64,000 nucleotides of DNA from Candidatus Anammoxibacter sp. (GTDB lineage: Bacteria > Planctomycetota > Brocadiia > Brocadiales > Anammoxibacteraceae), in assembly GCA_021777055.1 (NCBI GenBank), contig JAIQZO010000004.1:55594-119593 (forward strand), given 5' to 3'. The notes beneath the pieces are model-generated. The model worked only from the letters and a program-made list of their open reading frames with translations. It searched no databases and was not told the DNA's origin. Below are positions 1 to 64,000 of this stretch, in pieces. The position numbers and the translations under genes are program-made. How positions within the stretch are numbered: the stretch's first letter is position 1; the number at the start of each line of letters is the position of its first letter.

Positions 1-148
1 CTACAGGTGTTTGAGCTCTAATGTAATTTATATCCAACGCTAAAACTAGAAAGGCACAAATCATAGAAACATATAATTTGAACCCAAAGAATTGGTCTAT
101 GAATTTGTTATTGTTTTTTAAAGCCCTTTTTAAGATATATTTAAACAT
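1..148 (-). CDS. hypothetical protein, N-terminal fragment running off the left edge
   Basis: ATG at 148-146 lies 2 nt after the stop of the upstream ORF, and the frame stays open to nt 1. MFKYILKRALKNNNKFIDQFFGFKLYVSMICAFLVLALD... has a basic n-region plus a hydrophobic stretch. It is too short for the ORF track. Confidence 0.3.
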   Translation of the reverse strand, partial: MFKYILKRALKNNNKFIDQFFGFKLYVSMICAFLVLALDINYIRAQTPV

Positions 149-150
149 TA

Positions 151-1230
151 TTATTTACCCCCCCCTTCGGTAATCTCTAACGCAGGTATAAAAGAGAAAT
201 CGTCACTGTTTATATTATCGTTAGAACATTTAATAGCCAGGATGTTTCTCCCCGGAAATAATTCGTGCCCAAAGCCACTAATATCTATCTTCTCATTTAC
301 AGGTATCTCAGTCCGAAAAATCTCAATACAATTTATAAAAACTATAGCTTGCCCATCACAGATCAACCCCAAACGAAGGTCTTTTAATTCTTCAGGATCG
401 TTAATGACAAACTCTTTACGCCCTAGAATTCCTAAAAAATTACCTTGCATATCGTCCAACTCACCATCCTCACTATTACCTAACAAAATAGTTTGCGGAT
501 TAATAATTCCGTCAGTGTCATCATCATTTTTAAGGACATCAATCTTTACTTCACCATCTTTATCTACGAATGCAAAATCGTCATTAATATCAGGGTGCTT
601 GTTTATATCATCTATATCACTTTTAAATTCATGATCAGTACCGCCAAAATCTAACTTAACTTTATCATTTTGATCTTGAACGTCCCTATTTACGATCCCC
701 TCTTCATAAACAATGTTATCCTTCTTATAATTAAATGACATAGACTCAACATTGGCTTGCCGAGAATTAAGCTTAAAAGCATTTACACCTGCCACACTTA
801 CTGTCACTTTTGCCTCAGAAATTGCACCACTGTCATCTTCCACCTTATAAACAAAGGTATCATCCCCTGTAAACCCTTTATCAGGAATATATGTAAATGT
901 ACCATCCTTATTAATTATTATTTTCCCGTTTTTTGGGTTATTCCCGTACCCTATACCGCTACTGCCTTCAAACCAACCTGAATCATCAAAATTAATGTCT
1001 TGCCAATTCTCAGGAGCGTCTTTAATACCTTTAAGAAATTTCCATTTATCTCCAGGCATTATATCATTTTTTGATTTAGCTAACACACTATGAGAAAGGA
1101 GAGAAGATGTAAAGATTATTAAACTTAACAAAACAAAGGTTTTTATGTTTAAGGAAATATAAACACCAGCATAACTTCCACTTACAGCATTTTCAATCTT
1201 TTTTGTTGGTTTATTTTTACACATTCGCAC
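151..1230 (-). CDS. secreted protein: beta-sandwich domain interrupted by a cadherin/Ig-like module and an Asp-rich stretch
   Basis: Signal-anchor FVLLSLIIFTSSLLSHSVLA. N-part WKFLKG..APENWQDINFDDSGWFEGSSGIGYG and C-part LGLICDGQAIVFINCIEIFR..GRNILAIKCSN look like two halves of one jelly-roll domain. Between them lie DGTFTYIPDKGFTGDDTFVYKVEDDSGAISEAKVTVSV (cadherin/Ig-like) and D-rich repeats. Confidence 0.6.
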   Translation of the reverse strand: MRMCKNKPTKKIENAVSGSYAGVYISLNIKTFVLLSLIIFTSSLLSHSVLAKSKNDIMPGDKWKFLKGIKDAPENWQDINFDDSGWFEGSSGIGYGNNPKNGKIIINKDGTFTYIPDKGFTGDDTFVYKVEDDSGAISEAKVTVSVAGVNAFKLNSRQANVESMSFNYKKDNIVYEEGIVNRDVQDQNDKVKLDFGGTDHEFKSDIDDINKHPDINDDFAFVDKDGEVKIDVLKNDDDTDGIINPQTILLGNSEDGELDDMQGNFLGILGRKEFVINDPEELKDLRLGLICDGQAIVFINCIEIFRTEIPVNEKIDISGFGHELFPGRNILAIKCSNDNINSDDFSFIPALEITEGGGK

Positions 1231-1719
1231 CAGTCTTTTCCCTCCAAATCATGATTAAATTTCGAACAAATCAAAATATATTATTACTTTTATTATACCC
1301 TACAATTAAGAGCATATAGGTAAGAATTCTACCAAACGCACAGAATACAACGCAAAATGTATACCATGTTAGCTAACAAAAAAAATATATTTGTAACTTG
1401 TTTATTTAACCAATACTAGCACTTTATCGACAGTAATGATAAACCAGCGAAGGAAAGTATTCATCCGTTACGTTTACGTAAGAACAAACCTCTAAGCCTT
1501 GACAGACCAAGAGGTAACATCTGCACCAACAACACGTTACAACAACACAAAAAAAACCACCACCAGTGTAAAAAAACTAACATCATTAAGTGTAGGAGTT
1601 CCCTACAATCTTAAACATAGGCCGGTTAGGTTTTCTAAAATAATTTCCAAAAGAAACACAATAACAATTACGGAGTTATAAAGTATGTTTATGCGTAACA
1701 ATATTCCCCGTTTTACCCA

Positions 1720-3076
1720 ATACTGTTCGGCACAGTAGTTAATTTTTGGTTTAGAAATGGTATCGCCGTCCGTTACATTAATATAACTATATCAAAAATT
1801 CCTATGGCCATGCTAACTATTTCAACCGGAAATTACATTATGATGAATACGTGATCTCATCTTATTATATTTCTTTTAACCCAACATTTACCGGCTTACG
1901 TTCATTACAGCAAGCCAGTCCTATAGAGTACAAGAAACTTGGCATTAAACAAACCAGCCTGGGTAGCCTTTCAGAAGCAAGTAATGTATTTGACCCGGAA
2001 CTACGCAGGCCAATCATCATGGGACTTGCACAAGAAGCCCGTCCGTTGAAACTTGAAAAGCGTTTAAACAATTTCAACATGTCCCTGGTAACAGTAGATG
2101 GTACATTGCTTAAAGCACTACCAAAGATATTATGGGCCTTATGGCTTAACAATGATCACCCTGAAGTTAAAATGCATCTGGAATTCAATATTCTTAAATC
2201 GCTTCCCTACGGGCGCAGCTTACTCATGCAAATAGAAACGAAAGAACAAATCTTGCATCTAATTTAAACTCAGACAAACTTTATATCTTAGATGCTGGTT
2301 ACATGGAGTATAAATTTATGGAAAAGATTATACAAAAATCTAGCTCGTTTGTTGTTCGATTACAGGATAACACAAGTTGTAAAATTATTAAAGAGCACGT
2401 ACTTACTGAGTCAGACCAAAAGGCTGGAGTTGAATTCGATCATACCGTTTCACTTGGACCTATACAAAAACGTAATGCTATCTCCAAAAACCATTAATAA
2501 TCATACAAATTCACAACTACGATGAACGGGCACTCTATGGTTGCAAACAAAAATCACGTGTATCCAGTAAAAAGACATTTAGAACTAAATCACCAGACAT
2601 ACACTTTTAATTACCACAGATGTATGGATTTGCCCGCAGAGCTTACCTCTGACAAATAGAGGTTTTCTTTCGTTGGTTTAAACGCATTCGGCAGCCTGCA
2701 CCTTCTTGCACTCTCAAAGAATGGAATAACTATCCAAGTTTACAGTGCTTTGATTGCCAGTTTGTTAATCTGACTATGGCCTAGCAGAAAGCCTACTAAA
2801 CGTACATTTAAAATAATATGTTTATATTTTCAAGGATGGGCGACATTAGATGAATTACTCAAACATATCAAGAAGCTTAAACTAGAAAAGAAAAAATCAC
2901 CATAACGGTGATGGTACACTTTCACTATTGATCGCCAAGGCGAGAGATATGTCTGCATTTTTCTCCTCTCTTCGCCCATTAACTCACGCACTTATATTGC
3001 TACGCTAATTTTATACAGTATTTACTTACGCGTTTCATCATTGCGGCTTTCAATCAAATACAGCACCGAACAGTAT
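1720..3076 (+). mobile_element. degenerate IS4-family insertion sequence (about 1.36 kb) with imperfect terminal inverted repeats
   Basis: Left end is atactgttcggcacagtagtt (1720-1740). The reverse complement of the right end (3056-3076) is atactgttcggtgctgtattt, matching at 17/21. An 11-bp direct repeat cgttttaccca sits at 1709-1719 and 3079-3089, the latter offset 2 nt from the right end. The interior encodes a broken DDE transposase. Confidence 0.7.
1745..2905 (+). pseudogene. IS4-family DDE transposase, disrupted by several frameshifts and stops
   Basis: Pieces lie in different frames: FNPTFTGLRSLQQAS..LVTVDGTLLKALPKILWALW..VKMHLEFNI; LDAGYMEYKFMEKIIQKSSSFVVRLQDN; C-terminal FVGLNAFGSLHLLALSKNGITIQVYSALIASLLI(stop)LWPSRKPTKRTFKIICLYFQGWATLDELLKHI. 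Confidence 0.75.
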
Positions 3077-3263
3077 CGCGTTTTACCCAATTTTTACTAT
3101 TTTACGAAACAGATTGATAAAAAAACAGAGGCAAAATAACGGAATGCAATAAACTAACTTTGGCAGGGTATAAAATTAATTATTTTACTTGCAAGTTTAT
3201 AAAGAAACCAGAAATTACAGCAAACAGTATTTTTACTTAAGATGTGCAGTATGCGTTTTGAAA

Positions 3264-4433
3264 TTAACCACAGGCAATTCTTTTACTATTTCCCAACTCT
3301 TCGTACTGATTATATGCGTCAATATATTGTAATATATACTTTCCTATTTCTAAGTTATTGTCAGTTTCCTTTCGTTCCAAAAGCATGGAAATACGTTCCA
3401 CATAGTAAACTAAACGATACACATCTTTAAAGCGCTGTAGATTTTCTACAAGTCTTGGAGCCTTTATTGTTATTTTTGAAAAAATAAATGGTAACAATTC
3501 TCCGATCTCAACCTCAAGTGTTTTGGGCAAAATGTTCCACATAGAAGGTCCGTAGAAGAGGAAACTATAAAAATCAAACAAGGCACTTCTATGCTTAGCT
3601 CCTTCCCAATCAAAAATCCGTAATCCACGATTTGCCTTAAGCATATTTTCAGGACAGAAATCCCCGTGAGAAAACACTAAATATATATCACAATTTTTCT
3701 CACTTCTCAATCTGTTGATTATCGAATAAATAAAGTTCATCGTTTTGTCGGTTTCTAATGAATCTAAATCATTTATTAATAATTCTAAGGTTGATAAATT
3801 TTCAGTTAATTCATTAGCATATTCTAACAAATTTTTTGCTAAAGGAGGCTGAAAGAAAAGCAGTCGTTCTATACATGGTGCTACATGGCGAAAGAAGTTC
3901 TTTATAAAAAGGTTTGCTTCTAATGGCTTGCCCGCTTCCAAACTACCAGCAATAAAATTTTCTTCATACCAACCTTCTTCAACATCCCACCTATTTATGG
4001 CAGTAGCAAACTCTATGCTACTAACGCGTTTCATAAGTTCAATTTCTGACGAGACAATAGATGTACTGACATTATTATCAAACAACTTAATAACCTTACC
4101 ACGTTTAAGGTCAAATATTTTATATCCTTTGTGCACCAACATACAAAGTTGTCCATAAAATGGCAATTCAAGTACTGAACCATATTCCATTAAGTTAGCT
4201 TTAAACAACATTAAACGGGCCAGGACTTTCAAATTATACCTATAGTATTTAAATTTGCACGTAAACCATGTTTTAATACAAAGTAAAGTATTTGTGCTAT
4301 TATTCCTAGGTAACGGCCTTAATGTCTCTTTTTTGACAAACAAAACCCACGCAAGTTCCAGTACATTTTGTTGAATGCAAAAATAACGCCGAGGGCTTAA
4401 TTTAAAATATTGATATTTATTAACGTTTCCCAA
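3264..4433 (-). CDS. APH/choline-kinase-like phosphotransferase (small-molecule or sugar kinase fold)
   Basis: Catalytic-loop motif HGDFCPENML followed by RIFDWEGAKHRS (DxD-type metal site). This is typical of the aminoglycoside phosphotransferase/ChoK family. The N-terminal approx 100 aa are atypical, so the start is uncertain. Confidence 0.6.
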   Translation of the reverse strand: MGNVNKYQYFKLSPRRYFCIQQNVLELAWVLFVKKETLRPLPRNNSTNTLLCIKTWFTCKFKYYRYNLKVLARLMLFKANLMEYGSVLELPFYGQLCMLVHKGYKIFDLKRGKVIKLFDNNVSTSIVSSEIELMKRVSSIEFATAINRWDVEEGWYEENFIAGSLEAGKPLEANLFIKNFFRHVAPCIERLLFFQPPLAKNLLEYANELTENLSTLELLINDLDSLETDKTMNFIYSIINRLRSEKNCDIYLVFSHGDFCPENMLKANRGLRIFDWEGAKHRSALFDFYSFLFYGPSMWNILPKTLEVEIGELLPFIFSKITIKAPRLVENLQRFKDVYRLVYYVERISMLLERKETDNNLEIGKYILQYIDAYNQYEELGNSKRIACG

Positions 4434-4542
4434 TTTATTCTTTTACGTGAGCAAGATTCTTAATTACAATAAAATATTAATTAAAACAAATGGAAATAGT
4501 AAAATCAAATTCTCGCCTTATATCTTATAAAATACTTATTGA

Positions 4543-5475
4543 CTATTTCAATAAAGAAGAAATTTTCCTCCGAACTCTGCGAAACATGCTATTTCTTTTT
4601 TTCTTTCGAGAAATTCTATACTCAAGACGAAGCAGGTCAGCTTCTCTATCTCGTACCATATACGGGGGATGGCGTAATGGAAAAGCCAAATCTTTTACCA
4701 ACAAATTAGCATCAACCTCATGATTTTTTACTGATTTAGTATGAGTGGCATCATCTCCATATCCAATATTCTTAACAAGGTTCGTTTCCGGCACCACAAC
4801 AAGCCCATTTTGAAGCCAACAACATAAACACCACTGATAATCCCAATAATCAACATTACCACCCATTGTATACGTTTTCTCAAAAACGTTTTTAAATTGT
4901 TCCACCGCAGTCGGGTATATTAGAAAATCAAACAACCATGACGAATCACGGACTTTCGGCCACATTTTTATTCCTAAATCATGATACTGCCATGCTCTAC
5001 GCCAAGTAGCCCAAGCCCCTGCGCATTTCATAAGATATCTAAAGCAATAACTATATGGAATTTCCTTTTGCCCTGCCACCGTGTTCATCCCATTAATGAC
5101 CATCACTCTTTGATCATCACGATATCGTTCAAGTATTTCATCGCAAAATCGAAAAAAGGTTTGATTTGGAATACAATCATCTTCAAATATGATTGCTTCT
5201 TCAACATTCTCAAACACCCAACTAATACCTGTCGCAGGACGTTTCCCACACCCCAAATTTACATCTGAGTAGTTTTTGAAAACTTCACAATCCCAATCAA
5301 CCTGCTCAATAACTTTTCGCGCAGCAGCACATTTTTCTTTATCATCAGGACACTCGTCTCTAGGGCCATCGGCAATGACAAATAATTTCTTGGGTTTAGC
5401 TTTTGCTATTTCATCAAAAACTTTCTGTGTCTTATCTGGACGGTTAAAAATAATTAACGAAACTGGTGTGTTCAA
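4543..5475 (-). CDS. GT-A fold nucleotide-diphospho-sugar transferase (GNT-I/HlpA-like), paralog 1
   Basis: SLIIFNRPDKT..KLFVIADGPR..WDCEV..NLGCGKRPATGISWVFENVEEAIIFEDDC. It is roughly two-thirds identical in the N-terminal half to the ORF at 6250-7197. Confidence 0.6.
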   Translation of the reverse strand: MNTPVSLIIFNRPDKTQKVFDEIAKAKPKKLFVIADGPRDECPDDKEKCAAARKVIEQVDWDCEVFKNYSDVNLGCGKRPATGISWVFENVEEAIIFEDDCIPNQTFFRFCDEILERYRDDQRVMVINGMNTVAGQKEIPYSYCFRYLMKCAGAWATWRRAWQYHDLGIKMWPKVRDSSWLFDFLIYPTAVEQFKNVFEKTYTMGGNVDYWDYQWCLCCWLQNGLVVVPETNLVKNIGYGDDATHTKSVKNHEVDANLLVKDLAFPLRHPPYMVRDREADLLRLEYRISRKKKRNSMFRRVRRKISSLLK

Positions 5476-5562
5476 TTAAACTTCTCCAAATAAAGTTGAA
5501 AACATTCTAACACAAAATAAAGTGTACTTTGGAAAACAATGTACAACATTACGTAACTTTGC

Positions 5563-6246
5563 TTATAAACAAAGTTTTATCCTTTTTACTGGACGTCCAA
5601 ACTTTAACATTTCAGGTAGAGTCTTAAAGTGTACTTCCTTATCGACCCTTTTTAAGAATAAATAAAGGGCCTCCAACATGTTTTCCCGACCAACATCAGG
5701 TTTGTTGTAGACAGAATCGTGAAGAAGAATAACACTTCCAGGTTGCACTCTACTAATCAATTGGTTGGCCATGGATTGACTACTTTGATCTTTCCAGTCA
5801 CCAATCTCTAAATCCCAAGCAAAAACCTTATAGCGCAGATAAAAAGCATTTATATGTGATTTCAAATTCTCACGTCCCCATGGAGGCCGAAAGATACGCT
5901 GCCGCCCATAAGGGGATAACACACGCGCGCATTCACGGATTTGATACCGTTGTTCTTTTGCAGTTATCGTAGGAAATGATTTATGGTCCCAGGAATGGTT
6001 ACAAACAGAATGTCCGGCCCGTGAAACCATCTGAACTATATCAGGATGACTTTTTGCAGCTTTTCCAACCATAAAAAAATTAGCATATACGCCAAAATCT
6101 TCTAATATACTAAGAACTTTAGGCGTATATAGTGGATGAGGACCATCATCAAAAGTTAATGAGACTACAAATTCCTTAGTGTCAAAACGTGTAGTAGTAC
6201 CTATTAACTTTCGTGTCACAAGAGCAATTTGATTTCCAAAATACAT
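5563..6246 (-). CDS. polysaccharide deacetylase (NodB homology domain)
   Basis: NodB motifs LTFDDGP, HSWDH, RPPWG and LLHD. Confidence 0.85.
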   Translation of the reverse strand: MYFGNQIALVTRKLIGTTTRFDTKEFVVSLTFDDGPHPLYTPKVLSILEDFGVYANFFMVGKAAKSHPDIVQMVSRAGHSVCNHSWDHKSFPTITAKEQRYQIRECARVLSPYGRQRIFRPPWGRENLKSHINAFYLRYKVFAWDLEIGDWKDQSSQSMANQLISRVQPGSVILLHDSVYNKPDVGRENMLEALYLFLKRVDKEVHFKTLPEMLKFGRPVKRIKLCL

Positions 6247-6249
6247 ATT

Positions 6250-7197
6250 TTAATCTTTAAACCGGTATACTACTTTAAAAAGTTTTCTAAGCTTTTTCTT
6301 CAACCTAGAACCACACCTAAACCTTTTTCTCATCTCCAAACTTTCAATCTTAAAATAATTCATGTCAAATTTTCGGTCAAACAAAATACCGTTTGGATGA
6401 TTTAACGGAAACTCCATCTTCCTTGATTCAAAATCAAAAATTTTAGCAAAATATTCATAATTGTGAGTATGTGTCGCTATTTTCCCTATTCCAATATTAG
6501 CAACAAGGTTAACTTTTGGTATAATGGCAAGTCCATTTTGTGACCAACACGAGAAGACCCATTGATAGTCCCAATAATCTAAATCACCTTCACAATTATG
6601 TGCTTTATCAAATCGACTCTTATAAAACTCGGCTAGTTTTCGATTTCCTGTAATATTTTCTAACCAATCTAAGTTTTGTAACTCGGACCATTTTTTAATT
6701 ACAAAATCGTAATGGCTCCAAGAGCGACGCCAGGTGGCCCAACCCCATGTAAATGGCAAACAACTAAAATGATAACTATATTCTGTTTTATTAAAAATGT
6801 GTGGTTTTATCCCACTTATCAACCATACATCCTCATTGTTACGATATCTTTCTAACAACTCTTCGCAAAAGCGAAAAAATGTAATATCAGGCACACAATC
6901 ATCTTCTAAAATTATAGCTTCTTCAACATTTTCAAAAACCCAACTTATCCCCGTTGCAGGCCGGCATCCGCATCCCAAATTAATATCTGAATAGTCTTTA
7001 AATACCTCACAGTCCCAATCCACCTGGTCAATAATCGCCCTAGATGCGGCACATTTTCCAACATCCTGATAATTATTGCTCCGTGGGCCATCAGCAATAA
7101 CAAATAGCTTTTCTGGCCGATATTCTGCTATTTTAGCAAAAACTTTAGCTGTTGTATTTGGTCTGTTGAATATAATTAGCGCTACCGGGGTTTTCAT
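6250..7197 (-). CDS. GT-A fold nucleotide-diphospho-sugar transferase (GNT-I/HlpA-like), paralog 2
   Basis: ALIIFNRPNTT..KLFVIADGPR..NLGCGCRPATGISWVFENVEEAIILEDDC. It lies 3 nt upstream of the deacetylase ORF. Confidence 0.6.
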   Translation of the reverse strand: MKTPVALIIFNRPNTTAKVFAKIAEYRPEKLFVIADGPRSNNYQDVGKCAASRAIIDQVDWDCEVFKDYSDINLGCGCRPATGISWVFENVEEAIILEDDCVPDITFFRFCEELLERYRNNEDVWLISGIKPHIFNKTEYSYHFSCLPFTWGWATWRRSWSHYDFVIKKWSELQNLDWLENITGNRKLAEFYKSRFDKAHNCEGDLDYWDYQWVFSCWSQNGLAIIPKVNLVANIGIGKIATHTHNYEYFAKIFDFESRKMEFPLNHPNGILFDRKFDMNYFKIESLEMRKRFRCGSRLKKKLRKLFKVVYRFKD

Positions 7198-7243
7198 ACC
7201 TTATTATCTTAAAGCAAATGAGGCAATCTGACACATTTCAAGA

Positions 7244-8317
7244 CTATTTATTGATTTGTGTATATTTTTCATAGGTCATCCCTAATTTCATTAAGTACTT
7301 AAATGTATGTTCTTTTAGATAGTTTTGTATATAAGGATATTGTTTTCTGTTATTACGAACAAAACTAAACGCAAAATCAAAAGCAAAAGCAGTAATGATT
7401 TTAGCGGAAATCACTAGAAATCGCAATTTTATATTCGATTCTAGATTTAGATTTACAATCTTATTCTCAGAATGATAGTAATTATATCTTCCATGTATAA
7501 AGTACACGGAAGCAATCGAAAACAATTTCATCTTATTTTGCTTAACGAGGTGATACAAGAAGAGTTGTGGATCGTAATATATTATTTGATCTGGCATCTT
7601 ATTAGAAATCGCTTTCAACAATACAGTTTCTTCACTATAAGCAATCTTATTGCCAGACATGCCAAATTTCGGATCAAATCCACCAATACTTTTAAGCACG
7701 GTTCGTTTGAAAAACATATTACCGCCATAAATATTAACGCATTCCTTACCGTTTAGTATACGAGCTTCTTTACCAGGCTCATGCGTACCATAACTATCTT
7801 TGTACCATTTTGGTTTGCGCCCATTATAGAATGGATAAAAAGGACCTCCAAAAACAGAGGGAGAAATGTTTTCTATCACACTTTTGGCAACCGCTAACCA
7901 CTGCTCAGGCACTTTGCAATCATCATCAATGTAAGCGACATATTTGCTATTAGATTCTTGCCATCCTCTATTACGTGCATAAGATAGGCCTTGACGATTT
8001 TCTAAAACATATCTTATATTGTGATGATTACGCTGAAGTTCTTTAACTGTTTTGCAAGTATTATCTTTGGAATTATTATCAATGACAATAATTTCGTAAA
8101 ACGATTCATTTAAAGATTGATTAACAAGAGTTTTAAGGACATCAGAAAGTAAGTCAGCTCTATTATAGGTACAAACGACAACGCTAATCATTAACTCTTT
8201 CATAATCTCAGAACATTTAGTGTCGGATACAATCATATTTTTTATCTTTGATTGGGCAATTTGTCTAATTCGGTTTATTACTTGTCTGTAGATATGCCAA
8301 AATACATAGAGCGGCAT
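7244..8317 (-). CDS. family 2 glycosyltransferase
   Basis: ISVVVCTYNRADLL..IIVIDNNSKDNT..YIDDDC motifs. The start is ambiguous; in-frame ATGs at 8234, 8203 and 8191 are more plausible than 8317. Confidence 0.8.
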   Translation of the reverse strand: MPLYVFWHIYRQVINRIRQIAQSKIKNMIVSDTKCSEIMKELMISVVVCTYNRADLLSDVLKTLVNQSLNESFYEIIVIDNNSKDNTCKTVKELQRNHHNIRYVLENRQGLSYARNRGWQESNSKYVAYIDDDCKVPEQWLAVAKSVIENISPSVFGGPFYPFYNGRKPKWYKDSYGTHEPGKEARILNGKECVNIYGGNMFFKRTVLKSIGGFDPKFGMSGNKIAYSEETVLLKAISNKMPDQIIYYDPQLFLYHLVKQNKMKLFSIASVYFIHGRYNYYHSENKIVNLNLESNIKLRFLVISAKIITAFAFDFAFSFVRNNRKQYPYIQNYLKEHTFKYLMKLGMTYEKYTQINK

Positions 8318-8394
8318 AGCCGATACCGAATTGCTAAACTGTTAAAATTGTTACCAATACCTAACATTGACAGCTTCAATTCGACTAAATATTG

Positions 8395-8517
8395 GTGTAA
8401 AGATCTATACCAAACGAATAAACAATATCAAAAATAGAGCGTACCTCATCTTTGTGAAGTTCAGACTTCCAGCCTTGTAAGTTTTTTCACTCAATCAAAT
8501 AATTTCTATCTTTATTT
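8395..8517 (-). pseudogene. orphan 3'-terminal fragment of a sulfotransferase gene
   Basis: A 123-nt stretch aligns base-for-base with few mismatches to 14801-14924, the last approx 38 codons of the sulfotransferase at 14790-15650. No upstream remainder is present. Confidence 0.7.
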
Positions 8518-8575
8518 AAGGGTGGCGAGTAATAAAAACCACAGGGTTTTAAATTTTTTTTAATATCCCCTAAAA

Positions 8576-8639
8576 ATCAGCGTTATCCGGTTAGATATTT
8601 GCGTAACACATTTGCGTGCTAACATGGAGCGCCTAAAAT
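8576..8639. repeat. 64-nt intergenic repeat, copy A
   Basis: atcagcgttatccggttagatatttgcgtaacacatttgcgtgctaacatggagcgcctaaaat. It has an internal direct repeat atttgcgt..(13-nt period)..atttgcgt. The second copy is at 13328-13390. Confidence 0.7.
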
Positions 8640-8733
8640 TATTGTAATAATATATAATGATAATAACGTACTAATTCACATATAGTCTACAATTTGTAAG
8701 CATAATATTATTCTCATATTACCCAATAAACAC

Positions 8734-9654
8734 TCAACGTCTTATTACACTGGAGTATATATCTCGCACCTTATATTCTAATCTTTTCCACCGTGATTGT
8801 TGAAAAAGTACTATTTCAAGTTTTGGGATAGAAAGATGTCGACGTCTATGACATTCTATAGAATAGTTAATTAATCTATAAACATCACTAAAAGTTGCAT
8901 CCCCTAAATTGATAATCCATCCAGGTGTTTTTTCTGAAAACATAGCGTTACCTATTCGATGACCAATAATTTCAGGTAACGGCTTAAATTTCTGCTTAAA
9001 AATAGTTCCAGCGTTGGGATATCCAAGATCTTGCGTTTTTCTTACTAGCTCTATTCTTTCTTTAATCTTTTGCCTGCTTATTTCTTTATCTTGATAATGC
9101 AGTTGTAAAACTGCAGACAATATAATCCATTCTCTCTTCTTATGAAATATGGAGGATCTATAATCGAAACAACAGTCCTTGTTATTAATTATTCTTATTT
9201 CTTTTCCATCAAATATCTCGACAGAAACAACATGATCAGATATGGAGAGTTTATGAGCGCGTCCTCTACCCGCATTCATCCATATCGCACCTCCAACATT
9301 ACCAGGAACAGAATGAAGATATTCTATTCCCGATAGATTATTTTCAATACCAAAAGCTATCAATTTCTGTAATTCTATACTAGATCCTACTTTTACAAGA
9401 TAATTATCATCAACGCTAATCGTTCTACAAGCCTCAGTATTCTTAATGACAATTCCTTTTAATCCTTCATCGCAGATAAGAAGATTGGATCCTCTTCCAA
9501 TAACGTAATATGGTATCTTCTTTTTCTTACAAAACATTACCTTCTCTATCAATTCATCCTTACTGGAAGGAATACATAAACACTCTGCTATCCCGCCAAT
9601 TTTAAAAGTAGTATGTCTCGAAAGAGGTTCATTATAATATTCAGATCTATTCAT
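8734..9654 (-). CDS. MurB-like UDP-N-acetylenolpyruvoylglucosamine reductase paralog (FAD-binding)
   Basis: LSRHTTFKIGGIAE, IGRGSNLLI, SVPGNVGGAIWMNAG and YPNAGTIFK follow the order of type II MurB motifs. The usual GSxFKNP is GTIFKQ here. The start overlaps the upstream ORF by 8 nt. Confidence 0.7.
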   Translation of the reverse strand: MNRSEYYNEPLSRHTTFKIGGIAECLCIPSSKDELIEKVMFCKKKKIPYYVIGRGSNLLICDEGLKGIVIKNTEACRTISVDDNYLVKVGSSIELQKLIAFGIENNLSGIEYLHSVPGNVGGAIWMNAGRGRAHKLSISDHVVSVEIFDGKEIRIINNKDCCFDYRSSIFHKKREWIILSAVLQLHYQDKEISRQKIKERIELVRKTQDLGYPNAGTIFKQKFKPLPEIIGHRIGNAMFSEKTPGWIINLGDATFSDVYRLINYSIECHRRRHLSIPKLEIVLFQQSRWKRLEYKVRDIYSSVIRR

Positions 9655-10837
9655 TTGCCGAAATTATCAGTTTAATCTTATTAACAAATTCATTTGATTG
9701 GTTAGTAAAAATCTTTCTTTTTTCCTTAATGTAACTATATGGCCATTCTTTCAAAATGTTATCTTTAAAAATTTGATCGATTTTTTTTAGAAAAGCAGCT
9801 TGAGTTGTGTAATAAAATTCCAATAAATCAAAGGATCGCATCAAATCTTTCATTTTACTTTCTCCATCACTACTAGAATTACGGAGATCGATCCCAAAAA
9901 ATGGAGTCCCATTCGCAATACACGCTATACTTGGATGCATCAAGATAGAAACACAAATATCAAAGAAACCAAAGATAGAGAACCATTCTAAAGGATTAAA
10001 ATCCTCTTTTGAAAGATCGACATCTATAGCATCATTTGAGAAAGAAACCCCTACCGTTTGATATTCTCTTTGTTTAAAATATTTTATTAATTCATTTGTC
10101 TCTGAATTATTATAAGCAACAATACCCACTCTTGGTTTTGAGAAGTCTACCCCTAACTCTTCTAGTTTACATTTAATCTGGTTTTTATCAACAAGGCCTA
10201 AAACATCAATAGAGAATGCCGGATCGGGCACCAACTCTGCTTTTTGGGCAAGATCTTTATCCAACCATTCAAGAAAAGAAATTGTTCTTTGATCTCTTAC
10301 CCCTAACAAACTAAAATCTAAGAGATTTCTTGTCATCATTTTTTTATGCTTTTTAGGAATCAGAGTCCAATCAGTTTGCCCTACGCATGCAGCATATGCA
10401 ATCTTTGGCATTTTTATGCTCCTATCAGGCCAATATGCATTCGGAAAAGCTGGTGACCAAGGATATTTCTGATTATAAACAGGCCAAAACCATTTTTTAG
10501 AATGTGTATATTTAACCCGCCAAACTTCATCACTTCCAACAATAACGGCATTGTAATTATTTTTAATAATATACTTAAACGCCTTAACATGTGTATCTTC
10601 TATGAATCTCTGCGGACTTAAAGGTAAGGAATTATTAATGAAGTTGTCTAAAACTTTTTCTCTTTTATTTTTAGGCTCTCCATAAACTTTTATTTTAGAG
10701 ATATAATTATGGTCCACTATATCCACATCGCAGTTTGAGAGTTGTTCCGCTAAAAGCTTAGTAAGGCAAAAAGCTTGCAAAATTGCACCTTCATTAAATC
10801 CTGAATGAAGTGTTAAAACTCCAACCTTTTTCTTCAC
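9647..10837 (-). CDS. polysaccharide pyruvyl transferase family protein
   Basis: KVGVLTLHSGFNEGAILQAFCL, VVGSDEVWRV and GVRDQRTISFL resemble the CsaB/WcaK-type pyruvyl transferase family. Confidence 0.55.
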   Translation of the reverse strand: MKKKVGVLTLHSGFNEGAILQAFCLTKLLAEQLSNCDVDIVDHNYISKIKVYGEPKNKREKVLDNFINNSLPLSPQRFIEDTHVKAFKYIIKNNYNAVIVGSDEVWRVKYTHSKKWFWPVYNQKYPWSPAFPNAYWPDRSIKMPKIAYAACVGQTDWTLIPKKHKKMMTRNLLDFSLLGVRDQRTISFLEWLDKDLAQKAELVPDPAFSIDVLGLVDKNQIKCKLEELGVDFSKPRVGIVAYNNSETNELIKYFKQREYQTVGVSFSNDAIDVDLSKEDFNPLEWFSIFGFFDICVSILMHPSIACIANGTPFFGIDLRNSSSDGESKMKDLMRSFDLLEFYYTTQAAFLKKIDQIFKDNILKEWPYSYIKEKRKIFTNQSNEFVNKIKLIISANE

Positions 10838-11375
10838 AAAATGGCCTCCTAATCTTTTCTGTATTTATTAATAGACTCGCGGCCTATGTTGTTGTTATAT
10901 ATAGTTTATTGTGGTGTTTTATCACTGATTTGTTACCAAGCAAAATTTCGGTCCTATCCTATATAGCCAACAGACATCTCTATTCGTTAGCGAACACTAA
11001 GGAATTATCCAAAAATGCACGGAGTTTGTTTATCTACGAATAATTCTGCATATTCTTTTTCAGGATACCGATAGATACTATTCCATCTTCGCCACCCCAC
11101 AATAACCCCATCAAGCAAGTTTCGGTACGATCAGATATTAAAAGAGAGAAAGTAGATTATACCAACATATTTCTTACCAGAATCTTTAATTAGTAGACCG
11201 TTCAGCAAATGACATTGCTCTCCACCATCCCTTGCAGTAACCGTAAAAACACAAACATCAGAAGAAATATAACCAGCCCCATAACTGCGCGTTAAGACTT
11301 TATCTTCTTTGGGCATTTCTGGTTAAAATTAATTATGTTTTGTAACATTATTTTCAGAACGTACTAATTGCCAAA

Positions 11376-12611
11376 TCAACTAATTATTTGGCTAGGATTA
11401 TCGCTTAATTTCACACAATCCCATTTATGCGGCAAATAAATCGTCCCATTAACTTGATGTCCACCAACTATCTTAAGTTCACCGATTCTCTCTCTTTTGT
11501 CGTAAAAAACAAAACCATCAGAATGAGTAATCCCAGCATTCATAGAATATATGTTTGGTAAAAGATTAAAATTCTTAATGTCAATATCTACATATCCATC
11601 TTCAGCAAGAACACCTAATTGCAAGCCATCTACATCCCCGCGAATACCAGTCACTTGTGAATCACCTAATCCTGTAATGCCAACCTGAAAAGCAGGGTTT
11701 TCAACAGGTTTAGAGACTTTATAGTGAATGCGAAACTTTACATTATCGCCTACATTAAATTCATCTTGAACCATATTTAAACTATTTAAAACCTCAAAAC
11801 GTGAAATTTTTATTTCTCCAGTACCTATATTTACAGCCTTTGTTTCTTTCCCACTTGTCATCGAAGTTCTTAAAACATCAATTGCCGGAGAAACGTCACC
11901 ATCAAAGATCATCTTTCCTTTCTCTAGCACAATAGCACGGGGACAAAGAGTGCTAACAGTTTGCATATTATGTGTTACAAGAATTATAGCGACATCTTTT
12001 TGTACTAATTCTTGTATACGTTGACGACATTTAGACCGAAAGTCCATATCTCCAACAGCCAGAACTTCATCAACCAACAAGATATCGGGGTTCATATTTA
12101 TTGCTATGGCAAAACCTAATCGCACTTTCATTCCAGAACTATAACTCTGTACAGGAGTATCAATAAATTCTTCAATCCCTGAAAAATCAAGGATTTCATC
12201 AAATTTCTTATCAATACTTGACTTCGCAATTCCTAGCACCGCTGCATTTACATATATATTTTCCCGTCCTGTCAATATGGGGTTAAATCCTGCACCTAAA
12301 GCAATTAACGCTTGCATCCGTCCACGAATCTCTATGCTTCCGGTATCCGGTTTTATTAATCCATTTAACATGCGAAGTAAAGTCGTTTTCCCTGCACCAT
12401 TACCACCAATTAAACCTAACGACTCCCCACGTTCTACTTCAAATGAAATATCCCCATTTGCCCAAAATTCATTTTTTCGTAATTCTTTATGGTTATTATT
12501 TCTTCCAATCAGTTCAGACCCCATATCTTTCATGCCATACCAAAGTGAACGCTTTAGGCTATAGCAAAATTTCTTGCTTACATTTTTTACACTTATAATA
12601 GGGTCAGACAT
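11376..12611 (-). CDS. wzt: O-antigen/teichoic-type ABC exporter ATP-binding protein with C-terminal carbohydrate-binding domain (Wzt-like), intact copy
   Basis: Walker A GGNGAGKTT, signature YSSGMKVRL, Walker B ILLVDEVLAVGD. An approx 150-aa beta-rich C-terminal extension (KISRFEVLN..FRIHYKV..) is typical of Wzt_C. ATG at 12611 overlaps the wzm remnant stop by 1 nt; the track start at 12614 is TTG. Confidence 0.9.
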   Translation of the reverse strand: MSDPIISVKNVSKKFCYSLKRSLWYGMKDMGSELIGRNNNHKELRKNEFWANGDISFEVERGESLGLIGGNGAGKTTLLRMLNGLIKPDTGSIEIRGRMQALIALGAGFNPILTGRENIYVNAAVLGIAKSSIDKKFDEILDFSGIEEFIDTPVQSYSSGMKVRLGFAIAINMNPDILLVDEVLAVGDMDFRSKCRQRIQELVQKDVAIILVTHNMQTVSTLCPRAIVLEKGKMIFDGDVSPAIDVLRTSMTSGKETKAVNIGTGEIKISRFEVLNSLNMVQDEFNVGDNVKFRIHYKVSKPVENPAFQVGITGLGDSQVTGIRGDVDGLQLGVLAEDGYVDIDIKNFNLLPNIYSMNAGITHSDGFVFYDKRERIGELKIVGGHQVNGTIYLPHKWDCVKLSDNPSQIIS

Positions 12612-13093
12612 CAAGCACTCATCCTTTCTATAATTATGGGAAGGGTCAACTTAAATATAATCCAGGTCACAAACAGACCAAATAGTGATACACAACTTAC
12701 AACAAAAAACGGTTCGAAATTCGACAATACTCCTTTGGTAGCAAGATCCCTTGCACCAACAAGTATTGGACTTACAGGATGCCAGGTTGACAACAAAGAG
12801 TAAGGAAACGTTTTTAGCGCTGGATAAACAACCGTCGTAACAAAAAACCATAACCTTAAGACAGTTGTTAACCCTGTTCCAATATCTTTGTATAACGTTC
12901 CAATAGGAGTAAGAAACAAACCAATAGCCATCCCTAAAATTATTGATATTAGTAATGCAATTGGCAAATATAAAAGTCCCAATGTAACCTGAACCTTAAA
13001 AAATATAAAGATCCCGATTAGAATTACTATTTTTATTAAAAGATTAAAAACGACACCATAAAACGGGCTTACAATTAGCGCTTCACGTGGAAA
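12611..13093 (-). pseudogene. ABC-2 permease (Wzm-like) remnant lacking about the first 124 codons
   Basis: It aligns to residues approx 125-285 of the intact copy at 18518-19375 (FPREALIV..LTLPIIIERMSA). The frame is closed by TAA at 13094-13096 with no ATG. The upstream promoter-like region (approx 13110-13260) is still homologous to 19381-19500. Confidence 0.8.
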
Positions 13094-13327
13094 TTAGTAA
13101 CAGGCAAAGTTTTTGTATCAATTTTCTTATTATCGAAATCTATTTGTTTTTTTAAACTTTATATTAGAAATAAAACTGATCCTATATCTTAAGAATATAA
13201 TTCTCATTTTTTTGATTAATGTCAAAATCAGCCTTATAAGATCGTTAAAGAAAATACAGGAAGAAATTAAAACATATTTTCTTCATTTATACATAAAGGA
13301 AGTATAAATAAGTAAAACATGCTTTTT

Positions 13328-13390
13328 ATCAGTGTTGTCCGGTTAGAAATTTGCATCACACATATGCGTACTAACATTCACGCCTAAAAT
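13328..13390. repeat. 64-nt intergenic repeat, copy B
   Basis: atcagtgttgtccggttagaaatttgcatcacacatatgcgtactaacattcacgcctaaaat. It is the same orientation as the copy at 8576-8639. Confidence 0.7.
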
Positions 13391-13599
13391 GCCTAAATTG
13401 ATAGAAATTTATTATTAATAAAAAAACAACGCTATTAACTTTATGCGCTTTTTCACATCATAATGTTGCAAAATGTTCAGAAATATGAAACAATTTTACA
13501 CTACAAAAAGCTAACTGGACAATGCGGGCTTTTTATAAAAAATAAAACAATATTTTACGTAAACTGATAACCAAGCTACAGTACTACACTTAAACTGGA

Positions 13600-14392
13600 A
13601 AGATGCCTAATGTATGATATTTTTTCAGCAATTTAGAACTTTTAATTTATGCCCTCGCAGAGTATAACCAAAGATGATCTTGCCAGGAATAAAATAGCTT
13701 CCCGGATAGTAAAAAAAAATAGCTTCTTCTAATCTATCAATAATAGAAGGCTTGAACAGTTAACATTTGCCATTCAATGCCGCCAAGGCCATACTTCTAC
13801 TTTTATCAACCTAATATGCATTCCTTGGTAAACTCATCGTCATTGATGGATCATTAAGTGATGGTGTCTCTTTCATGTACTGGCAAGACTATAGAAACGG
13901 TTCTAAAAAAGCAAAGGTCCATTTTGGTTTTGACATTAACCACTCTATTCAATCTAAAATATTTTTAACTGATGGTAAATAAGATGAACGCTCATTTGTT
14001 CGCCAAATTCTCACCGCTGGTCAAACAGGAATCATGTACAGAGGCTACCAATATCATAAAGATTTTGATATTTGGCAACTTGAAGGAAAACATTTTGTAT
14101 GCAGAATCAAGAAATCGACAAATAAGTTCGTTATACAAGCCAATGCTATTGAAGCAGACTCCTCTATTTTCTATGACGCAAAAGAAATTGTCTATATCTA
14201 TAGGCCTCGTTGGAATATTGAAACATTCTTCGGCAGGTGGAAACGCCACCGCAAAGTTTATCACCTCATAGCAAAAGCACGATGCGGTCTCATGGTGTAA
14301 ATACTTGCCGGATTAATTACACACTTACGGATAGCCATCTATTGCCACAAGAATTTTAATAAAAACGTATCAATCAAAAGAGTCAGATAATT
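13600..14392 (+). mobile_element. second, different IS4-family transposase remnant (truncated and frameshifted)
   Basis: Frames read GKLIVIDGSLSDGVSFMYWQDYRNGSKKAKVHFGFDINH..IFLTDGK(stop)DERSFVRQILTAGQTGIMYRGYQYHKDFDIWQLEGKHFVCRIKKST and YRPRWNIETFFGRWKRHRKVYHLIAKARCGLMV(stop)ILAGLITHLRIAIYC. The second contains the Y-R-E (YxxRWxIE) signature of IS4 DDE transposases. No terminal repeats were recognised. Confidence 0.65.
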
Positions 14393-14736
14393 TAGCATAT
14401 TATGTGTTACAAGAATTATAACAACATCTTTTCGTACTAATTCTTGTATACACTGCCAACATTTAGACCAGAATCCATATCGCCGACAGCCAGAACTTCA
14501 TCAATCAACAAAATATCAGGGTTCATATTATTGATATGGCAAAACCTAATCTCACTTTCATCCCAGAACTATAACTCTGTGTAGGAGTATCAATAAATTT
14601 TTTAATCCCTGCAAAATCAAGTATTTCTTCAAACTTTCTTTCGATAGTTGATCTTGTAATTCCTAACACAGCAGCATTTGCATAGATATTTTCCCTCCCT
14701 GTCAAGATTGGATAGAACCCGGCCCTTAAAGCAATT
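14393..14736 (-). pseudogene. internal fragment of a third wzt copy
   Basis: Nucleotide alignment to 11961-12306 of the intact wzt. It encodes TGRENIYANAAVLGI..SYSSGMKVRLGFAI and then frameshifts. One side abuts the IS remnant and the other is cut approx 50 nt before the sulfotransferase stop. Confidence 0.8.
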
Positions 14737-14789
14737 TTATGACGCTGACTTTCGGACTCATTTATATCATCTGCTATTGTAATTCTATA

Positions 14790-15650
14790 TTACTCGTTAG
14801 TGTAAAGATCTATACCAAACGAAGAAACAATATCAGAAATAGTGCGGACCTCATCTTTATTAAGCTCAGACTTCCAGCCTTGTAAGTTTCTCCCCTCAAT
14901 CAAATAATTTCTATCTTTATTTGTAGAAACGTCTGTTGGCTTAGAGATTTTATCGCTTATTCCACAAGGCATCTTTAGGCCGAGTAATGTAAATACTCTT
15001 TCTAATTCTTCTCTCTTTGTGACTAAATTTTCGTATTTACAAAATATAGCTTCCTCATTTTCTAGCTGTTTAAGCGGAATCATGTTTTCAATACTCCACA
15101 TAATTGCATGCTTTTCGATATCTTTCTTGCAACCTCTTATTAAACCTTCAAAAGGATAAAGATAATCTTCCATTAACTCTTGCTGGTCCAAAAACGTATC
15201 AAGATGCGTTTCCCATTTCTTTTTCATCCTAGATAAGACAACAGCACAAGGATGGCGAGTAGTAAAGATTATAGGGTTTTTAAATCTCTTCTTAAGATAC
15301 CCTAAAAATAGATTTGCCCGAATTTCCTTTACAATAATTCTCCATGTAACATTTCTTCTATTTTCCGATAATATCCATTTGTTTCTGATTTTTCCTAGTA
15401 AAACATCTTCGATTGTTTTATCTAGACGATGTTCCTTACTATCTGGTCTAATATAAGGCCGCAAAGACGATGTATTTATTTGTGGAACATATTTGTAATT
15501 AAACGGCTCAAAAAGTGATAAAAAACCAGAACAACTTCCAATGATATTCCCTAACCAGGTAGTGCCGCTCCGACCAGACCCGGTAACTAATATAGTATCA
15601 CTAGGTTTATAAAATGGATTAAAAAAAACTGGTTGCATTATTTGATTCAC
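14790..15650 (-). CDS. PAPS-dependent sulfotransferase
   Basis: 5'-phosphosulfate-binding loop LVTGSGRSGTTWLGN and 3'-phosphate motif IIFTTRHPCAVVLS. Confidence 0.75.
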   Translation of the reverse strand: MNQIMQPVFFNPFYKPSDTILVTGSGRSGTTWLGNIIGSCSGFLSLFEPFNYKYVPQINTSSLRPYIRPDSKEHRLDKTIEDVLLGKIRNKWILSENRRNVTWRIIVKEIRANLFLGYLKKRFKNPIIFTTRHPCAVVLSRMKKKWETHLDTFLDQQELMEDYLYPFEGLIRGCKKDIEKHAIMWSIENMIPLKQLENEEAIFCKYENLVTKREELERVFTLLGLKMPCGISDKISKPTDVSTNKDRNYLIEGRNLQGWKSELNKDEVRTISDIVSSFGIDLYTNE

Positions 15651-15861
15651 TCACTTTATATATAAAATGTATATCTTAATGATTCATATAGAAATATTCC
15701 ATAATCCCAAAGGGCTTGTTTTGCTATGCAAATAAAATATTATTCTACCCTTGCCAACGATGCGCAGTTTATTAATCACCATTGTAAACTTCTGGCTTAC
15801 TTGTCTATGAATTACCCAGAATAGTCTAAATATTTTTTTTAACATCAATTATAATTTTCGA

Positions 15862-16944
15862 TCACCCTCTTCCAGAAAGACTTGCCATAATCTTCTTACA
15901 TAATTTCTTAATAGGCCATTGTGGTCGCCAATAAAAACTTTCTTTTAGAATTTTAATTGAGAAACTAATATCCCCCTTTAGAGATACATCTCTTTGCCAT
16001 GAAAAATAGTGCATTGCAATATCTTCCCTTATTTCAGAATAATCCTTTCTTGTAAATTTAATTTTACTATTTTTAAACCCTCTATATGCATCTTTTATAA
16101 TTTTTATAACCCTATTTGGGTTTTCAATTAAATAATATTTATGTTTCCAAAAATGAAATAAATCTTTAATATCATTAATAGACAAATTTGCACCACTAAT
16201 TAATTCCGATAATAACTCTAGAGAACTCTGATAACTAAACACTCGCTGTTCTTCTCTTTTTGTATTTGTGATATTAGAGTCGCGAACCCTATATTTCATT
16301 AGAACTTCAGGCAACATATACACCTTTGCCATCCTACTTATTCTTGTAAAAAGTTCGTAATCATGACTATAAGTAAAATCTGTATTATATCCAGCTAACT
16401 TATCGATTATTTTTTTACGATACATTACTAGACTATGTCCACCAATAGAGTTATAAAAAGCTAATTTCCACGCTATAAATGCTGAATTGTTCTTTCTTAT
16501 TTTAATATAACCAATATGATTTCCCTTACAATCCATTCCTGCATAATTACCACTTACCAAACCTATGTCTAAATTTTCATCTAAAACCTGTACCTGTCTT
16601 TCAAAACGCTCAGGTAACGCAATATCATCAGAATCTAGCACTGCAATATAACTACCTTTTGCTTTTTCAATAGCATAATTCCTTGCGTTTGCAGGACCAC
16701 TATTTTTGATAAAAAAACCATGTATCTTGTTTGAATACTTTTCACAAAATTTATTTATTATCTCTGGAGTACTGTCACTAGACCCATCATCGACAATTAA
16801 TAATTCCCAATCCGTAAAAGTCTGCCCAACAACACTTTCTATTGATTCTTGTATATACTTCTCAGTATTGTATGCAGCCATAATAACACTGACTTTAGGA
16901 TCTTTCATGCTGTTGCTATTTTGTTGTATTTCTCTACTTATCAT
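15862..16944 (-). CDS. family 2 glycosyltransferase
   Basis: VSVIMAAYNTEKYIQESIESVVGQTFTDWELLIVDDGSSDST and LDSDD motifs. Confidence 0.85.
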   Translation of the reverse strand: MISREIQQNSNSMKDPKVSVIMAAYNTEKYIQESIESVVGQTFTDWELLIVDDGSSDSTPEIINKFCEKYSNKIHGFFIKNSGPANARNYAIEKAKGSYIAVLDSDDIALPERFERQVQVLDENLDIGLVSGNYAGMDCKGNHIGYIKIRKNNSAFIAWKLAFYNSIGGHSLVMYRKKIIDKLAGYNTDFTYSHDYELFTRISRMAKVYMLPEVLMKYRVRDSNITNTKREEQRVFSYQSSLELLSELISGANLSINDIKDLFHFWKHKYYLIENPNRVIKIIKDAYRGFKNSKIKFTRKDYSEIREDIAMHYFSWQRDVSLKGDISFSIKILKESFYWRPQWPIKKLCKKIMASLSGRG

Positions 16945-17339
16945 TCCAAAGAGTCAACAATACAAGTAGTTTTTATTGTTTTCTCACAAAAGATTCATCT
17001 GTGTATCATTTTGTAAAACATAGACTTACACCTTAACAACCAAAACATAACTAAATGATCTTCCCAAATTTCCACACATTCACTTTTCTAGCGTATGTTT
17101 ATTAGGAACGACACCGTGCCGGTGACGTAACTTATGGTATATCAACACGTTAAGCATTACCCATTTTTACACACGTTGTAACTTGTTGTTATATAAATGT
17201 TTGCATAATTTAGTATAACATATAATGGAAGTGACAACAAGGGTACTGTAATCAGTCTATAGACATTTTCTTGGTATAAGTTTTTTACAATAAAAACTTA
17301 ACTCTCGCAAACAAGTTTTTCGTAATAAACTCACGCTAG

Positions 17340-18170
17340 ACATTACAAACTTGATCTAAAATGGACTGTAATTTATGAATATGTTTATCAATGTTAAAGT
17401 AATTCATAATTTTCCATTGGATCCTAGTTCAATAGCAAATCCATGGGAATCTAAAAGAATTTCCATATGTTAATGTTAACTCATTAAACGTACATCATGC
17501 TCTTCACACAGAAGCCCTATATTCTTATGTATGATAATATCTGGTATACCAACATGATAAGTAGATATTACCGGTAAACCTGCTGAACTATAGCCTTTAA
17601 TATAACCACTGATGTTCCTTCCATATTTCCATCATCCGCAGTAATTGAGTGTTGAATGAAGTCTAAAGATTTTGATAAATGTTCTTTAAACTCATTAGGA
17701 CTAATAACCCCTGAAAATATAACATTTTTATCAATCTTTAAATGTTTAACCAAGTTTTTGCATTTGTTTAATAAAGTTCCATCTCCAACCATCAAGAGTT
17801 TTGCATTGGGAAATTTTTTAAGCGCAGCATTTAAAGCAAGAATCGTGCAATGAGCAGCCTTTTTATCAGTGAATCGCCCAACAAGAAACAAATTGCACTT
17901 TATTACCATGTGGTTTGATGGACGAAAAGATGGGATTGTGGCCATAAGTATTATAAATAATTTTATTTCTTGGGCAACCCAGTTCAGTTAGCATCTTTTC
18001 CATTCTTTTCGATACGGCAATTATCTTATAACGTTTCCGAAAGGTATTTTTATAAAAATAGTTCCTTCCAATCACTTTCTTTTACTGACATCATAATCCA
18101 TGAAAGTGAGTTACAAATGGTATCTTTATTGACTCACATAATTTATATACCCGATTAGCCGTCGGTCCAT
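17340..18170 (-). pseudogene. GT4 (GT-B fold) glycosyltransferase remnant, N-terminally truncated and frameshifted
   Basis: Fragments lie in three frames: IPFVTHFHG..KIIAVSKRMEKMLTELGCPRNKIIYNTYG; FLVGRFTDKKA..NAKLLMVGDGTLL..VIFSGVISPNEF..DFIQHSITADDGNMEGTSVVILKA; AGLPVISTYHVGIPDIIIHKNIGLLCEEHD. Confidence 0.7.
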
Positions 18171-18180
18171 ATTGAACTAT

Positions 18181-18518
18181 ATTGGATTGAACCCAGCACC
18201 TAAAGCAATTAACGCTTGCATCCGCCCACGAAGCTCAACACGTCCAGAATTCCGGCTTTATTAATCCGTTTATCATGCGCAGTAAGGTCGTTTTCCATAC
18301 ACCATTACCGCCAATTAAGCCTAAGGACTCCACCACGTTCTACTTCAAATGAAATATCCGTATTTGCCCAAAATTCATTTTTCCGTAATTCTTTATGGCT
18401 ATTATTTATCTCCAATCAGTTCAACCCTCATATCTTTCATACCATACCAAAGTGAGCGTTTCAGGCTATAACAAAATTTCTTACTTACATTTTTTACACT
18501 TATAATAGGGGCAGACAT
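18181..18518 (-). pseudogene. wzt N-terminal remnant with a destroyed Walker A motif
   Basis: It aligns to 12276-12611 of the intact wzt. The Walker A codons read GGNGVWKTT instead of GGNGAGKTT, with frameshifts. The homology is cut at approx 18181, where the GT4 remnant begins. Confidence 0.8.
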
Positions 18519-19375
18519 TAAGCACTCATCCTTTCTATAATTATAGGGAGTGTCAACTTAAATATAACCCAGGCAAAAAACAAACCAAATATTGATACAC
18601 AACTTACAATAACAAAAGGTTCGAAGTTCGACAATACTCCTCTGGTCGCAAGATCTCTAGTACCAACAAGTATTGGACTTACGGGATTCCAGGTTGACAA
18701 CAAAGAGTAAGGAAACGTTTTTATCGCTGGATAAACAACCGGCGTAACAAAAAACCATAACCTTAAAATAATTGTTATCCCCGTCCCAATATCTTTGTAT
18801 AACGTTCCAATAGGTGTGAGAAACAAACCTATAGCCATTCCTAAGATTATTAACATTAGTAATGCTATTGGTAAGTATAAAAGACCAAACGTAACCTGAA
18901 CCTTAAAATATAAGAAAATCCCGATTAGAATTACTATTTTTATTAAGAGATTAAAAACAACATCATAAAACGCACATACAATTAGCGCTTCACGAGGAAA
19001 GTTGATTTTTGCTAATAATGGTTTCGCACTTGTTGTACATCTTATGGGGGCATTAATACTATCCACAAACACCTGCCAGATAGTTGTGCCAAGCAAAACA
19101 AAAACAGGATACGGAACATCTGTTTCGCCAAGGTTTATTACTTTCTTTGATTGTAAAATAATAAAAATCAGACCTGTAACTATAGGGGGTAAAAATGCCC
19201 AGAATATGCCAAGTACACTTTGGCGATATCGTGCAGAAACATCACGTACAAATAGTCTCCACGCTAATTCACGGGAAGACTTAAGATCTTTCAACATTAG
19301 CAAAATAAGCTTTAACGGTGAACGCATCTGAGACTCTGGCCCATAACTAATAACAGGTGAATTTTTAGTATCCAT
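18518..19375 (-). CDS. wzm: ABC-2 type polysaccharide exporter permease (Wzm-like), intact copy
   Basis: 285 aa with about six hydrophobic segments. ARYRQSVLGIFWAFLPP is the ABC-2 N-terminal signature. Confidence 0.85.
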   Translation of the reverse strand: MDTKNSPVISYGPESQMRSPLKLILLMLKDLKSSRELAWRLFVRDVSARYRQSVLGIFWAFLPPIVTGLIFIILQSKKVINLGETDVPYPVFVLLGTTIWQVFVDSINAPIRCTTSAKPLLAKINFPREALIVCAFYDVVFNLLIKIVILIGIFLYFKVQVTFGLLYLPIALLMLIILGMAIGLFLTPIGTLYKDIGTGITIILRLWFFVTPVVYPAIKTFPYSLLSTWNPVSPILVGTRDLATRGVLSNFEPFVIVSCVSIFGLFFAWVIFKLTLPIIIERMSA

Positions 19376-19677
19376 TTTTCCTCTAAAAGTTTTTGATTAT
19401 TAATTTAAACTTTATATTGAAAGAAGCAAAATTATCATATATTTTCAGTATATAATTTTCATTTTTTGATTAACGTCAAGACTTGCCTTATAATACCCTA
19501 AAAGCAAGTGCGGGAATAACATTGTCATTTACTGACACATAAAAACATTTTTATCAACAACTGTCAAAACTGAGCTACTTGTTCAGCCTTTTATTTGGGC
19601 AATGAATTGTTCATGTCTTAAAAAATCTAGAATATTTTCTTTTTTTCGTTTATAGCCAAGAGTATATAAACCTAACA

Positions 19678-20982
19678 TCACAAGCTTTCTATAATTTTTT
19701 GTGCCGCATTCTCTCCACTTACAAAAGATTGATCTGACCATAAATAGTCCCATTCCCCATACCGTCCACAATAGTAGATCCCTATATCATCAAGATATCC
19801 TTTGACAATCTTTAACGCATCTGCACGCTCTAAATCAAAGATCACATTTGCATATGGCATTAGTATTGCGTTACTATACAATATTTTGTCTTCTTCACGA
19901 ATTAGTCCACATCTTTTTAGATCATTTATCACTGGTTTAATACAATCATTAGGCGAACGGTCCAAGGGTTTATACTTTTTAGAATAATAGACCTCTGCTT
20001 GAATACTTCCCGTGCCGGCAGGGGTATTGTTTGGCGACAACATATGCGGAAAATTTAATCTGGTAAAAAAGAAATCTTTATCGTAAAAATATATCCAATG
20101 CGCATCAGAAATATCTACCCGATCAATGGCAATGTCAACAACCACACAACTAGAGCAACTCAATTTTTGCGCAGCATTGATTACTTCTTTAGGTGCATCA
20201 ATAATCTTAGCAATCAACTCAGGCAGAGGTAAAGAGGAAATAACATGGTCATATGAAACGACTGTTCCATTTGTTAGGCACAATCTCTTTTCTTTTGGAT
20301 TAATAGTATCAACTTCAAAACCTAATTTAAGTTCAGTCTGGTCAATAAAAAGATTAAGAAATGACATGTAACCGTTAAACGTTGGATATCTGACATAGTT
20401 AATGTAGTGAACATCTGTTGTTTTAGGAGAAATAACACCGTGCAAGACTTCTTCTAGTTTAGGCCGATACATTCTTGGCCCTAACCACTCTGTACTCATG
20501 TTATCCGCAGTTGTAGTATGAAATTTTAATCCATACTGCATAGGAAATGTTTCTGCGAAAGTTTTCCCAAAGCTTGAAATAAGCCAATCCGCGTAGTTAT
20601 TAATCCTATCACACTTTTTGTTTTGTTCATTAATAAAATCACATAACAGATCCACTAATAGATTTTCAGGTAATCCATGTAGATTACACTGTGCCGGATG
20701 CTTAATCCAATGGCCCTTCCAGTAATTACTGGCTTTTATCTTGATATCTTGAAATTCTTGATTAACACTTTTGGCAAAAAGCTCTTTAACACGTTCAAAT
20801 TTTGTAAACGACAAGTGTGGCCCCAAGTCAAAAATGTAACCTCCATCATAACTAAATGAAGCACAATTACCTCCATAATGTTGGTTTCTTTCAAAAATCA
20901 CAGATTTCAAATTATTATTATATAATTTATGCGCAGCCCCAAAACCTGCCATACCAGCCCCTATAATAGTAACCATTGCCAT
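19678..20982 (-). CDS. FAD-dependent oxidoreductase (amine-oxidase/UDP-galactopyranose-mutase-like fold)
   Basis: N-terminal dinucleotide fold VTIIGAGMAGFGAAHKL..VIFERNQHYGGNC and C-terminal YYCGRYGEWDY. Substrate cannot be assigned by eye. Confidence 0.55.
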   Translation of the reverse strand: MAMVTIIGAGMAGFGAAHKLYNNNLKSVIFERNQHYGGNCASFSYDGGYIFDLGPHLSFTKFERVKELFAKSVNQEFQDIKIKASNYWKGHWIKHPAQCNLHGLPENLLVDLLCDFINEQNKKCDRINNYADWLISSFGKTFAETFPMQYGLKFHTTTADNMSTEWLGPRMYRPKLEEVLHGVISPKTTDVHYINYVRYPTFNGYMSFLNLFIDQTELKLGFEVDTINPKEKRLCLTNGTVVSYDHVISSLPLPELIAKIIDAPKEVINAAQKLSCSSCVVVDIAIDRVDISDAHWIYFYDKDFFFTRLNFPHMLSPNNTPAGTGSIQAEVYYSKKYKPLDRSPNDCIKPVINDLKRCGLIREEDKILYSNAILMPYANVIFDLERADALKIVKGYLDDIGIYYCGRYGEWDYLWSDQSFVSGENAAQKIIESL

Positions 20983-20988
20983 AGTTCT

Positions 20989-21915
20989 TCACCTTCCCCC
21001 ATTAATATTATTAATTCTTTCTTGCCACCATTCAACAGTTTGCTCTAAACCATACTCCAAATCATATTTTGGACGCCAACCAACCTCTTCAAATAATCGA
21101 TTAACATCAGCAACCAACAAATGGGGTTCATCTGCCGGTACCGAAACGGCACCTAATCTAATTAGATCTTGCCGGCCTAATTTCTTAGCAATTGTAAAAA
21201 TAATATCCTTTAGGGTAATTGCCTGCCCCGATCCAATATTTACAGATCCTTGGATATCACTATCCAAGACTTCAACCAGAGCATCTGCAACATCTTTTAC
21301 ATACAAAAAATCTCTAATTTGATTACTATGCGAACAAAGAGCGGGCTTACCCTGCACCAAAGAAGAAGAGACAGAGGAAACTAATCTTTCCGGATATTCA
21401 TATGGTCCGTAAAGAAAAAAGATACGTGCCCAAGCATTACTGAGTTCCGTCTCTTTACCAAAACCATCTAGCATTATCTGTAAAGAATGTTTACATTTCC
21501 CATAAAAAGTCGAAGGTGCAAGTGGCGTTATACTATCAGAGCAATATCCATATCTCAAATCGTACTCAAAACAAGTCCCTGTTATCACCACCCTTTCACC
21601 GCCAGCTTGCTCAAACAATTTCAACATCGTAAGACTTGCATGCATCCATTTAAAATGTTCTAAAGAACTCCACCAACGCTTCCCTGGAACTACATACCAC
21701 GCCAGATGTAAAAGATGACTTGGCTTTACGCTATTCATTAGTTTTGTACACTGTTCAGGATCTAACAAATCAAATTGGTGATAGTGAACATCAGGTAGTA
21801 TCTTTGATGAGACTTTTGAAGAAACAACGTGAACTTCATAGCCCTTTTGTAATAGTATCGGCAAACAATTACGACCAATAAATCCAGTAGCACCACTAAT
21901 TAAAACTTTTTTCAT
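20989..21915 (-). CDS. NAD(P)-dependent sugar-nucleotide epimerase/reductase (extended SDR)
   Basis: ISGATGFIGRN Rossmann motif and a catalytic YxxxK (FYGKCKHS). Confidence 0.8.
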   Translation of the reverse strand: MKKVLISGATGFIGRNCLPILLQKGYEVHVVSSKVSSKILPDVHYHQFDLLDPEQCTKLMNSVKPSHLLHLAWYVVPGKRWWSSLEHFKWMHASLTMLKLFEQAGGERVVITGTCFEYDLRYGYCSDSITPLAPSTFYGKCKHSLQIMLDGFGKETELSNAWARIFFLYGPYEYPERLVSSVSSSLVQGKPALCSHSNQIRDFLYVKDVADALVEVLDSDIQGSVNIGSGQAITLKDIIFTIAKKLGRQDLIRLGAVSVPADEPHLLVADVNRLFEEVGWRPKYDLEYGLEQTVEWWQERINNINGGR

Positions 21916-22060
21916 AAGAAAAACTCATTATCATCTATTTTCATATAATGTTAACATTTAACCACATAAACAATTAATATCTAAGAAGATATAGGCAATT
22001 ACAGAATCGTTAAAAATCTTTTCAGGTTCACATAAACATCCATTTAACCAACGGTTAAAT

Positions 22061-22078
22061 AACTATAGTTGAAAATAG
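22061..22078. repeat. 18-nt intergenic motif aactatagttgaaaatag (copy 1)
   Basis: 17/18 identical to 25055-25072. Both copies lie approx 150-180 nt upstream of minus-strand start codons (SDR at 21915, rfbF at 24888). Confidence 0.5.
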
Positions 22079-22140
22079 TGGTAATTATATGAAAGAAATT
22101 AAATCTTATAATAAAACAGTCTTTACCCAAAACAATTCTT

Positions 22141-22674
22141 TTACAATGAGTAATTCTGCAAGTTCTTATCTTTGTCGGAAATGATGCGTTTTCCAGTTTC
22201 GGGCCATTCAACAGAAAACATCTTGTCATCCCAACGTAGACCTCGTTCGTGTTCAGGGGAATGAAATTGAGAAACCTGGTAAAAAATCTCTGAATCATCT
22301 TCCAGTGTTTGGAAACCATGCGCAACACCTTCCGGCACATATACCATCTTGTAAGAATCATTTCTTAATTCAATTCCAAACCACTGCTTAAAAGTAGGCG
22401 ACTCAGATCTTATATCAACAATTACATCGTAAATAGCACCTTTTGTACATCGTACGACTTTAACTTCTTTATAAGGTGTAATTTGGTAGTGTAACCCACG
22501 CAACGTTCCCATTTTATTATTGAAAGACATGTTAAATTGAACAAAATTTGATACCAAGCCGCGCGTTTCAAATTCTTTTTTACACCACATACGAGAAAAG
22601 AAACCTCTACTATCTTTTAGTTTGCTTGGCTCAATAACAAAAGCACCTTTAATTTTCGTTTCTGTAAAAATCAT
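22141..22674 (-). CDS. RmlC-like sugar-nucleotide 3,5-epimerase (cupin)
   Basis: GAFVIEP..DSRGFFSR, LRGLHYQ, KVVRCTKGAIYDVIVDIR and VYVPEGVAHGFQTL follow the dTDP-4-dehydrorhamnose 3,5-epimerase family pattern. Confidence 0.85.
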   Translation of the reverse strand: MIFTETKIKGAFVIEPSKLKDSRGFFSRMWCKKEFETRGLVSNFVQFNMSFNNKMGTLRGLHYQITPYKEVKVVRCTKGAIYDVIVDIRSESPTFKQWFGIELRNDSYKMVYVPEGVAHGFQTLEDDSEIFYQVSQFHSPEHERGLRWDDKMFSVEWPETGKRIISDKDKNLQNYSL

Positions 22675-23050
22675 GAATAAACCTTTACCTTAGAAAGAGG
22701 GTCTATAAATTTACTCCCCATTCACGGACATATGGCACCTGATCCACATTTTCATCCTTAAGGTTATGGGGCAGAATTAACACAAGAGCAGGTTCAACAC
22801 CTAAGATATATACACTTACTCCTTCAGGTATTAAAGCAAATAGTAATCATTACCAGCAATTTCAACCACCTGACTATTCTCATTCAAACAAACCGGACCG
22901 TTCAGCAATAGAACCTACATTGTAAGTTCTCTCCCTTAATATAACCCTTACCAAAAGCGACATCCCCAAGACCTATAAATGTAGTTCCTGAATTATTTTT
23001 GCAAAAATTACATTTCACTACACTCTCTGTTTATTCTAAAAAAAACTTAA

Positions 23051-24118
23051 CTAATAACTTTCATATATTTTAATTTGAGATTCTGTGAACTGACGAATAT
23101 TTTTATTTTGTCGATATGCTTGATACCATTCAACGATCCACTCTAAGGTTGTAGCAAGAGTTAACTTTGGCGTCCACTTTAACAAACTTTTTGCCTTTGA
23201 ACAATCTAGTTTTAAAAGATTATCTTCATGCGGATGCACGACTGAATCAATCTCAAAACAAGCTCCATCTCCCCAAAGATTCGACATATACTCTACAATC
23301 CATGAAACAGGTTTTACGTCATCATCATTAGGCCCAAAATTCCAACTCTCGGCAAATCCAGGCCCTCTACTCCATAACTGTTCAGCAAGAATTAAATAAC
23401 CACTCAACGGTGTCATAACAAACTGCCAAGGACGAGTACTACTTGGGTTGCGAATTATAACTGGTTGGTCTTTCATAAATGCATTCAGAATATCAGGGAC
23501 AAGCCTATCTTTAGACCAATCTCCACCACCAATTACATTTCCAGCCCTAGCACTACCAACTGCAATTCCATGCTGAGCATATTTTTCTATAGAAAAATAA
23601 GACGTACGGTAAGCAGAAACAACAAGTTCTGCACATCCTTTACTGCTAGAGTAAGGATCATGCCCTCCCATCCTTTCATTCTCCCTATACCCCCATAACC
23701 ATTCTTTATTTTCATAACACTTATCACTTGTGATAGAAACAACAACGCGTACGCTATTTGAGTGCCTGACGGCTTCTAATATATTTACAGTACCCATAAT
23801 ATTCGTAGAGTACGTTTCAACTGGATCAAGATAAGAACTATGAACTAGCGCTTGCGCTGCCATATGTATGACGATTTCAGGCTGATACTTTTCCATAACA
23901 GACTTGATGTGCTCTAAATCACGAACGTCACCAGGAATATATACCATGCCATTTTCTACATTCGCTAATTCAAACAAGCTAGGTTCTGTATGTGGCAACA
24001 AAGAATATCCAACAACATGTGATTCCAAAGATTGCAACCACAGAGACAACCAACTACCCTTAAAGCCCGTACAACCAGTAACAAGTACCTTTTTGCCTTT
24101 CCAAAACAGTCTATTCAT
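23051..24118 (-). CDS. rfbG: CDP-glucose 4,6-dehydratase
   Basis: FWKGKKVLVTGCTGFKGSWLSLWL and YSSSKGCAE (YxxxK). The likely ATG at 24118 forms an ATGA overlap with the rfbF stop; the track start at 24133 is further upstream. Confidence 0.85.
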   Translation of the reverse strand: MNRLFWKGKKVLVTGCTGFKGSWLSLWLQSLESHVVGYSLLPHTEPSLFELANVENGMVYIPGDVRDLEHIKSVMEKYQPEIVIHMAAQALVHSSYLDPVETYSTNIMGTVNILEAVRHSNSVRVVVSITSDKCYENKEWLWGYRENERMGGHDPYSSSKGCAELVVSAYRTSYFSIEKYAQHGIAVGSARAGNVIGGGDWSKDRLVPDILNAFMKDQPVIIRNPSSTRPWQFVMTPLSGYLILAEQLWSRGPGFAESWNFGPNDDDVKPVSWIVEYMSNLWGDGACFEIDSVVHPHEDNLLKLDCSKAKSLLKWTPKLTLATTLEWIVEWYQAYRQNKNIRQFTESQIKIYESY

Positions 24119-24888
24119 GTCCAAACCTTCCAAGGAGGATTACCGGAATTCCATAATTCATCTAAATACATTTTATTACGTAATGTATCCATTGGTTGCC
24201 AAAAATCTTTATGCAAGAATGCAGAAATCTTCCCATCTTGCACTAAACGCTTCATTGGTGCATGTTCCCACATGGTCTCATCTCCGTCAATATAATCAAG
24301 AACCTGAGGTGACAAAACAAAAAAACCTCCATTAATCCACCCACTATCTCCTTCTGGCTTCTCTTCAAAGCCAAGAACACGATGCTGGGCATCAAACGTT
24401 AAAACACCATATCTCGTTGGAGGCAAAATAGCAGTAACTGTAGCCAAAGTATTTTGTTCTTTGTGATATGCAATTAGCTTCTTTATGTCTACATTACAGA
24501 CACCATCTCCATATGTAAAGCAAAAATCATCATCACCAATATGCTCTTTTACGCGTTTCAACCGTCCTCCGGTAGCAGTTCTCTCTCCAGTGTCAACTAA
24601 TGTAACTTTCCATGTTTCCGCATTGTTTTGCAAGATATCCATGCTATTATTTTTTATATCAAATATCACATCAGACATATGAAGAAGATAATTTGCAAAA
24701 TATTCTTTAATCACATATCCTTTGTACCCACAGCAGATAACAAATTCATTTATCCCATACGCCGAGTATATTTTCATGATATGCCAAAGAATTGGTTTAC
24801 CTCCAATTTCAACCATTGGCTTAGGACGTACACTTGTCTCCTCAGAAATACGAGTACCGAAACCTCCCGCTAAAATCACTGCTTTCAT
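24115..24888 (-). CDS. rfbF: glucose-1-phosphate cytidylyltransferase
   Basis: MKAVILAGGFGTRISEETSVRPKPMVEIGGKPILWHIMKIYSAYGINEFVICCGYKG is near-canonical RfbF/DdhA. Confidence 0.9.
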   Translation of the reverse strand: MKAVILAGGFGTRISEETSVRPKPMVEIGGKPILWHIMKIYSAYGINEFVICCGYKGYVIKEYFANYLLHMSDVIFDIKNNSMDILQNNAETWKVTLVDTGERTATGGRLKRVKEHIGDDDFCFTYGDGVCNVDIKKLIAYHKEQNTLATVTAILPPTRYGVLTFDAQHRVLGFEEKPEGDSGWINGGFFVLSPQVLDYIDGDETMWEHAPMKRLVQDGKISAFLHKDFWQPMDTLRNKMYLDELWNSGNPPWKVWT

Positions 24889-25054
24889 AAAAAGTTTCTC
24901 CGTTTCATTATTAAATAAACTAATTACAATCTATTTTCAGACATAGTTATTTAACCGTTGCCAAACTGATGTCAATATGAACTTAAAAATATTTTCAAAA
25001 ATTCTATCATAGTCAGGATATTTACACATAATCATTATTTACACACTTAATTTT

Positions 25055-25072
25055 AACTATAGCTGAAAATAG
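25055..25072. repeat. 18-nt intergenic motif aactatagctgaaaatag (copy 2)
   Basis: See 22061-22078. Confidence 0.5.
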
Positions 25073-25346
25073 CCTCATGCTCAAAGCAATCAAAAAGCTT
25101 ATATTTAGTGATTTAGGTTTTGATTAGATTTAGATGCTACAATTAGGTAATTCCACAAGCATTACCTTCTCTACATCAAGGAAACCTCGATTGAATAACA
25201 TTTAAAGATAGCCTAAAGATAGATCTATAAATGGCAAATCTCTGAACACTTTGAATATAAACAGCAATTTCTGCAAATAATAAATCTAAACTAAAAAATT
25301 AAGGTTACCCCTTGGTTACCAATTAAAAATAATACCTAACATATTT

Positions 25347-27539
25347 TCAACTATTAACGTTTGTTGCAACTCTTTTGTGTTCACGATGTCTCCCTAGCCC
25401 AACAACCTTAACATTATTTTCTGAACTGCCAGAAAATTTATTAAGTATATGATTTTCACCTTTTAAACTATCAATTATTTTCCGTACTTCATCCACGACA
25501 TCTTCATCAGAATTGTTTTTGATAAGGCTCCCCAATTTAGCAATATGCCCATCGAGAACTTTAGTTGACGGAACAACCGGAATTATGGTTCTAATCTTCT
25601 TATGAAATGTTGGCATCACCTTTTCAGATTTATCAAAAAGCTCTTCATACAATTTCTCTCCTGGCCTTAAACCAGTAAACTCAATTTTTACTTCCTTATG
25701 TGGAATAAAACCTGACAACCTTATTATGTTTTCTGCCAGGTCCATTATTTTTATCTGCTCCCCCATATCAAGAACAAATATCTCGCCGTTAGAGCCTGAC
25801 GAGGCAGCTATAAGGACAAGGTTGACAGCTTCTGGTATAAGCATAAAGTACCTCTTTATATCTGGATGGGTTACTTTTAATGGTCCTCCGTTTTTCAACA
25901 TATCTTTGAACACAGGCACAACACTCCCATTGCTGCCTAACACATTTCCAAACCTCACTGTTGTAAATTGTGTTCGCGAGACTGAATTCATATTTATTGC
26001 CAGAAACTCTGCTATTCGTTTTGTTGCCCCCATTACACTCGTCGGGTTTACCGCCTTATCAGTTGATATCATCACAAAGTTATCTACATTGCACATAGTT
26101 GAAACATCTATTAGGTTTTTTGTCCCAAAAATATTGTTTTTTACTGCTTCCAGTGGATTCGCTTCCATAAGAGGAACATGTTTGTGCGCTGCGGCGTGGA
26201 ATACTATTTGTGGCCCATGGAGCAGAAATGATCTTTCCAAGGATACTTTCTCCGCAATATCCCCTATTACCAATACCACCTTAGTCCCACTATCATCGCT
26301 ATCTAATAAAGGCTTTAATTCCAACCCTATCTTATATAAGCCGTTTTCATACCTATCCAAAAGTATTAATTTAGATGGATTATATTTAATTATTTGTCGA
26401 CAAAGTTCAGAACCTATTGACCCTCCGGCTCCTGTTACCAATACCGATTTGCCTTTTATAAAATCGCATACTGATTTTATGCCTGTCTTGACTGGCTCTC
26501 GTTGAAGCAAGTCTTCCAGAGATATATTCTTCAAACCTGATATCCCATTATCGTTTACTAGAAACGAAACAAGATCCTTCTCTGCAATATAGCCAAGCTT
26601 TATTAGCCTTACACCAAGCTTATCATCATCACGCAACGATAACGCTTCCTGTATCTGTTCCTTTGTAACCAAATTAGCAGATACAAGACGTTCCCCTATC
26701 CTTCTTAATGTTGAGACATCTCCATCTAAAACCTCCTGCAAACCAGGTAGTTTCTTTATCGGTATGTTGGATGATTTACTAAGTTCAAAGATATCACGAA
26801 TCTCCTTATTATCTGAAGATTTTACAGACATTAAGATCTCATCCGGCTTATATTTTTCTATAATTCTTGGAATTATTCTGCTTGTACCAAATATTCTAAC
26901 TCCGTGCACAGAGCGTCCCTTTTTACCAAGATCCTCATCTATAATCCCGATAGGGATATATCCATATTTAGGATTATCCATCAAATTTTTTATAATTACT
27001 TCTAATATTACACTATCACCAATGAGCAACGCTCTCTTCCCCACAGGTTTTGATCGCAGATGTTCTCTATAGGCGATCCTCACGCTTAGCCTAGTACCAC
27101 AAGAAAGAAGTACTAGCAACAACCAGTCAAGTACATATATTGAAATTGGATAACCAATGTCACCATACACAAACCTTACTACTATAAAAAACAGGGCACT
27201 TCCCATAAGCGTGCATTTTATGATCCTACTCATATCACTAATGCTTGAATAACGCCAGAAGTCTTTATTTAATCCTGCCTGAAAGTAAAAAGCTGTTCGT
27301 ATTAACAAAAGCACGGGCAGATAACCTAACATTAATCTTAAATTATCTGCAGGAGGGAAAAACGATTCAGACCTAATAGCAAATGCTAAATAACCTGCAA
27401 ATGTAGATTGAATAATATGTACAAGAACTACAAATACAGTCCTATTAATTACAGCCGTGGGCCTAAAACGGAGAATAGCAGCTTTCAATACCTTGTAAAA
27501 GACGGTATCAATATGGAAGTTTGACATAATGTGATCCAA
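25347..27539 (-). CDS. membrane-anchored WbpM/CapD/PglF-type UDP-sugar 4,6-dehydratase with an inserted MshEN-like segment
   Basis: N-terminal TM helices, a central Rossmann-like domain (KRALLIGDSVI..), an SDR domain VLVTGAGGSIGSEL and MGATKRIAE. The first codon at 27539 is TTG; an ATG lies at 27527. Confidence 0.85.
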   Translation of the reverse strand: MDHIMSNFHIDTVFYKVLKAAILRFRPTAVINRTVFVVLVHIIQSTFAGYLAFAIRSESFFPPADNLRLMLGYLPVLLLIRTAFYFQAGLNKDFWRYSSISDMSRIIKCTLMGSALFFIVVRFVYGDIGYPISIYVLDWLLLVLLSCGTRLSVRIAYREHLRSKPVGKRALLIGDSVILEVIIKNLMDNPKYGYIPIGIIDEDLGKKGRSVHGVRIFGTSRIIPRIIEKYKPDEILMSVKSSDNKEIRDIFELSKSSNIPIKKLPGLQEVLDGDVSTLRRIGERLVSANLVTKEQIQEALSLRDDDKLGVRLIKLGYIAEKDLVSFLVNDNGISGLKNISLEDLLQREPVKTGIKSVCDFIKGKSVLVTGAGGSIGSELCRQIIKYNPSKLILLDRYENGLYKIGLELKPLLDSDDSGTKVVLVIGDIAEKVSLERSFLLHGPQIVFHAAAHKHVPLMEANPLEAVKNNIFGTKNLIDVSTMCNVDNFVMISTDKAVNPTSVMGATKRIAEFLAINMNSVSRTQFTTVRFGNVLGSNGSVVPVFKDMLKNGGPLKVTHPDIKRYFMLIPEAVNLVLIAASSGSNGEIFVLDMGEQIKIMDLAENIIRLSGFIPHKEVKIEFTGLRPGEKLYEELFDKSEKVMPTFHKKIRTIIPVVPSTKVLDGHIAKLGSLIKNNSDEDVVDEVRKIIDSLKGENHILNKFSGSSENNVKVVGLGRHREHKRVATNVNS
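26550..26702 (-). other. MshEN/GSPII_E-N-like tandem motif inserted in the WbpM-like protein
   Basis: RIGERLVSANLVTKEQIQEALSLR-DDD-KLGVRLIKLGYIAEKDLVSFLVND lies between the KKLPGLQEVLDG segment and the conserved LEDLLQREPV linker. Confidence 0.55.
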
Positions 27540-28558
27540 AACTAATTTTAGGTTTAATAATATTTTAATTGCAAATTAATTGTGAATTTAGAATTTTTAA
27601 ACAATTACTTGAATAAAAGAAACTAATCTATTAAGCAGACAGCTATGCCAATCCAGTGGTTTACATCTAAACAATTCTTCTTTTACAATTAAAATCAATA
27701 CCTTTTACATGAGAAATAACCAGAAGAAAAATTGAGTCTCAGTTGAAAAAACGAAATAATAAAATGGCTGGAAATGCAAATAAACATGCATTAATTGGCA
27801 TCTCATCTATAAAAAACCAGACAAACTATTCTAAACAAAAGAGCTACCAAAACCAACAGCAAATAGAGAGCCAAATAATATTTATATTATAAGCAAACTA
27901 AATACAATATTTTGGACTCAACTCCGCTGACCTCCAAGCAGATAACCAACCTACAAGTTTATTTACATGAATATTTTTAAAATCTAGCCTGCAAAAAATT
28001 TGCGCATTGAGCACAAAATTGTGCAGCAAGCAGAGTTGCATATATCAAAGTAAACTTATACCCTTTAAGAAACAACCTTACAGCTTGTTGTCTTTTTCTC
28101 AATTTAATATCAAAATTTACACCATGGCAAGTTAAATAAAAATCCATATCTGTAACTAACAGCACAGGACACCTTCAAAAAGCAAGGCAAGTTTTCATGT
28201 TTTTCCTAGGATCCTACCTTCCGGCTCTTTATTTAGGCAAAAAAAAAACAATCAAAAGTTTCCTTTGTTATTATTAACCAATTAACTACACACTGCAGAT
28301 AAAAGCACAAGGTCTTATGTTTAGGCCAGATAAGCAACTAACATCTTAATTATTTAATTGCCAGATCAACATAGCCTTACAGTACAAAAGCTTAATTTTT
28401 AAAGATTTTGTAGTTTTCACGAAATACTGAATCCGTAAGCCAAGCCAACATAAAACTGAAGATGAAAAACACATACTATATTACGATTAACAACAGGAAG
28501 AAATAACTACAAATCTATGCCTTATTCTATATTCCAACCTGGTAGAAGCTTCACCGCA

Positions 28559-31189
28559 TTATGCATAACATGCATAACTATTATCATGTACCTTCCCCGC
28601 CTTTACCTGATTCAGTATAGTTCCCACAACATTAGCGTTCGCCTTTTTTAAATGATCTCCAGCTTCCTCAATTTGTTTGACAGAGACATGCCCTGATTTA
28701 GCAACAAATATAACACCATCAACAATAGAAAACAATGGGCTTGCGCTGCACATTGTTTCCAGAATCGGGGCGGCATCCACAAGCACCACATCGTAATTAT
28801 TACGGAGAATATTTAAACATTTTTCCATTATCGACAGAAAATAGACTGAACTCACCGGCCTTACATTTAGTATTCCTGCTGGCAATAACGACAAATTTGG
28901 CCCATTTACATTCTGAATATAAGAAAATATATCCCTTTCAAGCAAGCGGGTTTCAGATATTCTACTTAACCGATTAATAATAGGCTTATAATCCTCCTGA
29001 AAATAAATCCTTTTATCTTCGTAAGTTTCAATACTACCATGTTCAAAAGAAAATGTCCCATGTTTCCAGCTAAACAGCTTCTGCAAATGTTCCTCCATCT
29101 GTAGTTTCAAAGGGCCCTGCAGTTGATCTTGATTTATATACCCAGCATTAATAAGAATGTACCCCAAAGGTTGCCCGGTCCGTTGATTTCTTTCAAGCGC
29201 ATCTTTTAATTGACTTTCATCAATAAAACCTCCACGCAACAACATAGTACCCAGACGATTAGCAAAAGGAACATCTTGGCTCTGCAAATTAAATAAACGA
29301 CCTTTCTCGAAGAAAGCAGTCATCGCCTGGTTATCGCTCCTAACTACAAGTTGACCACTATGCCTCTTTAAACCAATCAAAAAAAAGATGTCATCAACAC
29401 TGCATTTATCTAATGCCCCTTGCCTTAATTCATGCAACATAATATCCTCCATAACATTAGATAACCCTTTCTCGCCCTTATTTTCCAGAGCAAAGAGACG
29501 GTGCAAGGATGGTCGCAGAAAATCAGCATCAACCATAAGCACGCGAGCCCCTCCTACAGCAAGGCTTATAGCAGATTTTGCAATGACAGAGGTCTTACCT
29601 TCACCCGCAGTTGCACTCTGTACGACAAAAACCTGCCCAAGTGCTTTTGATTGTATTGAAGACAAACAAGTAGAAAGATTTCCAGAAATATCATAACGAC
29701 CATAACCATAACCTTTCCTTTCTTTTCCATTGGCACTCTCCAACCGCAAAACAGGTTTACTTCTTTTTATCGCCCTGTCATATGGCAAGAGACCAAGCAC
29801 AGGAGTTCCCAAAAACTGCCTAACATCATTAGGGGTCTTAATCGTATTGTCCATATATTCAAAGAAAAAGGCCAAGCCAACACCAAACGCCAGCCCCACA
29901 ACCACCGACATCATAAAGTTCACAAATACATTCGGTTCTGACGGACGATTTGGAACCTCAGCCTTATCCACAACACGAATATTATTTGTTTCCATGCTAC
30001 CAGTAAGGTTTAGTTCCTTTGCTTGTTTAAGCAAAATATCATGGATCGCTCTTTCGCTTTCTACATCTAATTTTAACATTTCATAATTAAGTTCATCAGA
30101 AGTAATAACTTCTCCGCCCTTTTGTACGAGATTACTAGCAACTTGGCTAGATTTGTTTTCATCACTGGCTAAAGCACGATCCATCTTTGTTTTTATTGTC
30201 ATCCGCGCCAGCCTTATTTCGTTCTTAATCTCTTGTTTTATCTGCTCAAGACTTGAATCTATTTCAATTATTTTTGGGTACCTTTGACCGTATTTGGCCG
30301 AAAGCTCTGCCCTGTCAATTGAAAGTTTTGTTAATTTGTTCCGCAGCTCAGCAATAACACGATTATCCTCAATCAAGGGTGACGAAAAGGCACTTTCAGC
30401 TTCAATAAAAGACGGATCAAGTTTTTCATACTTAAATTTATTTAACATTTGCAATGATGACTCAACTTTAACCTTTTGATCTCTAATTTGCTCTTTGATC
30501 CAATCAAGCGCTTGCTGAGATGCTAGACGCTGAGAATCAATATCGTTTTTAATAAATTCAAGCGCATGTGCGTTAGCAATACGTGCTGCCATTTTAGGAG
30601 ATAAATCCGAAAAAGTAATATCCACCAAACTAGTATCGCGAACAGGAGAAACATCTAATTTAGACAAATAATAATCCACAAAAACATCCTTTTTATACAG
30701 ACCCTCCTCTTTACCACTCAATGGTAAGGCCCCTTGACCTTTCGCAACTTTATATTTTGGTTTAGGCAAGAAACCTTTAAAAAACTTTGAAACTTTTTTC
30801 TGTACAAAAGTTAAATAATCCGGCTTTTCTCTCATAATAGATTTAAAGTAACCCCTTAATTCCAGATCATCAATCACTTTTTTTGCAAGGCCCCGACTCT
30901 TCAATAGTTTATATTGCGTATCATTATACATCTTCGGATTTGGCCCCATATCAACTTTCGCCAACCTTCCTATAAAGGAAGAATCCTTTTGAAGAAAAAA
31001 ACGAGTACTGGATTTAAATACAGGCTTAGTATTTATTGTTTTAACGGACACAAGGCAAACTATAGATAAAAAGAAAACGATAACCACCCATTTACGCCGC
31101 CAAACAATATTAAGGTAATCACTTAAATGGACTTGATCTGAACGTGAAACTTCTCCATCTGGAAAATTCGAAATCAGGTTTTTATTCAT
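28559..31189 (-). CDS. Wzc-like polysaccharide co-polymerase / BY-type tyrosine kinase with a large insertion in the kinase domain
   Basis: TM1 VVIVFFLSIVCLVSV, a long coiled-coil periplasmic region, and TM2 FMMSVVVGLAFGVGLAFFF. Walker A SATAGEGKTS, A' VLMVDADFLRP, NLSLLPAG, Walker B VVLVDAAP. ATG at 31189; an alternative TTG is at 31204. Confidence 0.8.
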   Translation of the reverse strand: MNKNLISNFPDGEVSRSDQVHLSDYLNIVWRRKWVVIVFFLSIVCLVSVKTINTKPVFKSSTRFFLQKDSSFIGRLAKVDMGPNPKMYNDTQYKLLKSRGLAKKVIDDLELRGYFKSIMREKPDYLTFVQKKVSKFFKGFLPKPKYKVAKGQGALPLSGKEEGLYKKDVFVDYYLSKLDVSPVRDTSLVDITFSDLSPKMAARIANAHALEFIKNDIDSQRLASQQALDWIKEQIRDQKVKVESSLQMLNKFKYEKLDPSFIEAESAFSSPLIEDNRVIAELRNKLTKLSIDRAELSAKYGQRYPKIIEIDSSLEQIKQEIKNEIRLARMTIKTKMDRALASDENKSSQVASNLVQKGGEVITSDELNYEMLKLDVESERAIHDILLKQAKELNLTGSMETNNIRVVDKAEVPNRPSEPNVFVNFMMSVVVGLAFGVGLAFFFEYMDNTIKTPNDVRQFLGTPVLGLLPYDRAIKRSKPVLRLESANGKERKGYGYGRYDISGNLSTCLSSIQSKALGQVFVVQSATAGEGKTSVIAKSAISLAVGGARVLMVDADFLRPSLHRLFALENKGEKGLSNVMEDIMLHELRQGALDKCSVDDIFFLIGLKRHSGQLVVRSDNQAMTAFFEKGRLFNLQSQDVPFANRLGTMLLRGGFIDESQLKDALERNQRTGQPLGYILINAGYINQDQLQGPLKLQMEEHLQKLFSWKHGTFSFEHGSIETYEDKRIYFQEDYKPIINRLSRISETRLLERDIFSYIQNVNGPNLSLLPAGILNVRPVSSVYFLSIMEKCLNILRNNYDVVLVDAAPILETMCSASPLFSIVDGVIFVAKSGHVSVKQIEEAGDHLKKANANVVGTILNQVKAGKVHDNSYACYA
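28905..29469 (-). other. approx 185-aa DUF4388-like plus MshEN-like insertion within the BY-kinase domain
   Basis: SVDDIFFLIGLKRHSGQLVVRSDNQAMTAFFEKGRLFNLQS is followed by RLGTMLLRGGFIDESQLKDALERN-QRTGQ-PLGYILINAGYINQDQLQGPLKLQ (nt 29099-29257) and then FSWKHGTFSFE. Confidence 0.6.
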
Positions 31190-31318
31190 AAATATCTTTA
31201 GCAAAAACTATTAACAAAAGTTATTATTTATTATATAAAAATAGCATAACTAACATAACACCTAACAAACAAAAGCGGCTAATCCTAAATTCATTTATCT
31301 GCCATTTAATTAATAAAA

Positions 31319-32149
31319 TCAGAAATACCGTTCACTCACAACAATAATATCATCATACATTACAAAATCTTCCATATTAGCATTAATCTCTTCTTCTTTT
31401 CCATTTCGATTAACACGAATAAATTTCGTACGTTTTATAGCAGCACTTTCATTCGGGCCTCCAGCCAGAGATATCGCATGACGCACAGTCAGCCCCTCTT
31501 CCCACGCATACCTCCCCGGTCTCCTCACTTCCCCCATCACAAAATAGCGTTGAACTTTCTCCACATATATTGAATCACCGTTTACCAGGTAAAAGATATC
31601 GTACCTACTTTTGGGATCATATTCGGCAAGATCTAATGTAATAATCTCCGGCTTTTTATTCTCAGAAACAGCAAAAGCCCCTTTCCCCAACCTTTTATGC
31701 TTATTACGTACAATTGTTACAGTTTGCCCTGCATCACCAGTAAACCCACCCGCCATAGATATCAATTCAAGTAAATGCGTCTTCTTTTTTAGATAATAAC
31801 TTCCAGCTTTCCTAACTTCCCCAAACAGAAAAACCTTCTGGCTTTGAAACGATCTCACTTTTACACTAACCTGCGGATCCACTAAATAACCATCTGCCAG
31901 TTTTTCCTTAACGAGCACTTCAAGTTCATACGCAGTAAGACCGCCCCCATAAACTTTACCAATTAGGGGAAATGTAAATGAACCATCTTGGGCAACACTA
32001 ACATCACGATCCAAATCCGAATTATCCCATACTTGCACCCCAACAACATCACCCGGACCTATTTTATACTCATCTACAAGATTATTATCTGCAAAAAGAT
32101 TAATCGAAGACATCACTAAGAACACCAAAAAATAGAAGATAATCGGCAT
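31319..32149 (-). CDS. Wza-like polysaccharide export outer-membrane protein
   Basis: Signal peptide, then YKIGPGDVVGVQVWDNSDL..DGSFTFPLIGKVYGGGLTAYELE (Poly_export motif), followed by two SLBB-like repeats. Confidence 0.8.
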   Translation of the reverse strand: MPIIFYFLVFLVMSSINLFADNNLVDEYKIGPGDVVGVQVWDNSDLDRDVSVAQDGSFTFPLIGKVYGGGLTAYELEVLVKEKLADGYLVDPQVSVKVRSFQSQKVFLFGEVRKAGSYYLKKKTHLLELISMAGGFTGDAGQTVTIVRNKHKRLGKGAFAVSENKKPEIITLDLAEYDPKSRYDIFYLVNGDSIYVEKVQRYFVMGEVRRPGRYAWEEGLTVRHAISLAGGPNESAAIKRTKFIRVNRNGKEEEINANMEDFVMYDDIIVVSERYF

Positions 32150-33503
32150 AATAATAAACTAAATCCTAAAAAAAAAGTTTTCAAGATAAATAAACAACAA
32201 AGCCATACAGTATTCTTAAATTAAGCACAATTTTCACCACTACCCACTGTACAATTTACCACCAAGGCATTATAACATAACATTTGATAACAAACAAATC
32301 GATAAATTCTTTTCGTGATAAAGCCACAAAGCCATACAGCACAAAAACATACCGAAACAAAGCAACCAAGCAATCCAGCGAATAAAGTCATGTTAAGAAA
32401 AATGCATGAAAATGCATGCAAATCTACACAAAGATATCAGTACAAAAAATATAATTCACGAAAAAAAAACGCAAAATAGTCAAATAAGCCATTACAGATC
32501 AACATGTTACACCACTCAAAAGAAAAGAAGATAAAAATGTACCTGAACCAAAGAAACAAGACTGCCAAGAACAGAAGCAAATAACACGCCAAACAAAAAA
32601 AAACAGCTAAAAAATGTTAGAAACTTTTGTATGGCAAGGAGTTACGCAATAAACCAACTAAATTTGCCTTCGCAAACAAAAGCTAACAAAACGTTAGATT
32701 AGTAACATTCAAGAACAACCAGAACAGAGATAAAGCAACTTATCTCGTTACAGCAATGCATATTGTAGATAGAAAAACCAAGGAACAAAAGCACTACACA
32801 CACATGCGACACAAAACTAACACACAAATTTGTTTTAGACTCTTACTTTACAATTCTCTGCACATCATCAAAACTATTACTTTTAATATCGCATCTAAAG
32901 CAAAATTATTTATAGAAAAAACTTGAATTTTACATAATGCTCTTCTATTATTACTGCTTAGTCAATCAGCAAACCCTTACCATACATAATTTTAGGCAAA
33001 AAAAACATATAGTCTGTGAAGAAAAAAAAAGAACCGTGAAAAAAGCAGATAAATTTTACAGCTTAACTAACCATTTCAAAAAGATTAATAGAATATAAGT
33101 TTATTAACATCAAATGTAGGACATTAAACCTCTTGATATTTCGGTTCTTTAGTATTTTGAGTTGACAACAGTGGTATCCTCATAAAAAATATGCCTCTGT
33201 TGCGCCACCACTACCTATGAGCATAATTTTAAAACATTAAAGGAAGGATGACCAAGTTATTTGCGTTCTAATCCTACAGAAATATTTACATATCAAAGCA
33301 AATTTTTTTTTAGATTAAAGCATAAACAATTTAATGAAAGGAGTAACAACGACGCGCTAAAATCCAAAATTTAGAATGGTTATGAATATTCAAGCCTTAT
33401 TACTACATACATACAGATATATCTAACGAAGCATTAATACTATTTCCTCTCTCAAAATCTTAAAGAACTATTATTTTTAATCTTAATTTAAAACTATCTA
33501 ACA

Positions 33504-34403
33504 TTGGACTTAAACAAAAAGAAAATCAAAAACATTATTGAACTTGCAATAAATGAAGATATCGGCAACGGTGATGTGACAGCAAATGCGATTATTCCGG
33601 ACAGTGTTACCATCTATGGTGACTTTATTGCAAAAGAGCCAGGAATTATTGCGGGGTTACCGGTTGTGGAGTCTATTTTCGAACGATTCAAAAACAGTGT
33701 GTCCCTAAACATGCATGTAAAAGACGGAGACCATGTTTCCGAAGGTGATTTAATAGCAAAAATTAGAGGAGATGCAAGGACAATACTATCCTACGAAAGA
33801 TTGTCTTTGAACTTCCTTCAAAGGCTATCCGGAATTGCAACATTAACATCTGTATATGTAAAACAGGCGGGAAAATATGGAATCAAGATCGTTGACACAA
33901 GAAAAACCACGCCAGGATGGCGCTACTTGGAAAAATATGCCGTTAGGGTGGGAGGTGGCACAAATCACCGAGAAGGCCTTTTTGACCAAGTCCTAATAAA
34001 AGATAACCACCTAAGCATTTTATGCTCACTCCAATCAGACAAAAAGCATGACCTCGGTAACCAAATAATTGAATCTGTACACCAAGCAAGAAGAACAATT
34101 CCCAAAGGCATGCTGATAGAGATTGAGATTGACCATGTTGAAAACGTAAAAGACGCCCTTGAATCTGGGGCGGATATTATCATGTTTGACAATATGGACT
34201 GCGATCAGATATCAAAATCATTGCGGGCAGTCAATGATTGGACACTGGAGACATCAAAAATAAAACCGATAATAGAAGTATCCGGCGGCGTAATACTTAA
34301 AAATCTTGAGAAAATTGCACAACCGGGAATTGACAGGCTTGCAATAGGAGCAGTTACACATTCAGCAAAGGCACTGGACATTTCATTGGAAATTAAAAGC
34401 TAA
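33504..34403 (+). CDS. nadC: nicotinate-nucleotide pyrophosphorylase (quinolinate phosphoribosyltransferase)
   Basis: EDIGNGDVT, ERLSLNFLQRLSGIAT, VDTRKTTPGWR, KYAVRVGGGTNHR and IMFDNM are the canonical NadC motif series. The start codon is TTG. Confidence 0.9.
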   Translation: MDLNKKKIKNIIELAINEDIGNGDVTANAIIPDSVTIYGDFIAKEPGIIAGLPVVESIFERFKNSVSLNMHVKDGDHVSEGDLIAKIRGDARTILSYERLSLNFLQRLSGIATLTSVYVKQAGKYGIKIVDTRKTTPGWRYLEKYAVRVGGGTNHREGLFDQVLIKDNHLSILCSLQSDKKHDLGNQIIESVHQARRTIPKGMLIEIEIDHVENVKDALESGADIIMFDNMDCDQISKSLRAVNDWTLETSKIKPIIEVSGGVILKNLEKIAQPGIDRLAIGAVTHSAKALDISLEIKS

Positions 34404-34497
34404 ACGTTAAGGACATCTTAAATGCCGTGCCCAGGCAAAACAGTTCAACTATGAATAATAAATCAGGGCAGGATGAGTATAGGACATATGCCCTGAT

Positions 34498-34884
34498 TCA
34501 AGATAAGATCTTCCACATCCACATTGCATTAACAATATCTTCTATCAACGCGGAAAAAGCACTGGTACAGTGAAGCGAATCGTTTCCTATCCAGCTCGCA
34601 GGTTTCTCCACATTCAAAGTAGTGAGTTGTACATCGTCACCTATGTCCAGTATTAATCTTGTTTTCCTGGAACTGTCAAAAAGCCAGAAATCTCTTTCGT
34701 CCTTAACCAATATGGAAAGAGAGTAAGAGGCTTGGAAATTGTTTACAAATGTCTTTGAAAATGTCAACGTTACTTTTGAACTGAAAGTCTCTACTGTATT
34801 TACACTTTTAATGGACTTTCCTTTATCTTTAATTATTTCACCTGCCGATTCACGGAATGCAAGTATTAAAAAACCAGTGCACAT
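34498..34884 (-). CDS. small hypothetical secreted protein, possibly frameshifted near its signal peptide
   Basis: An out-of-frame ATG at 34913 encodes MKRYYFFKFACALVF(stop). One extra T in the T6 run (plus-strand A6 at 34868-34873) would join it in frame to LILAFRESAGEII... Confidence 0.4.
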   Translation of the reverse strand: MCTGFLILAFRESAGEIIKDKGKSIKSVNTVETFSSKVTLTFSKTFVNNFQASYSLSILVKDERDFWLFDSSRKTRLILDIGDDVQLTTLNVEKPASWIGNDSLHCTSAFSALIEDIVNAMWMWKILS

Positions 34885-34951
34885 GCAAATTTAAAGAAAT
34901 AATATCTTTTCATTAGGCTCTCTACGCAAGAACAAATAAGCGACAAAATAA

Positions 34952-36079
34952 TCATACTTTTAAAGAAAAAGGCGAGTCCCCTTCTTGTTGTTCCTCGGCT
35001 TCTTTACCAGAAACCTTTTCACCCGATTCCAGCTTTATTCTTAAACGCAGATTATTTGCACTGTCAGCATTGGCCAGAGCAGTATCAAGGGTAATTCTAC
35101 CCGATTTATATAATACGTAGAGAGCCTGATCAAAGGTTTGCATGCCTTCCTGTACTCCAGCCGCCATTGTATCCTTTAGGGTTGAAATGCTTGCTTTTAA
35201 AATTAGATCTTGAACACGGGGAGTCCCTAACAGTATTTCTATTGCCGCCATCCTTTTCCCATCTGCCGCAGGTACAAGCCGTTGTGAAATAATAGCTCTT
35301 AGATTCAGGGAAAGCAATTGATATACCTGTGGGTGCCTTTCTGCAGGAAAGAAGTTAATGATCCTTTCCAGCGTCTGGTTTGCATTATTTGAATGTAGTG
35401 TCGCCATACAGAGGTGCCCGGTTTCCGCAAATGTTATGGCGGCTTCCATTGTCTCCGTATCTCTTATTTCTCCAACCAAAATCACATCAGGTGCCTGGCG
35501 TAGAGTATTTTTAAGTGCGTCCGCAAAGGAGAGAGTGTCAGTACCAACTTCCCTATGTGTAATAACGCACTTTTTATGTCGGTGGACATACTCGACAGGG
35601 TCTTCTACTGTAATAATATGGCCAGATGCAGTTGAATTGCGATGGTCCACCATTGCAGCAAGGGAAGTAGATTTTCCCGACCCAGTACCACCTACAACCA
35701 AAACAAGCCCCCTTTTTGTCATTACAATATCTTTTAAAATATTCGGCAATTCCAGCTCATCAATCGTCAATATATTCATTTTTATCTGTCTGATTACAAA
35801 TCCCACATCTTTTCGTTGATAAAAGATGTTTACCCTAAAACGCCCTAAATCGGGAGAATAGAGAGCAAGGTTCATTTCAAGCAACCGCTCAAAATCCGCC
35901 ATCTGTTTTTCATTCATCATTGAATATGCAAGCTCCTTAGCAATTTCAGGAGTAACTATTTCATTTCCGATAGGTTGCGTTACACCATCTACCCTGAACA
36001 TTGGCGGTATTTCTGTTGCGACATAGATGTCAGATGCTCCTCGATCTACCATTGTTTCCAACAATTCTTTTATTACCAT
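34952..36079 (-). CDS. PilT/PilU-family type IV pilus retraction ATPase (PilU-like C-terminus)
   Basis: Walker A GGTGSGKST, Asp box ITVEDPVE, Walker B ILVGEIRD, His box ATLHSN. The C-terminal GMQTFDQALYVLYKSGRITLDTALANADSANNLRLRIKL is PilU-like. The start is set at ATG 36079 (MVIKELLE..) rather than the track start at 36142. Confidence 0.85.
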   Translation of the reverse strand: MVIKELLETMVDRGASDIYVATEIPPMFRVDGVTQPIGNEIVTPEIAKELAYSMMNEKQMADFERLLEMNLALYSPDLGRFRVNIFYQRKDVGFVIRQIKMNILTIDELELPNILKDIVMTKRGLVLVVGGTGSGKSTSLAAMVDHRNSTASGHIITVEDPVEYVHRHKKCVITHREVGTDTLSFADALKNTLRQAPDVILVGEIRDTETMEAAITFAETGHLCMATLHSNNANQTLERIINFFPAERHPQVYQLLSLNLRAIISQRLVPAADGKRMAAIEILLGTPRVQDLILKASISTLKDTMAAGVQEGMQTFDQALYVLYKSGRITLDTALANADSANNLRLRIKLESGEKVSGKEAEEQQEGDSPFSLKV

Positions 36080-36335
36080 GTTTATTCGTATTATAAAAAC
36101 AAGTAAAAATATAAACCTCTCATTAGATTGGCTTTCAGCCAAATTGAGATTTCGCGTTATAAGAATGACATGTAATCATTATCGCCAAGTAAAATCACTG
36201 ATCATAAAAACCAGCACAATTAATCCAAATCAATGCAGCAAACCAAGTTTGTAAACCAATTACACAAGACAAACGAAACATTGATTAAGTTAGTTTCTGA
36301 AAAAAATATAGTATCAAGAAAAATGGCAGCACTCC

Positions 36336-37562
36336 TCAACCTAAACTCTGCATCAATTTAATCAGAGGCATAAACATTGCAATTACAATAAAACCGATTG
36401 CCCCACCTAAAAAAACAATGAGCAATGGTTCAATCAGGCTTGTCATCGCATCAACGATTGCGTCAACTTCGGAATCCAGATTATCTGCAACCTTTACCAG
36501 CATTTTATCCAGCTCTCCGGTCTCTTCACCTACTTCAACCATATTAATAACGATCTCTTCGGTCACCTTTGATTTTCGCAAAGGATCTCCTATGGTCCCC
36601 CCCTCCCTCACACTGTCACCAATATCCTCAATGGCCACCACCAATGCCTCATTTTTAGTTGCATCTTTAGTATTTGTTAATGCATCCAATATGGGGACAC
36701 CAGCAGTAGTCAATGTTGCAAGGGTCCTGCAAACCCCTGAAACAGCAGCTTTATTAATTATTTTCCCAAATACTGGTATCCTGAATGATGCTCTATCCAT
36801 GAAGTATTTAATCTTTCTTACTTTCGACAATAATTTCTTGAAGATTAACACTCCGATAGGTATGCCAAACAGATAATACCAATAGGCAACCAGGAAATCG
36901 CTGATAAATATAACGATCTGCGTCATCATCGGCAAGCCTCCCTCAACTTCCATATCATCAAACATCTTTACAAAACTTGGAATGATAAACATCATTATGC
37001 CTGCAATAATACCTGTAGCTATAACAATTACAGATACTGGATATGCCAACGCACTCACAATCCTTTTCTTTAATCTGTCTATTTTCTCCAAGAAATCAGC
37101 CAACCTTAACAATATTTGGTCTAGCATACCACCTATCTCACCAGCTTTAATCGTATTTACATATATCTTGCTAAAGGCACGTTTATGCTTTACCATTGCA
37201 CCAGAAAGGCTGCTCCCGTTTTCAATATCATCAACAATAGTCATTAGGTTTTTCTTCAACAAGCACGGTTTCATTTGAGTTTCCAGAATGTTTAAGCTTC
37301 TGACGATAGGCACATCTGCATTTATTAAGGTAGACAATTGGCGAGTAAACATATTTAGCTGTTTACTGGACACACCTCCTATTGTAATGCCCATGGACTT
37401 TTTTTTCTTGTCCCCTGCACCCTTTTTCACCTCTTTTATGCTTGAAAGATAAAGATTCTTTTCTCTAATTTTCTCTCTTGCATTATTAATATCATTGGCA
37501 ATTATGGTATTCTTTACTTTCTTACCAGTTTTATCAATAGCGGCAAACTTGAATGTCGGCAT
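36336..37562 (-). CDS. pilC: type IV pilus/T2SS platform protein (PilC/GspF family)
   Basis: Two T2SSF repeats, three TM segments, and the typical C-terminus LIEPLLIVFLGGAIGFIVIAMFMPL. Confidence 0.85.
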   Translation of the reverse strand: MPTFKFAAIDKTGKKVKNTIIANDINNAREKIREKNLYLSSIKEVKKGAGDKKKKSMGITIGGVSSKQLNMFTRQLSTLINADVPIVRSLNILETQMKPCLLKKNLMTIVDDIENGSSLSGAMVKHKRAFSKIYVNTIKAGEIGGMLDQILLRLADFLEKIDRLKKRIVSALAYPVSVIVIATGIIAGIMMFIIPSFVKMFDDMEVEGGLPMMTQIVIFISDFLVAYWYYLFGIPIGVLIFKKLLSKVRKIKYFMDRASFRIPVFGKIINKAAVSGVCRTLATLTTAGVPILDALTNTKDATKNEALVVAIEDIGDSVREGGTIGDPLRKSKVTEEIVINMVEVGEETGELDKMLVKVADNLDSEVDAIVDAMTSLIEPLLIVFLGGAIGFIVIAMFMPLIKLMQSLG

Positions 37563-37859
37563 TGTTTCCTCCTAAATACCAGAAAATTAGTGGTTTTATA
37601 AATCAAGAGCATTAAATAACAGTTCTAGTTTTTATGTTTCGGCTATATTTGAATGTTATTCAATCATGATTTTCTTGATGGGCATATAAACTCAGAAGAG
37701 ACGCACAAATTACTTTTGGAGTTAGGGAAATAAACAAGTGCTAGCGTTTATGTTTTAAACACACTGTTTAACTATTTATTGATGTATTAATAAAAGGCAT
37801 GTCCAGATATCACTTTTAACACTAGTATTGTAGAAAAAAAAGAAGATTATCTGTTATGA

Positions 37860-39626
37860 TTACTCTATTACAGTTTCATCTAAAACTTGTTCTAATGTAG
37901 TAATGCCATCATATGCAACACGAAGCCCACCTTCCCTTAGTGTTCTCATGCCGTTTTTCCTTGCCGCAGATCTTATCTCTGAAACAGAAGCGTTTTTCGT
38001 TACCAGGTAAGAGATCTCGTCGTTCATCTCCATTATTTCATATATAGCAATTCTGCCTTTATAACCGGTCTTTCTACATTCATCACATCCTACGCCATGA
38101 TAGAACTTTTTGCCAGTAATGTCACTGGGCATCAGTTTAAGGTTCTTTAACACCATCTCGCCTGGAACATATTCCTCTTTGCAAGCAAGACATACCCTCC
38201 TTATTAACCTCTGACTTATTACTGCCTGCAGTGTTGCTGATATCAAAAAAGGCTGTACACCCATATCAACTAACCTGGAAATTGTAGAAGGGGAGTCGTT
38301 TGTGTGAAGTGTACTAAACACCAAATGCCCTGTCATCGCAGCCTGTACAGCTATCTGTGCGGTTTCTTCGTCCCTTATCTCACCAACTAGGATTATGTCC
38401 GGGTCTTGCCTTAATACAGCACGTAAACTTGACGCAAATGTAGTACCCACATTCGGATTAATCGGAATCTGCATTATTCCTTCTATTTCGTTCTCCACGG
38501 GGTCCTCAGTTGTAATAATTTTTACATCGATAGTATTTTTTTGGTGCAGGATTGCATATAAAGTGGAGGTTTTTCCCGAACCGGTAGGGCCGGTAACAAG
38601 AATAATACCATTGGGCATCCTTAATAAATTCATAACCTGATTTAACTCTTTTCCTTCCAGTCCCAGGTTTTTAAAATCCATAGACGCAATGCCTTTATCA
38701 AATATTCGTAGTACAACACTTTCACCGAATTTAGTTGGCAGGCATGACACCCGAAACTCTATGGGGCTACCCATAATACGAAGTTTTATCCTTCCGTCCT
38801 GAGGCAGTCTTTTTTCGGATATATTCAAGTTGGACATAACTTTAATCCTGGTTATAATTCCCATCCCAAAATTATTCGGAGGAGATGCCTTTTGATACAA
38901 AGTGTTATCAATCCGATACCTAACTACAAATTCGTCATCAAACGGTTCAAAATGAATATCACTAGCCCCTTCTTTTACCGCATGCAATAAAACTGTATTT
39001 ACAAAACTTTTCACAGGGGCAATATCTGCCATGATTTTAAGCTCTTCAATATCTAAATCTATGACATTATGATCACCACTCTGTAATCCAGACGGTTTGC
39101 CATATTCAACATCACCCAGCAGTTTCGCCAAAGAATCACACTTGCTTCCCATTGGGTAGTACTTTTCTATTGCTTTGCTGACATCATCGTAAGGGCAAAC
39201 AACCCCCTTAACCCTATATCCAAAAAAGAGCGTAATATCTCGCAGCTGGTCTAATTTTAAGGCATTTTCCTGTGCAACTTCCAGAATTCCATCTTCATAA
39301 GATATGGGTACAATACGGTAGATTTGTGCAATTGACTGTGGGATTTTTTCGATGGCCTCTTCAGGGAGCTCCAAGCGAGAGATATCAACTTGGCGCATCC
39401 CCAGGAATTTACTAATGGCGTCCTGTATCTGTTCGGAAGTGATATATTTAAGACGAACCAATATATCTCCAAGCATACCTTTACGGTTTTTCTGTATTTT
39501 AAGCGCCTCCTGCATCTGCTCGTCAGTGATAAGGTTCATCTCCATAAGGATCTGGCCGAACAACTTGCGCCTGGCAATAAGCTCTGGTTCAGACTTGCCA
39601 CGATACTGTTTATTTTTTAGTTTCAT
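37860..39626 (-). CDS. PilB/GspE/MshE-family assembly ATPase, paralog 1
   Basis: N-terminal tandem motif LFGQILMEMNLITDEQMQEALKIQ-KNRKG-MLGDILVRLKYITSEQIQDAISKF (nt 39405-39563). Walker A GPTGSGKTST, ILVGEIRD, STLHTND and a tetracysteine CLACK..CDECRKTGYKGR. Confidence 0.9.
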   Translation of the reverse strand: MKLKNKQYRGKSEPELIARRKLFGQILMEMNLITDEQMQEALKIQKNRKGMLGDILVRLKYITSEQIQDAISKFLGMRQVDISRLELPEEAIEKIPQSIAQIYRIVPISYEDGILEVAQENALKLDQLRDITLFFGYRVKGVVCPYDDVSKAIEKYYPMGSKCDSLAKLLGDVEYGKPSGLQSGDHNVIDLDIEELKIMADIAPVKSFVNTVLLHAVKEGASDIHFEPFDDEFVVRYRIDNTLYQKASPPNNFGMGIITRIKVMSNLNISEKRLPQDGRIKLRIMGSPIEFRVSCLPTKFGESVVLRIFDKGIASMDFKNLGLEGKELNQVMNLLRMPNGIILVTGPTGSGKTSTLYAILHQKNTIDVKIITTEDPVENEIEGIMQIPINPNVGTTFASSLRAVLRQDPDIILVGEIRDEETAQIAVQAAMTGHLVFSTLHTNDSPSTISRLVDMGVQPFLISATLQAVISQRLIRRVCLACKEEYVPGEMVLKNLKLMPSDITGKKFYHGVGCDECRKTGYKGRIAIYEIMEMNDEISYLVTKNASVSEIRSAARKNGMRTLREGGLRVAYDGITTLEQVLDETVIE

Positions 39627-39946
39627 ATTTTTAAGCGGTGATTGAGATAGATAGAATTCCCATATATTAGTTTCTCTTCATAATCTTAATCTAGTTCATG
39701 TTGAAGCACGACCGCCCCGGTTAGGAGCCAGCAACTTTCTTTGGGATTTATCCATGTTTTTTAACCACATACAATAAGCTAGATAGAAACCTGCCACACT
39801 TTGAATTTTTTCATAATCAAAGATTTTACACATGTGGATGAAGCGTAAGATAACATTTCATCCACCACACTTAATATGGCAGTTTTAATATATACTCAAG
39901 CTGGACACAAAATAAGGCATTTCAATGGGATCATTAACCGGCGCCT

Positions 39947-41656
39947 TTACCCTGTAACCCTAATAATCTCTTCAATAGTTGTGTTTCCTTTAAAGACCTT
40001 ACACAATCCGTCTTCACGCAGTGTTTTCATACCACAGCCCACAATCGCCGCATTTTTTATCTTCTCTTTTGTTTCGCCATTATATATCATATCTTTAATC
40101 TCATTGTTTATTATCATAAGTTCATAGATACCAATTCTACCCTTATACCCGGTGCCTTTACAGTTGCTACAGCCTTTACCTTTAAAGAAAGTAACATCTT
40201 TTAACTCCCGCGGGTCAAGTCCTACCATCGCCAGCTTTTCTGTGGAGTATATAAACGGTTTCTTGCATTCCGGACAATTCTTCCTTACCAGCCTTTGAGC
40301 CATCACACCAAGAATTGATGTGGCAACAAGGTACGACTTTGCTCCCATATCTACTAACCGCGTAATTGCAGAAGGGGCATCATTCGTATGCAGTGTGCTC
40401 AGTATCAAATGTCCTGTTAGCGCTGCGGCAATAGCGATTTCTGCAGTTTCAATATCCCTTATCTCTCCAACTACAACTATGTTGGGGTCCTGCCGCAAGA
40501 TAGACCTCAGTATTACAGGAAATGTCAACCCCGCCACTTCATTAACCTCACATTGATTAACTCCCCTTAAATCATATTCTATTGGATTCTCCACTGTTAT
40601 CAGTTTTTTCTCAGGGGCGTTAATTTCATTTAACGCAGAGTATAATGTGGTAGTCTTACCACTTCCGGTAGGCCCTGTTATAAGTAATATTCCATTAGGT
40701 CGTCTTATGGCTTCCCTAAAAAGTCCCAAATCATCCAGTTCAAAACCCAGTTGATCAAGATTCACCATGATTGACTCTGATTCCAGCAACCTCATTACTA
40801 TACTTTCTCCATTTGTTACCGGAATTGTACTTACTCGTAAATCCAACGGGTGATCTTCTATCATCAACGAGATTCTTCCATCCTGCGGTTTCCTTTTCTC
40901 GGTAATATCAATATTGCTCATAATCTTAATTCGGGAGATAACTGCGTTTTGTATATTCCTTGGCAATACATTTGTCTGTTGGCAAACACCATCAATCCGA
41001 TAGCGGACGCGGAGACTATCTGACATCGGTTCTATGTGTATATCGCTTGCTTGGGCTTTAACCGCTTCGCTTATAATATGCAAAACTATCTTTATTACAG
41101 GGGCGTCGGTCTCTTTATCTTCTGCAGAATCAAACGTTTCATTTATAAGCTGAATAGATACACCATCCGCTTCTTCAGCGCCAGCATCCAAGATATTATC
41201 CACGGAAGGTAAGATTTCTGCCTCAGGTTTATCTCTCTGTTGATAAAGCTCTTGAATATTTTTAAAACTTTCTGGAGTAATCAGGACAAATTTTATATCA
41301 ACACCAAGAATAAACCGTAGATTATCTAAGGTAAGAAGGTCTAGCGGCGAACTAGAAGCTAGAATAAGGACATTGCCCTCTTTTTTTATAGGCACTACGA
41401 TATGTTTTGACGCCACATTTTCCGATATCAGACTAATGTCAATATCATTAATCACCGATTTATCAACATCCATAAATTCAACACCAAAATTACCGGCTAA
41501 ACACCTTGCAATATCTTCAGATGTAGCAAACCCCAACCCTTTTATCGCACCTTCGATGCTTACACCGGTTTCTTCACTCAGCTTTTCAGCATTTAACAAC
41601 TGGGATTCGGACAATATGCCATTTTCTAGAAGAATTTTTCCTGTAAGAATTTTCAT
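39947..41656 (-). CDS. PilB/GspE-family assembly ATPase, paralog 2
   Basis: GSPII_E-N-like N-terminus (LTGKILLENGILSESQLLNAEKL..), GPTGSGKTTT, VVVGEIRD, STLHTND and CPECK..CSNCKGTGYKGR. Confidence 0.9.
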   Translation of the reverse strand: MKILTGKILLENGILSESQLLNAEKLSEETGVSIEGAIKGLGFATSEDIARCLAGNFGVEFMDVDKSVINDIDISLISENVASKHIVVPIKKEGNVLILASSSPLDLLTLDNLRFILGVDIKFVLITPESFKNIQELYQQRDKPEAEILPSVDNILDAGAEEADGVSIQLINETFDSAEDKETDAPVIKIVLHIISEAVKAQASDIHIEPMSDSLRVRYRIDGVCQQTNVLPRNIQNAVISRIKIMSNIDITEKRKPQDGRISLMIEDHPLDLRVSTIPVTNGESIVMRLLESESIMVNLDQLGFELDDLGLFREAIRRPNGILLITGPTGSGKTTTLYSALNEINAPEKKLITVENPIEYDLRGVNQCEVNEVAGLTFPVILRSILRQDPNIVVVGEIRDIETAEIAIAAALTGHLILSTLHTNDAPSAITRLVDMGAKSYLVATSILGVMAQRLVRKNCPECKKPFIYSTEKLAMVGLDPRELKDVTFFKGKGCSNCKGTGYKGRIGIYELMIINNEIKDMIYNGETKEKIKNAAIVGCGMKTLREDGLCKVFKGNTTIEEIIRVTG

Positions 41657-41809
41657 TTACACCATTTTCAATTTAATTAATATTTGATAGTTAAAGAGGA
41701 AGCAAGCGACACAATACATTACATTTTCATTTTTCACATTGAATATAGAGGAAATATTTATTATATTAACATAAGCACCATATCTCAATACCAATACAAA
41801 CAGATATAC

Positions 41810-41852
41810 ACTCAAGGGGAAGACAAATGTTTCATTTGTCTTCCCCTTGAGT
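41810..41852. promoter_or_regulatory. perfect 20-bp inverted repeat 12 nt upstream of the rnpA ATG
   Basis: actcaaggggaagacaaatg-ttt-catttgtcttccccttgagt. No flanking T-run on either strand. Confidence 0.5.
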
Positions 41853-41864
41853 GTAAGTTTAAAA

Positions 41865-42206
41865 ATGAACTACAAATTCACAAAGGAAGAAAGGCTACGA
41901 AAAACAAATGAATTTAGAAATGTTTTTGAAAACGGAAAGGTTTTTAAGGACAAAAATTTTGTTGCCCATCTTTTGTTAAATAACAGACAAAATTCAAGAA
42001 TCGGCATTATTGCAAAAAAGAAAATAGGCAATGCCGTAAAACGAAACAGGGCTAAACGCCTTTTTAGAGATGCGTTTAGAACAGAAAAGAACGGGCTAGC
42101 AAGCAACATAGACATTATCATTATACCAAGAATAAAGGCGGAAGATATAACACACTCTTTAGCAAAAGGGTTTATAGAAAAACTTTCCAACTATATTAAA
42201 CATTAA
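41865..42206 (+). CDS. rnpA: ribonuclease P protein component
   Basis: FTKEERLRKTNEFRNVF..RIGIIAKKKIGNAVKRNRAKRLFRDAFR is the RNR-motif region. ATG at 41865; the track start at 41847 is TTG inside the hairpin. Confidence 0.85.
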   Translation: MNYKFTKEERLRKTNEFRNVFENGKVFKDKNFVAHLLLNNRQNSRIGIIAKKKIGNAVKRNRAKRLFRDAFRTEKNGLASNIDIIIIPRIKAEDITHSLAKGFIEKLSNYIKH

Positions 42207-42421
42207 TGGTAAAATTCATTATATTATTAATAAAAGCATATCAGATATGCTTATCTCCACTATTTGGAGGATCGTGCAAGTTTACACCATCATGTTCACA
42301 CTATATGATAGAAGCTGTTAGCAAAAAGGGGTGCGCGCTTGGTGTAGCAAAAGGTCTCTGGCGTCTTATCAGATGTAACCCTTTCAGCAAACCAAAGTAT
42401 GATCCGGTTGACAATGCTTAA
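42206..42421 (+). CDS. yidD: membrane protein insertion efficiency factor YidD
   Basis: LLIKAYQICLSPLFGGSCKFTPSCSHYMIEAV..G..LWRLIRCNPF. Confidence 0.85.
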   Translation: MVKFIILLIKAYQICLSPLFGGSCKFTPSCSHYMIEAVSKKGCALGVAKGLWRLIRCNPFSKPKYDPVDNA

Positions 42422-42584
42422 GAACTATTGATAAATACTGGTATGATAAAAAAATTTTGACATTTGCCACAATATTATTGATAATTATATCTTACTAAGG
42501 TACAAATTCGTAAAACTTAATTTATTGCCACACTTGGTAAATATGATTAAGTTTTTCCATGTTTCATTATCCATAGGTACTGCA

Positions 42585-43829
42585 ATGACAAACAAAAACA
42601 AAAATAACGAGAAAAATGCATGCTCTTTTTGCAATAGAAATAATAAGGAAACTGGCCGTTTAATACAAGGTATTTCAAGTTCATACATTTGTAATGAATG
42701 TGCAGATGCTTGCCGTATACTTTTTCAAAATGAACAAACCTCCAGCCTAAGTACAAAAATAAAGGCGCCTCTTATACCGTCTAAGATTCATGATCAGCTG
42801 AATGAATATATAATCGGACAGGATAAAGCAAAAAGAACACTTGCAGTGGCTATATATAACCATTACAAAAGAATATCTTCTAATGCAAAAAGCGATGACG
42901 TCGAGATTGAGAAGAGCAACGTTTTGCTTATCGGACCAACCGGATGCGGAAAGACACTTTTAGCTAGAATCTTGGCAAAAATTGTAAACGTTCCTATTGC
43001 CATAGCTGATGCCACAACATTAACCGAGGCGGGATACGTAGGCGAAGATGTTGAAAATGTTTTATTAAAACTTTTAAGAAACGCAGACTTCGATATAAAT
43101 AAGGCACAGCATGGTATTATATATATTGACGAAATTGATAAAGTAACAAAAAAAGGAGCTGGCCCTTCCATCACCCGCGATGTTTCCGGTGAAGGAGTTC
43201 AACAAGCATTACTAAAACTACTTGAAGGTACTGTAGCAAACGTACCTCCACAAGGGGGACGGAAGCATCCTGAACAGCAATATATACAGATTGACACATC
43301 TGATATACTTTTCATATGCGGTGGAACATTTGACGGAATTGAACATATTATAAGCAAGAGATTAGGTAATAAGGCAATCGGATTCAATGCTGACATAGAT
43401 GATCAGGAAGATGAATCATTTGGTAACCTGCTTTCTAAAATTACGGTTGAAGATCTGATAGAATACGGGCTGATTGTTGAATTTGTAGGAAGACTACCGG
43501 TTATAGCACCTTTAATGCCACTTGGACTTGATGACTTGGTACAAATTATGGTTGAACCGAAAAACGCTTTGGTTAAACAGTACCAGAAAATCTTCGAGAT
43601 TGAAGGTGCAAAATTGGAATTCATGGATGAATCGCTAAGAGAAATTAGTAAGGTTGCTCAAAAAAGAAAGACTGGCGCAAGGGCTTTACGGTCAATATTT
43701 GAAGATTTTATGCTTGATGCCATGTACCATTTACCTTCAGAAAAACCAGGATCTACATGGGTAGTAACTCCTGATGTGGTACGCAACGAAGTATCGTTAA
43801 TACCGGAAATGGTAAAGAAGACAGGATAA
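42585..43829 (+). CDS. clpX: ATP-dependent Clp protease ATP-binding subunit ClpX
   Basis: Zinc-binding [16 protein letters not shown], Walker [22 protein letters not shown], and pore-loop/sensor regions. The start is set at ATG 42585. Confidence 0.95.
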
Positions 43830-43848
43830 TAAAGCCAAGTTTGAAATT

Positions 43849-45606
43849 CTATTTATACGTTTCCATGGCTTTAGAAAACTGCCCTAAATTCTGATAGCAG
43901 ACCGCCAATCGTTTTTCAACATGTTGCTGCCGGTTCGTATCCATAACAAGGAGCGGAACAAGCTTTTCATAGAAAGGAATGGCATCTTTATAATCTTTCT
44001 TAAAGAACAGACTTTCTGCTCCATAGAAATTACTATCTACAAACTTTTCACTACTTTCGTCAGACAAAATATCCTCAAAGAGTTTCAATGCATTTTCATA
44101 TTGACTATTATCGTAGTAACTCATGGCTAGCTCAAACTTGATATCTTCATCTTGTTCATCAGTATCATTTAAGACCATTGCATCATTTAAGACCCTTATT
44201 GCTTGAGTATACAGATCCAGCCGCCGAAGGCATTTACCAATTGAAAACATACCATATGTCTGTTTATCCGCTTCTAGCATCCAGCTTTTATACGCCTGTA
44301 TAGCCTCAACACAGCGATCCATTTTGTCCAGGCATTCAGCGACCCGCAACATTGCCAAGCTATTCTTCTCTTCATCCAGGCCATCTTTTCCTACTATACT
44401 GGTAAACACAACAAATGCATCTGCAATCATTGACATTTGGTACAAACTTTCACCAATCAGAAAATCATTTTCAGCACTCCAATCTACAGGATTAATTCTT
44501 TTCTTTAATGCGATAAAGAGATCAAACGCTTTTGAATAATTCCCCGTTTTCATATAAGACAATGCAATACGTTCACGAATCTTACTGGACAATCCAGACA
44601 AAGGATACATCTCTAAAATCTTTTCATACAGTGTAATGGCAATGTCATATTTTCCATCAACAAACCATGAATTGGTTATTGCCCAATAAACATTCTCCAA
44701 TGCTTCATCATGGGGATATCTCTCAATATATTTATTATATATATCCCGGGCCTTCTGAAGATCTTTTATATCCATAAAGCATTGCCCCATTTTCATTAAA
44801 GATTCCTTTGCCAATGGGTGTTTAGGGAATTTTTCAGCAACAACCATGTATTCCTGGCTAGCGAACAACTTTAGTCCTAAAGAGTAAAAGTAGTTTGCTA
44901 ACTTATAATGTGTCTCAGGAATGTTTTCATTGTTAGGGTATTTAATTTGTAGCGTACGATACATTTTGACAATTTTATTCTGAAAGTAGTCTTCAGGTCT
45001 TTCAAAACCCATATTTGAAGGTATTGTTATTTTTAAAGGGTTGTTTTCCTTTTGTATGAAATCAAAGCCAAAAATCCCTGTAACGATTTCCAGCAGATCA
45101 CGCAGGGGTATATTTTTTAATGATAAATCAACCCTTTTACGCAAAAACTGAGGCTCAATCATTTCATATTCGATCTTTAAATCCGCGGAAAGGGCTATCT
45201 GATTTAAGACATCACCCAGCTTTATCTGGTTTGCATTAATAGAATATAAATAAATTCCAAATTCATGCAATCTCTTTACTATCCGTAGTCCTTTTATATC
45301 TTTAAATACTTTAACTACTTTCCCTGAACTGTTCTCTTCACTAACTGCGTACCTTCCATACTTTTCTTTATCAATTTCAGATGCATTATTCTTGTCATGG
45401 CTCTCTTCTTTTAATACTGAGGAATAAATCTCATTGTATCTAGATTGCATACTTTCTAAAAGCTGCTGTTCTACCTCTAGCACATTATCTACTTCGCTAT
45501 CGTCACAGTAAGAGACACCTATACACGAAAAGATGGCAACTAAAACCAAGATCGCTTCTTTTTTATACTTTATTAGCATAGATATTGAGTTGCTTAAAAA
45601 TATCAC
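43849..45606 (-). CDS. secreted TPR-repeat protein with N-terminal STN/secretin-N0-like modules
   Basis: Signal-like N-terminus, then LKIEYEM..VDLSLKNIPLRDLLEIVTGIFGFDFIQKENNPLKITIP, then many TPR-like repeats (YbgF-like). Confidence 0.5.
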   Translation of the reverse strand: MIFLSNSISMLIKYKKEAILVLVAIFSCIGVSYCDDSEVDNVLEVEQQLLESMQSRYNEIYSSVLKEESHDKNNASEIDKEKYGRYAVSEENSSGKVVKVFKDIKGLRIVKRLHEFGIYLYSINANQIKLGDVLNQIALSADLKIEYEMIEPQFLRKRVDLSLKNIPLRDLLEIVTGIFGFDFIQKENNPLKITIPSNMGFERPEDYFQNKIVKMYRTLQIKYPNNENIPETHYKLANYFYSLGLKLFASQEYMVVAEKFPKHPLAKESLMKMGQCFMDIKDLQKARDIYNKYIERYPHDEALENVYWAITNSWFVDGKYDIAITLYEKILEMYPLSGLSSKIRERIALSYMKTGNYSKAFDLFIALKKRINPVDWSAENDFLIGESLYQMSMIADAFVVFTSIVGKDGLDEEKNSLAMLRVAECLDKMDRCVEAIQAYKSWMLEADKQTYGMFSIGKCLRRLDLYTQAIRVLNDAMVLNDTDEQDEDIKFELAMSYYDNSQYENALKLFEDILSDESSEKFVDSNFYGAESLFFKKDYKDAIPFYEKLVPLLVMDTNRQQHVEKRLAVCYQNLGQFSKAMETYK

Positions 45607-45630
45607 TAATTTAATAAAAGATAATAGATT

Positions 45631-46761
45631 CTATTTTACTAATCTTAATTGTGCCTCACTAAGAAACGAATCTGCAATCATCAAATATGAACGTTCCGTT
45701 AATTCCACCATATCAGAAGTAAAGTCACCCCCAATCGCCATCAGAGAATACAACACCTTTCTTCCTTTATCATAATTTCCTTGCTTCATATGACATTCGG
45801 CTATCAAGTACTTACTCCGCCAAACATTCTTTTTATCAGAAACCTTTCCGCCAAACACTTTCCGTAAAGTACTAATTGCATCATTATATAACCCGGCATG
45901 ATAGTAACACTCTCCCAATCGAGCATTTAGAAAACTCTTTGTTTCCAAGTCCCTATTATTGTTTAACAATGCGCTATAAAATGCTATTGCTTTCTTATAA
46001 TTGGCGTTATTAAAAGATTGTTCAGCCGACACAAGTAGGGATTCGCTAGTATCGTTAATCGTCAATCTTCCATCAACATCAAATTTAGTACTATTCTCTT
46101 TTATTTCTTCTTTCTCTTGGACAATAAAAGGTTGTACAATCACATTATCCGGCTTCTTTTCAGTCTTATCACTCTCCGCATCTGCCTGAATTTTGGACAA
46201 ATTTGTTAATGCAACATCAATAGAACTTGTTTTTGCCTTAAACCAGGAGACAATAACAATAGTCATAATAAGTGCAATAACTAAGACTACACAATTGGCA
46301 ATTATCCAGGGGTTACGTATTACTTTTAGTAAGTTCGTGATCTGAGGATTTAGAAAGTGCAGACGCAACTTTGAGATTGCAGTGTTTTCATCTGTAATTA
46401 GAACTTCTTCTTCTGAATCATTGTTTCCCTCTTCATCTTTATTTTCATTTATATCAACAGATTGATTGTTTAATATCTCACTAATATCGGCATCACTACT
46501 CTCTGCATCACTGCTCTCTGTATTGTTTAATAACTCACTAATATCGTCATCACTACTCTCAGTTAAGACTGCCTTCGCAACAGCGTCATCTTTGGTGTTC
46601 CAGACTGAATCTGACGGTTCCAGAGGATCTTTGTCATCTGTATCCACGGATACTGTCTCGTCACTTAGCTGCGAATTTTCAACATTAGTTTCAACGTTGT
46701 CATTCTCTGTATCATCAACTAAATCATCTTTAATCTTGTCATCCATAAGTAATGACCTCAA
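45631..46761 (-). CDS. single-pass membrane protein: acidic repetitive N-terminus, TM, C-terminal TPR
   Basis: Repeats ESSDDDISELLNN / ESSDADISEILNN, TM IANCVVLVIALIMTIVIVSWF, and a C-terminal TPR-like region (YKKAIAFYSALL.., YNDAISTLRKVF). Confidence 0.5.
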   Translation of the reverse strand: MRSLLMDDKIKDDLVDDTENDNVETNVENSQLSDETVSVDTDDKDPLEPSDSVWNTKDDAVAKAVLTESSDDDISELLNNTESSDAESSDADISEILNNQSVDINENKDEEGNNDSEEEVLITDENTAISKLRLHFLNPQITNLLKVIRNPWIIANCVVLVIALIMTIVIVSWFKAKTSSIDVALTNLSKIQADAESDKTEKKPDNVIVQPFIVQEKEEIKENSTKFDVDGRLTINDTSESLLVSAEQSFNNANYKKAIAFYSALLNNNRDLETKSFLNARLGECYYHAGLYNDAISTLRKVFGGKVSDKKNVWRSKYLIAECHMKQGNYDKGRKVLYSLMAIGGDFTSDMVELTERSYLMIADSFLSEAQLRLVK

Positions 46762-46826
46762 AATATTAATAGACTGATTGCAATATATACATAGGTAGCA
46801 TGAATGAGACAGGTGTAACTCTATTA

Positions 46827-48008
46827 TTATGAATCTTGTTTACTATCTGCGGGCTTTATGGGTAAAATAACAGTAAATCGAGCTCCGTTTTTTGCCCTAT
46901 TTTCAACCTTTATACTACCGTTATGGTTATCTATAAACTTTTTTGCCATATAAAGACCTAACCCCATTCCCTTCTCTTTAGTTGTATACCGCTGATCAAA
47001 AATATGTGCAATGTGTTCCAGAGGTATTCCATCGCCAGTATCTTCTATCTTTACAACAACCCCACCATGCCCATTATAAAGCTCTCTTTCCTTGTGTGTA
47101 ACTATACTTATGACTCCGCCACCAGGCATTGCGTCCACCATGTTTTGTAAAATATTAAGGAATGCCTCTTCAATGTTTGACGCAAGCATGTGAACCTTTG
47201 GAATAGATTTAGAATAAGACGTTCTAACTTTAATACCACGATCGTTAAACTTTAATTGCAAATCTGCGATGATAATATTAATAATGTCATGAATATCCAA
47301 CTCTTCCAAGCGTACATCATTATTATCGTCTTTAACATCCTTATAGTTGACTAAATCTTCAATTTTTGTTGCCAGTTTTTCAATTTCACCAATTATAGTA
47401 TTAACATGGTCCAAGCGTGGGTCATCTGGTTCAAATTTGGAACCCAATAACTCTGCCGTTATCAGTATATTTGCCAACGGATTACGCACCACATGAGCAA
47501 TAAGACCTGTAAATTCACCAATTCGCGCAAGTACCTGGAGATCATACTGTTCTTTGCCAACGTTTGATATCAACTTCTTGATATCCCCAATATGTTTGTC
47601 GCGGAGAAAGAAAATTACGAGGTTTAACAACTTTTGAAAATCTAGAGAATCTTTGTTTTGCAAATCATTAATAACGTCATCTAGCTCATTGTTTTCAAAC
47701 TCATCTTTTATCTCATTAACATCTACACCAGATTGATATTCAATAATCTGGTTAATGATTTTATCCTGTATCAGTAATGCCCTGTTTAGCTGCGGTTCAT
47801 TAATTTTGTCTAATTCTGATAATACCTCACCTGCGTTGTCATTACGAAGACATATTGACTGCAGCAATTGAGACGCGTCAACGTCCATAAACTTTTGAAG
47901 AATTTTCTTTAACTTCACCTCATAATCAAGGTTAAGGAGGTTTTTTTTGTCATTTTTTTTGATAGCAACACCATTAGAGCTACTATCCTTTGCACTAGTT
48001 TCTGACAT
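46827..48008 (-). CDS. soluble sensor histidine kinase (HisKA + HATPase_c, no TM)
   Basis: H-box FTGLIAHVVRNPLANI, N-box FLNILQNMVDAM, G1 EDTGDGIP, G2 GMGLGLYMAKKFI. Confidence 0.8.
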   Translation of the reverse strand: MSETSAKDSSSNGVAIKKNDKKNLLNLDYEVKLKKILQKFMDVDASQLLQSICLRNDNAGEVLSELDKINEPQLNRALLIQDKIINQIIEYQSGVDVNEIKDEFENNELDDVINDLQNKDSLDFQKLLNLVIFFLRDKHIGDIKKLISNVGKEQYDLQVLARIGEFTGLIAHVVRNPLANILITAELLGSKFEPDDPRLDHVNTIIGEIEKLATKIEDLVNYKDVKDDNNDVRLEELDIHDIINIIIADLQLKFNDRGIKVRTSYSKSIPKVHMLASNIEEAFLNILQNMVDAMPGGGVISIVTHKERELYNGHGGVVVKIEDTGDGIPLEHIAHIFDQRYTTKEKGMGLGLYMAKKFIDNHNGSIKVENRAKNGARFTVILPIKPADSKQDS

Positions 48009-48031
48009 TGCGCAACCCCTTTCCTAAACAG

Positions 48032-49399
48032 CTAGTCAACAAGATCATACGCCTTCATTTTATTGTATAATGTCGTACGATTGATTCCCAGTATACGTGC
48101 AGTTGAGGCCCTTTGTCCTTTTTGCTCTTCCAACACATTAATAATATGTAACTTCTCCATCTCGGCGATGGTACTGCACTTCTCAATACCATTACTATTA
48201 ATTGCAGCCTTCTTACTACTAAGTGCTAATTCGTTAGGGGTTATTGTATCGCCAGTTGCCAAAATCATTGCACGTTCTACAACATTTTCCAGTTCACGAA
48301 CATTGCCGGGCCAATCATAGTTTTTTAACATTTGCTGCGCTTCAGCAGAAACAGTCCTTATATCCTTGCTACATTCAGAATTAAATTTTTTCACAAAGTG
48401 TTTAGTTAGTAAAATAATGTCCTCCTGCCGATCCCTTAAAGGAGGCACCTTAATAGGAAAAACGTTAAGGCGGTAATACAAATCCTCTCTGAAGTTTTTC
48501 TTTTCCACCTCTTCTTCAAGATTCCTGTTAGTTGATGCAATTACCCTTGTGTTTATCGGAATATCGTTTAACCCCCCTATATGCCTAATTTGCTTCTCTT
48601 GGAGAACACGTAATAACTTTGCCTGTAAGTGCATGTCCATCTCACCGATCTCATCAAGAAACATACATCCTTCGTTTGCGGTCTCAAACAGTCCCTCTTT
48701 ACCATCTTTGGATGCACCGGTAAATGCGCGTCCCTCATACCCAAAAAGCTCGGATTCTAATAAACTTTCAGTTAATGCTGCGCAGTTGATATCAACAAAC
48801 CTTCCTCCGTTTTCCTTTGTTGAGATAGCATGGATAGCACGCGCAACGATCTCCTTTCCTGTACCACTTTCTCCTAGTATAAGAACCGTACTATTAGGAG
48901 TATCCGCGACACGGTAGATCATATCGTATACATTTTTTATAGCAGGCGATTTACCTATCAGCTTATCCTCTATCCTGAAACCATTTTCTCCTGACGAAGT
49001 TCTCAAGTTAAAGATTTCATCACGCATAGATTTAACTTCAAGCGCTCTGTTTATTGCAAGTTTAAGTGGCTCAATCCGGATTGGTTTTTTCAAGAAGTCA
49101 TAAGCTCCCAACTTGACAGCCTTTACCGCCAAATCTATCGTACCATAACCGCTAACCATTATTACGATAACTTCCGGGTTTGTTTTTTTTACCTCTTTAA
49201 GAATATCTATACCATCCGCCCCCCCAAGACACATGTCCAAGAGCATAACATCAGGATTCTTTTCATGCACAGCAGACAATGCTTTCTTATCATCATTTGC
49301 TTTTAAAACTTCATATCCTGCACTTTCCAACGCTTCACTAATGTTTCTTAGAAAAATCTCTTCATCGTCTACCAGCAAAACAACATTCTTCTTTTTCAT
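48032..49399 (-). CDS. sigma-54-dependent response regulator (REC-AAA+-Fis HTH; NtrC/FlrC/FlgR family)
   Basis: REC LLVDDEE..DVMLLDMCL, Walker A GESGTGKE, ESELFGYEGRAFTGA, WPGNVRELEN, and C-terminal HTH ARILGINRTTLYNKMK. Confidence 0.9.
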   Translation of the reverse strand: MKKKNVVLLVDDEEIFLRNISEALESAGYEVLKANDDKKALSAVHEKNPDVMLLDMCLGGADGIDILKEVKKTNPEVIVIMVSGYGTIDLAVKAVKLGAYDFLKKPIRIEPLKLAINRALEVKSMRDEIFNLRTSSGENGFRIEDKLIGKSPAIKNVYDMIYRVADTPNSTVLILGESGTGKEIVARAIHAISTKENGGRFVDINCAALTESLLESELFGYEGRAFTGASKDGKEGLFETANEGCMFLDEIGEMDMHLQAKLLRVLQEKQIRHIGGLNDIPINTRVIASTNRNLEEEVEKKNFREDLYYRLNVFPIKVPPLRDRQEDIILLTKHFVKKFNSECSKDIRTVSAEAQQMLKNYDWPGNVRELENVVERAMILATGDTITPNELALSSKKAAINSNGIEKCSTIAEMEKLHIINVLEEQKGQRASTARILGINRTTLYNKMKAYDLVD

Positions 49400-49762
49400 A
49401 AAGTCCCTTTTGTACCGGAAACAATTGCTTTTACCACAAACAATTCCAGACTACAAAGCTTGTTATACCATTACTATGCTGCTGTTAAGACAAGGTAAGT
49501 ATCGCAAAAGAATCTTTAGCTTACATAATAATGACTAATTTTTCAACACCAAACCATGTTAACATATTAAACTAGAAATAATGTCAATATATTTCTCAAA
49601 GAAAACAGCATCCAGTATTTTTAACGTTAGTCAAAGTATTTAGGTTATAAGACGGTTTTGCCATAAAATCCCAGCCAAAACCACCGTTTAAATAGTAGTA
49701 GACTAACTTCTTTTGTTCTTATGAAGGCGATGCTTTTTAAAATCAATTTAAACATACAAACC

Positions 49763-51046
49763 TTAATGGATCGGAGCTAATATTTTTATCTTTTCTTTTA
49801 TACTAGTTATTATCTCTATGTTTGTACCACCAGAATGCTTCAAACATTGCCTATATTCATCCATTGCTAAATCCGGCTGATTAACCATCTCATAGGCCCT
49901 ACCAAGATTATAATGCAAATCAAAATCCCTAGAGTTTAGAGCTACAGATTTTTTAAAAGCATTAATCGCAGCTTTTGTTTTCTTCTGCTTTAAATAAACA
50001 TTTCCTAATTTCTTATAATAAACAGCTATATTTACGGGCATTACCTTTAATGCTTTGACATAAACACTAACCGCCTCATCAAAACGACTTTCATCGAAAT
50101 AGAGCTCCCCCAATCGTTCAAAAGGATCAACACCCAAGTGTGCAATGATATCCAGCACCCCTTCACTATGTTTTTCTATAGACAATATAATCGATTCGCA
50201 AGTTGCTATTAAATCCTGCTTAAAACCTTTCTCTTCAAAAAGAAACAACAACTGCATATTAGAATATATAGAAGATGGGACCTTAGAAGCTAACTCTTTT
50301 AGTATTGAAACAGTAGCATCAAACGTAACCATCCCTGCCCTGTATTGGCTGACAGCAGCATCCACAACATTTTCAATTTCATTGCCATAATATACCTGTA
50401 CTATTTGTGAAACTACACTCTTAAGCGAAGCCGGAATATCTTTAGGATCACTTATTTCAAAAGTTATTGTATCTAATGTCTTTTTCTCGTGAGCATCTAT
50501 TATTTCCATATCGCCACGAATTAAATCGCCAAATTGATTTACCGCCCCTTTCACTACATAGTCCGCATCTAAATATCCATATATCAATTCAACATCTTCC
50601 CTCCTAAGATTGGAGAACAGATCGACTTCTTGATCTCTAAATCGTTCACGGCTTGAAACTCCAGCATTATCAATCTTAATATTATCAGATATTGCTAACC
50701 TCCACACTGTTTTGTATAGCATATTTCTGTCTACAATTTCAAAAAGACCCGTATTAAATAGCTCACTATTCAATACTTCCGGTATGGACCTCTGTAACCC
50801 ATCAAATATTGTATTGTTTCTAAACGTAAAAACAACGATCTCTTTTTTCTCATTTAAGAAAGAAGAGGAAACGGGTAAAGCAGAAGAAAGCCTTGTTAAG
50901 AAAGATTGTAATAGCAGAAATAGAAGTAAAACAGATATGAGACTAAATGACCGTTTGGAATTTTGATATGTAATGTTTTGAATAGCAAACAAAGAAAAGT
51001 AATGATAAATCTTTTCTTTCAAGCATATTCTTTGCTTTTTTATCAC
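49763..51046 (-). CDS. envelope protein: CsgG/LpoB-like N-terminal domain plus C-terminal TPR
   Basis: Hydrophobic leader, then IVVFTFRNNT..VLNSELFNTGLFEIVDRNML..DADYVVKGAVNQFGD..MEIIDAHEKK, and a C-terminal TPR region (YKKLGNVYLKQKK..AINAFKKSVALN). Confidence 0.45.
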   Translation of the reverse strand: MIKKQRICLKEKIYHYFSLFAIQNITYQNSKRSFSLISVLLLFLLLQSFLTRLSSALPVSSSFLNEKKEIVVFTFRNNTIFDGLQRSIPEVLNSELFNTGLFEIVDRNMLYKTVWRLAISDNIKIDNAGVSSRERFRDQEVDLFSNLRREDVELIYGYLDADYVVKGAVNQFGDLIRGDMEIIDAHEKKTLDTITFEISDPKDIPASLKSVVSQIVQVYYGNEIENVVDAAVSQYRAGMVTFDATVSILKELASKVPSSIYSNMQLLFLFEEKGFKQDLIATCESIILSIEKHSEGVLDIIAHLGVDPFERLGELYFDESRFDEAVSVYVKALKVMPVNIAVYYKKLGNVYLKQKKTKAAINAFKKSVALNSRDFDLHYNLGRAYEMVNQPDLAMDEYRQCLKHSGGTNIEIITSIKEKIKILAPIH

Positions 51047-51149
51047 AAGATATATTTCTAATCTTAAAGTTTTTTATTTATATATTTTACTCTCTATTTC
51101 GCTGTTTAACGCAGAAAAGCGTTTAGGCTGGTAAATATATGCACAAAAA

Positions 51150-51470
51150 CTACAAAATATCAGAGAGCCTGTTCGACAATGCAACAAACGTCTCTTGCCT
51201 GTCATATACGCCATCTGCCAAATTTTTTGAAGCCGCATCTACCTTAAACCGCCGAACGTCTACGGTATTGTTTTTTATAACATCAAGAAACTCTATGCTT
51301 TTATCCTCAATCAAACGGCGAATTTCATAGGCATCCTGAGAAATCTCAACAATATCTTCTCCATATCCAAAACCAAGATCTTCAAACGTAGAGTTATTTC
51401 CTCTATTCTTACCTTTATGAATTATACTATCTGAAATTATTGTCCTGTTAAAGCTATTTGTAATATTCAT
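51150..51470 (-). CDS. possible FlgM-like anti-sigma-28 factor
   Basis: 106 aa and low complexity. The C-terminal VDVRRFKVDAASKNLADGVYDRQETFVALSNRL resembles the FlgM C-terminal helix region. It sits at the end of the fliS operon. Confidence 0.4.
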   Translation of the reverse strand: MNITNSFNRTIISDSIIHKGKNRGNNSTFEDLGFGYGEDIVEISQDAYEIRRLIEDKSIEFLDVIKNNTVDVRRFKVDAASKNLADGVYDRQETFVALSNRLSDIL

Positions 51471-51516
51471 AACTCACCTATTATTAATATTTGTTTGTCT
51501 AGCAATACAATTCGTT

Positions 51517-51867
51517 TTAATTCCCTTCCAACCCATCAGCGATCGCCTTATGAAAGTATGCTTTGTGAGCTCTATTGCTAGCATGAAGCCCTGCCATTTT
51601 ATTTTTTACCATTTCACGCATAACAAGTAATGCCTTGCCACTCTCCTCGTTAATATTTTGTATCTTAACAATTAAAGATTTGATCTCATTGCAATCATCA
51701 CTATCAATTGTAAGCCCGTCGAGTTGCCCTACTGCACTCATTATGCCCCTTTTTATCAATATATATTCACCTATTTTATCAAGATTGCCATCTTCAATAT
51801 CAGCAGCTTCCATAACTACGACATTTAATAACCGTCTCAAATATTCTATCCTTTTATTGTCTTCCAT
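51517..51867 (-). CDS. possible FliT/FlgN-like flagellar export chaperone
   Basis: 116-aa helical protein directly downstream of fliS. The call rests on position and coiled-coil-like composition only. Confidence 0.35.
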   Translation of the reverse strand: MEDNKRIEYLRRLLNVVVMEAADIEDGNLDKIGEYILIKRGIMSAVGQLDGLTIDSDDCNEIKSLIVKIQNINEESGKALLVMREMVKNKMAGLHASNRAHKAYFHKAIADGLEGN

Positions 51868-51941
51868 TTATCTTATTAAATTTTTTTCATAATATAAAGC
51901 CAACATTCACGGACAATATTTTTATATTTGTATTATAGTTC

Positions 51942-52400
51942 TTAGGCCACTGCAGTAAAACCTTCACAACGACGAGCATCCTCTACTTGATTCCTATTAT
52001 CTATACCTCCAACTTGCACATTAGAATCTTCCCCGCATAATTCCGCCCATCCATCTTTTATTGTATTAAGCAGTTCCACAGCTTCTTTTATCTTGTTTGC
52101 ATCATTCTTTAAATTTCCCTCAGTTAGTTGCAAAAGGATGTAATCGTAAACCCTGTCAAGATTCTCAGCAATTTCTCCACCTTTCCCAAAATCGAGGCAT
52201 GACCGTAAATAATCTACAATGTTTACCGTCTTGTTTAAAAGTTTTGCTTTGTTTACAGAGTCATTCTTCCCTAAGCAGAATAGAGCCGATTTTGCAAATC
52301 CAATTGCACCATCAAACAGTTTCAGAATAAGTTTCTCAGGTGTCGACGACGTAAGATCTTTCTCCAAATACTGTTTTAACACATTTCGTTGTTTCAACAT
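51942..52400 (-). CDS. fliS: flagellin-specific chaperone FliS
   Basis: TPEKLILKLFDGAI..A, KTVNIVDYLRSCLDFGKGGEIAENLDRVYDYILLQLTEGNL and LLNTIKDGWAEL. Confidence 0.85.
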   Translation of the reverse strand: MLKQRNVLKQYLEKDLTSSTPEKLILKLFDGAIGFAKSALFCLGKNDSVNKAKLLNKTVNIVDYLRSCLDFGKGGEIAENLDRVYDYILLQLTEGNLKNDANKIKEAVELLNTIKDGWAELCGEDSNVQVGGIDNRNQVEDARRCEGFTAVA

Positions 52401-52512
52401 TTACCGCACCTCCATTTACTTTAACTAAGGTGTTATTCTTAATAATATCTAATCTTAATATCGGCCTTTTATTAAAACTTTTTAAACAAAAAAGCGAAGA
52501 ACCGTAATAGAA

Positions 52513-54876
52513 CTATGAAGAACTCCCCCCCAGTTTTGGAAGATTTCCCAATTGGGCAGTCAGAAAATCACCGGTGGCCGTAAATTCTGCAATAATGGAT
52601 TCAAGCCTTGTAAACTCTGCCCTTAAACTTGCTTCTCTCTCTTCAAGACGCTTTTCTATCTCCTCCTGCCTATCCTTTATACCATCAATTGTATTTTGAA
52701 TTGAATCAGTTTTTGTCGTAAGGATCCCACTCGTGTTATTAGTGTATGTTTCAAGGAGCGATGACAGTTGGTTGGCGACTCCCGAAGAGACAGCAACCGT
52801 CCCATGTCCTCCTGTCACAGTGGAGGTTGTACTTATAGTAAGCCCCTCTTCCGGAAAACTCGAAGCACCGGTTAGCACATTACCAATCCCAACCGCCGCA
52901 TGATTGTTTATGAATCCCACTATATCAACGCCAGAATCTTTAAATGTTTCGCCTGAGATTCCATTTGTATCCTGAAGGATTTGCCCAGCACCGTCCACGC
53001 TAGTACTTACCTGAAGCGACAGGTCTTCGCCAAATCCATTTGTCTTGATTTCCAGTTTACCATTGTCATTGGATGCAGACAGAGCAACGTCATTTGTTGC
53101 AAACGCACTATTAAGATTATTAACGATTGTATTTATGGTTGAATCCTGATTAAGAGTGACATTAAATGTCTTAAAATCCGGAGAATTATCTGTACTATTC
53201 GATGAAAACAGAAAAGTTAGTGTTTCATCTGCAGTTAAACCGGTTACAGATAGATCATTTCGGGCATCTCCACCGCCTCCTAATTTGGCAACTTGAGAAA
53301 AAGTTGCTTGTTCAGGTGCAGTGGCAATAGTAACGTTATATACTCCCGGCTGAGTAGCAGATGAATTACTGACAAATTCAATATCCGAATTCGTTGGTGT
53401 TGCAATGCCAACAAACAACCTTGCAACCGCGTCAGGATCTTCACTTAAAGCATCACTTAGTTTAGAATCATCTATGGAAAGTTTAGCTGTCGTTGAGCTT
53501 GAGGTAATGCCGATCGACGATAAATTAGTAAAGCTATCATTGGATATCCCTGGAACCACCCCTGTAAGAATGTTACCCAACCGTCTTCGTAATGTCAGTA
53601 TTGTAATGTCTCCTAATAAAGGGCTGGCCTCATCTGCATCTGGATCAAAACTCAACTGATCATCGAGAAACGTTGCAACATCGTTAAACGCCTCAACAAA
53701 GTTTTCAATATTATCCTTTGCCTCTTGTGAACTTTGAGACACAGACAACGTAAGGGTTGACGACGCATCTGTATTAATTAGATCCAGTGTAACACCTTGA
53801 ATAACATCGTCAATAGTATTACTGCTCTTTGTTAGAACAGCATTGTCAACTTCAATTACAGCATCCTTTGCCTCTTGCAATTCAGGGTTAAACACATCTA
53901 TGCTGAATTTGTCTCCAGTTAAAAATGTTCCCCCTGTAAAACTGATCTTTACTCCTTCTGTAGTTGTAGATGCGTCAATTTGGCCGTCAATATTTTGCAA
54001 CGTAGCGTCAGCGGATATAGCAACACCGTTTGTCCCGTCAAAAGCGTCACCATTTGCACCTAAAAATGTAATACCTCCGTCAATTGAGTATTTATAAGTT
54101 ACGGTGCCGGATGCGGGAGTACCTCCGGTATCATCAACTATTTCAACCATAAATGTCTTATTGGTTGTACCGGTATACGCATCAGAGGTATTGGATGCAA
54201 CTGCTCCAGAAAAACTATTAGTTGTAAAAGCAAAGGCCTCTTCAATCTTTTTATTAGTAAAATCAAGATCCGTATCATTATTTGTAATAATTATATCATT
54301 GCTTGATCCTGTTTCGTCAGATGCAAGAATAAGGCGGAAAGGATTTGTCCCTGTCCCATCATTTATAATAGAGGCAGTAACACCACTTGTATTATTTATA
54401 GAATCCCTTAGCTGCTCCAGTGTGGTTGATGTGCCCACATTAATAGTCGTTTCCGAGCCGGCAGCACCAACCTTAAATTTTAATGTCCCGGTTGAAGATG
54501 AAACTGCAGCGGTATCCTGGTCGGAGAACCCTTGTGCTATCATTTTCCCTGACTTTGCGAGCTGTAAAACCTTAATAGAGGTTGTTCCAACAGACGCCGT
54601 ATCATCTGCAAAGACTGAAGCAAGTTCTTCACCCGTTAGTGAGTTGGTTATAGACGCGGCTTTTGTATTAAACTGCGAAATGGAATTAAGCTTGTTAACT
54701 GCAGATTCAAATGACGATAACTTTGTCTTCAGGTTTAAAACCTCTGCATTCTTAACTTCATTCTTTATCTCATCGCTTCTTAAGTTTACAAGAGGCCTTC
54801 CTTCCGCGGCAATTAGACTTGTAATAATATTTTCAAAATCTATGCCAGAACTTAAACCTAACGAAGAAATACCCAT
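52513..54876 (-). CDS. fliD: flagellar filament cap protein FliD (787 aa, unusually long)
   Basis: N-terminal GISSLGLSSGIDFENIITSLIAAEGRPL and a C-terminal coiled coil EKRLEEREASLRAEFTRLESIIAEF. ATG at 54876 lies 5 nt after GGAGG; the track GTG at 54882 lies inside the SD. Confidence 0.85.
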   Translation of the reverse strand: MGISSLGLSSGIDFENIITSLIAAEGRPLVNLRSDEIKNEVKNAEVLNLKTKLSSFESAVNKLNSISQFNTKAASITNSLTGEELASVFADDTASVGTTSIKVLQLAKSGKMIAQGFSDQDTAAVSSSTGTLKFKVGAAGSETTINVGTSTTLEQLRDSINNTSGVTASIINDGTGTNPFRLILASDETGSSNDIIITNNDTDLDFTNKKIEEAFAFTTNSFSGAVASNTSDAYTGTTNKTFMVEIVDDTGGTPASGTVTYKYSIDGGITFLGANGDAFDGTNGVAISADATLQNIDGQIDASTTTEGVKISFTGGTFLTGDKFSIDVFNPELQEAKDAVIEVDNAVLTKSSNTIDDVIQGVTLDLINTDASSTLTLSVSQSSQEAKDNIENFVEAFNDVATFLDDQLSFDPDADEASPLLGDITILTLRRRLGNILTGVVPGISNDSFTNLSSIGITSSSTTAKLSIDDSKLSDALSEDPDAVARLFVGIATPTNSDIEFVSNSSATQPGVYNVTIATAPEQATFSQVAKLGGGGDARNDLSVTGLTADETLTFLFSSNSTDNSPDFKTFNVTLNQDSTINTIVNNLNSAFATNDVALSASNDNGKLEIKTNGFGEDLSLQVSTSVDGAGQILQDTNGISGETFKDSGVDIVGFINNHAAVGIGNVLTGASSFPEEGLTISTTSTVTGGHGTVAVSSGVANQLSSLLETYTNNTSGILTTKTDSIQNTIDGIKDRQEEIEKRLEEREASLRAEFTRLESIIAEFTATGDFLTAQLGNLPKLGGSSS

Positions 54877-54905
54877 TATCACCTCCGATATTTACAAATT
54901 GTTGG

Positions 54906-54956
54906 CTATAGTTAAGGAGTGCATAAATGAAACGTTTATGCACTCCTTAACTATAG
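54906..54956. promoter_or_regulatory. perfect 22-bp inverted repeat in the flagellin-fliD intergenic region
   Basis: ctatagttaaggagtgcataaa-tgaaacg-tttatgcactccttaactatag. It contains an AAGGAG / CTCCTT pair and lies approx 15-20 nt upstream of the fliD SD. Confidence 0.6.
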
Positions 54957-54980
54957 TATAAATGTCAATTGCCCTAGAAA

Positions 54981-55014
54981 AGAAAAAGGCGGGGATAATC
55001 CCCGCCCTTTTTTA
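54981..55014 (-). terminator. rho-independent terminator after flagellin (bidirectional shape)
   Basis: Stem ggcgggga (54988-54995) / tccccgcc (54999-55006). It is flanked by an A-run on plus (a U-run on the minus transcript) and a T-run. Confidence 0.75.
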
Positions 55015-55063
55015 CAATAAAAATCATATAAATAACAAAACCAAAACATATGCAAATCATTTT

Positions 55064-56857
55064 TTAACCTAACAGCTGTAACGCTATCTGTGGTAGCCCG
55101 TTTGCCTGAGCCAACATAGCGGTTCCAGCCTGAACCAATATCTGGTTTTTGGTAAATTTAGCAACCTCAGTTGCAAAATCCGCATCCCTTATTCGGCTTT
55201 CAGAAGCACTTGTATTCTCACCGGCCACATCCAGATTTGAAATGGTAAATTCAATCCTGTTTTGAATCGCACCGAGTTCAGACCTCAAATCACTGACATC
55301 ATTCAGGGCCGCATCCAGTGTTAGAATCGCGGCAGTTGCATTCTCCTGAGAATCAACCTTAAGAGTGTTAACGTTAAAAGTTGACACATCTTTTGCAACT
55401 GATTTACTTGTCCCAAGAGTACTATCCAAATCTGATAAAGATGTTGGAGCTTCCAACGTAAACGTTTCTTCTGAATTTAACCTGATTTCACCCCTAAATA
55501 CTAAGGTGTTATTAACTGATGTTCCAATGCTTAACCCTGAACCCGCTTCAGCGATAGAGGAATCCTTTGCCTGTATCGAAATGTTTCTACCATCAGCAGC
55601 ATCAAGTACCAGCTTACCATCACTGTTAACAGACGCAGTGACACCTGTCTCACTAGATTTGTTATTGATCGCAGTTGCCAAGGCACCTGTGCTATCGCTG
55701 GCCTCAACGGCAACTGCACCGATATCCTCACCATTAATAAAGAGGTCGCCGGATGCGAGAGTTACAGCGCTAATCGCAGCAGTACCCGTAACGGTATTTT
55801 TTAATGCTGTTGCTGTTACAGTTGTTGATGTCTTTATTGCATTAATGGCTACAGATTTCGCAATAGCACTAGAAGAACCATTGCTATTGGTTACCGCAGC
55901 TGCTGCACTAGTTCCAAAGTTAGCAGATGCTCCTGTACCCTCAATTGCAAAATTAGATAACCCGGTAGTTTCGGAGGTTGCCAATGCTAAGTCCGTTCCT
56001 CCTGTACCCTCTATAACATAACCTGACTCATTTACAACCCTTGCCGTAACACCTGCAATGCTTGCAGCATTAATTGCAGCCACAACACTTGTCGCTGCAG
56101 CAGAACCTCCGGTGGTAGAACCAACGGTAACGGTCACAGATGTTCCGTTTATAATAAGAGTTGCAGTACCGCTAAGATTTGAATCACCATATTGGCCACT
56201 TGCAACACTAATCACTGAAAATTGATCATCTGCAGAACTTGATGAAACAACATCAACACCGTTAATCTTTATTTCTGAGGTACCAAATGCCTGATCTATT
56301 GCGTTTTCCGTTCCATCCGCAAGAGCAGCAGTGAATTCAGCCCTTCCACCAATAGCCTTACCACGTATATCACTAACATTGATATTAAGAGTTTGGTCCG
56401 CATTCGCACCAATCTGAAGCAATTTATCCCTAAAAGATCCATCAAGTAGAGTCTGAGTATTAAACTCAGATGTACTGGCAACCCTTGTAAGTTCTGTTGT
56501 CAAGTTATCTGCTTCTTTAGTAATTGTCGCCCTGTCACTTGTAGTGTTATCATCAGAAGCTGCTTGAACAGCAAGCTCTCTTAATCTTTGGAGAATGTTT
56601 GTAATAGTATCTATTCCACCCTCTGCAACCTGAACAAGAGAGATCGCATTGTTGGAATTTCTAACAGCCTGACTTAAACCACGAACCTGTGCTGCAAATT
56701 TTGTTGCAATAGAAAGACCAGCAGCATCATCAGCTGCGCTGTTTATCCTTAATCCAGAAGAAAGCTTTGTAATAGATTTGCCAAGTCTATCATTATTAAT
56801 ATTTAAGTTTCTCTGAGCACTCAGGCCTGCAATATTTGTATTTACGGTTAAACCCAT
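55064..56857 (-). CDS. fliC: flagellin (597 aa, large Ala/Thr/Ser/Gly-rich central domain)
   Basis: N-terminal MGLTVNTNIAGLSAQRNLNINNDRLGKSITKLSSGLRINSAADDAAGLSIA and C-terminal SESRIRDADFATEVAKFTKNQILVQAGTAMLAQANGLPQIALQLLG. AAGGAGG SD precedes the ATG at 56857. Confidence 0.92.
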   Translation of the reverse strand: MGLTVNTNIAGLSAQRNLNINNDRLGKSITKLSSGLRINSAADDAAGLSIATKFAAQVRGLSQAVRNSNNAISLVQVAEGGIDTITNILQRLRELAVQAASDDNTTSDRATITKEADNLTTELTRVASTSEFNTQTLLDGSFRDKLLQIGANADQTLNINVSDIRGKAIGGRAEFTAALADGTENAIDQAFGTSEIKINGVDVVSSSSADDQFSVISVASGQYGDSNLSGTATLIINGTSVTVTVGSTTGGSAAATSVVAAINAASIAGVTARVVNESGYVIEGTGGTDLALATSETTGLSNFAIEGTGASANFGTSAAAAVTNSNGSSSAIAKSVAINAIKTSTTVTATALKNTVTGTAAISAVTLASGDLFINGEDIGAVAVEASDSTGALATAINNKSSETGVTASVNSDGKLVLDAADGRNISIQAKDSSIAEAGSGLSIGTSVNNTLVFRGEIRLNSEETFTLEAPTSLSDLDSTLGTSKSVAKDVSTFNVNTLKVDSQENATAAILTLDAALNDVSDLRSELGAIQNRIEFTISNLDVAGENTSASESRIRDADFATEVAKFTKNQILVQAGTAMLAQANGLPQIALQLLG

Positions 56858-56956
56858 ATTATTACCCTCCTTAGTAATAGCAGGAAATTCCCTGCGTTTT
56901 TTCGGCATCCTTGCCGAAGATTTATAATGTCACTTAATTATTTGTACCACAACACG

Positions 56957-56964
56957 TTATCGCC
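56957..56964 (-). promoter_or_regulatory. candidate sigma-28 -10 element upstream of flagellin
   Basis: The minus strand reads GGCGATAA, 7/8 to the GCCGATAA consensus, approx 95 nt upstream of the ATG. No convincing TAAA -35 lies at the canonical spacing. Confidence 0.3.
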
Positions 56965-57088
56965 CGCCACCTCCTTTCAAATTTCGCTAAAATTATAAAT
57001 TTTCTTAATTTTAAATTTTATGGATTTATTATCGGTAACAAGATTAATAAATTTAGTTAAATTCTTTTATAAAATTTTCGAACTGATG

Positions 57089-57316
57089 TTAAATGTCTAT
57101 ATCCAGATTATGCCCAACATCACCATTTTCGTCATCCTGGTCAAGTATATTAATATCATCGGCAATATTCTTATCTGTATTACTATCGTCTACTTTCTTC
57201 TTTTTCTTTTGTGGGAACTCTTTCTTTTGTTTAGGATTATAAGGCCGTGATGGTGTAATGCTATTTATGTTGCTTATGTCATCATCCATTAACGTATTGA
57301 AATTATTAATTTCCAA
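57089..57316 (-). CDS. small acidic/lysine-rich hypothetical protein
   Basis: 75-aa ORF between fliA and flagellin. It is low complexity (KKKKKVDD, DQDDENGD) and coding status is uncertain. Confidence 0.3.
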   Translation of the reverse strand: MEINNFNTLMDDDISNINSITPSRPYNPKQKKEFPQKKKKKVDDSNTDKNIADDINILDQDDENGDVGHNLDIDI

Positions 57317-57442
57317 AAATAAATTAACGTAGAAATAAACATCCGCATAAAACAGAACTTTTGATCAAATCAATTGCGTGGCAAGACTATACTGGTGCAG
57401 GAATCAAACCTCTTCTTTAAATTAAGATATTAGTTTTCATTC

Positions 57443-57595
57443 ATAATCACAATCATAATCTTAATCTTAACCTCACCCACATTCCGTAATTTGTTAGCAA
57501 ATCCGGTTTAACTGGATTACATTTGATTAATCCAACAATTATTGTTCATGGGCAGAGATTTTATGCATACTGAGTAAGATTATGGTTATGATTAT
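57443..57595. repeat. 153-nt element bounded by 21-nt imperfect inverted repeats (MITE-like or structured RNA)
   Basis: ataatcacaatcataatctta (57443-57463) matches the reverse complement of taagattatggttatgattat (57575-57595) at 19/21. Smaller palindromes (aatcc..ggatt, aacaattattgtt) lie inside. Confidence 0.5.
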
Positions 57596-57682
57596 CTATT
57601 ACCCCACACACACCAATACGCCATTTAAATATAACCAACATTTCAACATGACAGAAAGCCATGCAAGATATAATGAAGAGGT

Positions 57683-58429
57683 CTAATCATATACCTTATC
57701 TAAATGGGTACGCAAATAGAACAATGCCTTATGATGTAATTGAGAGACCCTTGATTCTGATATTTTAAGTACTTTACTAATCTCTTTAATTAACATGTCT
57801 TCTAAATAATAAAGTGTTATAACTAACCTTTCCTGTCGCGGCAACTTCTTTATCAAAGATATCATTATGCGTTTTTTCTCGTCGTTTTCAATTATATCAC
57901 TTGCCATCTCTGTTTTCTTATCTTCTAATACATTTGATATATCTCTTTTAAAATCACCATCATTATTTTGATGTAGATTCTCCAAAGACACAAAATAGTC
58001 AAAATGCAGCTTATTTTGTATAGCCTGAAGCTCTTCAACACACACACCTAACTCGTCAGCTAACTCATTCTCGTCAGGTTCGTATCCAAGCCTTTTTACA
58101 AGTCCTTGATAAACTTTTTTAATCTCTGATTCTTTTTTTCGTAACGACCTAGGTAAGACATCCTGTGTCCTTAGATGATCGATTATTGCTCCCTTAATCC
58201 TTGGCACGGCAAAAGTATTAAATTTAACTCCCCTTGTCTTATCAAACCTCATTGCAGCTTCAATTAATCCTATAGTTCCATACCCAATAATGTCTTCCTG
58301 GGAATCCTTTTTAAAATATATTTGCATTTTACCTACAACATATTTTACCAAATCCGCATTATTCAGGACTAAGGTACTGACTTCATCATCAATATCCGGT
58401 AGCATTACATTTTCCTTTTGTTTATTCAT
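57683..58429 (-). CDS. fliA: flagellar sigma factor FliA (sigma-28)
   Basis: Region 2 YGTIGLIEAAMRFDKTRGVKFNTFAVPRIKGAIIDHLR and region 4.2 ISKVLKISESRVSQLHHKALFYLR. Confidence 0.9.
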   Translation of the reverse strand: MNKQKENVMLPDIDDEVSTLVLNNADLVKYVVGKMQIYFKKDSQEDIIGYGTIGLIEAAMRFDKTRGVKFNTFAVPRIKGAIIDHLRTQDVLPRSLRKKESEIKKVYQGLVKRLGYEPDENELADELGVCVEELQAIQNKLHFDYFVSLENLHQNNDGDFKRDISNVLEDKKTEMASDIIENDEKKRIMISLIKKLPRQERLVITLYYLEDMLIKEISKVLKISESRVSQLHHKALFYLRTHLDKVYD

Positions 58430-58977
58430 TGATCAGCACCCCCATCTTCTTTATCATTTTCTTCTTTACAAAAATTTTTTTTAACTATCCCTTTAAAAAT
58501 ATATACTACGACAGAAGCAAACAATACAGATACAACAGCCCTTATGCTCAACTCTTTTGATGAGACACCGTTAAGCAGGCCAGTTAGACATGTAACAAAA
58601 AATACAATGCCTATAACCCCTATGGAACAAAAATCTACAAAATATTTAAACTCAACTTCCTTTTTCTTAATTCCCCTTCTTAGTTGCTCAGCTTCCTTTT
58701 CTTTTCTAAGCTTTTCTTTTCTCTCCTCATCTTTTTTTCTCTTTTCTTCACGGAACTTCTTCTCTTTATCTTCAGAGTGTTTGTTGTTATTGTCAGGACT
58801 TTCATCTTCTAGTACATCTTCATTTTTTGTATTATCTTCTGATGGAGACTTGCTCTTTTCTTCGTTACTTTTTTGTTCTTTATCTTCCAAGCCGTCATTG
58901 CCCTTCTCCGGAAGTTCTTCTTCAAGCACACTTTTATTTTCTGTATCTTCTTCTGATTTATACTCCGTACCATTCAT
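58426..58977 (-). CDS. hypothetical membrane protein with a highly charged N-terminus and two TM helices
   Basis: The first approx 105 aa are E/K/D-rich. TM segments are FCSIGVIGIVFFVTCLTGLL and AVVSVLFASVVVYIF. Its stop overlaps the fliA ATG (ATGA). Confidence 0.55.
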   Translation of the reverse strand: MNGTEYKSEEDTENKSVLEEELPEKGNDGLEDKEQKSNEEKSKSPSEDNTKNEDVLEDESPDNNNKHSEDKEKKFREEKRKKDEERKEKLRKEKEAEQLRRGIKKKEVEFKYFVDFCSIGVIGIVFFVTCLTGLLNGVSSKELSIRAVVSVLFASVVVYIFKGIVKKNFCKEENDKEDGGADQ

Positions 58978-58992
58978 TATGTTTGCCCCATA

Positions 58993-59859
58993 CTAATCCA
59001 TAAGATCCTGAAAAAAACTTTCAATTCCAAAACCATTCTGATAATGATTAAAGTTTTGCGCACCAAGAATATTTCCAGCTATCTTCCTAATATTAGAGGA
59101 AACAGCAACCTCTGGGTATTGCAGCAAAAACGGTTTTTGCTGTCGAACGGCCATTGCAACATGGGTATCAAAAGGGACCCCCCACACCTCACCTATCTCT
59201 ACATCCAAGAAACGCTTTGCGGCTTCAGTTATCTTTTTCCCTGTGTTTTTAGCATCCGCAATGTTTTTACACATATTAATAAGTAGTTTAATCCTAGGGT
59301 ATTTTTTATATTTAGAAACTACCTTTATTACAGCATATGCATCTGTTATTGACGTGGGTTCAGGTGTCACAATAAGGATAATCTCATTAGCAGCGACAAG
59401 CATTTTTACCACATCGGCATAGATACCAGACCCTGTATCAACTAGAACAATGTCCACCTCATTCTTAAACGAGCGAACATCCTTTATCAACCTTTCCTTT
59501 TGTAGTGCGGAAAGATTTACCATCTCTTCTACTCCAGAACTTGCCGGTATTATCATTAAACCTTCAGGACCTTCTATAAGAATATCCTTTAGCTTCTTCT
59601 TACCGTTTAGTACATCTCTTAATGTGAACCTAGGATATAAGCCAAACAACACGTCTACATTTGCGAGACCTAAGTCAAAATCCATCAAAAGCACCTTCTT
59701 ACCGTACTGAACAAGCGCTAAAGCTAGATTTGTAGACATGTTTGATTTCCCAACCCCACCTTTTCCACTTGTAACGGCCATAACCGTTGACGATACGGTT
59801 TGATCCTCATCATTTCGGTTTCTGGAAATATCTCTTAATTTTGATGCTTGGTCTTGCAT
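58993..59859 (-). CDS. flhG: MinD/ParA-type flagellar number regulator FlhG (FleN)
   Basis: Deviant Walker A VTSGKGGVGKSNMSTNLA and VLLMDFDLGLAN. It sits between flhF and fliA. Confidence 0.85.
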   Translation of the reverse strand: MQDQASKLRDISRNRNDEDQTVSSTVMAVTSGKGGVGKSNMSTNLALALVQYGKKVLLMDFDLGLANVDVLFGLYPRFTLRDVLNGKKKLKDILIEGPEGLMIIPASSGVEEMVNLSALQKERLIKDVRSFKNEVDIVLVDTGSGIYADVVKMLVAANEIILIVTPEPTSITDAYAVIKVVSKYKKYPRIKLLINMCKNIADAKNTGKKITEAAKRFLDVEIGEVWGVPFDTHVAMAVRQQKPFLLQYPEVAVSSNIRKIAGNILGAQNFNHYQNGFGIESFFQDLMD

Positions 59860-59933
59860 TTTTCTTAGCTTTATATAAATTTTCTTAAAACTTTAAATAT
59901 TTTTAAAAGATTCAACTTTTCAAACAATAGAAA

Positions 59934-61379
59934 TCACAATGAAAAAATCAAACTTGCGATCCACTTCGGATCCGGTTTCAAAATATCACCGGGTACCTCT
60001 TGCCCGTTTGTAATGCAGCATATGGGCAACCTTGTGGTTTCAGATATGTTTAACATTGTTCCAAAACATTTTGTCTCATCAACCTTGGTAAATATGAATC
60101 CATTTAACGGCACGATACTAAAACTATTAAATATATCTTCTGCATCTTTGTACATTGTGCCAGCTCCAACTACAAGGTATGTCTCTAATAATGGTAGGTT
60201 TTCTAAGGCCGCCATCAGTATCTTGATTTTTTTATCATCGTATTGACTCCTTCCAACTGTATCAATCAGGATAAAATCCTTATCTTTAAAATCATTAACT
60301 ACAGCTAACAGCTCATCAGACGTATTTGCTACACGAACCGGAGTATCAATCCTTTCAGCAAAAACAGCCATTTGCTCAACGGCAGCAACTTTGTAAGTAT
60401 CCATGGTAATGATGCCTACGCTTTTTTTACCGTCTAATACAAGTTTCGCCGCAACCTTTGCAAGAGTCGTTGTTTTACCCACTCCAGTAGGGCCAACAAA
60501 TGTAATTACTTTCTTATTGTCGGTCACCGAGTAGTTTCCTAAAATATCTTCTACACGAATTAAGTTAGCGATTCTGCTCTGAATATCACTTCTTATACTT
60601 TTAACATTAAGTGATTCCTGTCTTTGTATTGGAATAGACTCCCACCGTTTTAACAATGAATCAGTTATATCCACTTTTACTTGCTGGCAGTTAAGATGAG
60701 TCCGTATCTTTTCCAGTTCATCCTTTAAACCGGTATAGATAACAGCAGATGTATTCTCACTACTTTCTGTTTCCTCGATAATTTCATTGGTCATCTGCAA
60801 ATCTTTAAGCCCAGAAGTTTCACTTTCTAGCAGAAAGCTATCAAATTTTCCGTGAGATTTTTTGGGTTTATTCAGATCTGAAACCTCATGCACATCATCT
60901 TCTAATATAAAGTTATCAAATTCTCCATTAATTCTTTTGGATTTATTACAATCTCCAAACCCATGCACTTCACTTTTCGGCATAAATCTATCAAACGTCA
61001 CATCACTTCCATCCTTATCTCCATCTGTAACATTTATTCCTCTTTTTTTGCTTTCATTTAAAAGCAACAACATCTTCGCGGATGTCTTATGATCAACATT
61101 TACTGACTTTTTATGACATAAAGAATCTTTATTGGCACCTCCAACTCCATTATTTGACAAAACATCGTTCAAGACGCTTCCGAATGTGTCATTAACAACA
61201 TCTTCTGTATATGCAGCTGCAACATTAACAATCTTCTTACCTAAGAAACGCTTAAACCCTTTCTCTTCATTTCTGCGTATTTCAAGTATTAAAGCTGACT
61301 GGCCAATTTCTTTATTTATTTGGGTTAAAGCGTTTTCGACGTCAGCGGCAACAAAGTTTTTAATTTTCATTTTCAACAT
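59934..61379 (-). CDS. flhF: SRP-type GTPase FlhF
   Basis: N-terminal KIKNFVAADVENALTQINKEIGQSALIL, G1 FVGPTGVGKTTTLAK, and G3 IDTVGRS. It overlaps the flhA stop. Confidence 0.85.
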   Translation of the reverse strand: MLKMKIKNFVAADVENALTQINKEIGQSALILEIRRNEEKGFKRFLGKKIVNVAAAYTEDVVNDTFGSVLNDVLSNNGVGGANKDSLCHKKSVNVDHKTSAKMLLLLNESKKRGINVTDGDKDGSDVTFDRFMPKSEVHGFGDCNKSKRINGEFDNFILEDDVHEVSDLNKPKKSHGKFDSFLLESETSGLKDLQMTNEIIEETESSENTSAVIYTGLKDELEKIRTHLNCQQVKVDITDSLLKRWESIPIQRQESLNVKSIRSDIQSRIANLIRVEDILGNYSVTDNKKVITFVGPTGVGKTTTLAKVAAKLVLDGKKSVGIITMDTYKVAAVEQMAVFAERIDTPVRVANTSDELLAVVNDFKDKDFILIDTVGRSQYDDKKIKILMAALENLPLLETYLVVGAGTMYKDAEDIFNSFSIVPLNGFIFTKVDETKCFGTMLNISETTRLPICCITNGQEVPGDILKPDPKWIASLIFSL

Positions 61380-63435
61380 TAATAATCCCTACCGTTTCAA
61401 GTTGGATTCCAAATGGAATCTCTTTGTAAGAAATCACCGGAACCGTCGGAAGAAGGTTCTCTATCAGCTTCCTAATATGCATTCGTGTATTTGATGATGA
61501 AAGTATCGCTACCTCATATGATATGGACATGGAGCCTTTTATCACCTCTAGAATCTTATCAACAAACTTCTGTGCCAATGTTGGCTCTAATGCTAAAATC
61601 TGGCCAGATTCACTTTTGTGCACACTATTTGCAAGCTGTTGGTCCAGTGCTGGATCAACAGAAACGACAAAAAGGTTATTTTCTCTGGTAACAAATTTCT
61701 GACACACCGTCCTTGAAATAGACTGTCGTACATACTCAGTCAACATTGCAGGGTCTTTACATGTAACCGCAAAATCTCCAACAGTCTCAAGTATTGTTAC
61801 CAAATCCCTAATAGAGACACGCTCACGCAATAGATTCTTCAATATCTCATGAATAACTGCCAGGCTTAGCAAGTTTGGAGTAACCTCTTTCACCACTGCA
61901 GGATTACCATGCCCAACATTATCAATTAATTTTTGAACATCTTCCCTTGAAATAATCTCGTTTGCATGTGTCTTAATAACCTCAGACAAATGTGTAATCA
62001 ATACAGACACCGTGTCGACTAGCGTATACCCTATGGACTCAGCATACTCTTTTTGACTTTTATTTATCCATACGCCAGGCATACCATATGTGGGATCCAC
62101 AGTCTTGATTCCCTCCAATTCTCCAGAAACACAACCCGAGTCAAGAGCCAGGAAATGGTCTGGGAATAAAACACCAGCGGCAATCTCCTGACCTTTAATC
62201 TTAATAGAGTATGCATTCGACTCCAATTGCAAATCGTCCCTCAATCTGATTGGTGGCACAATAAAGCCTAGTTCTTTAGCAAGTTCTTTTCTTAAACTAT
62301 TAATTTTTGCAAGTATGCCGTCTGCCAAATTCTGATCCGCAAGCGGGATCAGGTTATAACCTATCTCTATCCCAAGCCTTTCTACAAACAACAGTTGCTC
62401 TATGGATCTATCATCAAGTTTTGGCTTTGCTTTTTCTCCACCACTTTCTGCAGGTTTTCCAGGAACCGTTTTTTTACCAGGTTTTCTAATAATTCTAAAA
62501 AGGATCAGCAAAGGAACGGCCATTAGTATAAACGGTATTTTCGGAAGCCCGGGCAAAAGGCACAAAACAGTTAACACTCCTGCAGTAATGATCAGGGGCT
62601 TTGTCTTAAAGAACAGCTGAGAGCTTATGTCGTCACCCAGAAATGCTTTAGATCGGGTCTTGGTTATCAACATACCCATGGAGATCGCAACAATAAATGA
62701 GGGTATTTGTGCACCTAAGCCATCACCTATTGTTAGTATTGAGTATGTACTTACCGTATCACCAACCTCCATTCCCCGGCTGGCACCAAACGCTATACCT
62801 CCGATTAGGTTCACTATAGTTATTACAATACCGGCAATAGCATCTCCCTGGACAAATTTACCCGCACCATCCATTGCACCGTAGAATTCCGCCTCTTTCG
62901 ATATTTTTTCGCGTCTCTCTTTTGCTTGCTCCTCAGTTATCATACCTGCGTTTAGATCAGAATCGATGCTCATCTGCTTTCCTGGCATAGCATCTAAAGT
63001 AAACCTTGCAGCAACTTCAGATACCCTGGTCGCACCTTTATTAATAACTATAAATTGTATGACAACCAGAATTAAAAACACTACCAACCCAACAACTAAA
63101 TTCCCACCGACAACAACATGGCCAAAGGCCATTATTACTTTTCCGGCATATCCATCAAGTAATATCAATTTAGTTGACGCAACATTTAACGATAATCTGA
63201 ATAGGGTAACAAATAACAATAATGATGGAAAAACAGAGAGCTCTATTGCTTCCTTGGAATTAAGCACCACTAACAACACTAATATAGACAGCGCAATATT
63301 CGCAGTTATCAGCAAATCAAGTATGAATGCCGGTAACGGAATTATCAATATTATGATAATTACTATCAGCGCTGCAGGCATAAAAAAACCTGAAACTTTG
63401 GAGAAAGATCTATTTTGTATTAATGTGTTTTCCAT
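61360..63435 (-). CDS. flhA: flagellar export apparatus protein FlhA
   Basis: VVGGNLVVGLVVFLILVVIQFIVINKGATRVSEVAARFTLDAMPGKQMSIDSDLNAG and a C-terminal cytoplasmic domain. Confidence 0.95.
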   Translation of the reverse strand: MENTLIQNRSFSKVSGFFMPAALIVIIIILIIPLPAFILDLLITANIALSILVLLVVLNSKEAIELSVFPSLLLFVTLFRLSLNVASTKLILLDGYAGKVIMAFGHVVVGGNLVVGLVVFLILVVIQFIVINKGATRVSEVAARFTLDAMPGKQMSIDSDLNAGMITEEQAKERREKISKEAEFYGAMDGAGKFVQGDAIAGIVITIVNLIGGIAFGASRGMEVGDTVSTYSILTIGDGLGAQIPSFIVAISMGMLITKTRSKAFLGDDISSQLFFKTKPLIITAGVLTVLCLLPGLPKIPFILMAVPLLILFRIIRKPGKKTVPGKPAESGGEKAKPKLDDRSIEQLLFVERLGIEIGYNLIPLADQNLADGILAKINSLRKELAKELGFIVPPIRLRDDLQLESNAYSIKIKGQEIAAGVLFPDHFLALDSGCVSGELEGIKTVDPTYGMPGVWINKSQKEYAESIGYTLVDTVSVLITHLSEVIKTHANEIISREDVQKLIDNVGHGNPAVVKEVTPNLLSLAVIHEILKNLLRERVSIRDLVTILETVGDFAVTCKDPAMLTEYVRQSISRTVCQKFVTRENNLFVVSVDPALDQQLANSVHKSESGQILALEPTLAQKFVDKILEVIKGSMSISYEVAILSSSNTRMHIRKLIENLLPTVPVISYKEIPFGIQLETVGIINVENEN

Positions 63436-63445
63436 TTATTTAAAT

Positions 63446-64000
63446 TTAAACTTTACTTCTTAATTTATAGACATATGATAATATCTTTGCTACAGCCTGA
63501 TATAGTTGCGCCGGTATTTCCTGCCCAAGCTCTACAGTTTTGTATAGTGTCTGAGCAAGAAATCTATCTTCCATAACAGGTATGTCGTGCTCTTTTGCAA
63601 CCTCTTTGATACGTTCAGCAATTATGTTTCTTCCTTTCGCAACTACCAACGGTGCTTCAGCTTGAGACGAATCATACTTTATGGCCACCGCATAATGGGT
63701 AGGGTTTGTAACAATAACATCTGCCGTCGGCACATCTTGCATCATCATCTTCCTTATCATGGTAATCTGCATATTCTTTATACGCCTTTTCGCCTCTTCA
63801 TCTCCATCTGCTTGCTTCTTTTCGTCTTTTACTTCCTGCTTGGTCATTTTGAGCTTTCTTTTCCACTGCCACTTTTGAAATATTAAATCAATAATTGCAA
63901 TGGCAAAGAGTATGGCAAGAATCTTGATTGTTATGGAAAATATCGCCTGCCAAGCATATACAAAGACACCGGCAAAGCCCAACCCTGACATATCCTGAAC
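63446..64000 (-). CDS. flhB: flagellar export apparatus protein FlhB, C-terminal part (the 5' end lies beyond the window)
   Basis: KMTKQEVKDEKKQADGD..RIKNMQ.. and the NPTH autocleavage site (VTNPTHYAVAIKY). The frame is still open at nt 64000. Confidence 0.9.
   Translation of the reverse strand, partial: VQDMSGLGFAGVFVYAWQAIFSITIKILAILFAIAIIDLIFQKWQWKRKLKMTKQEVKDEKKQADGDEEAKRRIKNMQITMIRKMMMQDVPTADVIVTNPTHYAVAIKYDSSQAEAPLVVAKGRNIIAERIKEVAKEHDIPVMEDRFLAQTLYKTVELGQEIPAQLYQAVAKILSYVYKLRSKV

Follow-up and report, generated by a model that had tools for sequence, protein, structure and literature searches.

The window, by which we mean the whole stretch of 64,000 nucleotides analysed here, carries on its reverse strand a gene for a membrane-anchored UDP-GlcNAc 4,6-dehydratase of the WbpM/PglF/CapD type, whose product bears an internal insertion (Table 1). 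The open reading frame spans 730 residues from a TTG codon, which sets the residue numbers used below; the database copy begins at an ATG four codons on and has 726 residues, and this ATG, at 27527, is likely to be the start. A Wzc-like protein and two PilB-type ATPases lie in the same window, and the original prediction held that all of them contain the same kind of module as the dehydratase. The curated profile NCBIfam NF053729 ('c-di-GMP_motif, MshE-related') bears this out for the Wzc-like protein and ATPase 1, and ATPase 2 contains a degenerate copy. The genome is equipped with a working c-di-GMP machinery: it encodes 8 GGDEF, 1 EAL and 12 PilZ domains, and of its 10 NF053729 matches four are located in the window. 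An Rfam scan of the whole window returned no family at threshold, hence no c-di-GMP riboswitch upstream.

Table 1. Features of the insert-bearing dehydratase and its surroundings, in window coordinates.
Feature	Residues	Coordinates	Strand	Basis
RfbF, glucose-1-phosphate cytidylyltransferase, directly downstream of dehydratase		24115..24888	(-)	
WbpM/PglF/CapD-type UDP-GlcNAc 4,6-dehydratase gene, membrane-anchored, insert-bearing		25347..27539	(-)	PF02719 384.9 bits; PglF 5BJU E 3e-82
SDR catalytic domain	~360-655	25575..26462	(-)	Polysacc_synt_2 match aa 366-652; PglF alignment
Conserved linker ISGLKNISLEDLLQREPV	333-350	26490..26543	(-)	Alignment with homologues
56-aa insertion, MshEN_N-type four-helix module	277-332	26544..26711	(-)	Alignment; AF2; Foldseek
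Motif II, KLGVRLIKLGYIAEKDLVSFLVND	307-330 (K307-D330)	26550..26621	(-)	Motif definition PMC5013675
Spacer DDD	304-306	26622..26630	(-)	Translation
Motif I, RIGERLVSANLVTKEQIQEALSLR	280-303 (R280-R303)	26631..26702	(-)	Motif definition PMC5013675
Central Rossmann-like domain, CoA_binding_3 type	~166-266	26742..27044	(-)	PF13727; 3NKL; AF2
N-terminal membrane region	~10-161	27057..27512	(-)	Hydropathy scan; AF2 helices
MshEN_N motif inside Wzc-like protein (28559..31204)		29108..29257	(-)	NF053729 54.8 bits
MshEN_N motif, PilB-type ATPase 1 (37860..39626)		39408..39560	(-)	NF053729 65.4 bits
Degenerate MshEN_N motif, PilB-type ATPase 2 (39947..41656)		41495..41641	(-)	NF053729 24.6 bits, under cutoff

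The hydropathy scan reveals four strongly hydrophobic helices in the membrane region of the dehydratase, where AF2 places helices at residues 10-31, 33-57, 64-87, 100-124 and 132-161. Segments rich in lysine and arginine lie N-terminal to the membrane helices and follow the last of them, so that everything downstream is expected to be cytoplasmic. The central domain is matched by PF13727 with 29.8 bits (cutoff 25; the CoA_binding_3 match spans residues 95-262) and by 3NKL over residues 183-277, and is modelled by AF2 as alternating strands and helices with a pLDDT of ~80-95. In the SDR domain the NAD(P) site reads TGAGGSIGSE and the catalytic motif S492-T-D494-K495 aligns with the STDK of PglF, the string MISTDKAV being conserved relative to 5BJU. 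Residues T369, G370, A371, G373, S374, I375 and G376, as well as S492, D494 and K495, are invariant. Judged by these motifs the catalytic domain is intact, and homology points to 4,6-dehydratase activity on UDP-GlcNAc.

The linker that leads into the catalytic domain is also present in every insert-free homologue and marks the start of the PglF crystal construct. A segment of 51 residues, two stretches around a central DDD, had been predicted to separate the central Rossmann-like domain from the ..EDLLqREPV.. linker with its SDR domain. The reverse strand at 26550-26702 indeed translates to RIGERLVSANLVTKEQIQEALSLRDDDKLGVRLIKLGYIAEKDLVSFLVND, residues 280-330, an exact match to the letters predicted, and domain matches and alignment agree on its placement. 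In the ortholog alignment that had been suggested as a check (MAFFT), the insertion is missing from all 80 CapD/WbpM/PglF homologues sampled from GTDB genomes and from the genome's own paralogue; 56-58 extra residues are confined to the window protein and its close relatives. Insert-free homologues pass from ..G-x-V-S directly into [IV]-S-x-[IL]-[KR]-x-[IV]-x-[LI]-EDLL. These controls came from a search of genome contigs with the window protein as single query, a search that returned insert-free homologues only and is thereby uninformative on where the family occurs. The alignment establishes the segment as a real insertion with exact boundaries.

What is the nature of this insert? A relation to MshEN had been proposed, with a profile search as the means of checking it. 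With 39.6 bits for the whole protein and 44.8 for the fragment, NF053729 exceeds its cutoff of 38 by a small margin; the window copy ranks lowest of 10 family members scored, the canonical ones reaching 63-67 bits. A profile of the family matches PilF with an E-value of 2e-19, Geobacter PilB with 2.3e-13 and V. cholerae MshE (5HTL, residues 7-64) with 1.1e-12. With the whole window protein as query, phmmer matched the PilB N-terminus (5TSG) at E 5.5e-5, and the NfrB model PRK11234 aligns with the insert over its MshEN region, residues 482-538. The AF2 model of the fragment, of moderate confidence, consists of four helices (core pLDDT 72-83), which in the full-length model occupy residues 275-287, 293-301, 308-314 and 320-332 with a pLDDT of 70-88, while the N-side tether (residues 268-278) stays below 50. 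The top Foldseek match in the PDB is 5HTL_A, MshE with c-di-GMP (probability 1.00, rmsd 1.5 A over 50 columns); its E-value of 0.05 is weak because the domain is small, and the next match is XpsE-N. PF05157 (T2SSE_N) gave no match on the dehydratase or its fragments. In the window's two PilB proteins this model covers residues 75-159 and 57-143, downstream of the 53-residue motif; it covers the C-terminal subdomain only, which explains its silence on the insert and makes Pfam alone a false negative. That silence was dropped as an argument against homology, since PF05157 skips the motif in the window's own PilB proteins too. Homology and predicted fold together establish that the insert is a true MshEN_N module, the N-terminal subdomain of GSPII. 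The alpha-beta subdomain MshEN_C/T2SSE_N1 is absent, the insert having only 56 residues, and this make-up places it in the 'MshEN_N only' class of Wang 2016 (Supplementary Table 4).

At the level of the motif, the pattern of the type xLGxxLhxxGhhxxxxLxxxL occurs twice around a 3-residue spacer, as had been claimed, in the form of two 24-residue motifs separated by DDD. Both motifs conserve Gly3 together with hydrophobic residues at positions 2, 6, 7, 11, 12, 17 and 21 (I2, G3, L6, V7, L11, V12, I17 and L21 in motif I; L2, G3, L6, I7, Y11, I12, L17 and L21 in motif II). Motif I keeps R1, G3, L6 and L21 of the consensus and is changed at L2 (to I), G10 (to N), L17 (to I) and Q24 (to R); motif II keeps L2, G3, L6, G10, L17 and L21 and is changed at R1 (to K) and Q24 (to D). 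Both Gln24 residues are thus replaced, by R303 and D330, and position 1 is occupied by R280 and K307. In the MshEN_N motif, Gln24 hydrogen-bonds ribose and phosphate, and Arg stands at position 1 (PMC5013675). Position 10, a turn-forming Gly in the consensus, is G316 in motif II and N289 in motif I, where AF2 still predicts a turn at 288-292. The relaxed pattern given by Wang et al. has G, A or S at position 10, which the Asn of motif I does not match; at position 24 it allows Arg but not Asp. The resulting 24-3-24 arrangement totals 51 residues, versus 53 with the usual 5-residue spacer; spacer length varies in homologues, Geobacter PilB aligning with 7 residues. An N-cap motif blocks the site in PilF GSPII-A, a non-binder, and was looked for by eye before R280: the preceding stretch (V-S-T-L-R-R) offers neither an acidic nor an amide side chain at N3. 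Helix 1 of the AF2 model reaches back to residue 275, with a pLDDT below 50 there; GSPII-B, a binder, likewise extends helix 1 in the apo state, so this extension is uninformative on binding.

At least 120 protein clusters carry the insertion; they come from Nitrospirota, some of the Brocadiales and other groups. When the insert columns were left out of the tree, the 127 insert-bearing sequences grouped in a single clade (support 0.83) into which no insert-free sequence fell, and by this topology the insert was acquired once; the insert-bearing dehydratases are, on sequence grounds, a coherent family and no isolated oddity. In all 120 listed members both motifs have G3, L6 and L21, and the strict two-motif pattern is matched in 81. 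The canonical 24-5-24 arrangement, with a 5-residue spacer, is present together with Q24 of motif I in 116 of the 120; three have 4 residues, and a spacer of 3 is unique to the window copy. Position 10 of motif I is Asn in 74 and Gly in 17. Conservation amounts to 52% in the insert versus 57% in the rest of the protein, and to 48% in the central domain. The insert of the nearest homologue is 84% identical versus 76% over the rest of the protein, and identities in the close clade range from 68 to 84%. Judged by this per-segment identity, the insert is under purifying selection; dN/dS against a 77%-identical relative would meet saturated synonymous sites. The window copy is, by its sequence, the most derived or degenerate family member seen, so that c-di-GMP binding is a less safe assumption for it than for its relatives; its close relatives form a smooth series leading to the canonical form. 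When a library of representatives was searched with an 87-column family profile, the top 150 were mostly proteins with several tandem MshEN_N repeats, and about five CapD-type representatives were recognisable among them, the family being compact at the 50% identity level. None of 200 other genomes in a sample of the same phylum matched, a result that is uninformative on distribution outside the order.

How does this module compare with known systems? Like the MshEN_N of Vibrio cholerae MshE (5HTL; PMC5013675) and GSPII-B/C of Thermus thermophilus PilF (8PDK; PMC11731258), it is a predicted four-helix bundle of tandem 24-residue RLGxxLVxxGhhxxxxLxxxLxxQ-type motifs, sharing Gly3 and the L2/L17/L21 triads. 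Unlike these, it is internal to a sugar dehydratase instead of forming the N-terminus of a T2SSE ATPase, is not accompanied by MshEN_C/T2SSE_N1, and has a spacer of 3 in place of 5 and Arg and Asp in place of both Gln24. A polysaccharide-pathway enzyme fused with an MshEN module has a precedent in E. coli NfrB, a GT2 glycosyltransferase activated by c-di-GMP via a C-terminal MshEN (PMC8669469, PMC8669472), and this allosteric activation offers a mechanistic model; however, the target in NfrB is a polymerising glycosyltransferase with a full terminal MshEN, whereas here it is a precursor-supplying dehydratase with an internal MshEN_N only. The EpsG-type BY-kinases of Methylobacillus (MshEN_N-AAA_31; Wang 2016 Supplementary Table 4; TIGR03029) also bear an MshEN_N-only module on an exopolysaccharide protein, and canonical family members show weak N-terminal TIGR03029 matches, but the EpsG host is a kinase/co-polymerase and its module is N-terminal, not a linker insertion. 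With WbpM (P. aeruginosa), PglF (C. jejuni; 5BJU) and CapD (S. aureus) the window protein shares the membrane helices, the central Rossmann-like domain, the EDLLxRxP linker and an SDR domain with GxGGxxG and S/T-D-K; the 56-58-residue insertion sets it apart from these ordinary enzymes. For CapD the sole small-molecule control reported is inhibition by cell-wall precursors, with no dedicated sensor domain (PMC6441080). Nucleotide-sugar dehydratases are not among the targets in the MshEN architectures of Wang et al. 2016 (PMC5013675). A full-text literature search found no description of an MshEN_N-in-dehydratase architecture.

MshEN_N folds into a compact bundle of four helices and takes up a single c-di-GMP molecule in MshE, PilB/PilF, NfrB and EpsG-type proteins. 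We favour, with moderate confidence, a model in which a genuine MshEN_N sensor sits in the dehydratase linker and c-di-GMP tunes precursor synthesis. The module entered the dehydratase in a single event, at the cytoplasmic linker that joins the central Rossmann-like domain to the SDR domain. Binding of c-di-GMP to it may shift the placement of the SDR domain relative to the central and membrane parts, or alter oligomerisation of the enzyme, so that the output of 4-keto-6-deoxy-HexNAc precursor would come under the signal that the Wzc-like exporter and the PilB ATPases seem to sense as well. An isolated MshEN_N subdomain is enough for c-di-GMP binding (PMC5013675, PMC12207366). Control of the dehydratase by c-di-GMP is likely for the family at large, and for the window copy the odds are roughly even. 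In the window module both Gly3 residues are retained, as are all six hydrophobic positions that stack on guanine; it is expected to bind more weakly than its canonical relatives, as it is devoid of both phosphate/ribose-contacting Gln residues and of two spacer residues. More tentatively, c-di-GMP might gate the first committed nucleotide-sugar step of a surface polysaccharide directly via the dehydratase MshEN_N. In this anammox-related bacterium one messenger would then act post-translationally on CapD-type precursor synthesis, on Wzc-type export or chain-length control and on pilus ATPases, whose genes lie within 16 kb; the Gln-less 24-3-24 variant would in that case be a receptor that nature has retuned, to a lower affinity or to a pH dependence due to D330.

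Loss of c-di-GMP binding in the window copy has to be reckoned with. The insert may be an MshEN_N homologue whose binding was lost in this lineage and which was retained to space the domains apart or to offer a docking surface, for instance for dimerisation or for the Wzc-like or other MshEN-bearing partners, a reading that we regard as possible though doubtful. The loss of both Gln24, the 3-residue spacer, the Lys at motif II position 1 and the lowest NF053729 score among the family members tested would all fit it, and natural MshEN-like non-binders with similar Q-to-R/H changes exist in XpsE (PMC5013675) and PilF GSPII-A (PMC12002112). In PilF GSPII-B single Q-to-E mutants have ~100-fold less affinity and the double mutant shows no binding at pH 7.5 (PMC12207366). 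GSPII-A has His and Arg at the Gln positions, and restoring the consensus did not regain binding (PMC12002112); the motif alone is therefore no predictor of binding. Conservation of the insert in the close clade argues that some function is retained. On the other hand, the changes found in XpsE (G11V, I19R, L29R, R38G, G40L, L54H, L58C and Q61V; PMC5013675) are all missing at the Gly and hydrophobic positions of the window module, and in MshE mutation of charged or polar residues (R9, D12, Q32) alters affinity less than fivefold, whereas hydrophobic mutants lose more than tenfold. Moreover, R303 could donate hydrogen bonds to phosphate, and so can a protonated acidic side chain (PMC12207366). 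It is quite improbable that the module binds another ligand, such as 3'3'-cGAMP or a further dinucleotide, through a specificity retuned by the Gln changes and the short spacer: VcMshEN does bind cGAMP weakly (PMC5013675) and the positions changed here are exactly the polar contacts to the ribose-phosphate ring, but the guanine-recognising elements (Gly3 backbone amides and hydrophobic triads) are unaltered in both halves and the close relatives show a gradual transition to the canonical form. That the likeness to MshEN is due to chance in a short, leucine-rich domain that Pfam leaves without a match, or that an assembly error or a frameshift produced the segment, is already refuted by the curated HMM score above cutoff, PDB profile matches of 1e-12 to 2e-19, MshE as top structural match, an unbroken reading frame, retention of the segment in at least 120 independent clusters and 15 metagenome loci, and the region that PF05157 covers, which accounts for the Pfam silence.

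Known control of exopolysaccharides by c-di-GMP is exerted on synthases and co-polymerases (BcsA, Alg44, PelD, PgaCD, NfrB) or on transcription. If the sensor model is true, a receptor module in a UDP-GlcNAc 4,6-dehydratase places the signal at the level of precursor supply. The family resides in Nitrospirota and in some anammox Planctomycetota, whose aggregation and biofilms are relevant to wastewater treatment and whose genetics are difficult. The window copy also represents a natural experiment on whether spacer length and Gln24 are needed for binding; the requirement for individual motif features is under active study in the PilF GSPII domains. Of 17 loci compared, 12 have RfbF downstream of the insert-bearing dehydratase.

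The predicted UDP-GlcNAc 4,6-dehydratase of the window, a WbpM/PglF/CapD-type protein, carries a cytoplasmic MshEN_N-type bundle between its membrane-proximal central domain and its SDR dehydratase domain. Residues are numbered throughout from a TTG, giving 730 aa; an identical database protein of 726 aa starts at the ATG four codons after it. The tandem motif, RIGERLVSANLVTKEQIQEALSLRDDDKLGVRLIKLGYIAEKDLVSFLVND, occupies aa 280-330. In Pfam, CoA_binding_3 covers aa 95-262 and Polysacc_synt_2, with 384.9 bits, covers aa 366-652. In phmmer searches of the PDB, the central domain of the WbpM-like protein 3NKL aligned to aa 183-277, the N-terminal residues 23-86 of Geobacter PilB (5TSG) to aa 278-337 (E 5.5e-5) and the PglF catalytic construct 5BJU from aa 337 onwards (E 3e-82). 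The domain limits and alignments place the motif at the exact junction of the two parts that make up an ordinary WbpM/PglF/CapD enzyme, in agreement with the original prediction of a segment interposed between the Rossmann-like domain and the EDLL linker. The SDR domain, in which TGAGGSIGSE and S-T-D-K are conserved, is apparently active. Hydropathy and the positive-inside rule locate the protein after aa ~161 in the cytoplasm, the compartment of c-di-GMP.

The segment is a genuine insertion, as had been supposed. In 80 homologues from GTDB genomes (35-49% identity; Firmicutes, Nitrospira, Chloroflexi, cyanobacteria and others) and in a 676-aa paralogue from the same genome, a MAFFT alignment shows ..G-x-V-S running straight on to [IV]-S-x-[IL]-[KR]-x-[IV]-x-[LI]-EDLL. 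At this junction the window protein (aa 277-332) and its close relatives have 56-58 additional residues without counterpart in that set, and the boundaries are identical in all insert-bearing proteins aligned. Given this paralogue, plain and sensor-bearing dehydratases coexist in one genome.

Features of the dehydratase locus and related matches elsewhere in the same genome
Feature	Location (strand)	Details
Dehydratase ORF	25347..27539 (-)	NF053729 match
Tandem motif	26550-26702 (-)	motif I aa 280-303, DDD aa 304-306, motif II aa 307-330
rfbF	24115-24888	glucose-1-phosphate cytidylyltransferase
Gap, wzc-like to dehydratase	27540-28558	1.0 kb; no ORF >62 aa, no Rfam match
Wzc-like protein		NF053729, 54.8 bits
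PilB1	37860-39626 (-)	NF053729, 65.4 bits; PF05157 at aa 75-159
PilB2	39947-41656 (-)	NF053729, 24.6 bits (below cutoff); PF05157 at aa 57-143
MurB-like FAD enzyme, polysaccharide pyruvyl transferase, sulfotransferase	8734-10837 and 14790-15650 (-)	polysaccharide locus
Insert-free WbpM/CapD paralogue	contig C31:349517-351184	SDR domain 49% identical
MshEN_N matches	contig C96:29162-29494	two tandem modules in one 743-aa frame
MshEN_N matches	contigs C112:24884-25024 and C64:14791-14937	one in a 913-aa frame, one in a 105-aa frame

The predicted kinship with MshEN holds in profile searches. NF053729, a 53-position NCBIfam domain model named ‘c-di-GMP_motif, MshE-related’ with a curated cutoff of 38 bits, matches aa 280-327, scoring 39.6 bits when run on the whole protein and 44.8 bits on the fragment, and the NfrB model matches the insert via its MshEN region (482-538). 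A profile built from 38 family fragments found Thermus thermophilus PilF (2e-19), Geobacter PilB (2.3e-13) and Vibrio cholerae MshE 5HTL (1.1e-12, residues 7-64) in the PDB. The Pfam model PF05157 has no match on the insert. We rejected this silence as an argument against homology, as the model covers the C-terminal subdomain, which follows the 53-residue motif; in PilB1 and PilB2 it matches only that downstream part, the upstream motif being found only by NF053729, and Pfam-based screens therefore miss MshEN_N-only modules. An AF2 model of aa 266-350, based on an alignment of the window and fetched loci only, has four helices (core pLDDT 72-83). Its top PDB structural match is 5HTL_A, MshE with c-di-GMP (prob 1.00, rmsd 1.5 A over 50 columns, 34% identity; the weak E-value of 0.05 is expected at ~55 residues), followed by XpsE-N. 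The full-length model (pLDDT 83.4) has helices at 275-287, 293-301, 308-314 and 320-332 (pLDDT 70-88), and its N-side tether, aa 268-278, falls below 50, so that the predicted module resembles a folded bead held by a flexible linker.

The tandem motif recurs across the 120 best matches in a 5.8-billion-protein collection (53-77% identity); where a source is named, it is Nitrospirota, Thermodesulfovibrionales, Planctomycetes, Ca. Scalindua or WS5. The canonical consensus is K/R-L-G-Q-R-L-I-x-A-N-L-V-T-E-x-Q-I-Q-E-A-L-x-L-Q for motif I, KKEGG for the spacer and R-L-G-S-K-L-V-K-L-G-Y-I-x-E-E-K-L-x-S-F-L-x-K-Q for motif II; neither motif varies at G3, L6 or L21, and position 24 of motif I is Q in 116. 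The family is compact: only about five recognisable CapD-type representatives occur among the best matches in a 50%-identity-clustered library. Database names are generic (‘polysaccharide biosynthesis protein’). In a tree of the central and SDR domains, with insert columns removed, all 127 insert-bearing sequences form one clade (support 0.83) with no insert-free sequence nested inside and an insert-free Nitrospiraceae protein as sister, a topology that points to one insertion event. ClpX of the window is most similar to that of Ca. Anammoxibacter (79%), followed by Jettenia, Kuenenia, Brocadia and Scalindua (64-67%), which places the organism in the Brocadiales of the Planctomycetota. The insert-bearing gene is present in 5 of 91 other Brocadiales genomes, all in one family (5/28), and in none of 47 genomes of the order's largest family or 200 other sampled genomes of Planctomycetota; this patchiness suggests lateral transfer. 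Three insert-bearing paralogues (P0003, P0004 and P0007; locus L176) lie on one 5.1-Mb contig in the genome of the nearest relative, and two genomes of the same order (G257, G258) have two copies apiece. Two relatives, P0074 (935 aa) and P0147 (897 aa), are ~200 aa longer than usual, with the insert at ~residues 460-545; the precomputed Pfam list of P0074 includes PF02397 (bacterial sugar transferase), which suggests a putative fusion of an initiating phosphoglycosyl transferase with a sensor-bearing dehydratase.

Does the window copy bind c-di-GMP? Motif I retains R280, G282, L285 and L300, with conservative changes of L2 and L17 to I, and motif II retains L308, G309, L312, G316, L323 and L327, with R1 replaced by K307. 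R303 and D330 replace the two Gln that contact ribose and phosphate. The 3-residue spacer is unique to the window copy among the 120 homologues, 116 of which have five residues. NF053729 scores descend stepwise from 63-67 bits in canonical relatives through P0009/P0010 (57), P0005 (52) and P0003 (49) to 44.8 here. The segment is not decaying, given its 84% identity to the nearest homologue (76% elsewhere in the protein) and its family-wide conservation of 52%, which matches the remainder (57%; central domain 48%). In MshE, hydrophobic positions and Gly3 dominate affinity (loss >tenfold; no binding by G11L and G40I), while changes of R9, D12 or Q32 cost <fivefold (PMC5013675). In PilF GSPII-B, whose Kd is ~6 nM, a single Q-to-E change leaves binding at 450-800 nM, the double mutant shows none at pH 7.5, and a protonated acidic side chain can stand in for Gln as hydrogen-bond donor (PMC12207366). 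PilF GSPII-A, a natural non-binder in which H and R replace the Gln residues, stays non-binding after restoration of the consensus because an N-capped helix 1 extension blocks the site (PMC12002112). The motif is thus necessary but not sufficient. We regard binding by the window copy as about evenly balanced, and binding by the canonical 24-5-24 relatives as clearly more probable.

We propose that ligand binding would order the tether and the N-terminal turn of helix 1, that this ordering may shift the position of the catalytic domain or its oligomeric state, and that the flow of UDP-GlcNAc into the 4-keto-6-deoxy intermediate would thereby be altered, whether by activation or inhibition. The proposal draws on NfrB, which c-di-GMP activates via its MshEN domain (PMC8669469). 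Staphylococcus aureus CapD is a regulated checkpoint inhibited by cell-wall precursors (PMC6441080). The MshEN partners listed by Wang et al. 2016 comprise T2SSE ATPases, GT2 (NfrB), REC, HD-GYP, CheA/CheX, cyclases, kinases, AAA_31 (EpsG), peptidase M23 and TrxB; Polysacc_synt_2 and CapD are absent from these architectures (PMC5013675). Full-text literature searches returned nothing relevant pairing MshEN with CapD, WbpM, PglF, Polysacc_synt_2, nucleotide sugar, anammox or Nitrospira.

The genome encodes 8 GGDEF, 1 EAL and 12 PilZ domains and has 10 NF053729 matches, four inside the window. Wzc and the PilB ATPases had been expected to share the module type, and the Wzc-like protein and PilB1 do so above cutoff. 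An Rfam scan found no family in the window, and hence no c-di-GMP riboswitch there. The gene order is wza, wzc-like, capD-MshEN, rfbF, rfbG, an RmlC-like gene and SDR, with ABC-2 transporter, glycosyltransferase, sulfotransferase, pyruvyl transferase and deacetylase genes further downstream. The MurB-like enzyme, pyruvyl transferase and sulfotransferase suggest that the glycan may be anionic and heavily decorated. Of 17 insert-bearing loci (L176, L177 and 15 from metagenomes), 12 have rfbF downstream of the dehydratase, and this association between a UDP-HexNAc enzyme and a CDP-hexose pathway is thus conserved; just two carry Wza and Wzc upstream. The order wza, wzc, capD, rfbF recurs in the nearest relative (77% identity), and a Scalindua copy stands alone.

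Follow-up and report, generated by a model that had tools for sequence, protein, structure and literature searches.

In the window, i.e., the whole 64 kb stretch of DNA that was analysed, the minus strand carries genes for a Wza-like exporter, a Wzc-like co-polymerase and a WbpM/PglF-like dehydratase (Table 1). The Wzc-like ORF is uninterrupted, and a database protein that is identical to it (P0001; 876 aa) starts at the same ATG at 31189. Translation from a TTG at 31204, which is in frame, would yield an alternative product of 881 aa (28559..31204); all residue numbers of the Wzc-like protein are counted from this TTG. Pfam recognises Wzz, GNVR, a split P-loop (CbiA/AAA_31/ParA) and DUF4388 in the protein, and its best solved relative is Wzc (E 7e-24). 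The presence of Wzz, GNVR, two transmembrane segments that flank a periplasmic coiled region, a fused cytoplasmic kinase domain and an adjacent Wza-like gene is characteristic of PCP-2a (Wzc-type) proteins. As judged from its sequence, the product of 28559..31189 is an inner-membrane Wzc-type polysaccharide co-polymerase with PCP-2a topology and a BY-kinase-family P-loop ATPase. The pairing of Wza and Wzc is also found in locus L081 and in locus L002 of Desulfosarcina variabilis.

Table 1. Features of the Wzc-like gene and its neighbours in the window.
Feature	Position (nt)	Strand	Evidence and remarks
WbpM/PglF-like membrane NDP-sugar dehydratase	25347..27539	-	Pfam Polysacc_synt_2, 385 bits; downstream of the Wzc-like gene, past a 1-kb spacer
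MshEN_N-type motif of the WbpM-like protein, residues 279-329	26553-26705	-	NF053729, 39.6 bits (cutoff 38)
Wzc-like PCP-2a/BY-kinase-family gene	28559..31189	-	876 aa from ATG at 31189
P-loop domain, C-terminal half: NLSLLPAG, Walker B, tail	28562..28897	-	Aligns with Wzc 600-699; TIGR01007 over 757-880
Inserted module, residues 587-766: PATAN/DUF4388 with nested alpha-clip, then two helices	28907..29446	-	Replaces Wzc 588-599
Two post-PATAN helices back to the kinase core, residues 739-762	28919..28990	-	AlphaFold2 H261-270, H275-281
Last clip helix into closing PATAN strand, residues 703-721, ...LFSWKHGTFSFE	29042..29098	-	DUF4388 match reaches 727; model strand E238-243
Alpha-clip, MshEN_N-type 53-residue signature: motif I 650-673, spacer QRTGQ 674-678, motif II 679-702	29099..29257	-	NF053729
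PATAN N-terminal part, residues 596-642: strand, helix, three strands	29279..29419	-	DUF4388 profile positions 1-99
P-loop domain, N-terminal half: alpha2, Walker A, Walker A', GLS helix	29435..29695	-	Wzc and family alignments, AlphaFold2 secondary structure
GNVR motif region (residues 376-447) and TM2 (426-448)	29861..30079	-	Pfam PF13807, 48.2 bits; aligns with Wzc 373-450
Wzz (chain-length determinant) N-terminal domain, residues 24-114	30863..31135	-	Pfam PF02706, 32.1 bits
TM1, residues 39-54, within the Wzz domain	31043-31090	-	Hydrophobic stretch WVVIVFFLSIVCLVSV in the sequence
Wza-like outer-membrane polysaccharide export protein	31319..32149	-	Pfam Poly_export and SLBB; directly upstream of the Wzc-like gene, same orientation

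The P-loop domain is divided by an insertion between Walker A' and Walker B. To its N-terminal half belong alpha2 (504-519), the Walker motifs A (530-539) and A' (555-565) and a GLS helix at 580-590. Its C-terminal half contains NLSLLPAG as a core strand (770-777), VVLVDAAP as Walker B (806-813) and, at residues 875-881, a short tail with two Tyr. In a phmmer comparison with E. coli K30 Wzc, query residues 373-586 align with Wzc 373-587 and residues 767-868 with Wzc 600-699. Thus, 180 residues of the query stand for 12 of Wzc, a net gain of about 168. The same gap is apparent in a MAFFT alignment with canonical BY-kinases, which are without the insertion. An earlier note on this DNA had located the insertion correctly (its segment 28905-29469 on the minus strand corresponds to residues 579-767 of the ORF), and every peptide that it quoted lies where it was placed, with the tandem motif at exactly nt 29099-29257 and WKHGTFSFE ending at residue 721; its estimate of approx 185 extra residues, however, has to be replaced by the above values.

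The suspected DUF4388 domain was recovered by Pfam (PF14332) with 71.3 bits against a cutoff of 25 over residues 595-727. In the AlphaFold2 model of residues 480-881 (402 residues; pLDDT 82.6, pTM 0.78), this segment follows the order typical of PATAN domains, i.e., strand, helix and three strands (DSSP elements E116-118, H124-134, E138-144, E147-154 and E157-163 in model numbering), the alpha-clip and a closing strand, of which W, K, G and F are each at least 90% conserved in the insertion-bearing family. The pLDDT of the insert is mostly above 90 within this model and 82 if modelled alone, and the modelled kinase core matches Wzc, Etk, CapB and VpsO at ~1e-8. The matches of free-standing PATAN proteins span the entire inserted module, post-PATAN helices included (positions 11-178; E 1e-15 to 1e-20). 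The insertion is therefore not a series of three separate parts, as previously described, but one complete PATAN domain, whose alpha-clip is a near-consensus MshEN_N-type module. This domain sits in the surface loop that leads from the helix after Walker A' to the strand before Walker B.

The alpha-clip is recognised by the NCBIfam model NF053729 ('c-di-GMP_motif, MshE-related') with 51 bits against a cutoff of 38 (E 8.9e-14, residues 650-697). The underlying consensus consists of two 24-mers, RLGxx(L/V/I)(L/V/I)xxG(L/V/I)(L/V/I)xxxxLxxxLxxQ, with a 5-residue spacer. The relaxed published 24-residue pattern, searched in the ORFs of at least 90 aa from all six frames of the 64 kb window, has two matches only, both in the Wzc-like ORF and 5 residues apart. 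At these sequence scores, the match of the insertion to the DUF4388 and MshE-related models is not due to chance. All deviations from the consensus reported in the earlier note are present: hydrophobic position 11 is aromatic (F in motif I, Y in motif II), and the key deviations are N for Q at the last position of motif I (I-24) and P for R at the first position of motif II (II-1). The clip aligns without gaps to Vibrio cholerae MshE residues 7-61 (E 2.9e-6), and the PilF GSPII domains can be aligned too. In this alignment, R650, L651, G652, L666 and L670 correspond to MshE R9, L10, G11, L25 and L29, and L680, G681, L695, L699 and Q702 to MshE L39, G40, L54, L58 and Q61; both Gly and all six binding-relevant Leu positions are kept.

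The predicted structure agrees with the initial MshEN-like reading. The AlphaFold2 model of the clip has the four-helix fold and superposes in Foldseek on c-di-GMP-bound MshE (5htl) with an rmsd of 1.1 A over 54 columns (39% identity, probability 1.00), on c-di-GMP-bound PilF GSPII-B with 0.8 A, and on 9gl5 and 8pfa with 0.8-1.1 A; the E-values are weak (0.04-0.3) because the match covers only ~54 residues. The full MshEN domain with N and C subdomains (T2SSE_N, PF05157), which had been expected in the insertion, has no Pfam match in the Wzc-like protein; both PilB paralogs of the window match it. Only the 53-residue N-terminal MshEN subdomain is therefore present, and an 'MshEN_N only' class was listed by Wang et al. 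2016.

Substitutions of G11 and G40 in MshE abolish c-di-GMP binding and Leu substitutions cost more than 10-fold, while the loss is below 5-fold on changes of R9 and Q32 (PMC5013675). PilF GSPII-C, which deviates solely by Pro at motif II position 1, binds c-di-GMP with a KD of ~0.5 uM, and GSPII-B still binds at 6 nM without both Arg (PMC11731258). For Asn in place of Gln at I-24, which is present in 71% of the 45-member family, the literature searched held no tested example. Across the same 45 members, R1 of motif I (100%), G3 of motif I (96%), and G3 (96%), L17 (100%) and Q24 (91%) of motif II are conserved. Motif conservation alone is no proof of ligand binding, because most of the conserved positions form the hydrophobic core of the helical hairpins. 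Non-binding MshEN-like modules such as XpsE and PilF GSPII-A exist (PMC5013675, PMC11731258). Binding data for any PATAN alpha-clip or BY-kinase were not found in the literature searched. Nevertheless, residues and modelled fold together suggest that the clip is likely to bind c-di-GMP.

The survey of BY-kinase homologues that the earlier note had proposed revealed about 45 protein clusters with the same insertion point; they come from anammox Brocadiales (Jettenia, Scalindua, Brocadia and Kuenenia), the cultured D. variabilis and other Desulfobacterota. Insertion-bearing relatives score 56, 42.5 and 39 bits with NF053729. This model has further matches: the WbpM-like gene and a PilB gene of the window pass the cutoff, the L081 ortholog of the WbpM-like protein scores 45.2 bits, and the corresponding segment is kept in the WbpM-like homologues inspected. 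Genes for GGDEF, EAL or HD-GYP proteins, Wzb phosphatase, Wzx and Wzy were not found within the 64 kb window. A degenerate GGDEF ORF that includes an RxxD site follows directly downstream in D. variabilis. In anammox granules, the c-di-GMP level correlates with EPS (PMC11224092).

Taken as a whole, these findings are probably best explained by a Wzc-type co-polymerase with a c-di-GMP-binding PATAN insert that may bias its ATPase activity or self-association. Briefly, the co-polymerase would act together with the adjacent Wza-like exporter. The clip would take up one c-di-GMP in the manner of MshE, with the backbone amides at the two Gly reading the guanines and the Leu clusters stacking. The resulting change in the PATAN module would be passed to the neighbouring helices alpha4 and alpha5. 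In this way, ATP turnover, self-association of the cytoplasmic domain or both would be biased, and polysaccharide polymerisation and export would be tied to the c-di-GMP level. In Wzc, alpha4 is displaced and alpha2 and alpha3 are rotated between the open and closed states, of which the open one is incompatible with the closed octameric ring (PMC9800525). However, the ATPase activity of MshE was changed by less than 10% by c-di-GMP in vitro (PMC5013675), and binding need therefore not mean ATPase control. We regard the gating of oligomerisation or of the ATPase cycle by the inserted module, which had been suggested from the sequence at the outset, as tentative, and any sign given to this coupling would be conjectural.

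Sequence and structural model leave no doubt about the homology of the query to BY-kinases. Walker A (ATAGEGKT, 531-538), Walker A' and Walker B are all present; Walker A' (VLMVDADFLRP) keeps DxD, with Arg one position later than in canonical DxDxR. The scores with the curated models TIGR01007 (88.4 bits vs. cutoff 108) and TIGR01005 (161 vs. 412) are too low for assignment, which is expected because the 180-residue insertion splits the domain. The O-motif EX2RX2R is absent from the query, which has YDISGNLSTCL at the aligned alpha2 position, and from all of P0001-P0044; canonical controls have it, as do the insertion-bearing Desulfobacterota variants, which also retain long Tyr clusters. As initially noticed, the C-terminal Tyr cluster is reduced: the last 7 residues of the query (NSYACYA) contain only two Tyr; the family has 0-5, as compared to at least 7 in canonical relatives in the same alignment. 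Furthermore, Ser takes the place of Wzc Tyr569 in the alignment, and the PNPxELL motif is missing from the anammox-type subfamily, including the query. Because EX2RX2R is lacking and the tails contain 0-5 Tyr, the classical phosphotyrosine switch looks weakened in this subfamily, and c-di-GMP may therefore be its main input. It is intriguing to speculate that c-di-GMP binding to the PATAN/MshEN_N module replaced the phosphotyrosine assembly-disassembly cycle as the switch of the export machine in the anammox-type subfamily, although we consider this improbable. If true, such a replacement would be the first case in which c-di-GMP acts directly and post-translationally on a Wza/Wzc (PCP-OPX) pathway, and it would connect this messenger on the molecular level to the formation of granules or aggregates by anammox bacteria. 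The alpha-clips of many PATAN proteins could then, by extension, constitute an unrecognised class of c-di-GMP receptors.

These features could also indicate a c-di-GMP-binding ATPase and co-polymerase that is no longer a tyrosine autokinase and whose output is partner binding or Wza gating. Such a protein would represent a stronger form of the explanation given above and does not contradict it. Loss of autokinase activity would be in accordance with the missing EX2RX2R and PNPxELL motifs, Ser at the position of Tyr569, the TIGR01007 score below cutoff, the two Tyr of the query and the short or Tyr-free tails of its relatives (e.g., P0024, P0032, P0033, P0040 and P0043), and with the lack of a Wzb-like phosphatase gene in the window. 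Yet the protein has retained Walker A, DxD in Walker A' and Walker B, tails with 2-5 Tyr persist in most family members, and the phosphatase gene could be located elsewhere in the genome. Moreover, the insertion-bearing Desulfobacterota keep both O-motif and Tyr clusters, which shows that the insertion is compatible with a working kinase. Complete loss of autokinase activity appears rather doubtful.

Another hypothesis dispenses with the nucleotide: the inserted PATAN domain could be a protein-protein docking module with a purely structural clip and a glycosyltransferase, WbpM-like enzyme, type IV pilus component or response regulator as partner. PixE, PixG and related PATAN domains bind PilB1 and PilC, with no ligand reported (bioRxiv 10.1101/2021.06.11.447907; PMC9090330). 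As cyanobacterial PatA-type PATAN proteins act via contact with PilB/PilC, the inserted module could likewise be a docking site, and type IV pilus genes are located 6-10 kb upstream in the window. That many free-standing PATAN proteins share the whole module suggests a generic adaptor, and conservation of hydrophobic positions is expected of any helical hairpin. However, the sole known role of the two 96%-conserved Gly is to expose backbone amides to guanines, and the polar residues R1 of motif I and Q24 of motif II are highly conserved too. In addition, the clip passes the curated cutoff of NF053729, a model made for c-di-GMP binders, and closely resembles ligand-bound MshE in sequence and fold. 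We therefore consider docking without a nucleotide unlikely, while docking and ligand binding are mutually compatible.

That the clip binds another cyclic dinucleotide, e.g., 3'3'-cGAMP, is very improbable. V. cholerae MshEN can bind cGAMP too, according to Wang et al. 2016 (PMC5013675), and the family-specific N at I-24 and P at II-1 might shift specificity. However, MshE reads each guanine by backbone amides after a conserved Gly, where adenine would clash (PMC5013675), both Gly are kept in the query, and PilF GSPII-C with the same Pro binds c-di-GMP (PMC11731258). An artefact, i.e., a chimeric assembly, a frameshift or a mobile element in a dead gene, has a negligible probability and was rejected, as nothing but the unusual distance between Walker A' and Walker B speaks for it, whereas the ORF is unbroken, the architecture recurs in the surveyed clusters, also in genomes that are complete or of megabase scale (a 5.1-Mb ENA contig, Brocadia pituitae AP021856.1, D. 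variabilis NZ_CP159846.1), the insertion is more conserved than the rest (28-94% identity vs. 26-89% over residues 480-881, same homologues), and AlphaFold2 folds core and insert together confidently.

The idea that the combination is uncharacterised holds in part. Experimental work on a c-di-GMP-binding BY-kinase was not found in the literature searched, but a c-di-GMP motif on a BY-kinase-type ATPase was already catalogued in 2016 and the PATAN alpha-clip already described in 2006. Wang et al. 2016 list 'MshEN_N - AAA_31' (Methylobacillus EpsG) in their Supplementary Table 4. Like the query, EpsG combines an MshEN_N-type motif with a P-loop ATPase of the BY-kinase type and belongs to an exopolysaccharide locus, with binding predicted from sequence only. 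In EpsG, however, the motif is fused N-terminally to a soluble kinase, without PATAN and with an uninterrupted fold, whereas in the query it lies within a PATAN domain that interrupts a membrane PCP-2a protein between Walker A' and Walker B; the match of the query to TIGR03029 is weak (56 bits vs. cutoff 314). With E. coli Wzc (K30, K-12) and other PCP-2a BY-kinases (7nhr, 3la6, 9r62), the query shares Wzz, GNVR, two transmembrane segments and Walker A/A'/B. The Wza gene is adjacent in both Wzc and the query, and the cores superpose. Unlike Wzc, the query has ~168 extra residues after the helix behind Walker A', Ser for Tyr569 and only two tail Tyr, and it lacks EX2RX2R and PNPxELL.

V. cholerae MshE (5HTL) and Thermus thermophilus PilF GSPII-B and -C have the tandem 24-mer signature without gaps and fit the fold of the clip within 0.8-1.1 A, and GSPII-C shares with the query the Pro at motif II position 1. 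In contrast to these proteins, the query has the N subdomain only, without MshEN_C/T2SSE_N1, its host is not a T2SS/T4P ATPase, and its motif I ends in Asn. The PATAN domain of Anabaena PatA and of Synechocystis PixE and PixG likewise encloses a pair of helical hairpins, and no ligand of any PATAN clip was reported in the literature searched. Makarova et al. 2006, as cited in bioRxiv 10.1101/2021.06.11.447907 and PMC12448109, related the PATAN alpha-clip to the N-termini of T2SS/T4P ATPases. Known PATAN proteins are, however, soluble regulators in which the domain is terminal and usually joined to REC, while in the query it is internal to an enzyme domain. Finally, E. coli NfrB is a polysaccharide-synthesis enzyme under post-translational control by an MshEN-type c-di-GMP receptor (PMC8669469), as is predicted for the query, which gives weak matches to NfrB models over the motif. 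NfrB is a GT2 glycosyltransferase with a C-terminal MshEN, i.e., a terminal fusion in a synthase-dependent system, whereas the query is the PCP component of a Wza/Wzc-type export pathway.

The Wzc-like gene encodes a polysaccharide co-polymerase (PCP-2a) whose BY-kinase-family P-loop domain is interrupted between Walker A' and Walker B by a PATAN/DUF4388 domain with a nested alpha-clip, which carries tandem c-di-GMP motifs of the MshEN_N type. The peptides and nucleotide coordinates quoted in the earlier note were all found in the sequence as quoted, and its reading of a Wzc-like P-loop domain split by a DUF4388 plus MshEN-like insertion was borne out by the DUF4388 match, by the NCBIfam model NF053729 and by a gap in the alignment to Wzc. 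Escherichia coli Wzc structures are the best solved relatives (E 7e-24); query residues 373-586 align to Wzc 373-587 and 767-868 to Wzc 600-699, with 12 Wzc residues replaced by 180, and a MAFFT alignment with canonical BY-kinases has the same gap. The extra residues are therefore real, with a net gain of ~168 instead of the 185 first proposed. Walker A and Walker B are both intact, as is the DxD of Walker A'.

Features of the Wzc-like protein and of its locus (nucleotide positions in the window; residues of the Wzc-like protein counted from TTG)
Feature	Position	Strand	Remarks
Wzc-like ORF	28559..31204	-	881 aa from TTG; identical database protein 876 aa from ATG at 31189
Wzz domain	residues 24-114		Pfam
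GNVR	residues 376-447		Pfam
P-loop families CbiA, AAA_31, ParA	residues ~524-582 and 791-871		Pfam; two pieces
DUF4388	residues 595-727		Pfam; 71.3 bits vs gathering score 25
Insert, strand, helix and three strands	residues 596-642		AlphaFold2
Insert, four helices	residues 647-712		AlphaFold2
Insert, closing strand GTFSFE	residues 717-722		AlphaFold2
Insert, two further helices	residues 740-760		AlphaFold2
Wza-like exporter	31319-32149	-	precedes Wzc-like gene
Spacer	27540-28558		between Wzc-like and WbpM-like genes; 1 kb, AT-rich, no ORF >62 aa
WbpM/PglF-like dehydratase	25347-27539	-	after 1-kb ORF-free spacer; NF053729 39.6 bits; ortholog in L081, locus of closest relative, 45.2
WbpM-like motif	residues 279-329 = nt 26553-26705	-	RRIGERLVSANLVTKEQIQEALSLR-DDD-KLGVRLIKLGYIAEKDLVSFLVN
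PilB-type ATPase paralog 1	37860-39626	-	NF053729 60.9 bits at residues 23-73
PilB-type ATPase paralog 2	39947-41656	-	NF053729 20 bits
Wzm (ABC-2)	18518-19375	-	
Wzt (ABC ATPase, Wzt_C carbohydrate-binding domain)	11376-12614	-	

AlphaFold2 modelled residues 480-881 (402 residues, 53-sequence alignment) with a pLDDT of 82.6 and a pTM of 0.78, most of the insert exceeding 90. The modelled elements, bounded by the GLS helix that follows Walker A' and by the strand NLSLLPAG, show the PATAN/alpha-clip layout of Makarova et al. 2006 (as related in later papers), who also noted this clip at the N-terminal ends of T2SS/T4P ATPases. The insert is thus predicted to be a single unit, one PATAN domain with its alpha-clip, and not the three separate parts that had been distinguished from the sequence. 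In Foldseek searches with the whole 402-residue model, the kinase core matched the kinase domains of Wzc, Etk, CapB, BceF and VpsO at ~1e-8; only BY-kinase cores were retrieved and the insert was not picked up, and it was then modelled alone (pLDDT 82). The best PDB neighbours of this second model were two c-di-GMP-bound structures, MshE, at an rmsd of 1.1 A over 54 columns with 39% identity, and PilF GSPII-B, at 0.8-1.1 A; the Foldseek E-values for the clip are weak because the match is short. The PATAN beta part had no significant PDB neighbour; its actin-like and PilM matches (probability 0.25-0.47, rmsd ~10 A) were disregarded.

The c-di-GMP signature, two tandem motifs five residues apart, was confirmed by NF053729 ('cyclic di-GMP-binding domain-containing protein, MshE-related'; 51 bits vs cutoff 38, E 8.9e-14, residues 650-697) and by an in-register alignment with Vibrio cholerae MshE. 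In this alignment R650, L651, G652, L666, L670 and N673 correspond to MshE R9, L10, G11, L25, L29 and Q32, and P679, L680, G681, L695, L699 and Q702 to MshE R38, L39, G40, L54, L58 and Q61. Substitution of G11 and G40 in MshE is reported to abolish binding and substitution of the Leu residues to cost >10-fold, with changes of R9 and Q32 costing <5-fold (Wang et al. 2016, PMC5013675). Given these mutant data and the register of the alignment, all positions that matter most are kept in the query. The deviations of the clip from the motif look tolerable; PilF GSPII-B is described as being without both Arg residues and as binding at 6 nM (PMC11731258). The relaxed 24-mer pattern, as published, had only two matches when every long six-frame ORF in the window was scanned; both lie here, 5 residues apart. 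Of the two Pfam models named in the earlier note, DUF4388 (PF14332) matched at 71.3 bits, and T2SSE_N (PF05157), which covers the full MshEN, gave no match in the query protein, which therefore belongs to the 'MshEN_N only' class.

The architecture is conserved across two phyla, which makes its supposed uniqueness an overstatement, and its conservation in complete genomes rules out an assembly artefact. It is complete in about 45 clusters (90% identity), among them Candidatus Jettenia, Scalindua, Brocadia and Kuenenia, under the database labels 'DUF4388 domain-containing protein' or 'P-loop NTPase' only. Conservation within the protein peaks in the c-di-GMP motif, with R1 of motif I and L17 of motif II at 100%, G3 of both motifs and P1 of motif II at 96%, Q24 of motif II at 91% and the 'RT' of the spacer at 91-93%, a pattern that points to strong purifying selection on the predicted ligand-contact positions. 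Outside the anammox bacteria, a scan of GTDB representative genomes, whose TM2-peptide pattern makes it miss part of the family and biases any frequency drawn from it, recovered a 916-aa ORF (908 aa from the first ATG, L002 6444-9170; NF053729 56 bits) in the cultured Desulfosarcina variabilis. In several Desulfobacterota MAGs the scan recovered the insertion in cytoplasmic kinases that stand alone (~410-480 aa). These stand-alone kinases keep EX2RX2R, PNPSELL and long Tyr clusters, and their motifs are weaker (42.5, 39 and 24 bits).

Used by itself in a word-index homology search, the insert retrieved fragments of the same family only; free-standing PATAN proteins were reached by an exhaustive search of 1.84 billion representatives, in which 33 clusters matched the insert at E <=1e-30, 652 at <=1e-10 and 5268 at <=1e-3. 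The best 150 matches comprised 28 BY-kinases, with ~270 residues from Walker A to Walker B; the others were mostly N-terminal PATAN-plus-clip proteins, commonly of ~360-470 aa, with no other Pfam domain in the samples checked. Among these best 150, at least one strict 24-residue motif was present in 107 and the strict tandem in 25. Many of the proteins P0173-P0283 from the representative search, all from outside the window, are of this kind and start with a PATAN-plus-clip that matches query positions 11-178. The alpha-clips of many PATAN/DUF4388 proteins may accordingly form a large pool of candidate c-di-GMP receptors.

We consider it likely that the clip of the Wzc-like protein binds one c-di-GMP as MshE does. 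What binding would do to the co-polymerase is a more tentative matter. The insert starts one helix past alpha4; according to a BY-kinase review (PMC9800525), open and closed states are told apart by alpha4 displacement and alpha2/alpha3 rotations, and the subunits of the ring meet at the oligomerisation motif (O-motif) of alpha2. A c-di-GMP-bound clip could move the PATAN module together with its neighbouring helices alpha4/alpha5, which in turn would shift the closed/open equilibrium of the cytoplasmic domain, its ATP turnover or its self-association and thereby raise or lower polymerisation and export; this is a possible route, to which we give somewhat less than even weight. The ATPase activity of MshE itself is reported to be barely changed by c-di-GMP in vitro (Wang et al. 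2016, PMC5013675), which calls for caution about coupling. The main rival explanation would have PATAN act as a docking module and the clip serve a structural role only, by analogy with the PixE/PixG regulators, in which PATAN is described to bind PilB and PilC; docking and c-di-GMP binding are compatible with each other.

Control by c-di-GMP would meet a weakened phosphotyrosine apparatus. Where the EX2RX2R motif of Wzc sits on helix alpha2, the query reads YDISGNLSTCL, and the motif is missing in the whole anammox-type subfamily (P0001-P0044) and present in canonical controls. PNPxELL is likewise absent from the subfamily, and Ser occupies the query position aligned with Wzc Tyr569. The C-terminal tyrosine tail, as the earlier note had observed, is cut to two Tyr in the query, with 0-5 across the subfamily. 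That both the O-motif and the Tyr cluster have decayed in the anammox-type proteins suggests that c-di-GMP control has there taken over part of the role of the phosphotyrosine cycle; in the Desulfobacterota variants the two inputs may act in combination.

The Wzc-like gene belongs to a Wza/Wzc-type export locus with other predicted MshEN-type receptors, three in the window in all: the Wzc-like protein, a WbpM-like protein and the first PilB. All locus genes lie on the minus strand and are transcribed from high to low coordinates, as are nearly all genes of the window (1-64000; GC content ~31-41%), where GC skew is negative in all 2-kb windows but one (42001-44000). The DNA probably comes from a planctomycete of the anammox lineage. 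The membrane WbpM/PglF-like NDP-sugar 4,6-dehydratase carries its MshEN_N-type tandem motif between the CoA_binding_3 region and the SDR catalytic domain, scoring just over the cutoff of 38 bits. Its best 120 homologues are mostly 680-740 aa long and include Planctomycetota, Nitrospirota, Thermodesulfovibrionales and WS5, and all 20 that were aligned contain the motif segment; the dehydratase looks like a second, widespread candidate c-di-GMP-regulated sugar-nucleotide enzyme. The two PilB-type pilus ATPase paralogs adjoin each other, and the second is probably a non-binder, given its low score. The Wza-Wzc-WbpM order recurs in L081; in Brocadia, the WbpM-like gene lies ~2.7 kb from the Wzc-like gene on its opposite flank, beyond a transposase-like ORF, and lacks the motif, and no Wza gene is present in the Brocadia locus shown.

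Further downstream lie sugar-nucleotide enzymes, GT2 enzymes, a sulfotransferase, a pyruvyl transferase and, downstream of the Wza/Wzc pair, Wzm and Wzt, parts of an ABC-transporter-dependent pathway. Upstream are PilT-, PilC- and PilB-like genes of a type IV pilus, TPR proteins, a histidine kinase with an NtrC-type regulator, and flagellar genes (FlhA, FlhB, FlhF, a FliA-like sigma factor, flagellin, FliD, FliS). Genes for GGDEF, EAL, HD-GYP, Wzb, Wzx and Wzy were looked for in the window and none was found. The spacer before the WbpM-like gene probably separates two transcription units; the idea of a riboswitch or conserved leader was dropped, as the spacer matches no Rfam family and shares no conserved sequence with its 0.7-kb counterpart in L081. 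One terminator-like hairpin lies within it at 28017-27999 (-). In D. variabilis (L002, NZ_CP159846.1), a 136-aa ORF directly downstream of the Wzc-PATAN ortholog (9194-9604, +) encodes part of a degenerate GGDEF domain (31 bits with Pfam), in which WYDDSH replaces GGDEF and is preceded at five residues by an RxxD-like RRID, and resembles an I-site-type c-di-GMP receptor.

Synthase-type polysaccharide systems under post-translational c-di-GMP control include those of cellulose (PilZ domain of BcsA), alginate (Alg44) and Pel (PelD); in Wza/Wzc-type pathways, tyrosine phosphorylation is the accepted switch. NfrB is reported as a further synthase-type case (PMC8669469). If the c-di-GMP receptor is real, the Wza/Wzc pathway gains a new regulatory input alongside a weakened phosphotyrosine apparatus, and the query family becomes a natural experiment on the control of open/closed and monomer/octamer transitions, which would interest those who specialise in c-di-GMP signalling or in the biology of capsules and EPS. 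The family is found chiefly in anammox bacteria, whose EPS-driven granulation matters technologically and is reported to correlate with c-di-GMP level (PMC11224092), and its function is testable because it also occurs in cultured D. variabilis. Proteins of this type are already flagged by NF053729, and the PATAN clip was described as early as 2006, together with its relation to the N-termini of secretion ATPases. Our literature searches returned neither a description nor a test of a BY-kinase domain with a PATAN/MshEN_N insertion, and nothing on c-di-GMP binding by any BY-kinase or on ligand binding by any PATAN clip; c-di-GMP has 0 occurrences in the 2022 BY-kinase review (PMC9800525). The earlier note's remark that such an architecture was not known to have been characterised holds to that extent, and needs qualifying in that an MshEN_N fusion to a BY-kinase-type ATPase was catalogued in 2016. 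This closest catalogued relative, Methylobacillus EpsG, is entered as 'MshEN_N - AAA_31' with a proposed role as chain-length-determinant tyrosine kinase (Wang et al. 2016, Supplementary Table 4); it has no PATAN domain and its motif is fused at the N-terminus, whereas that of the query lies within an inserted PATAN domain.
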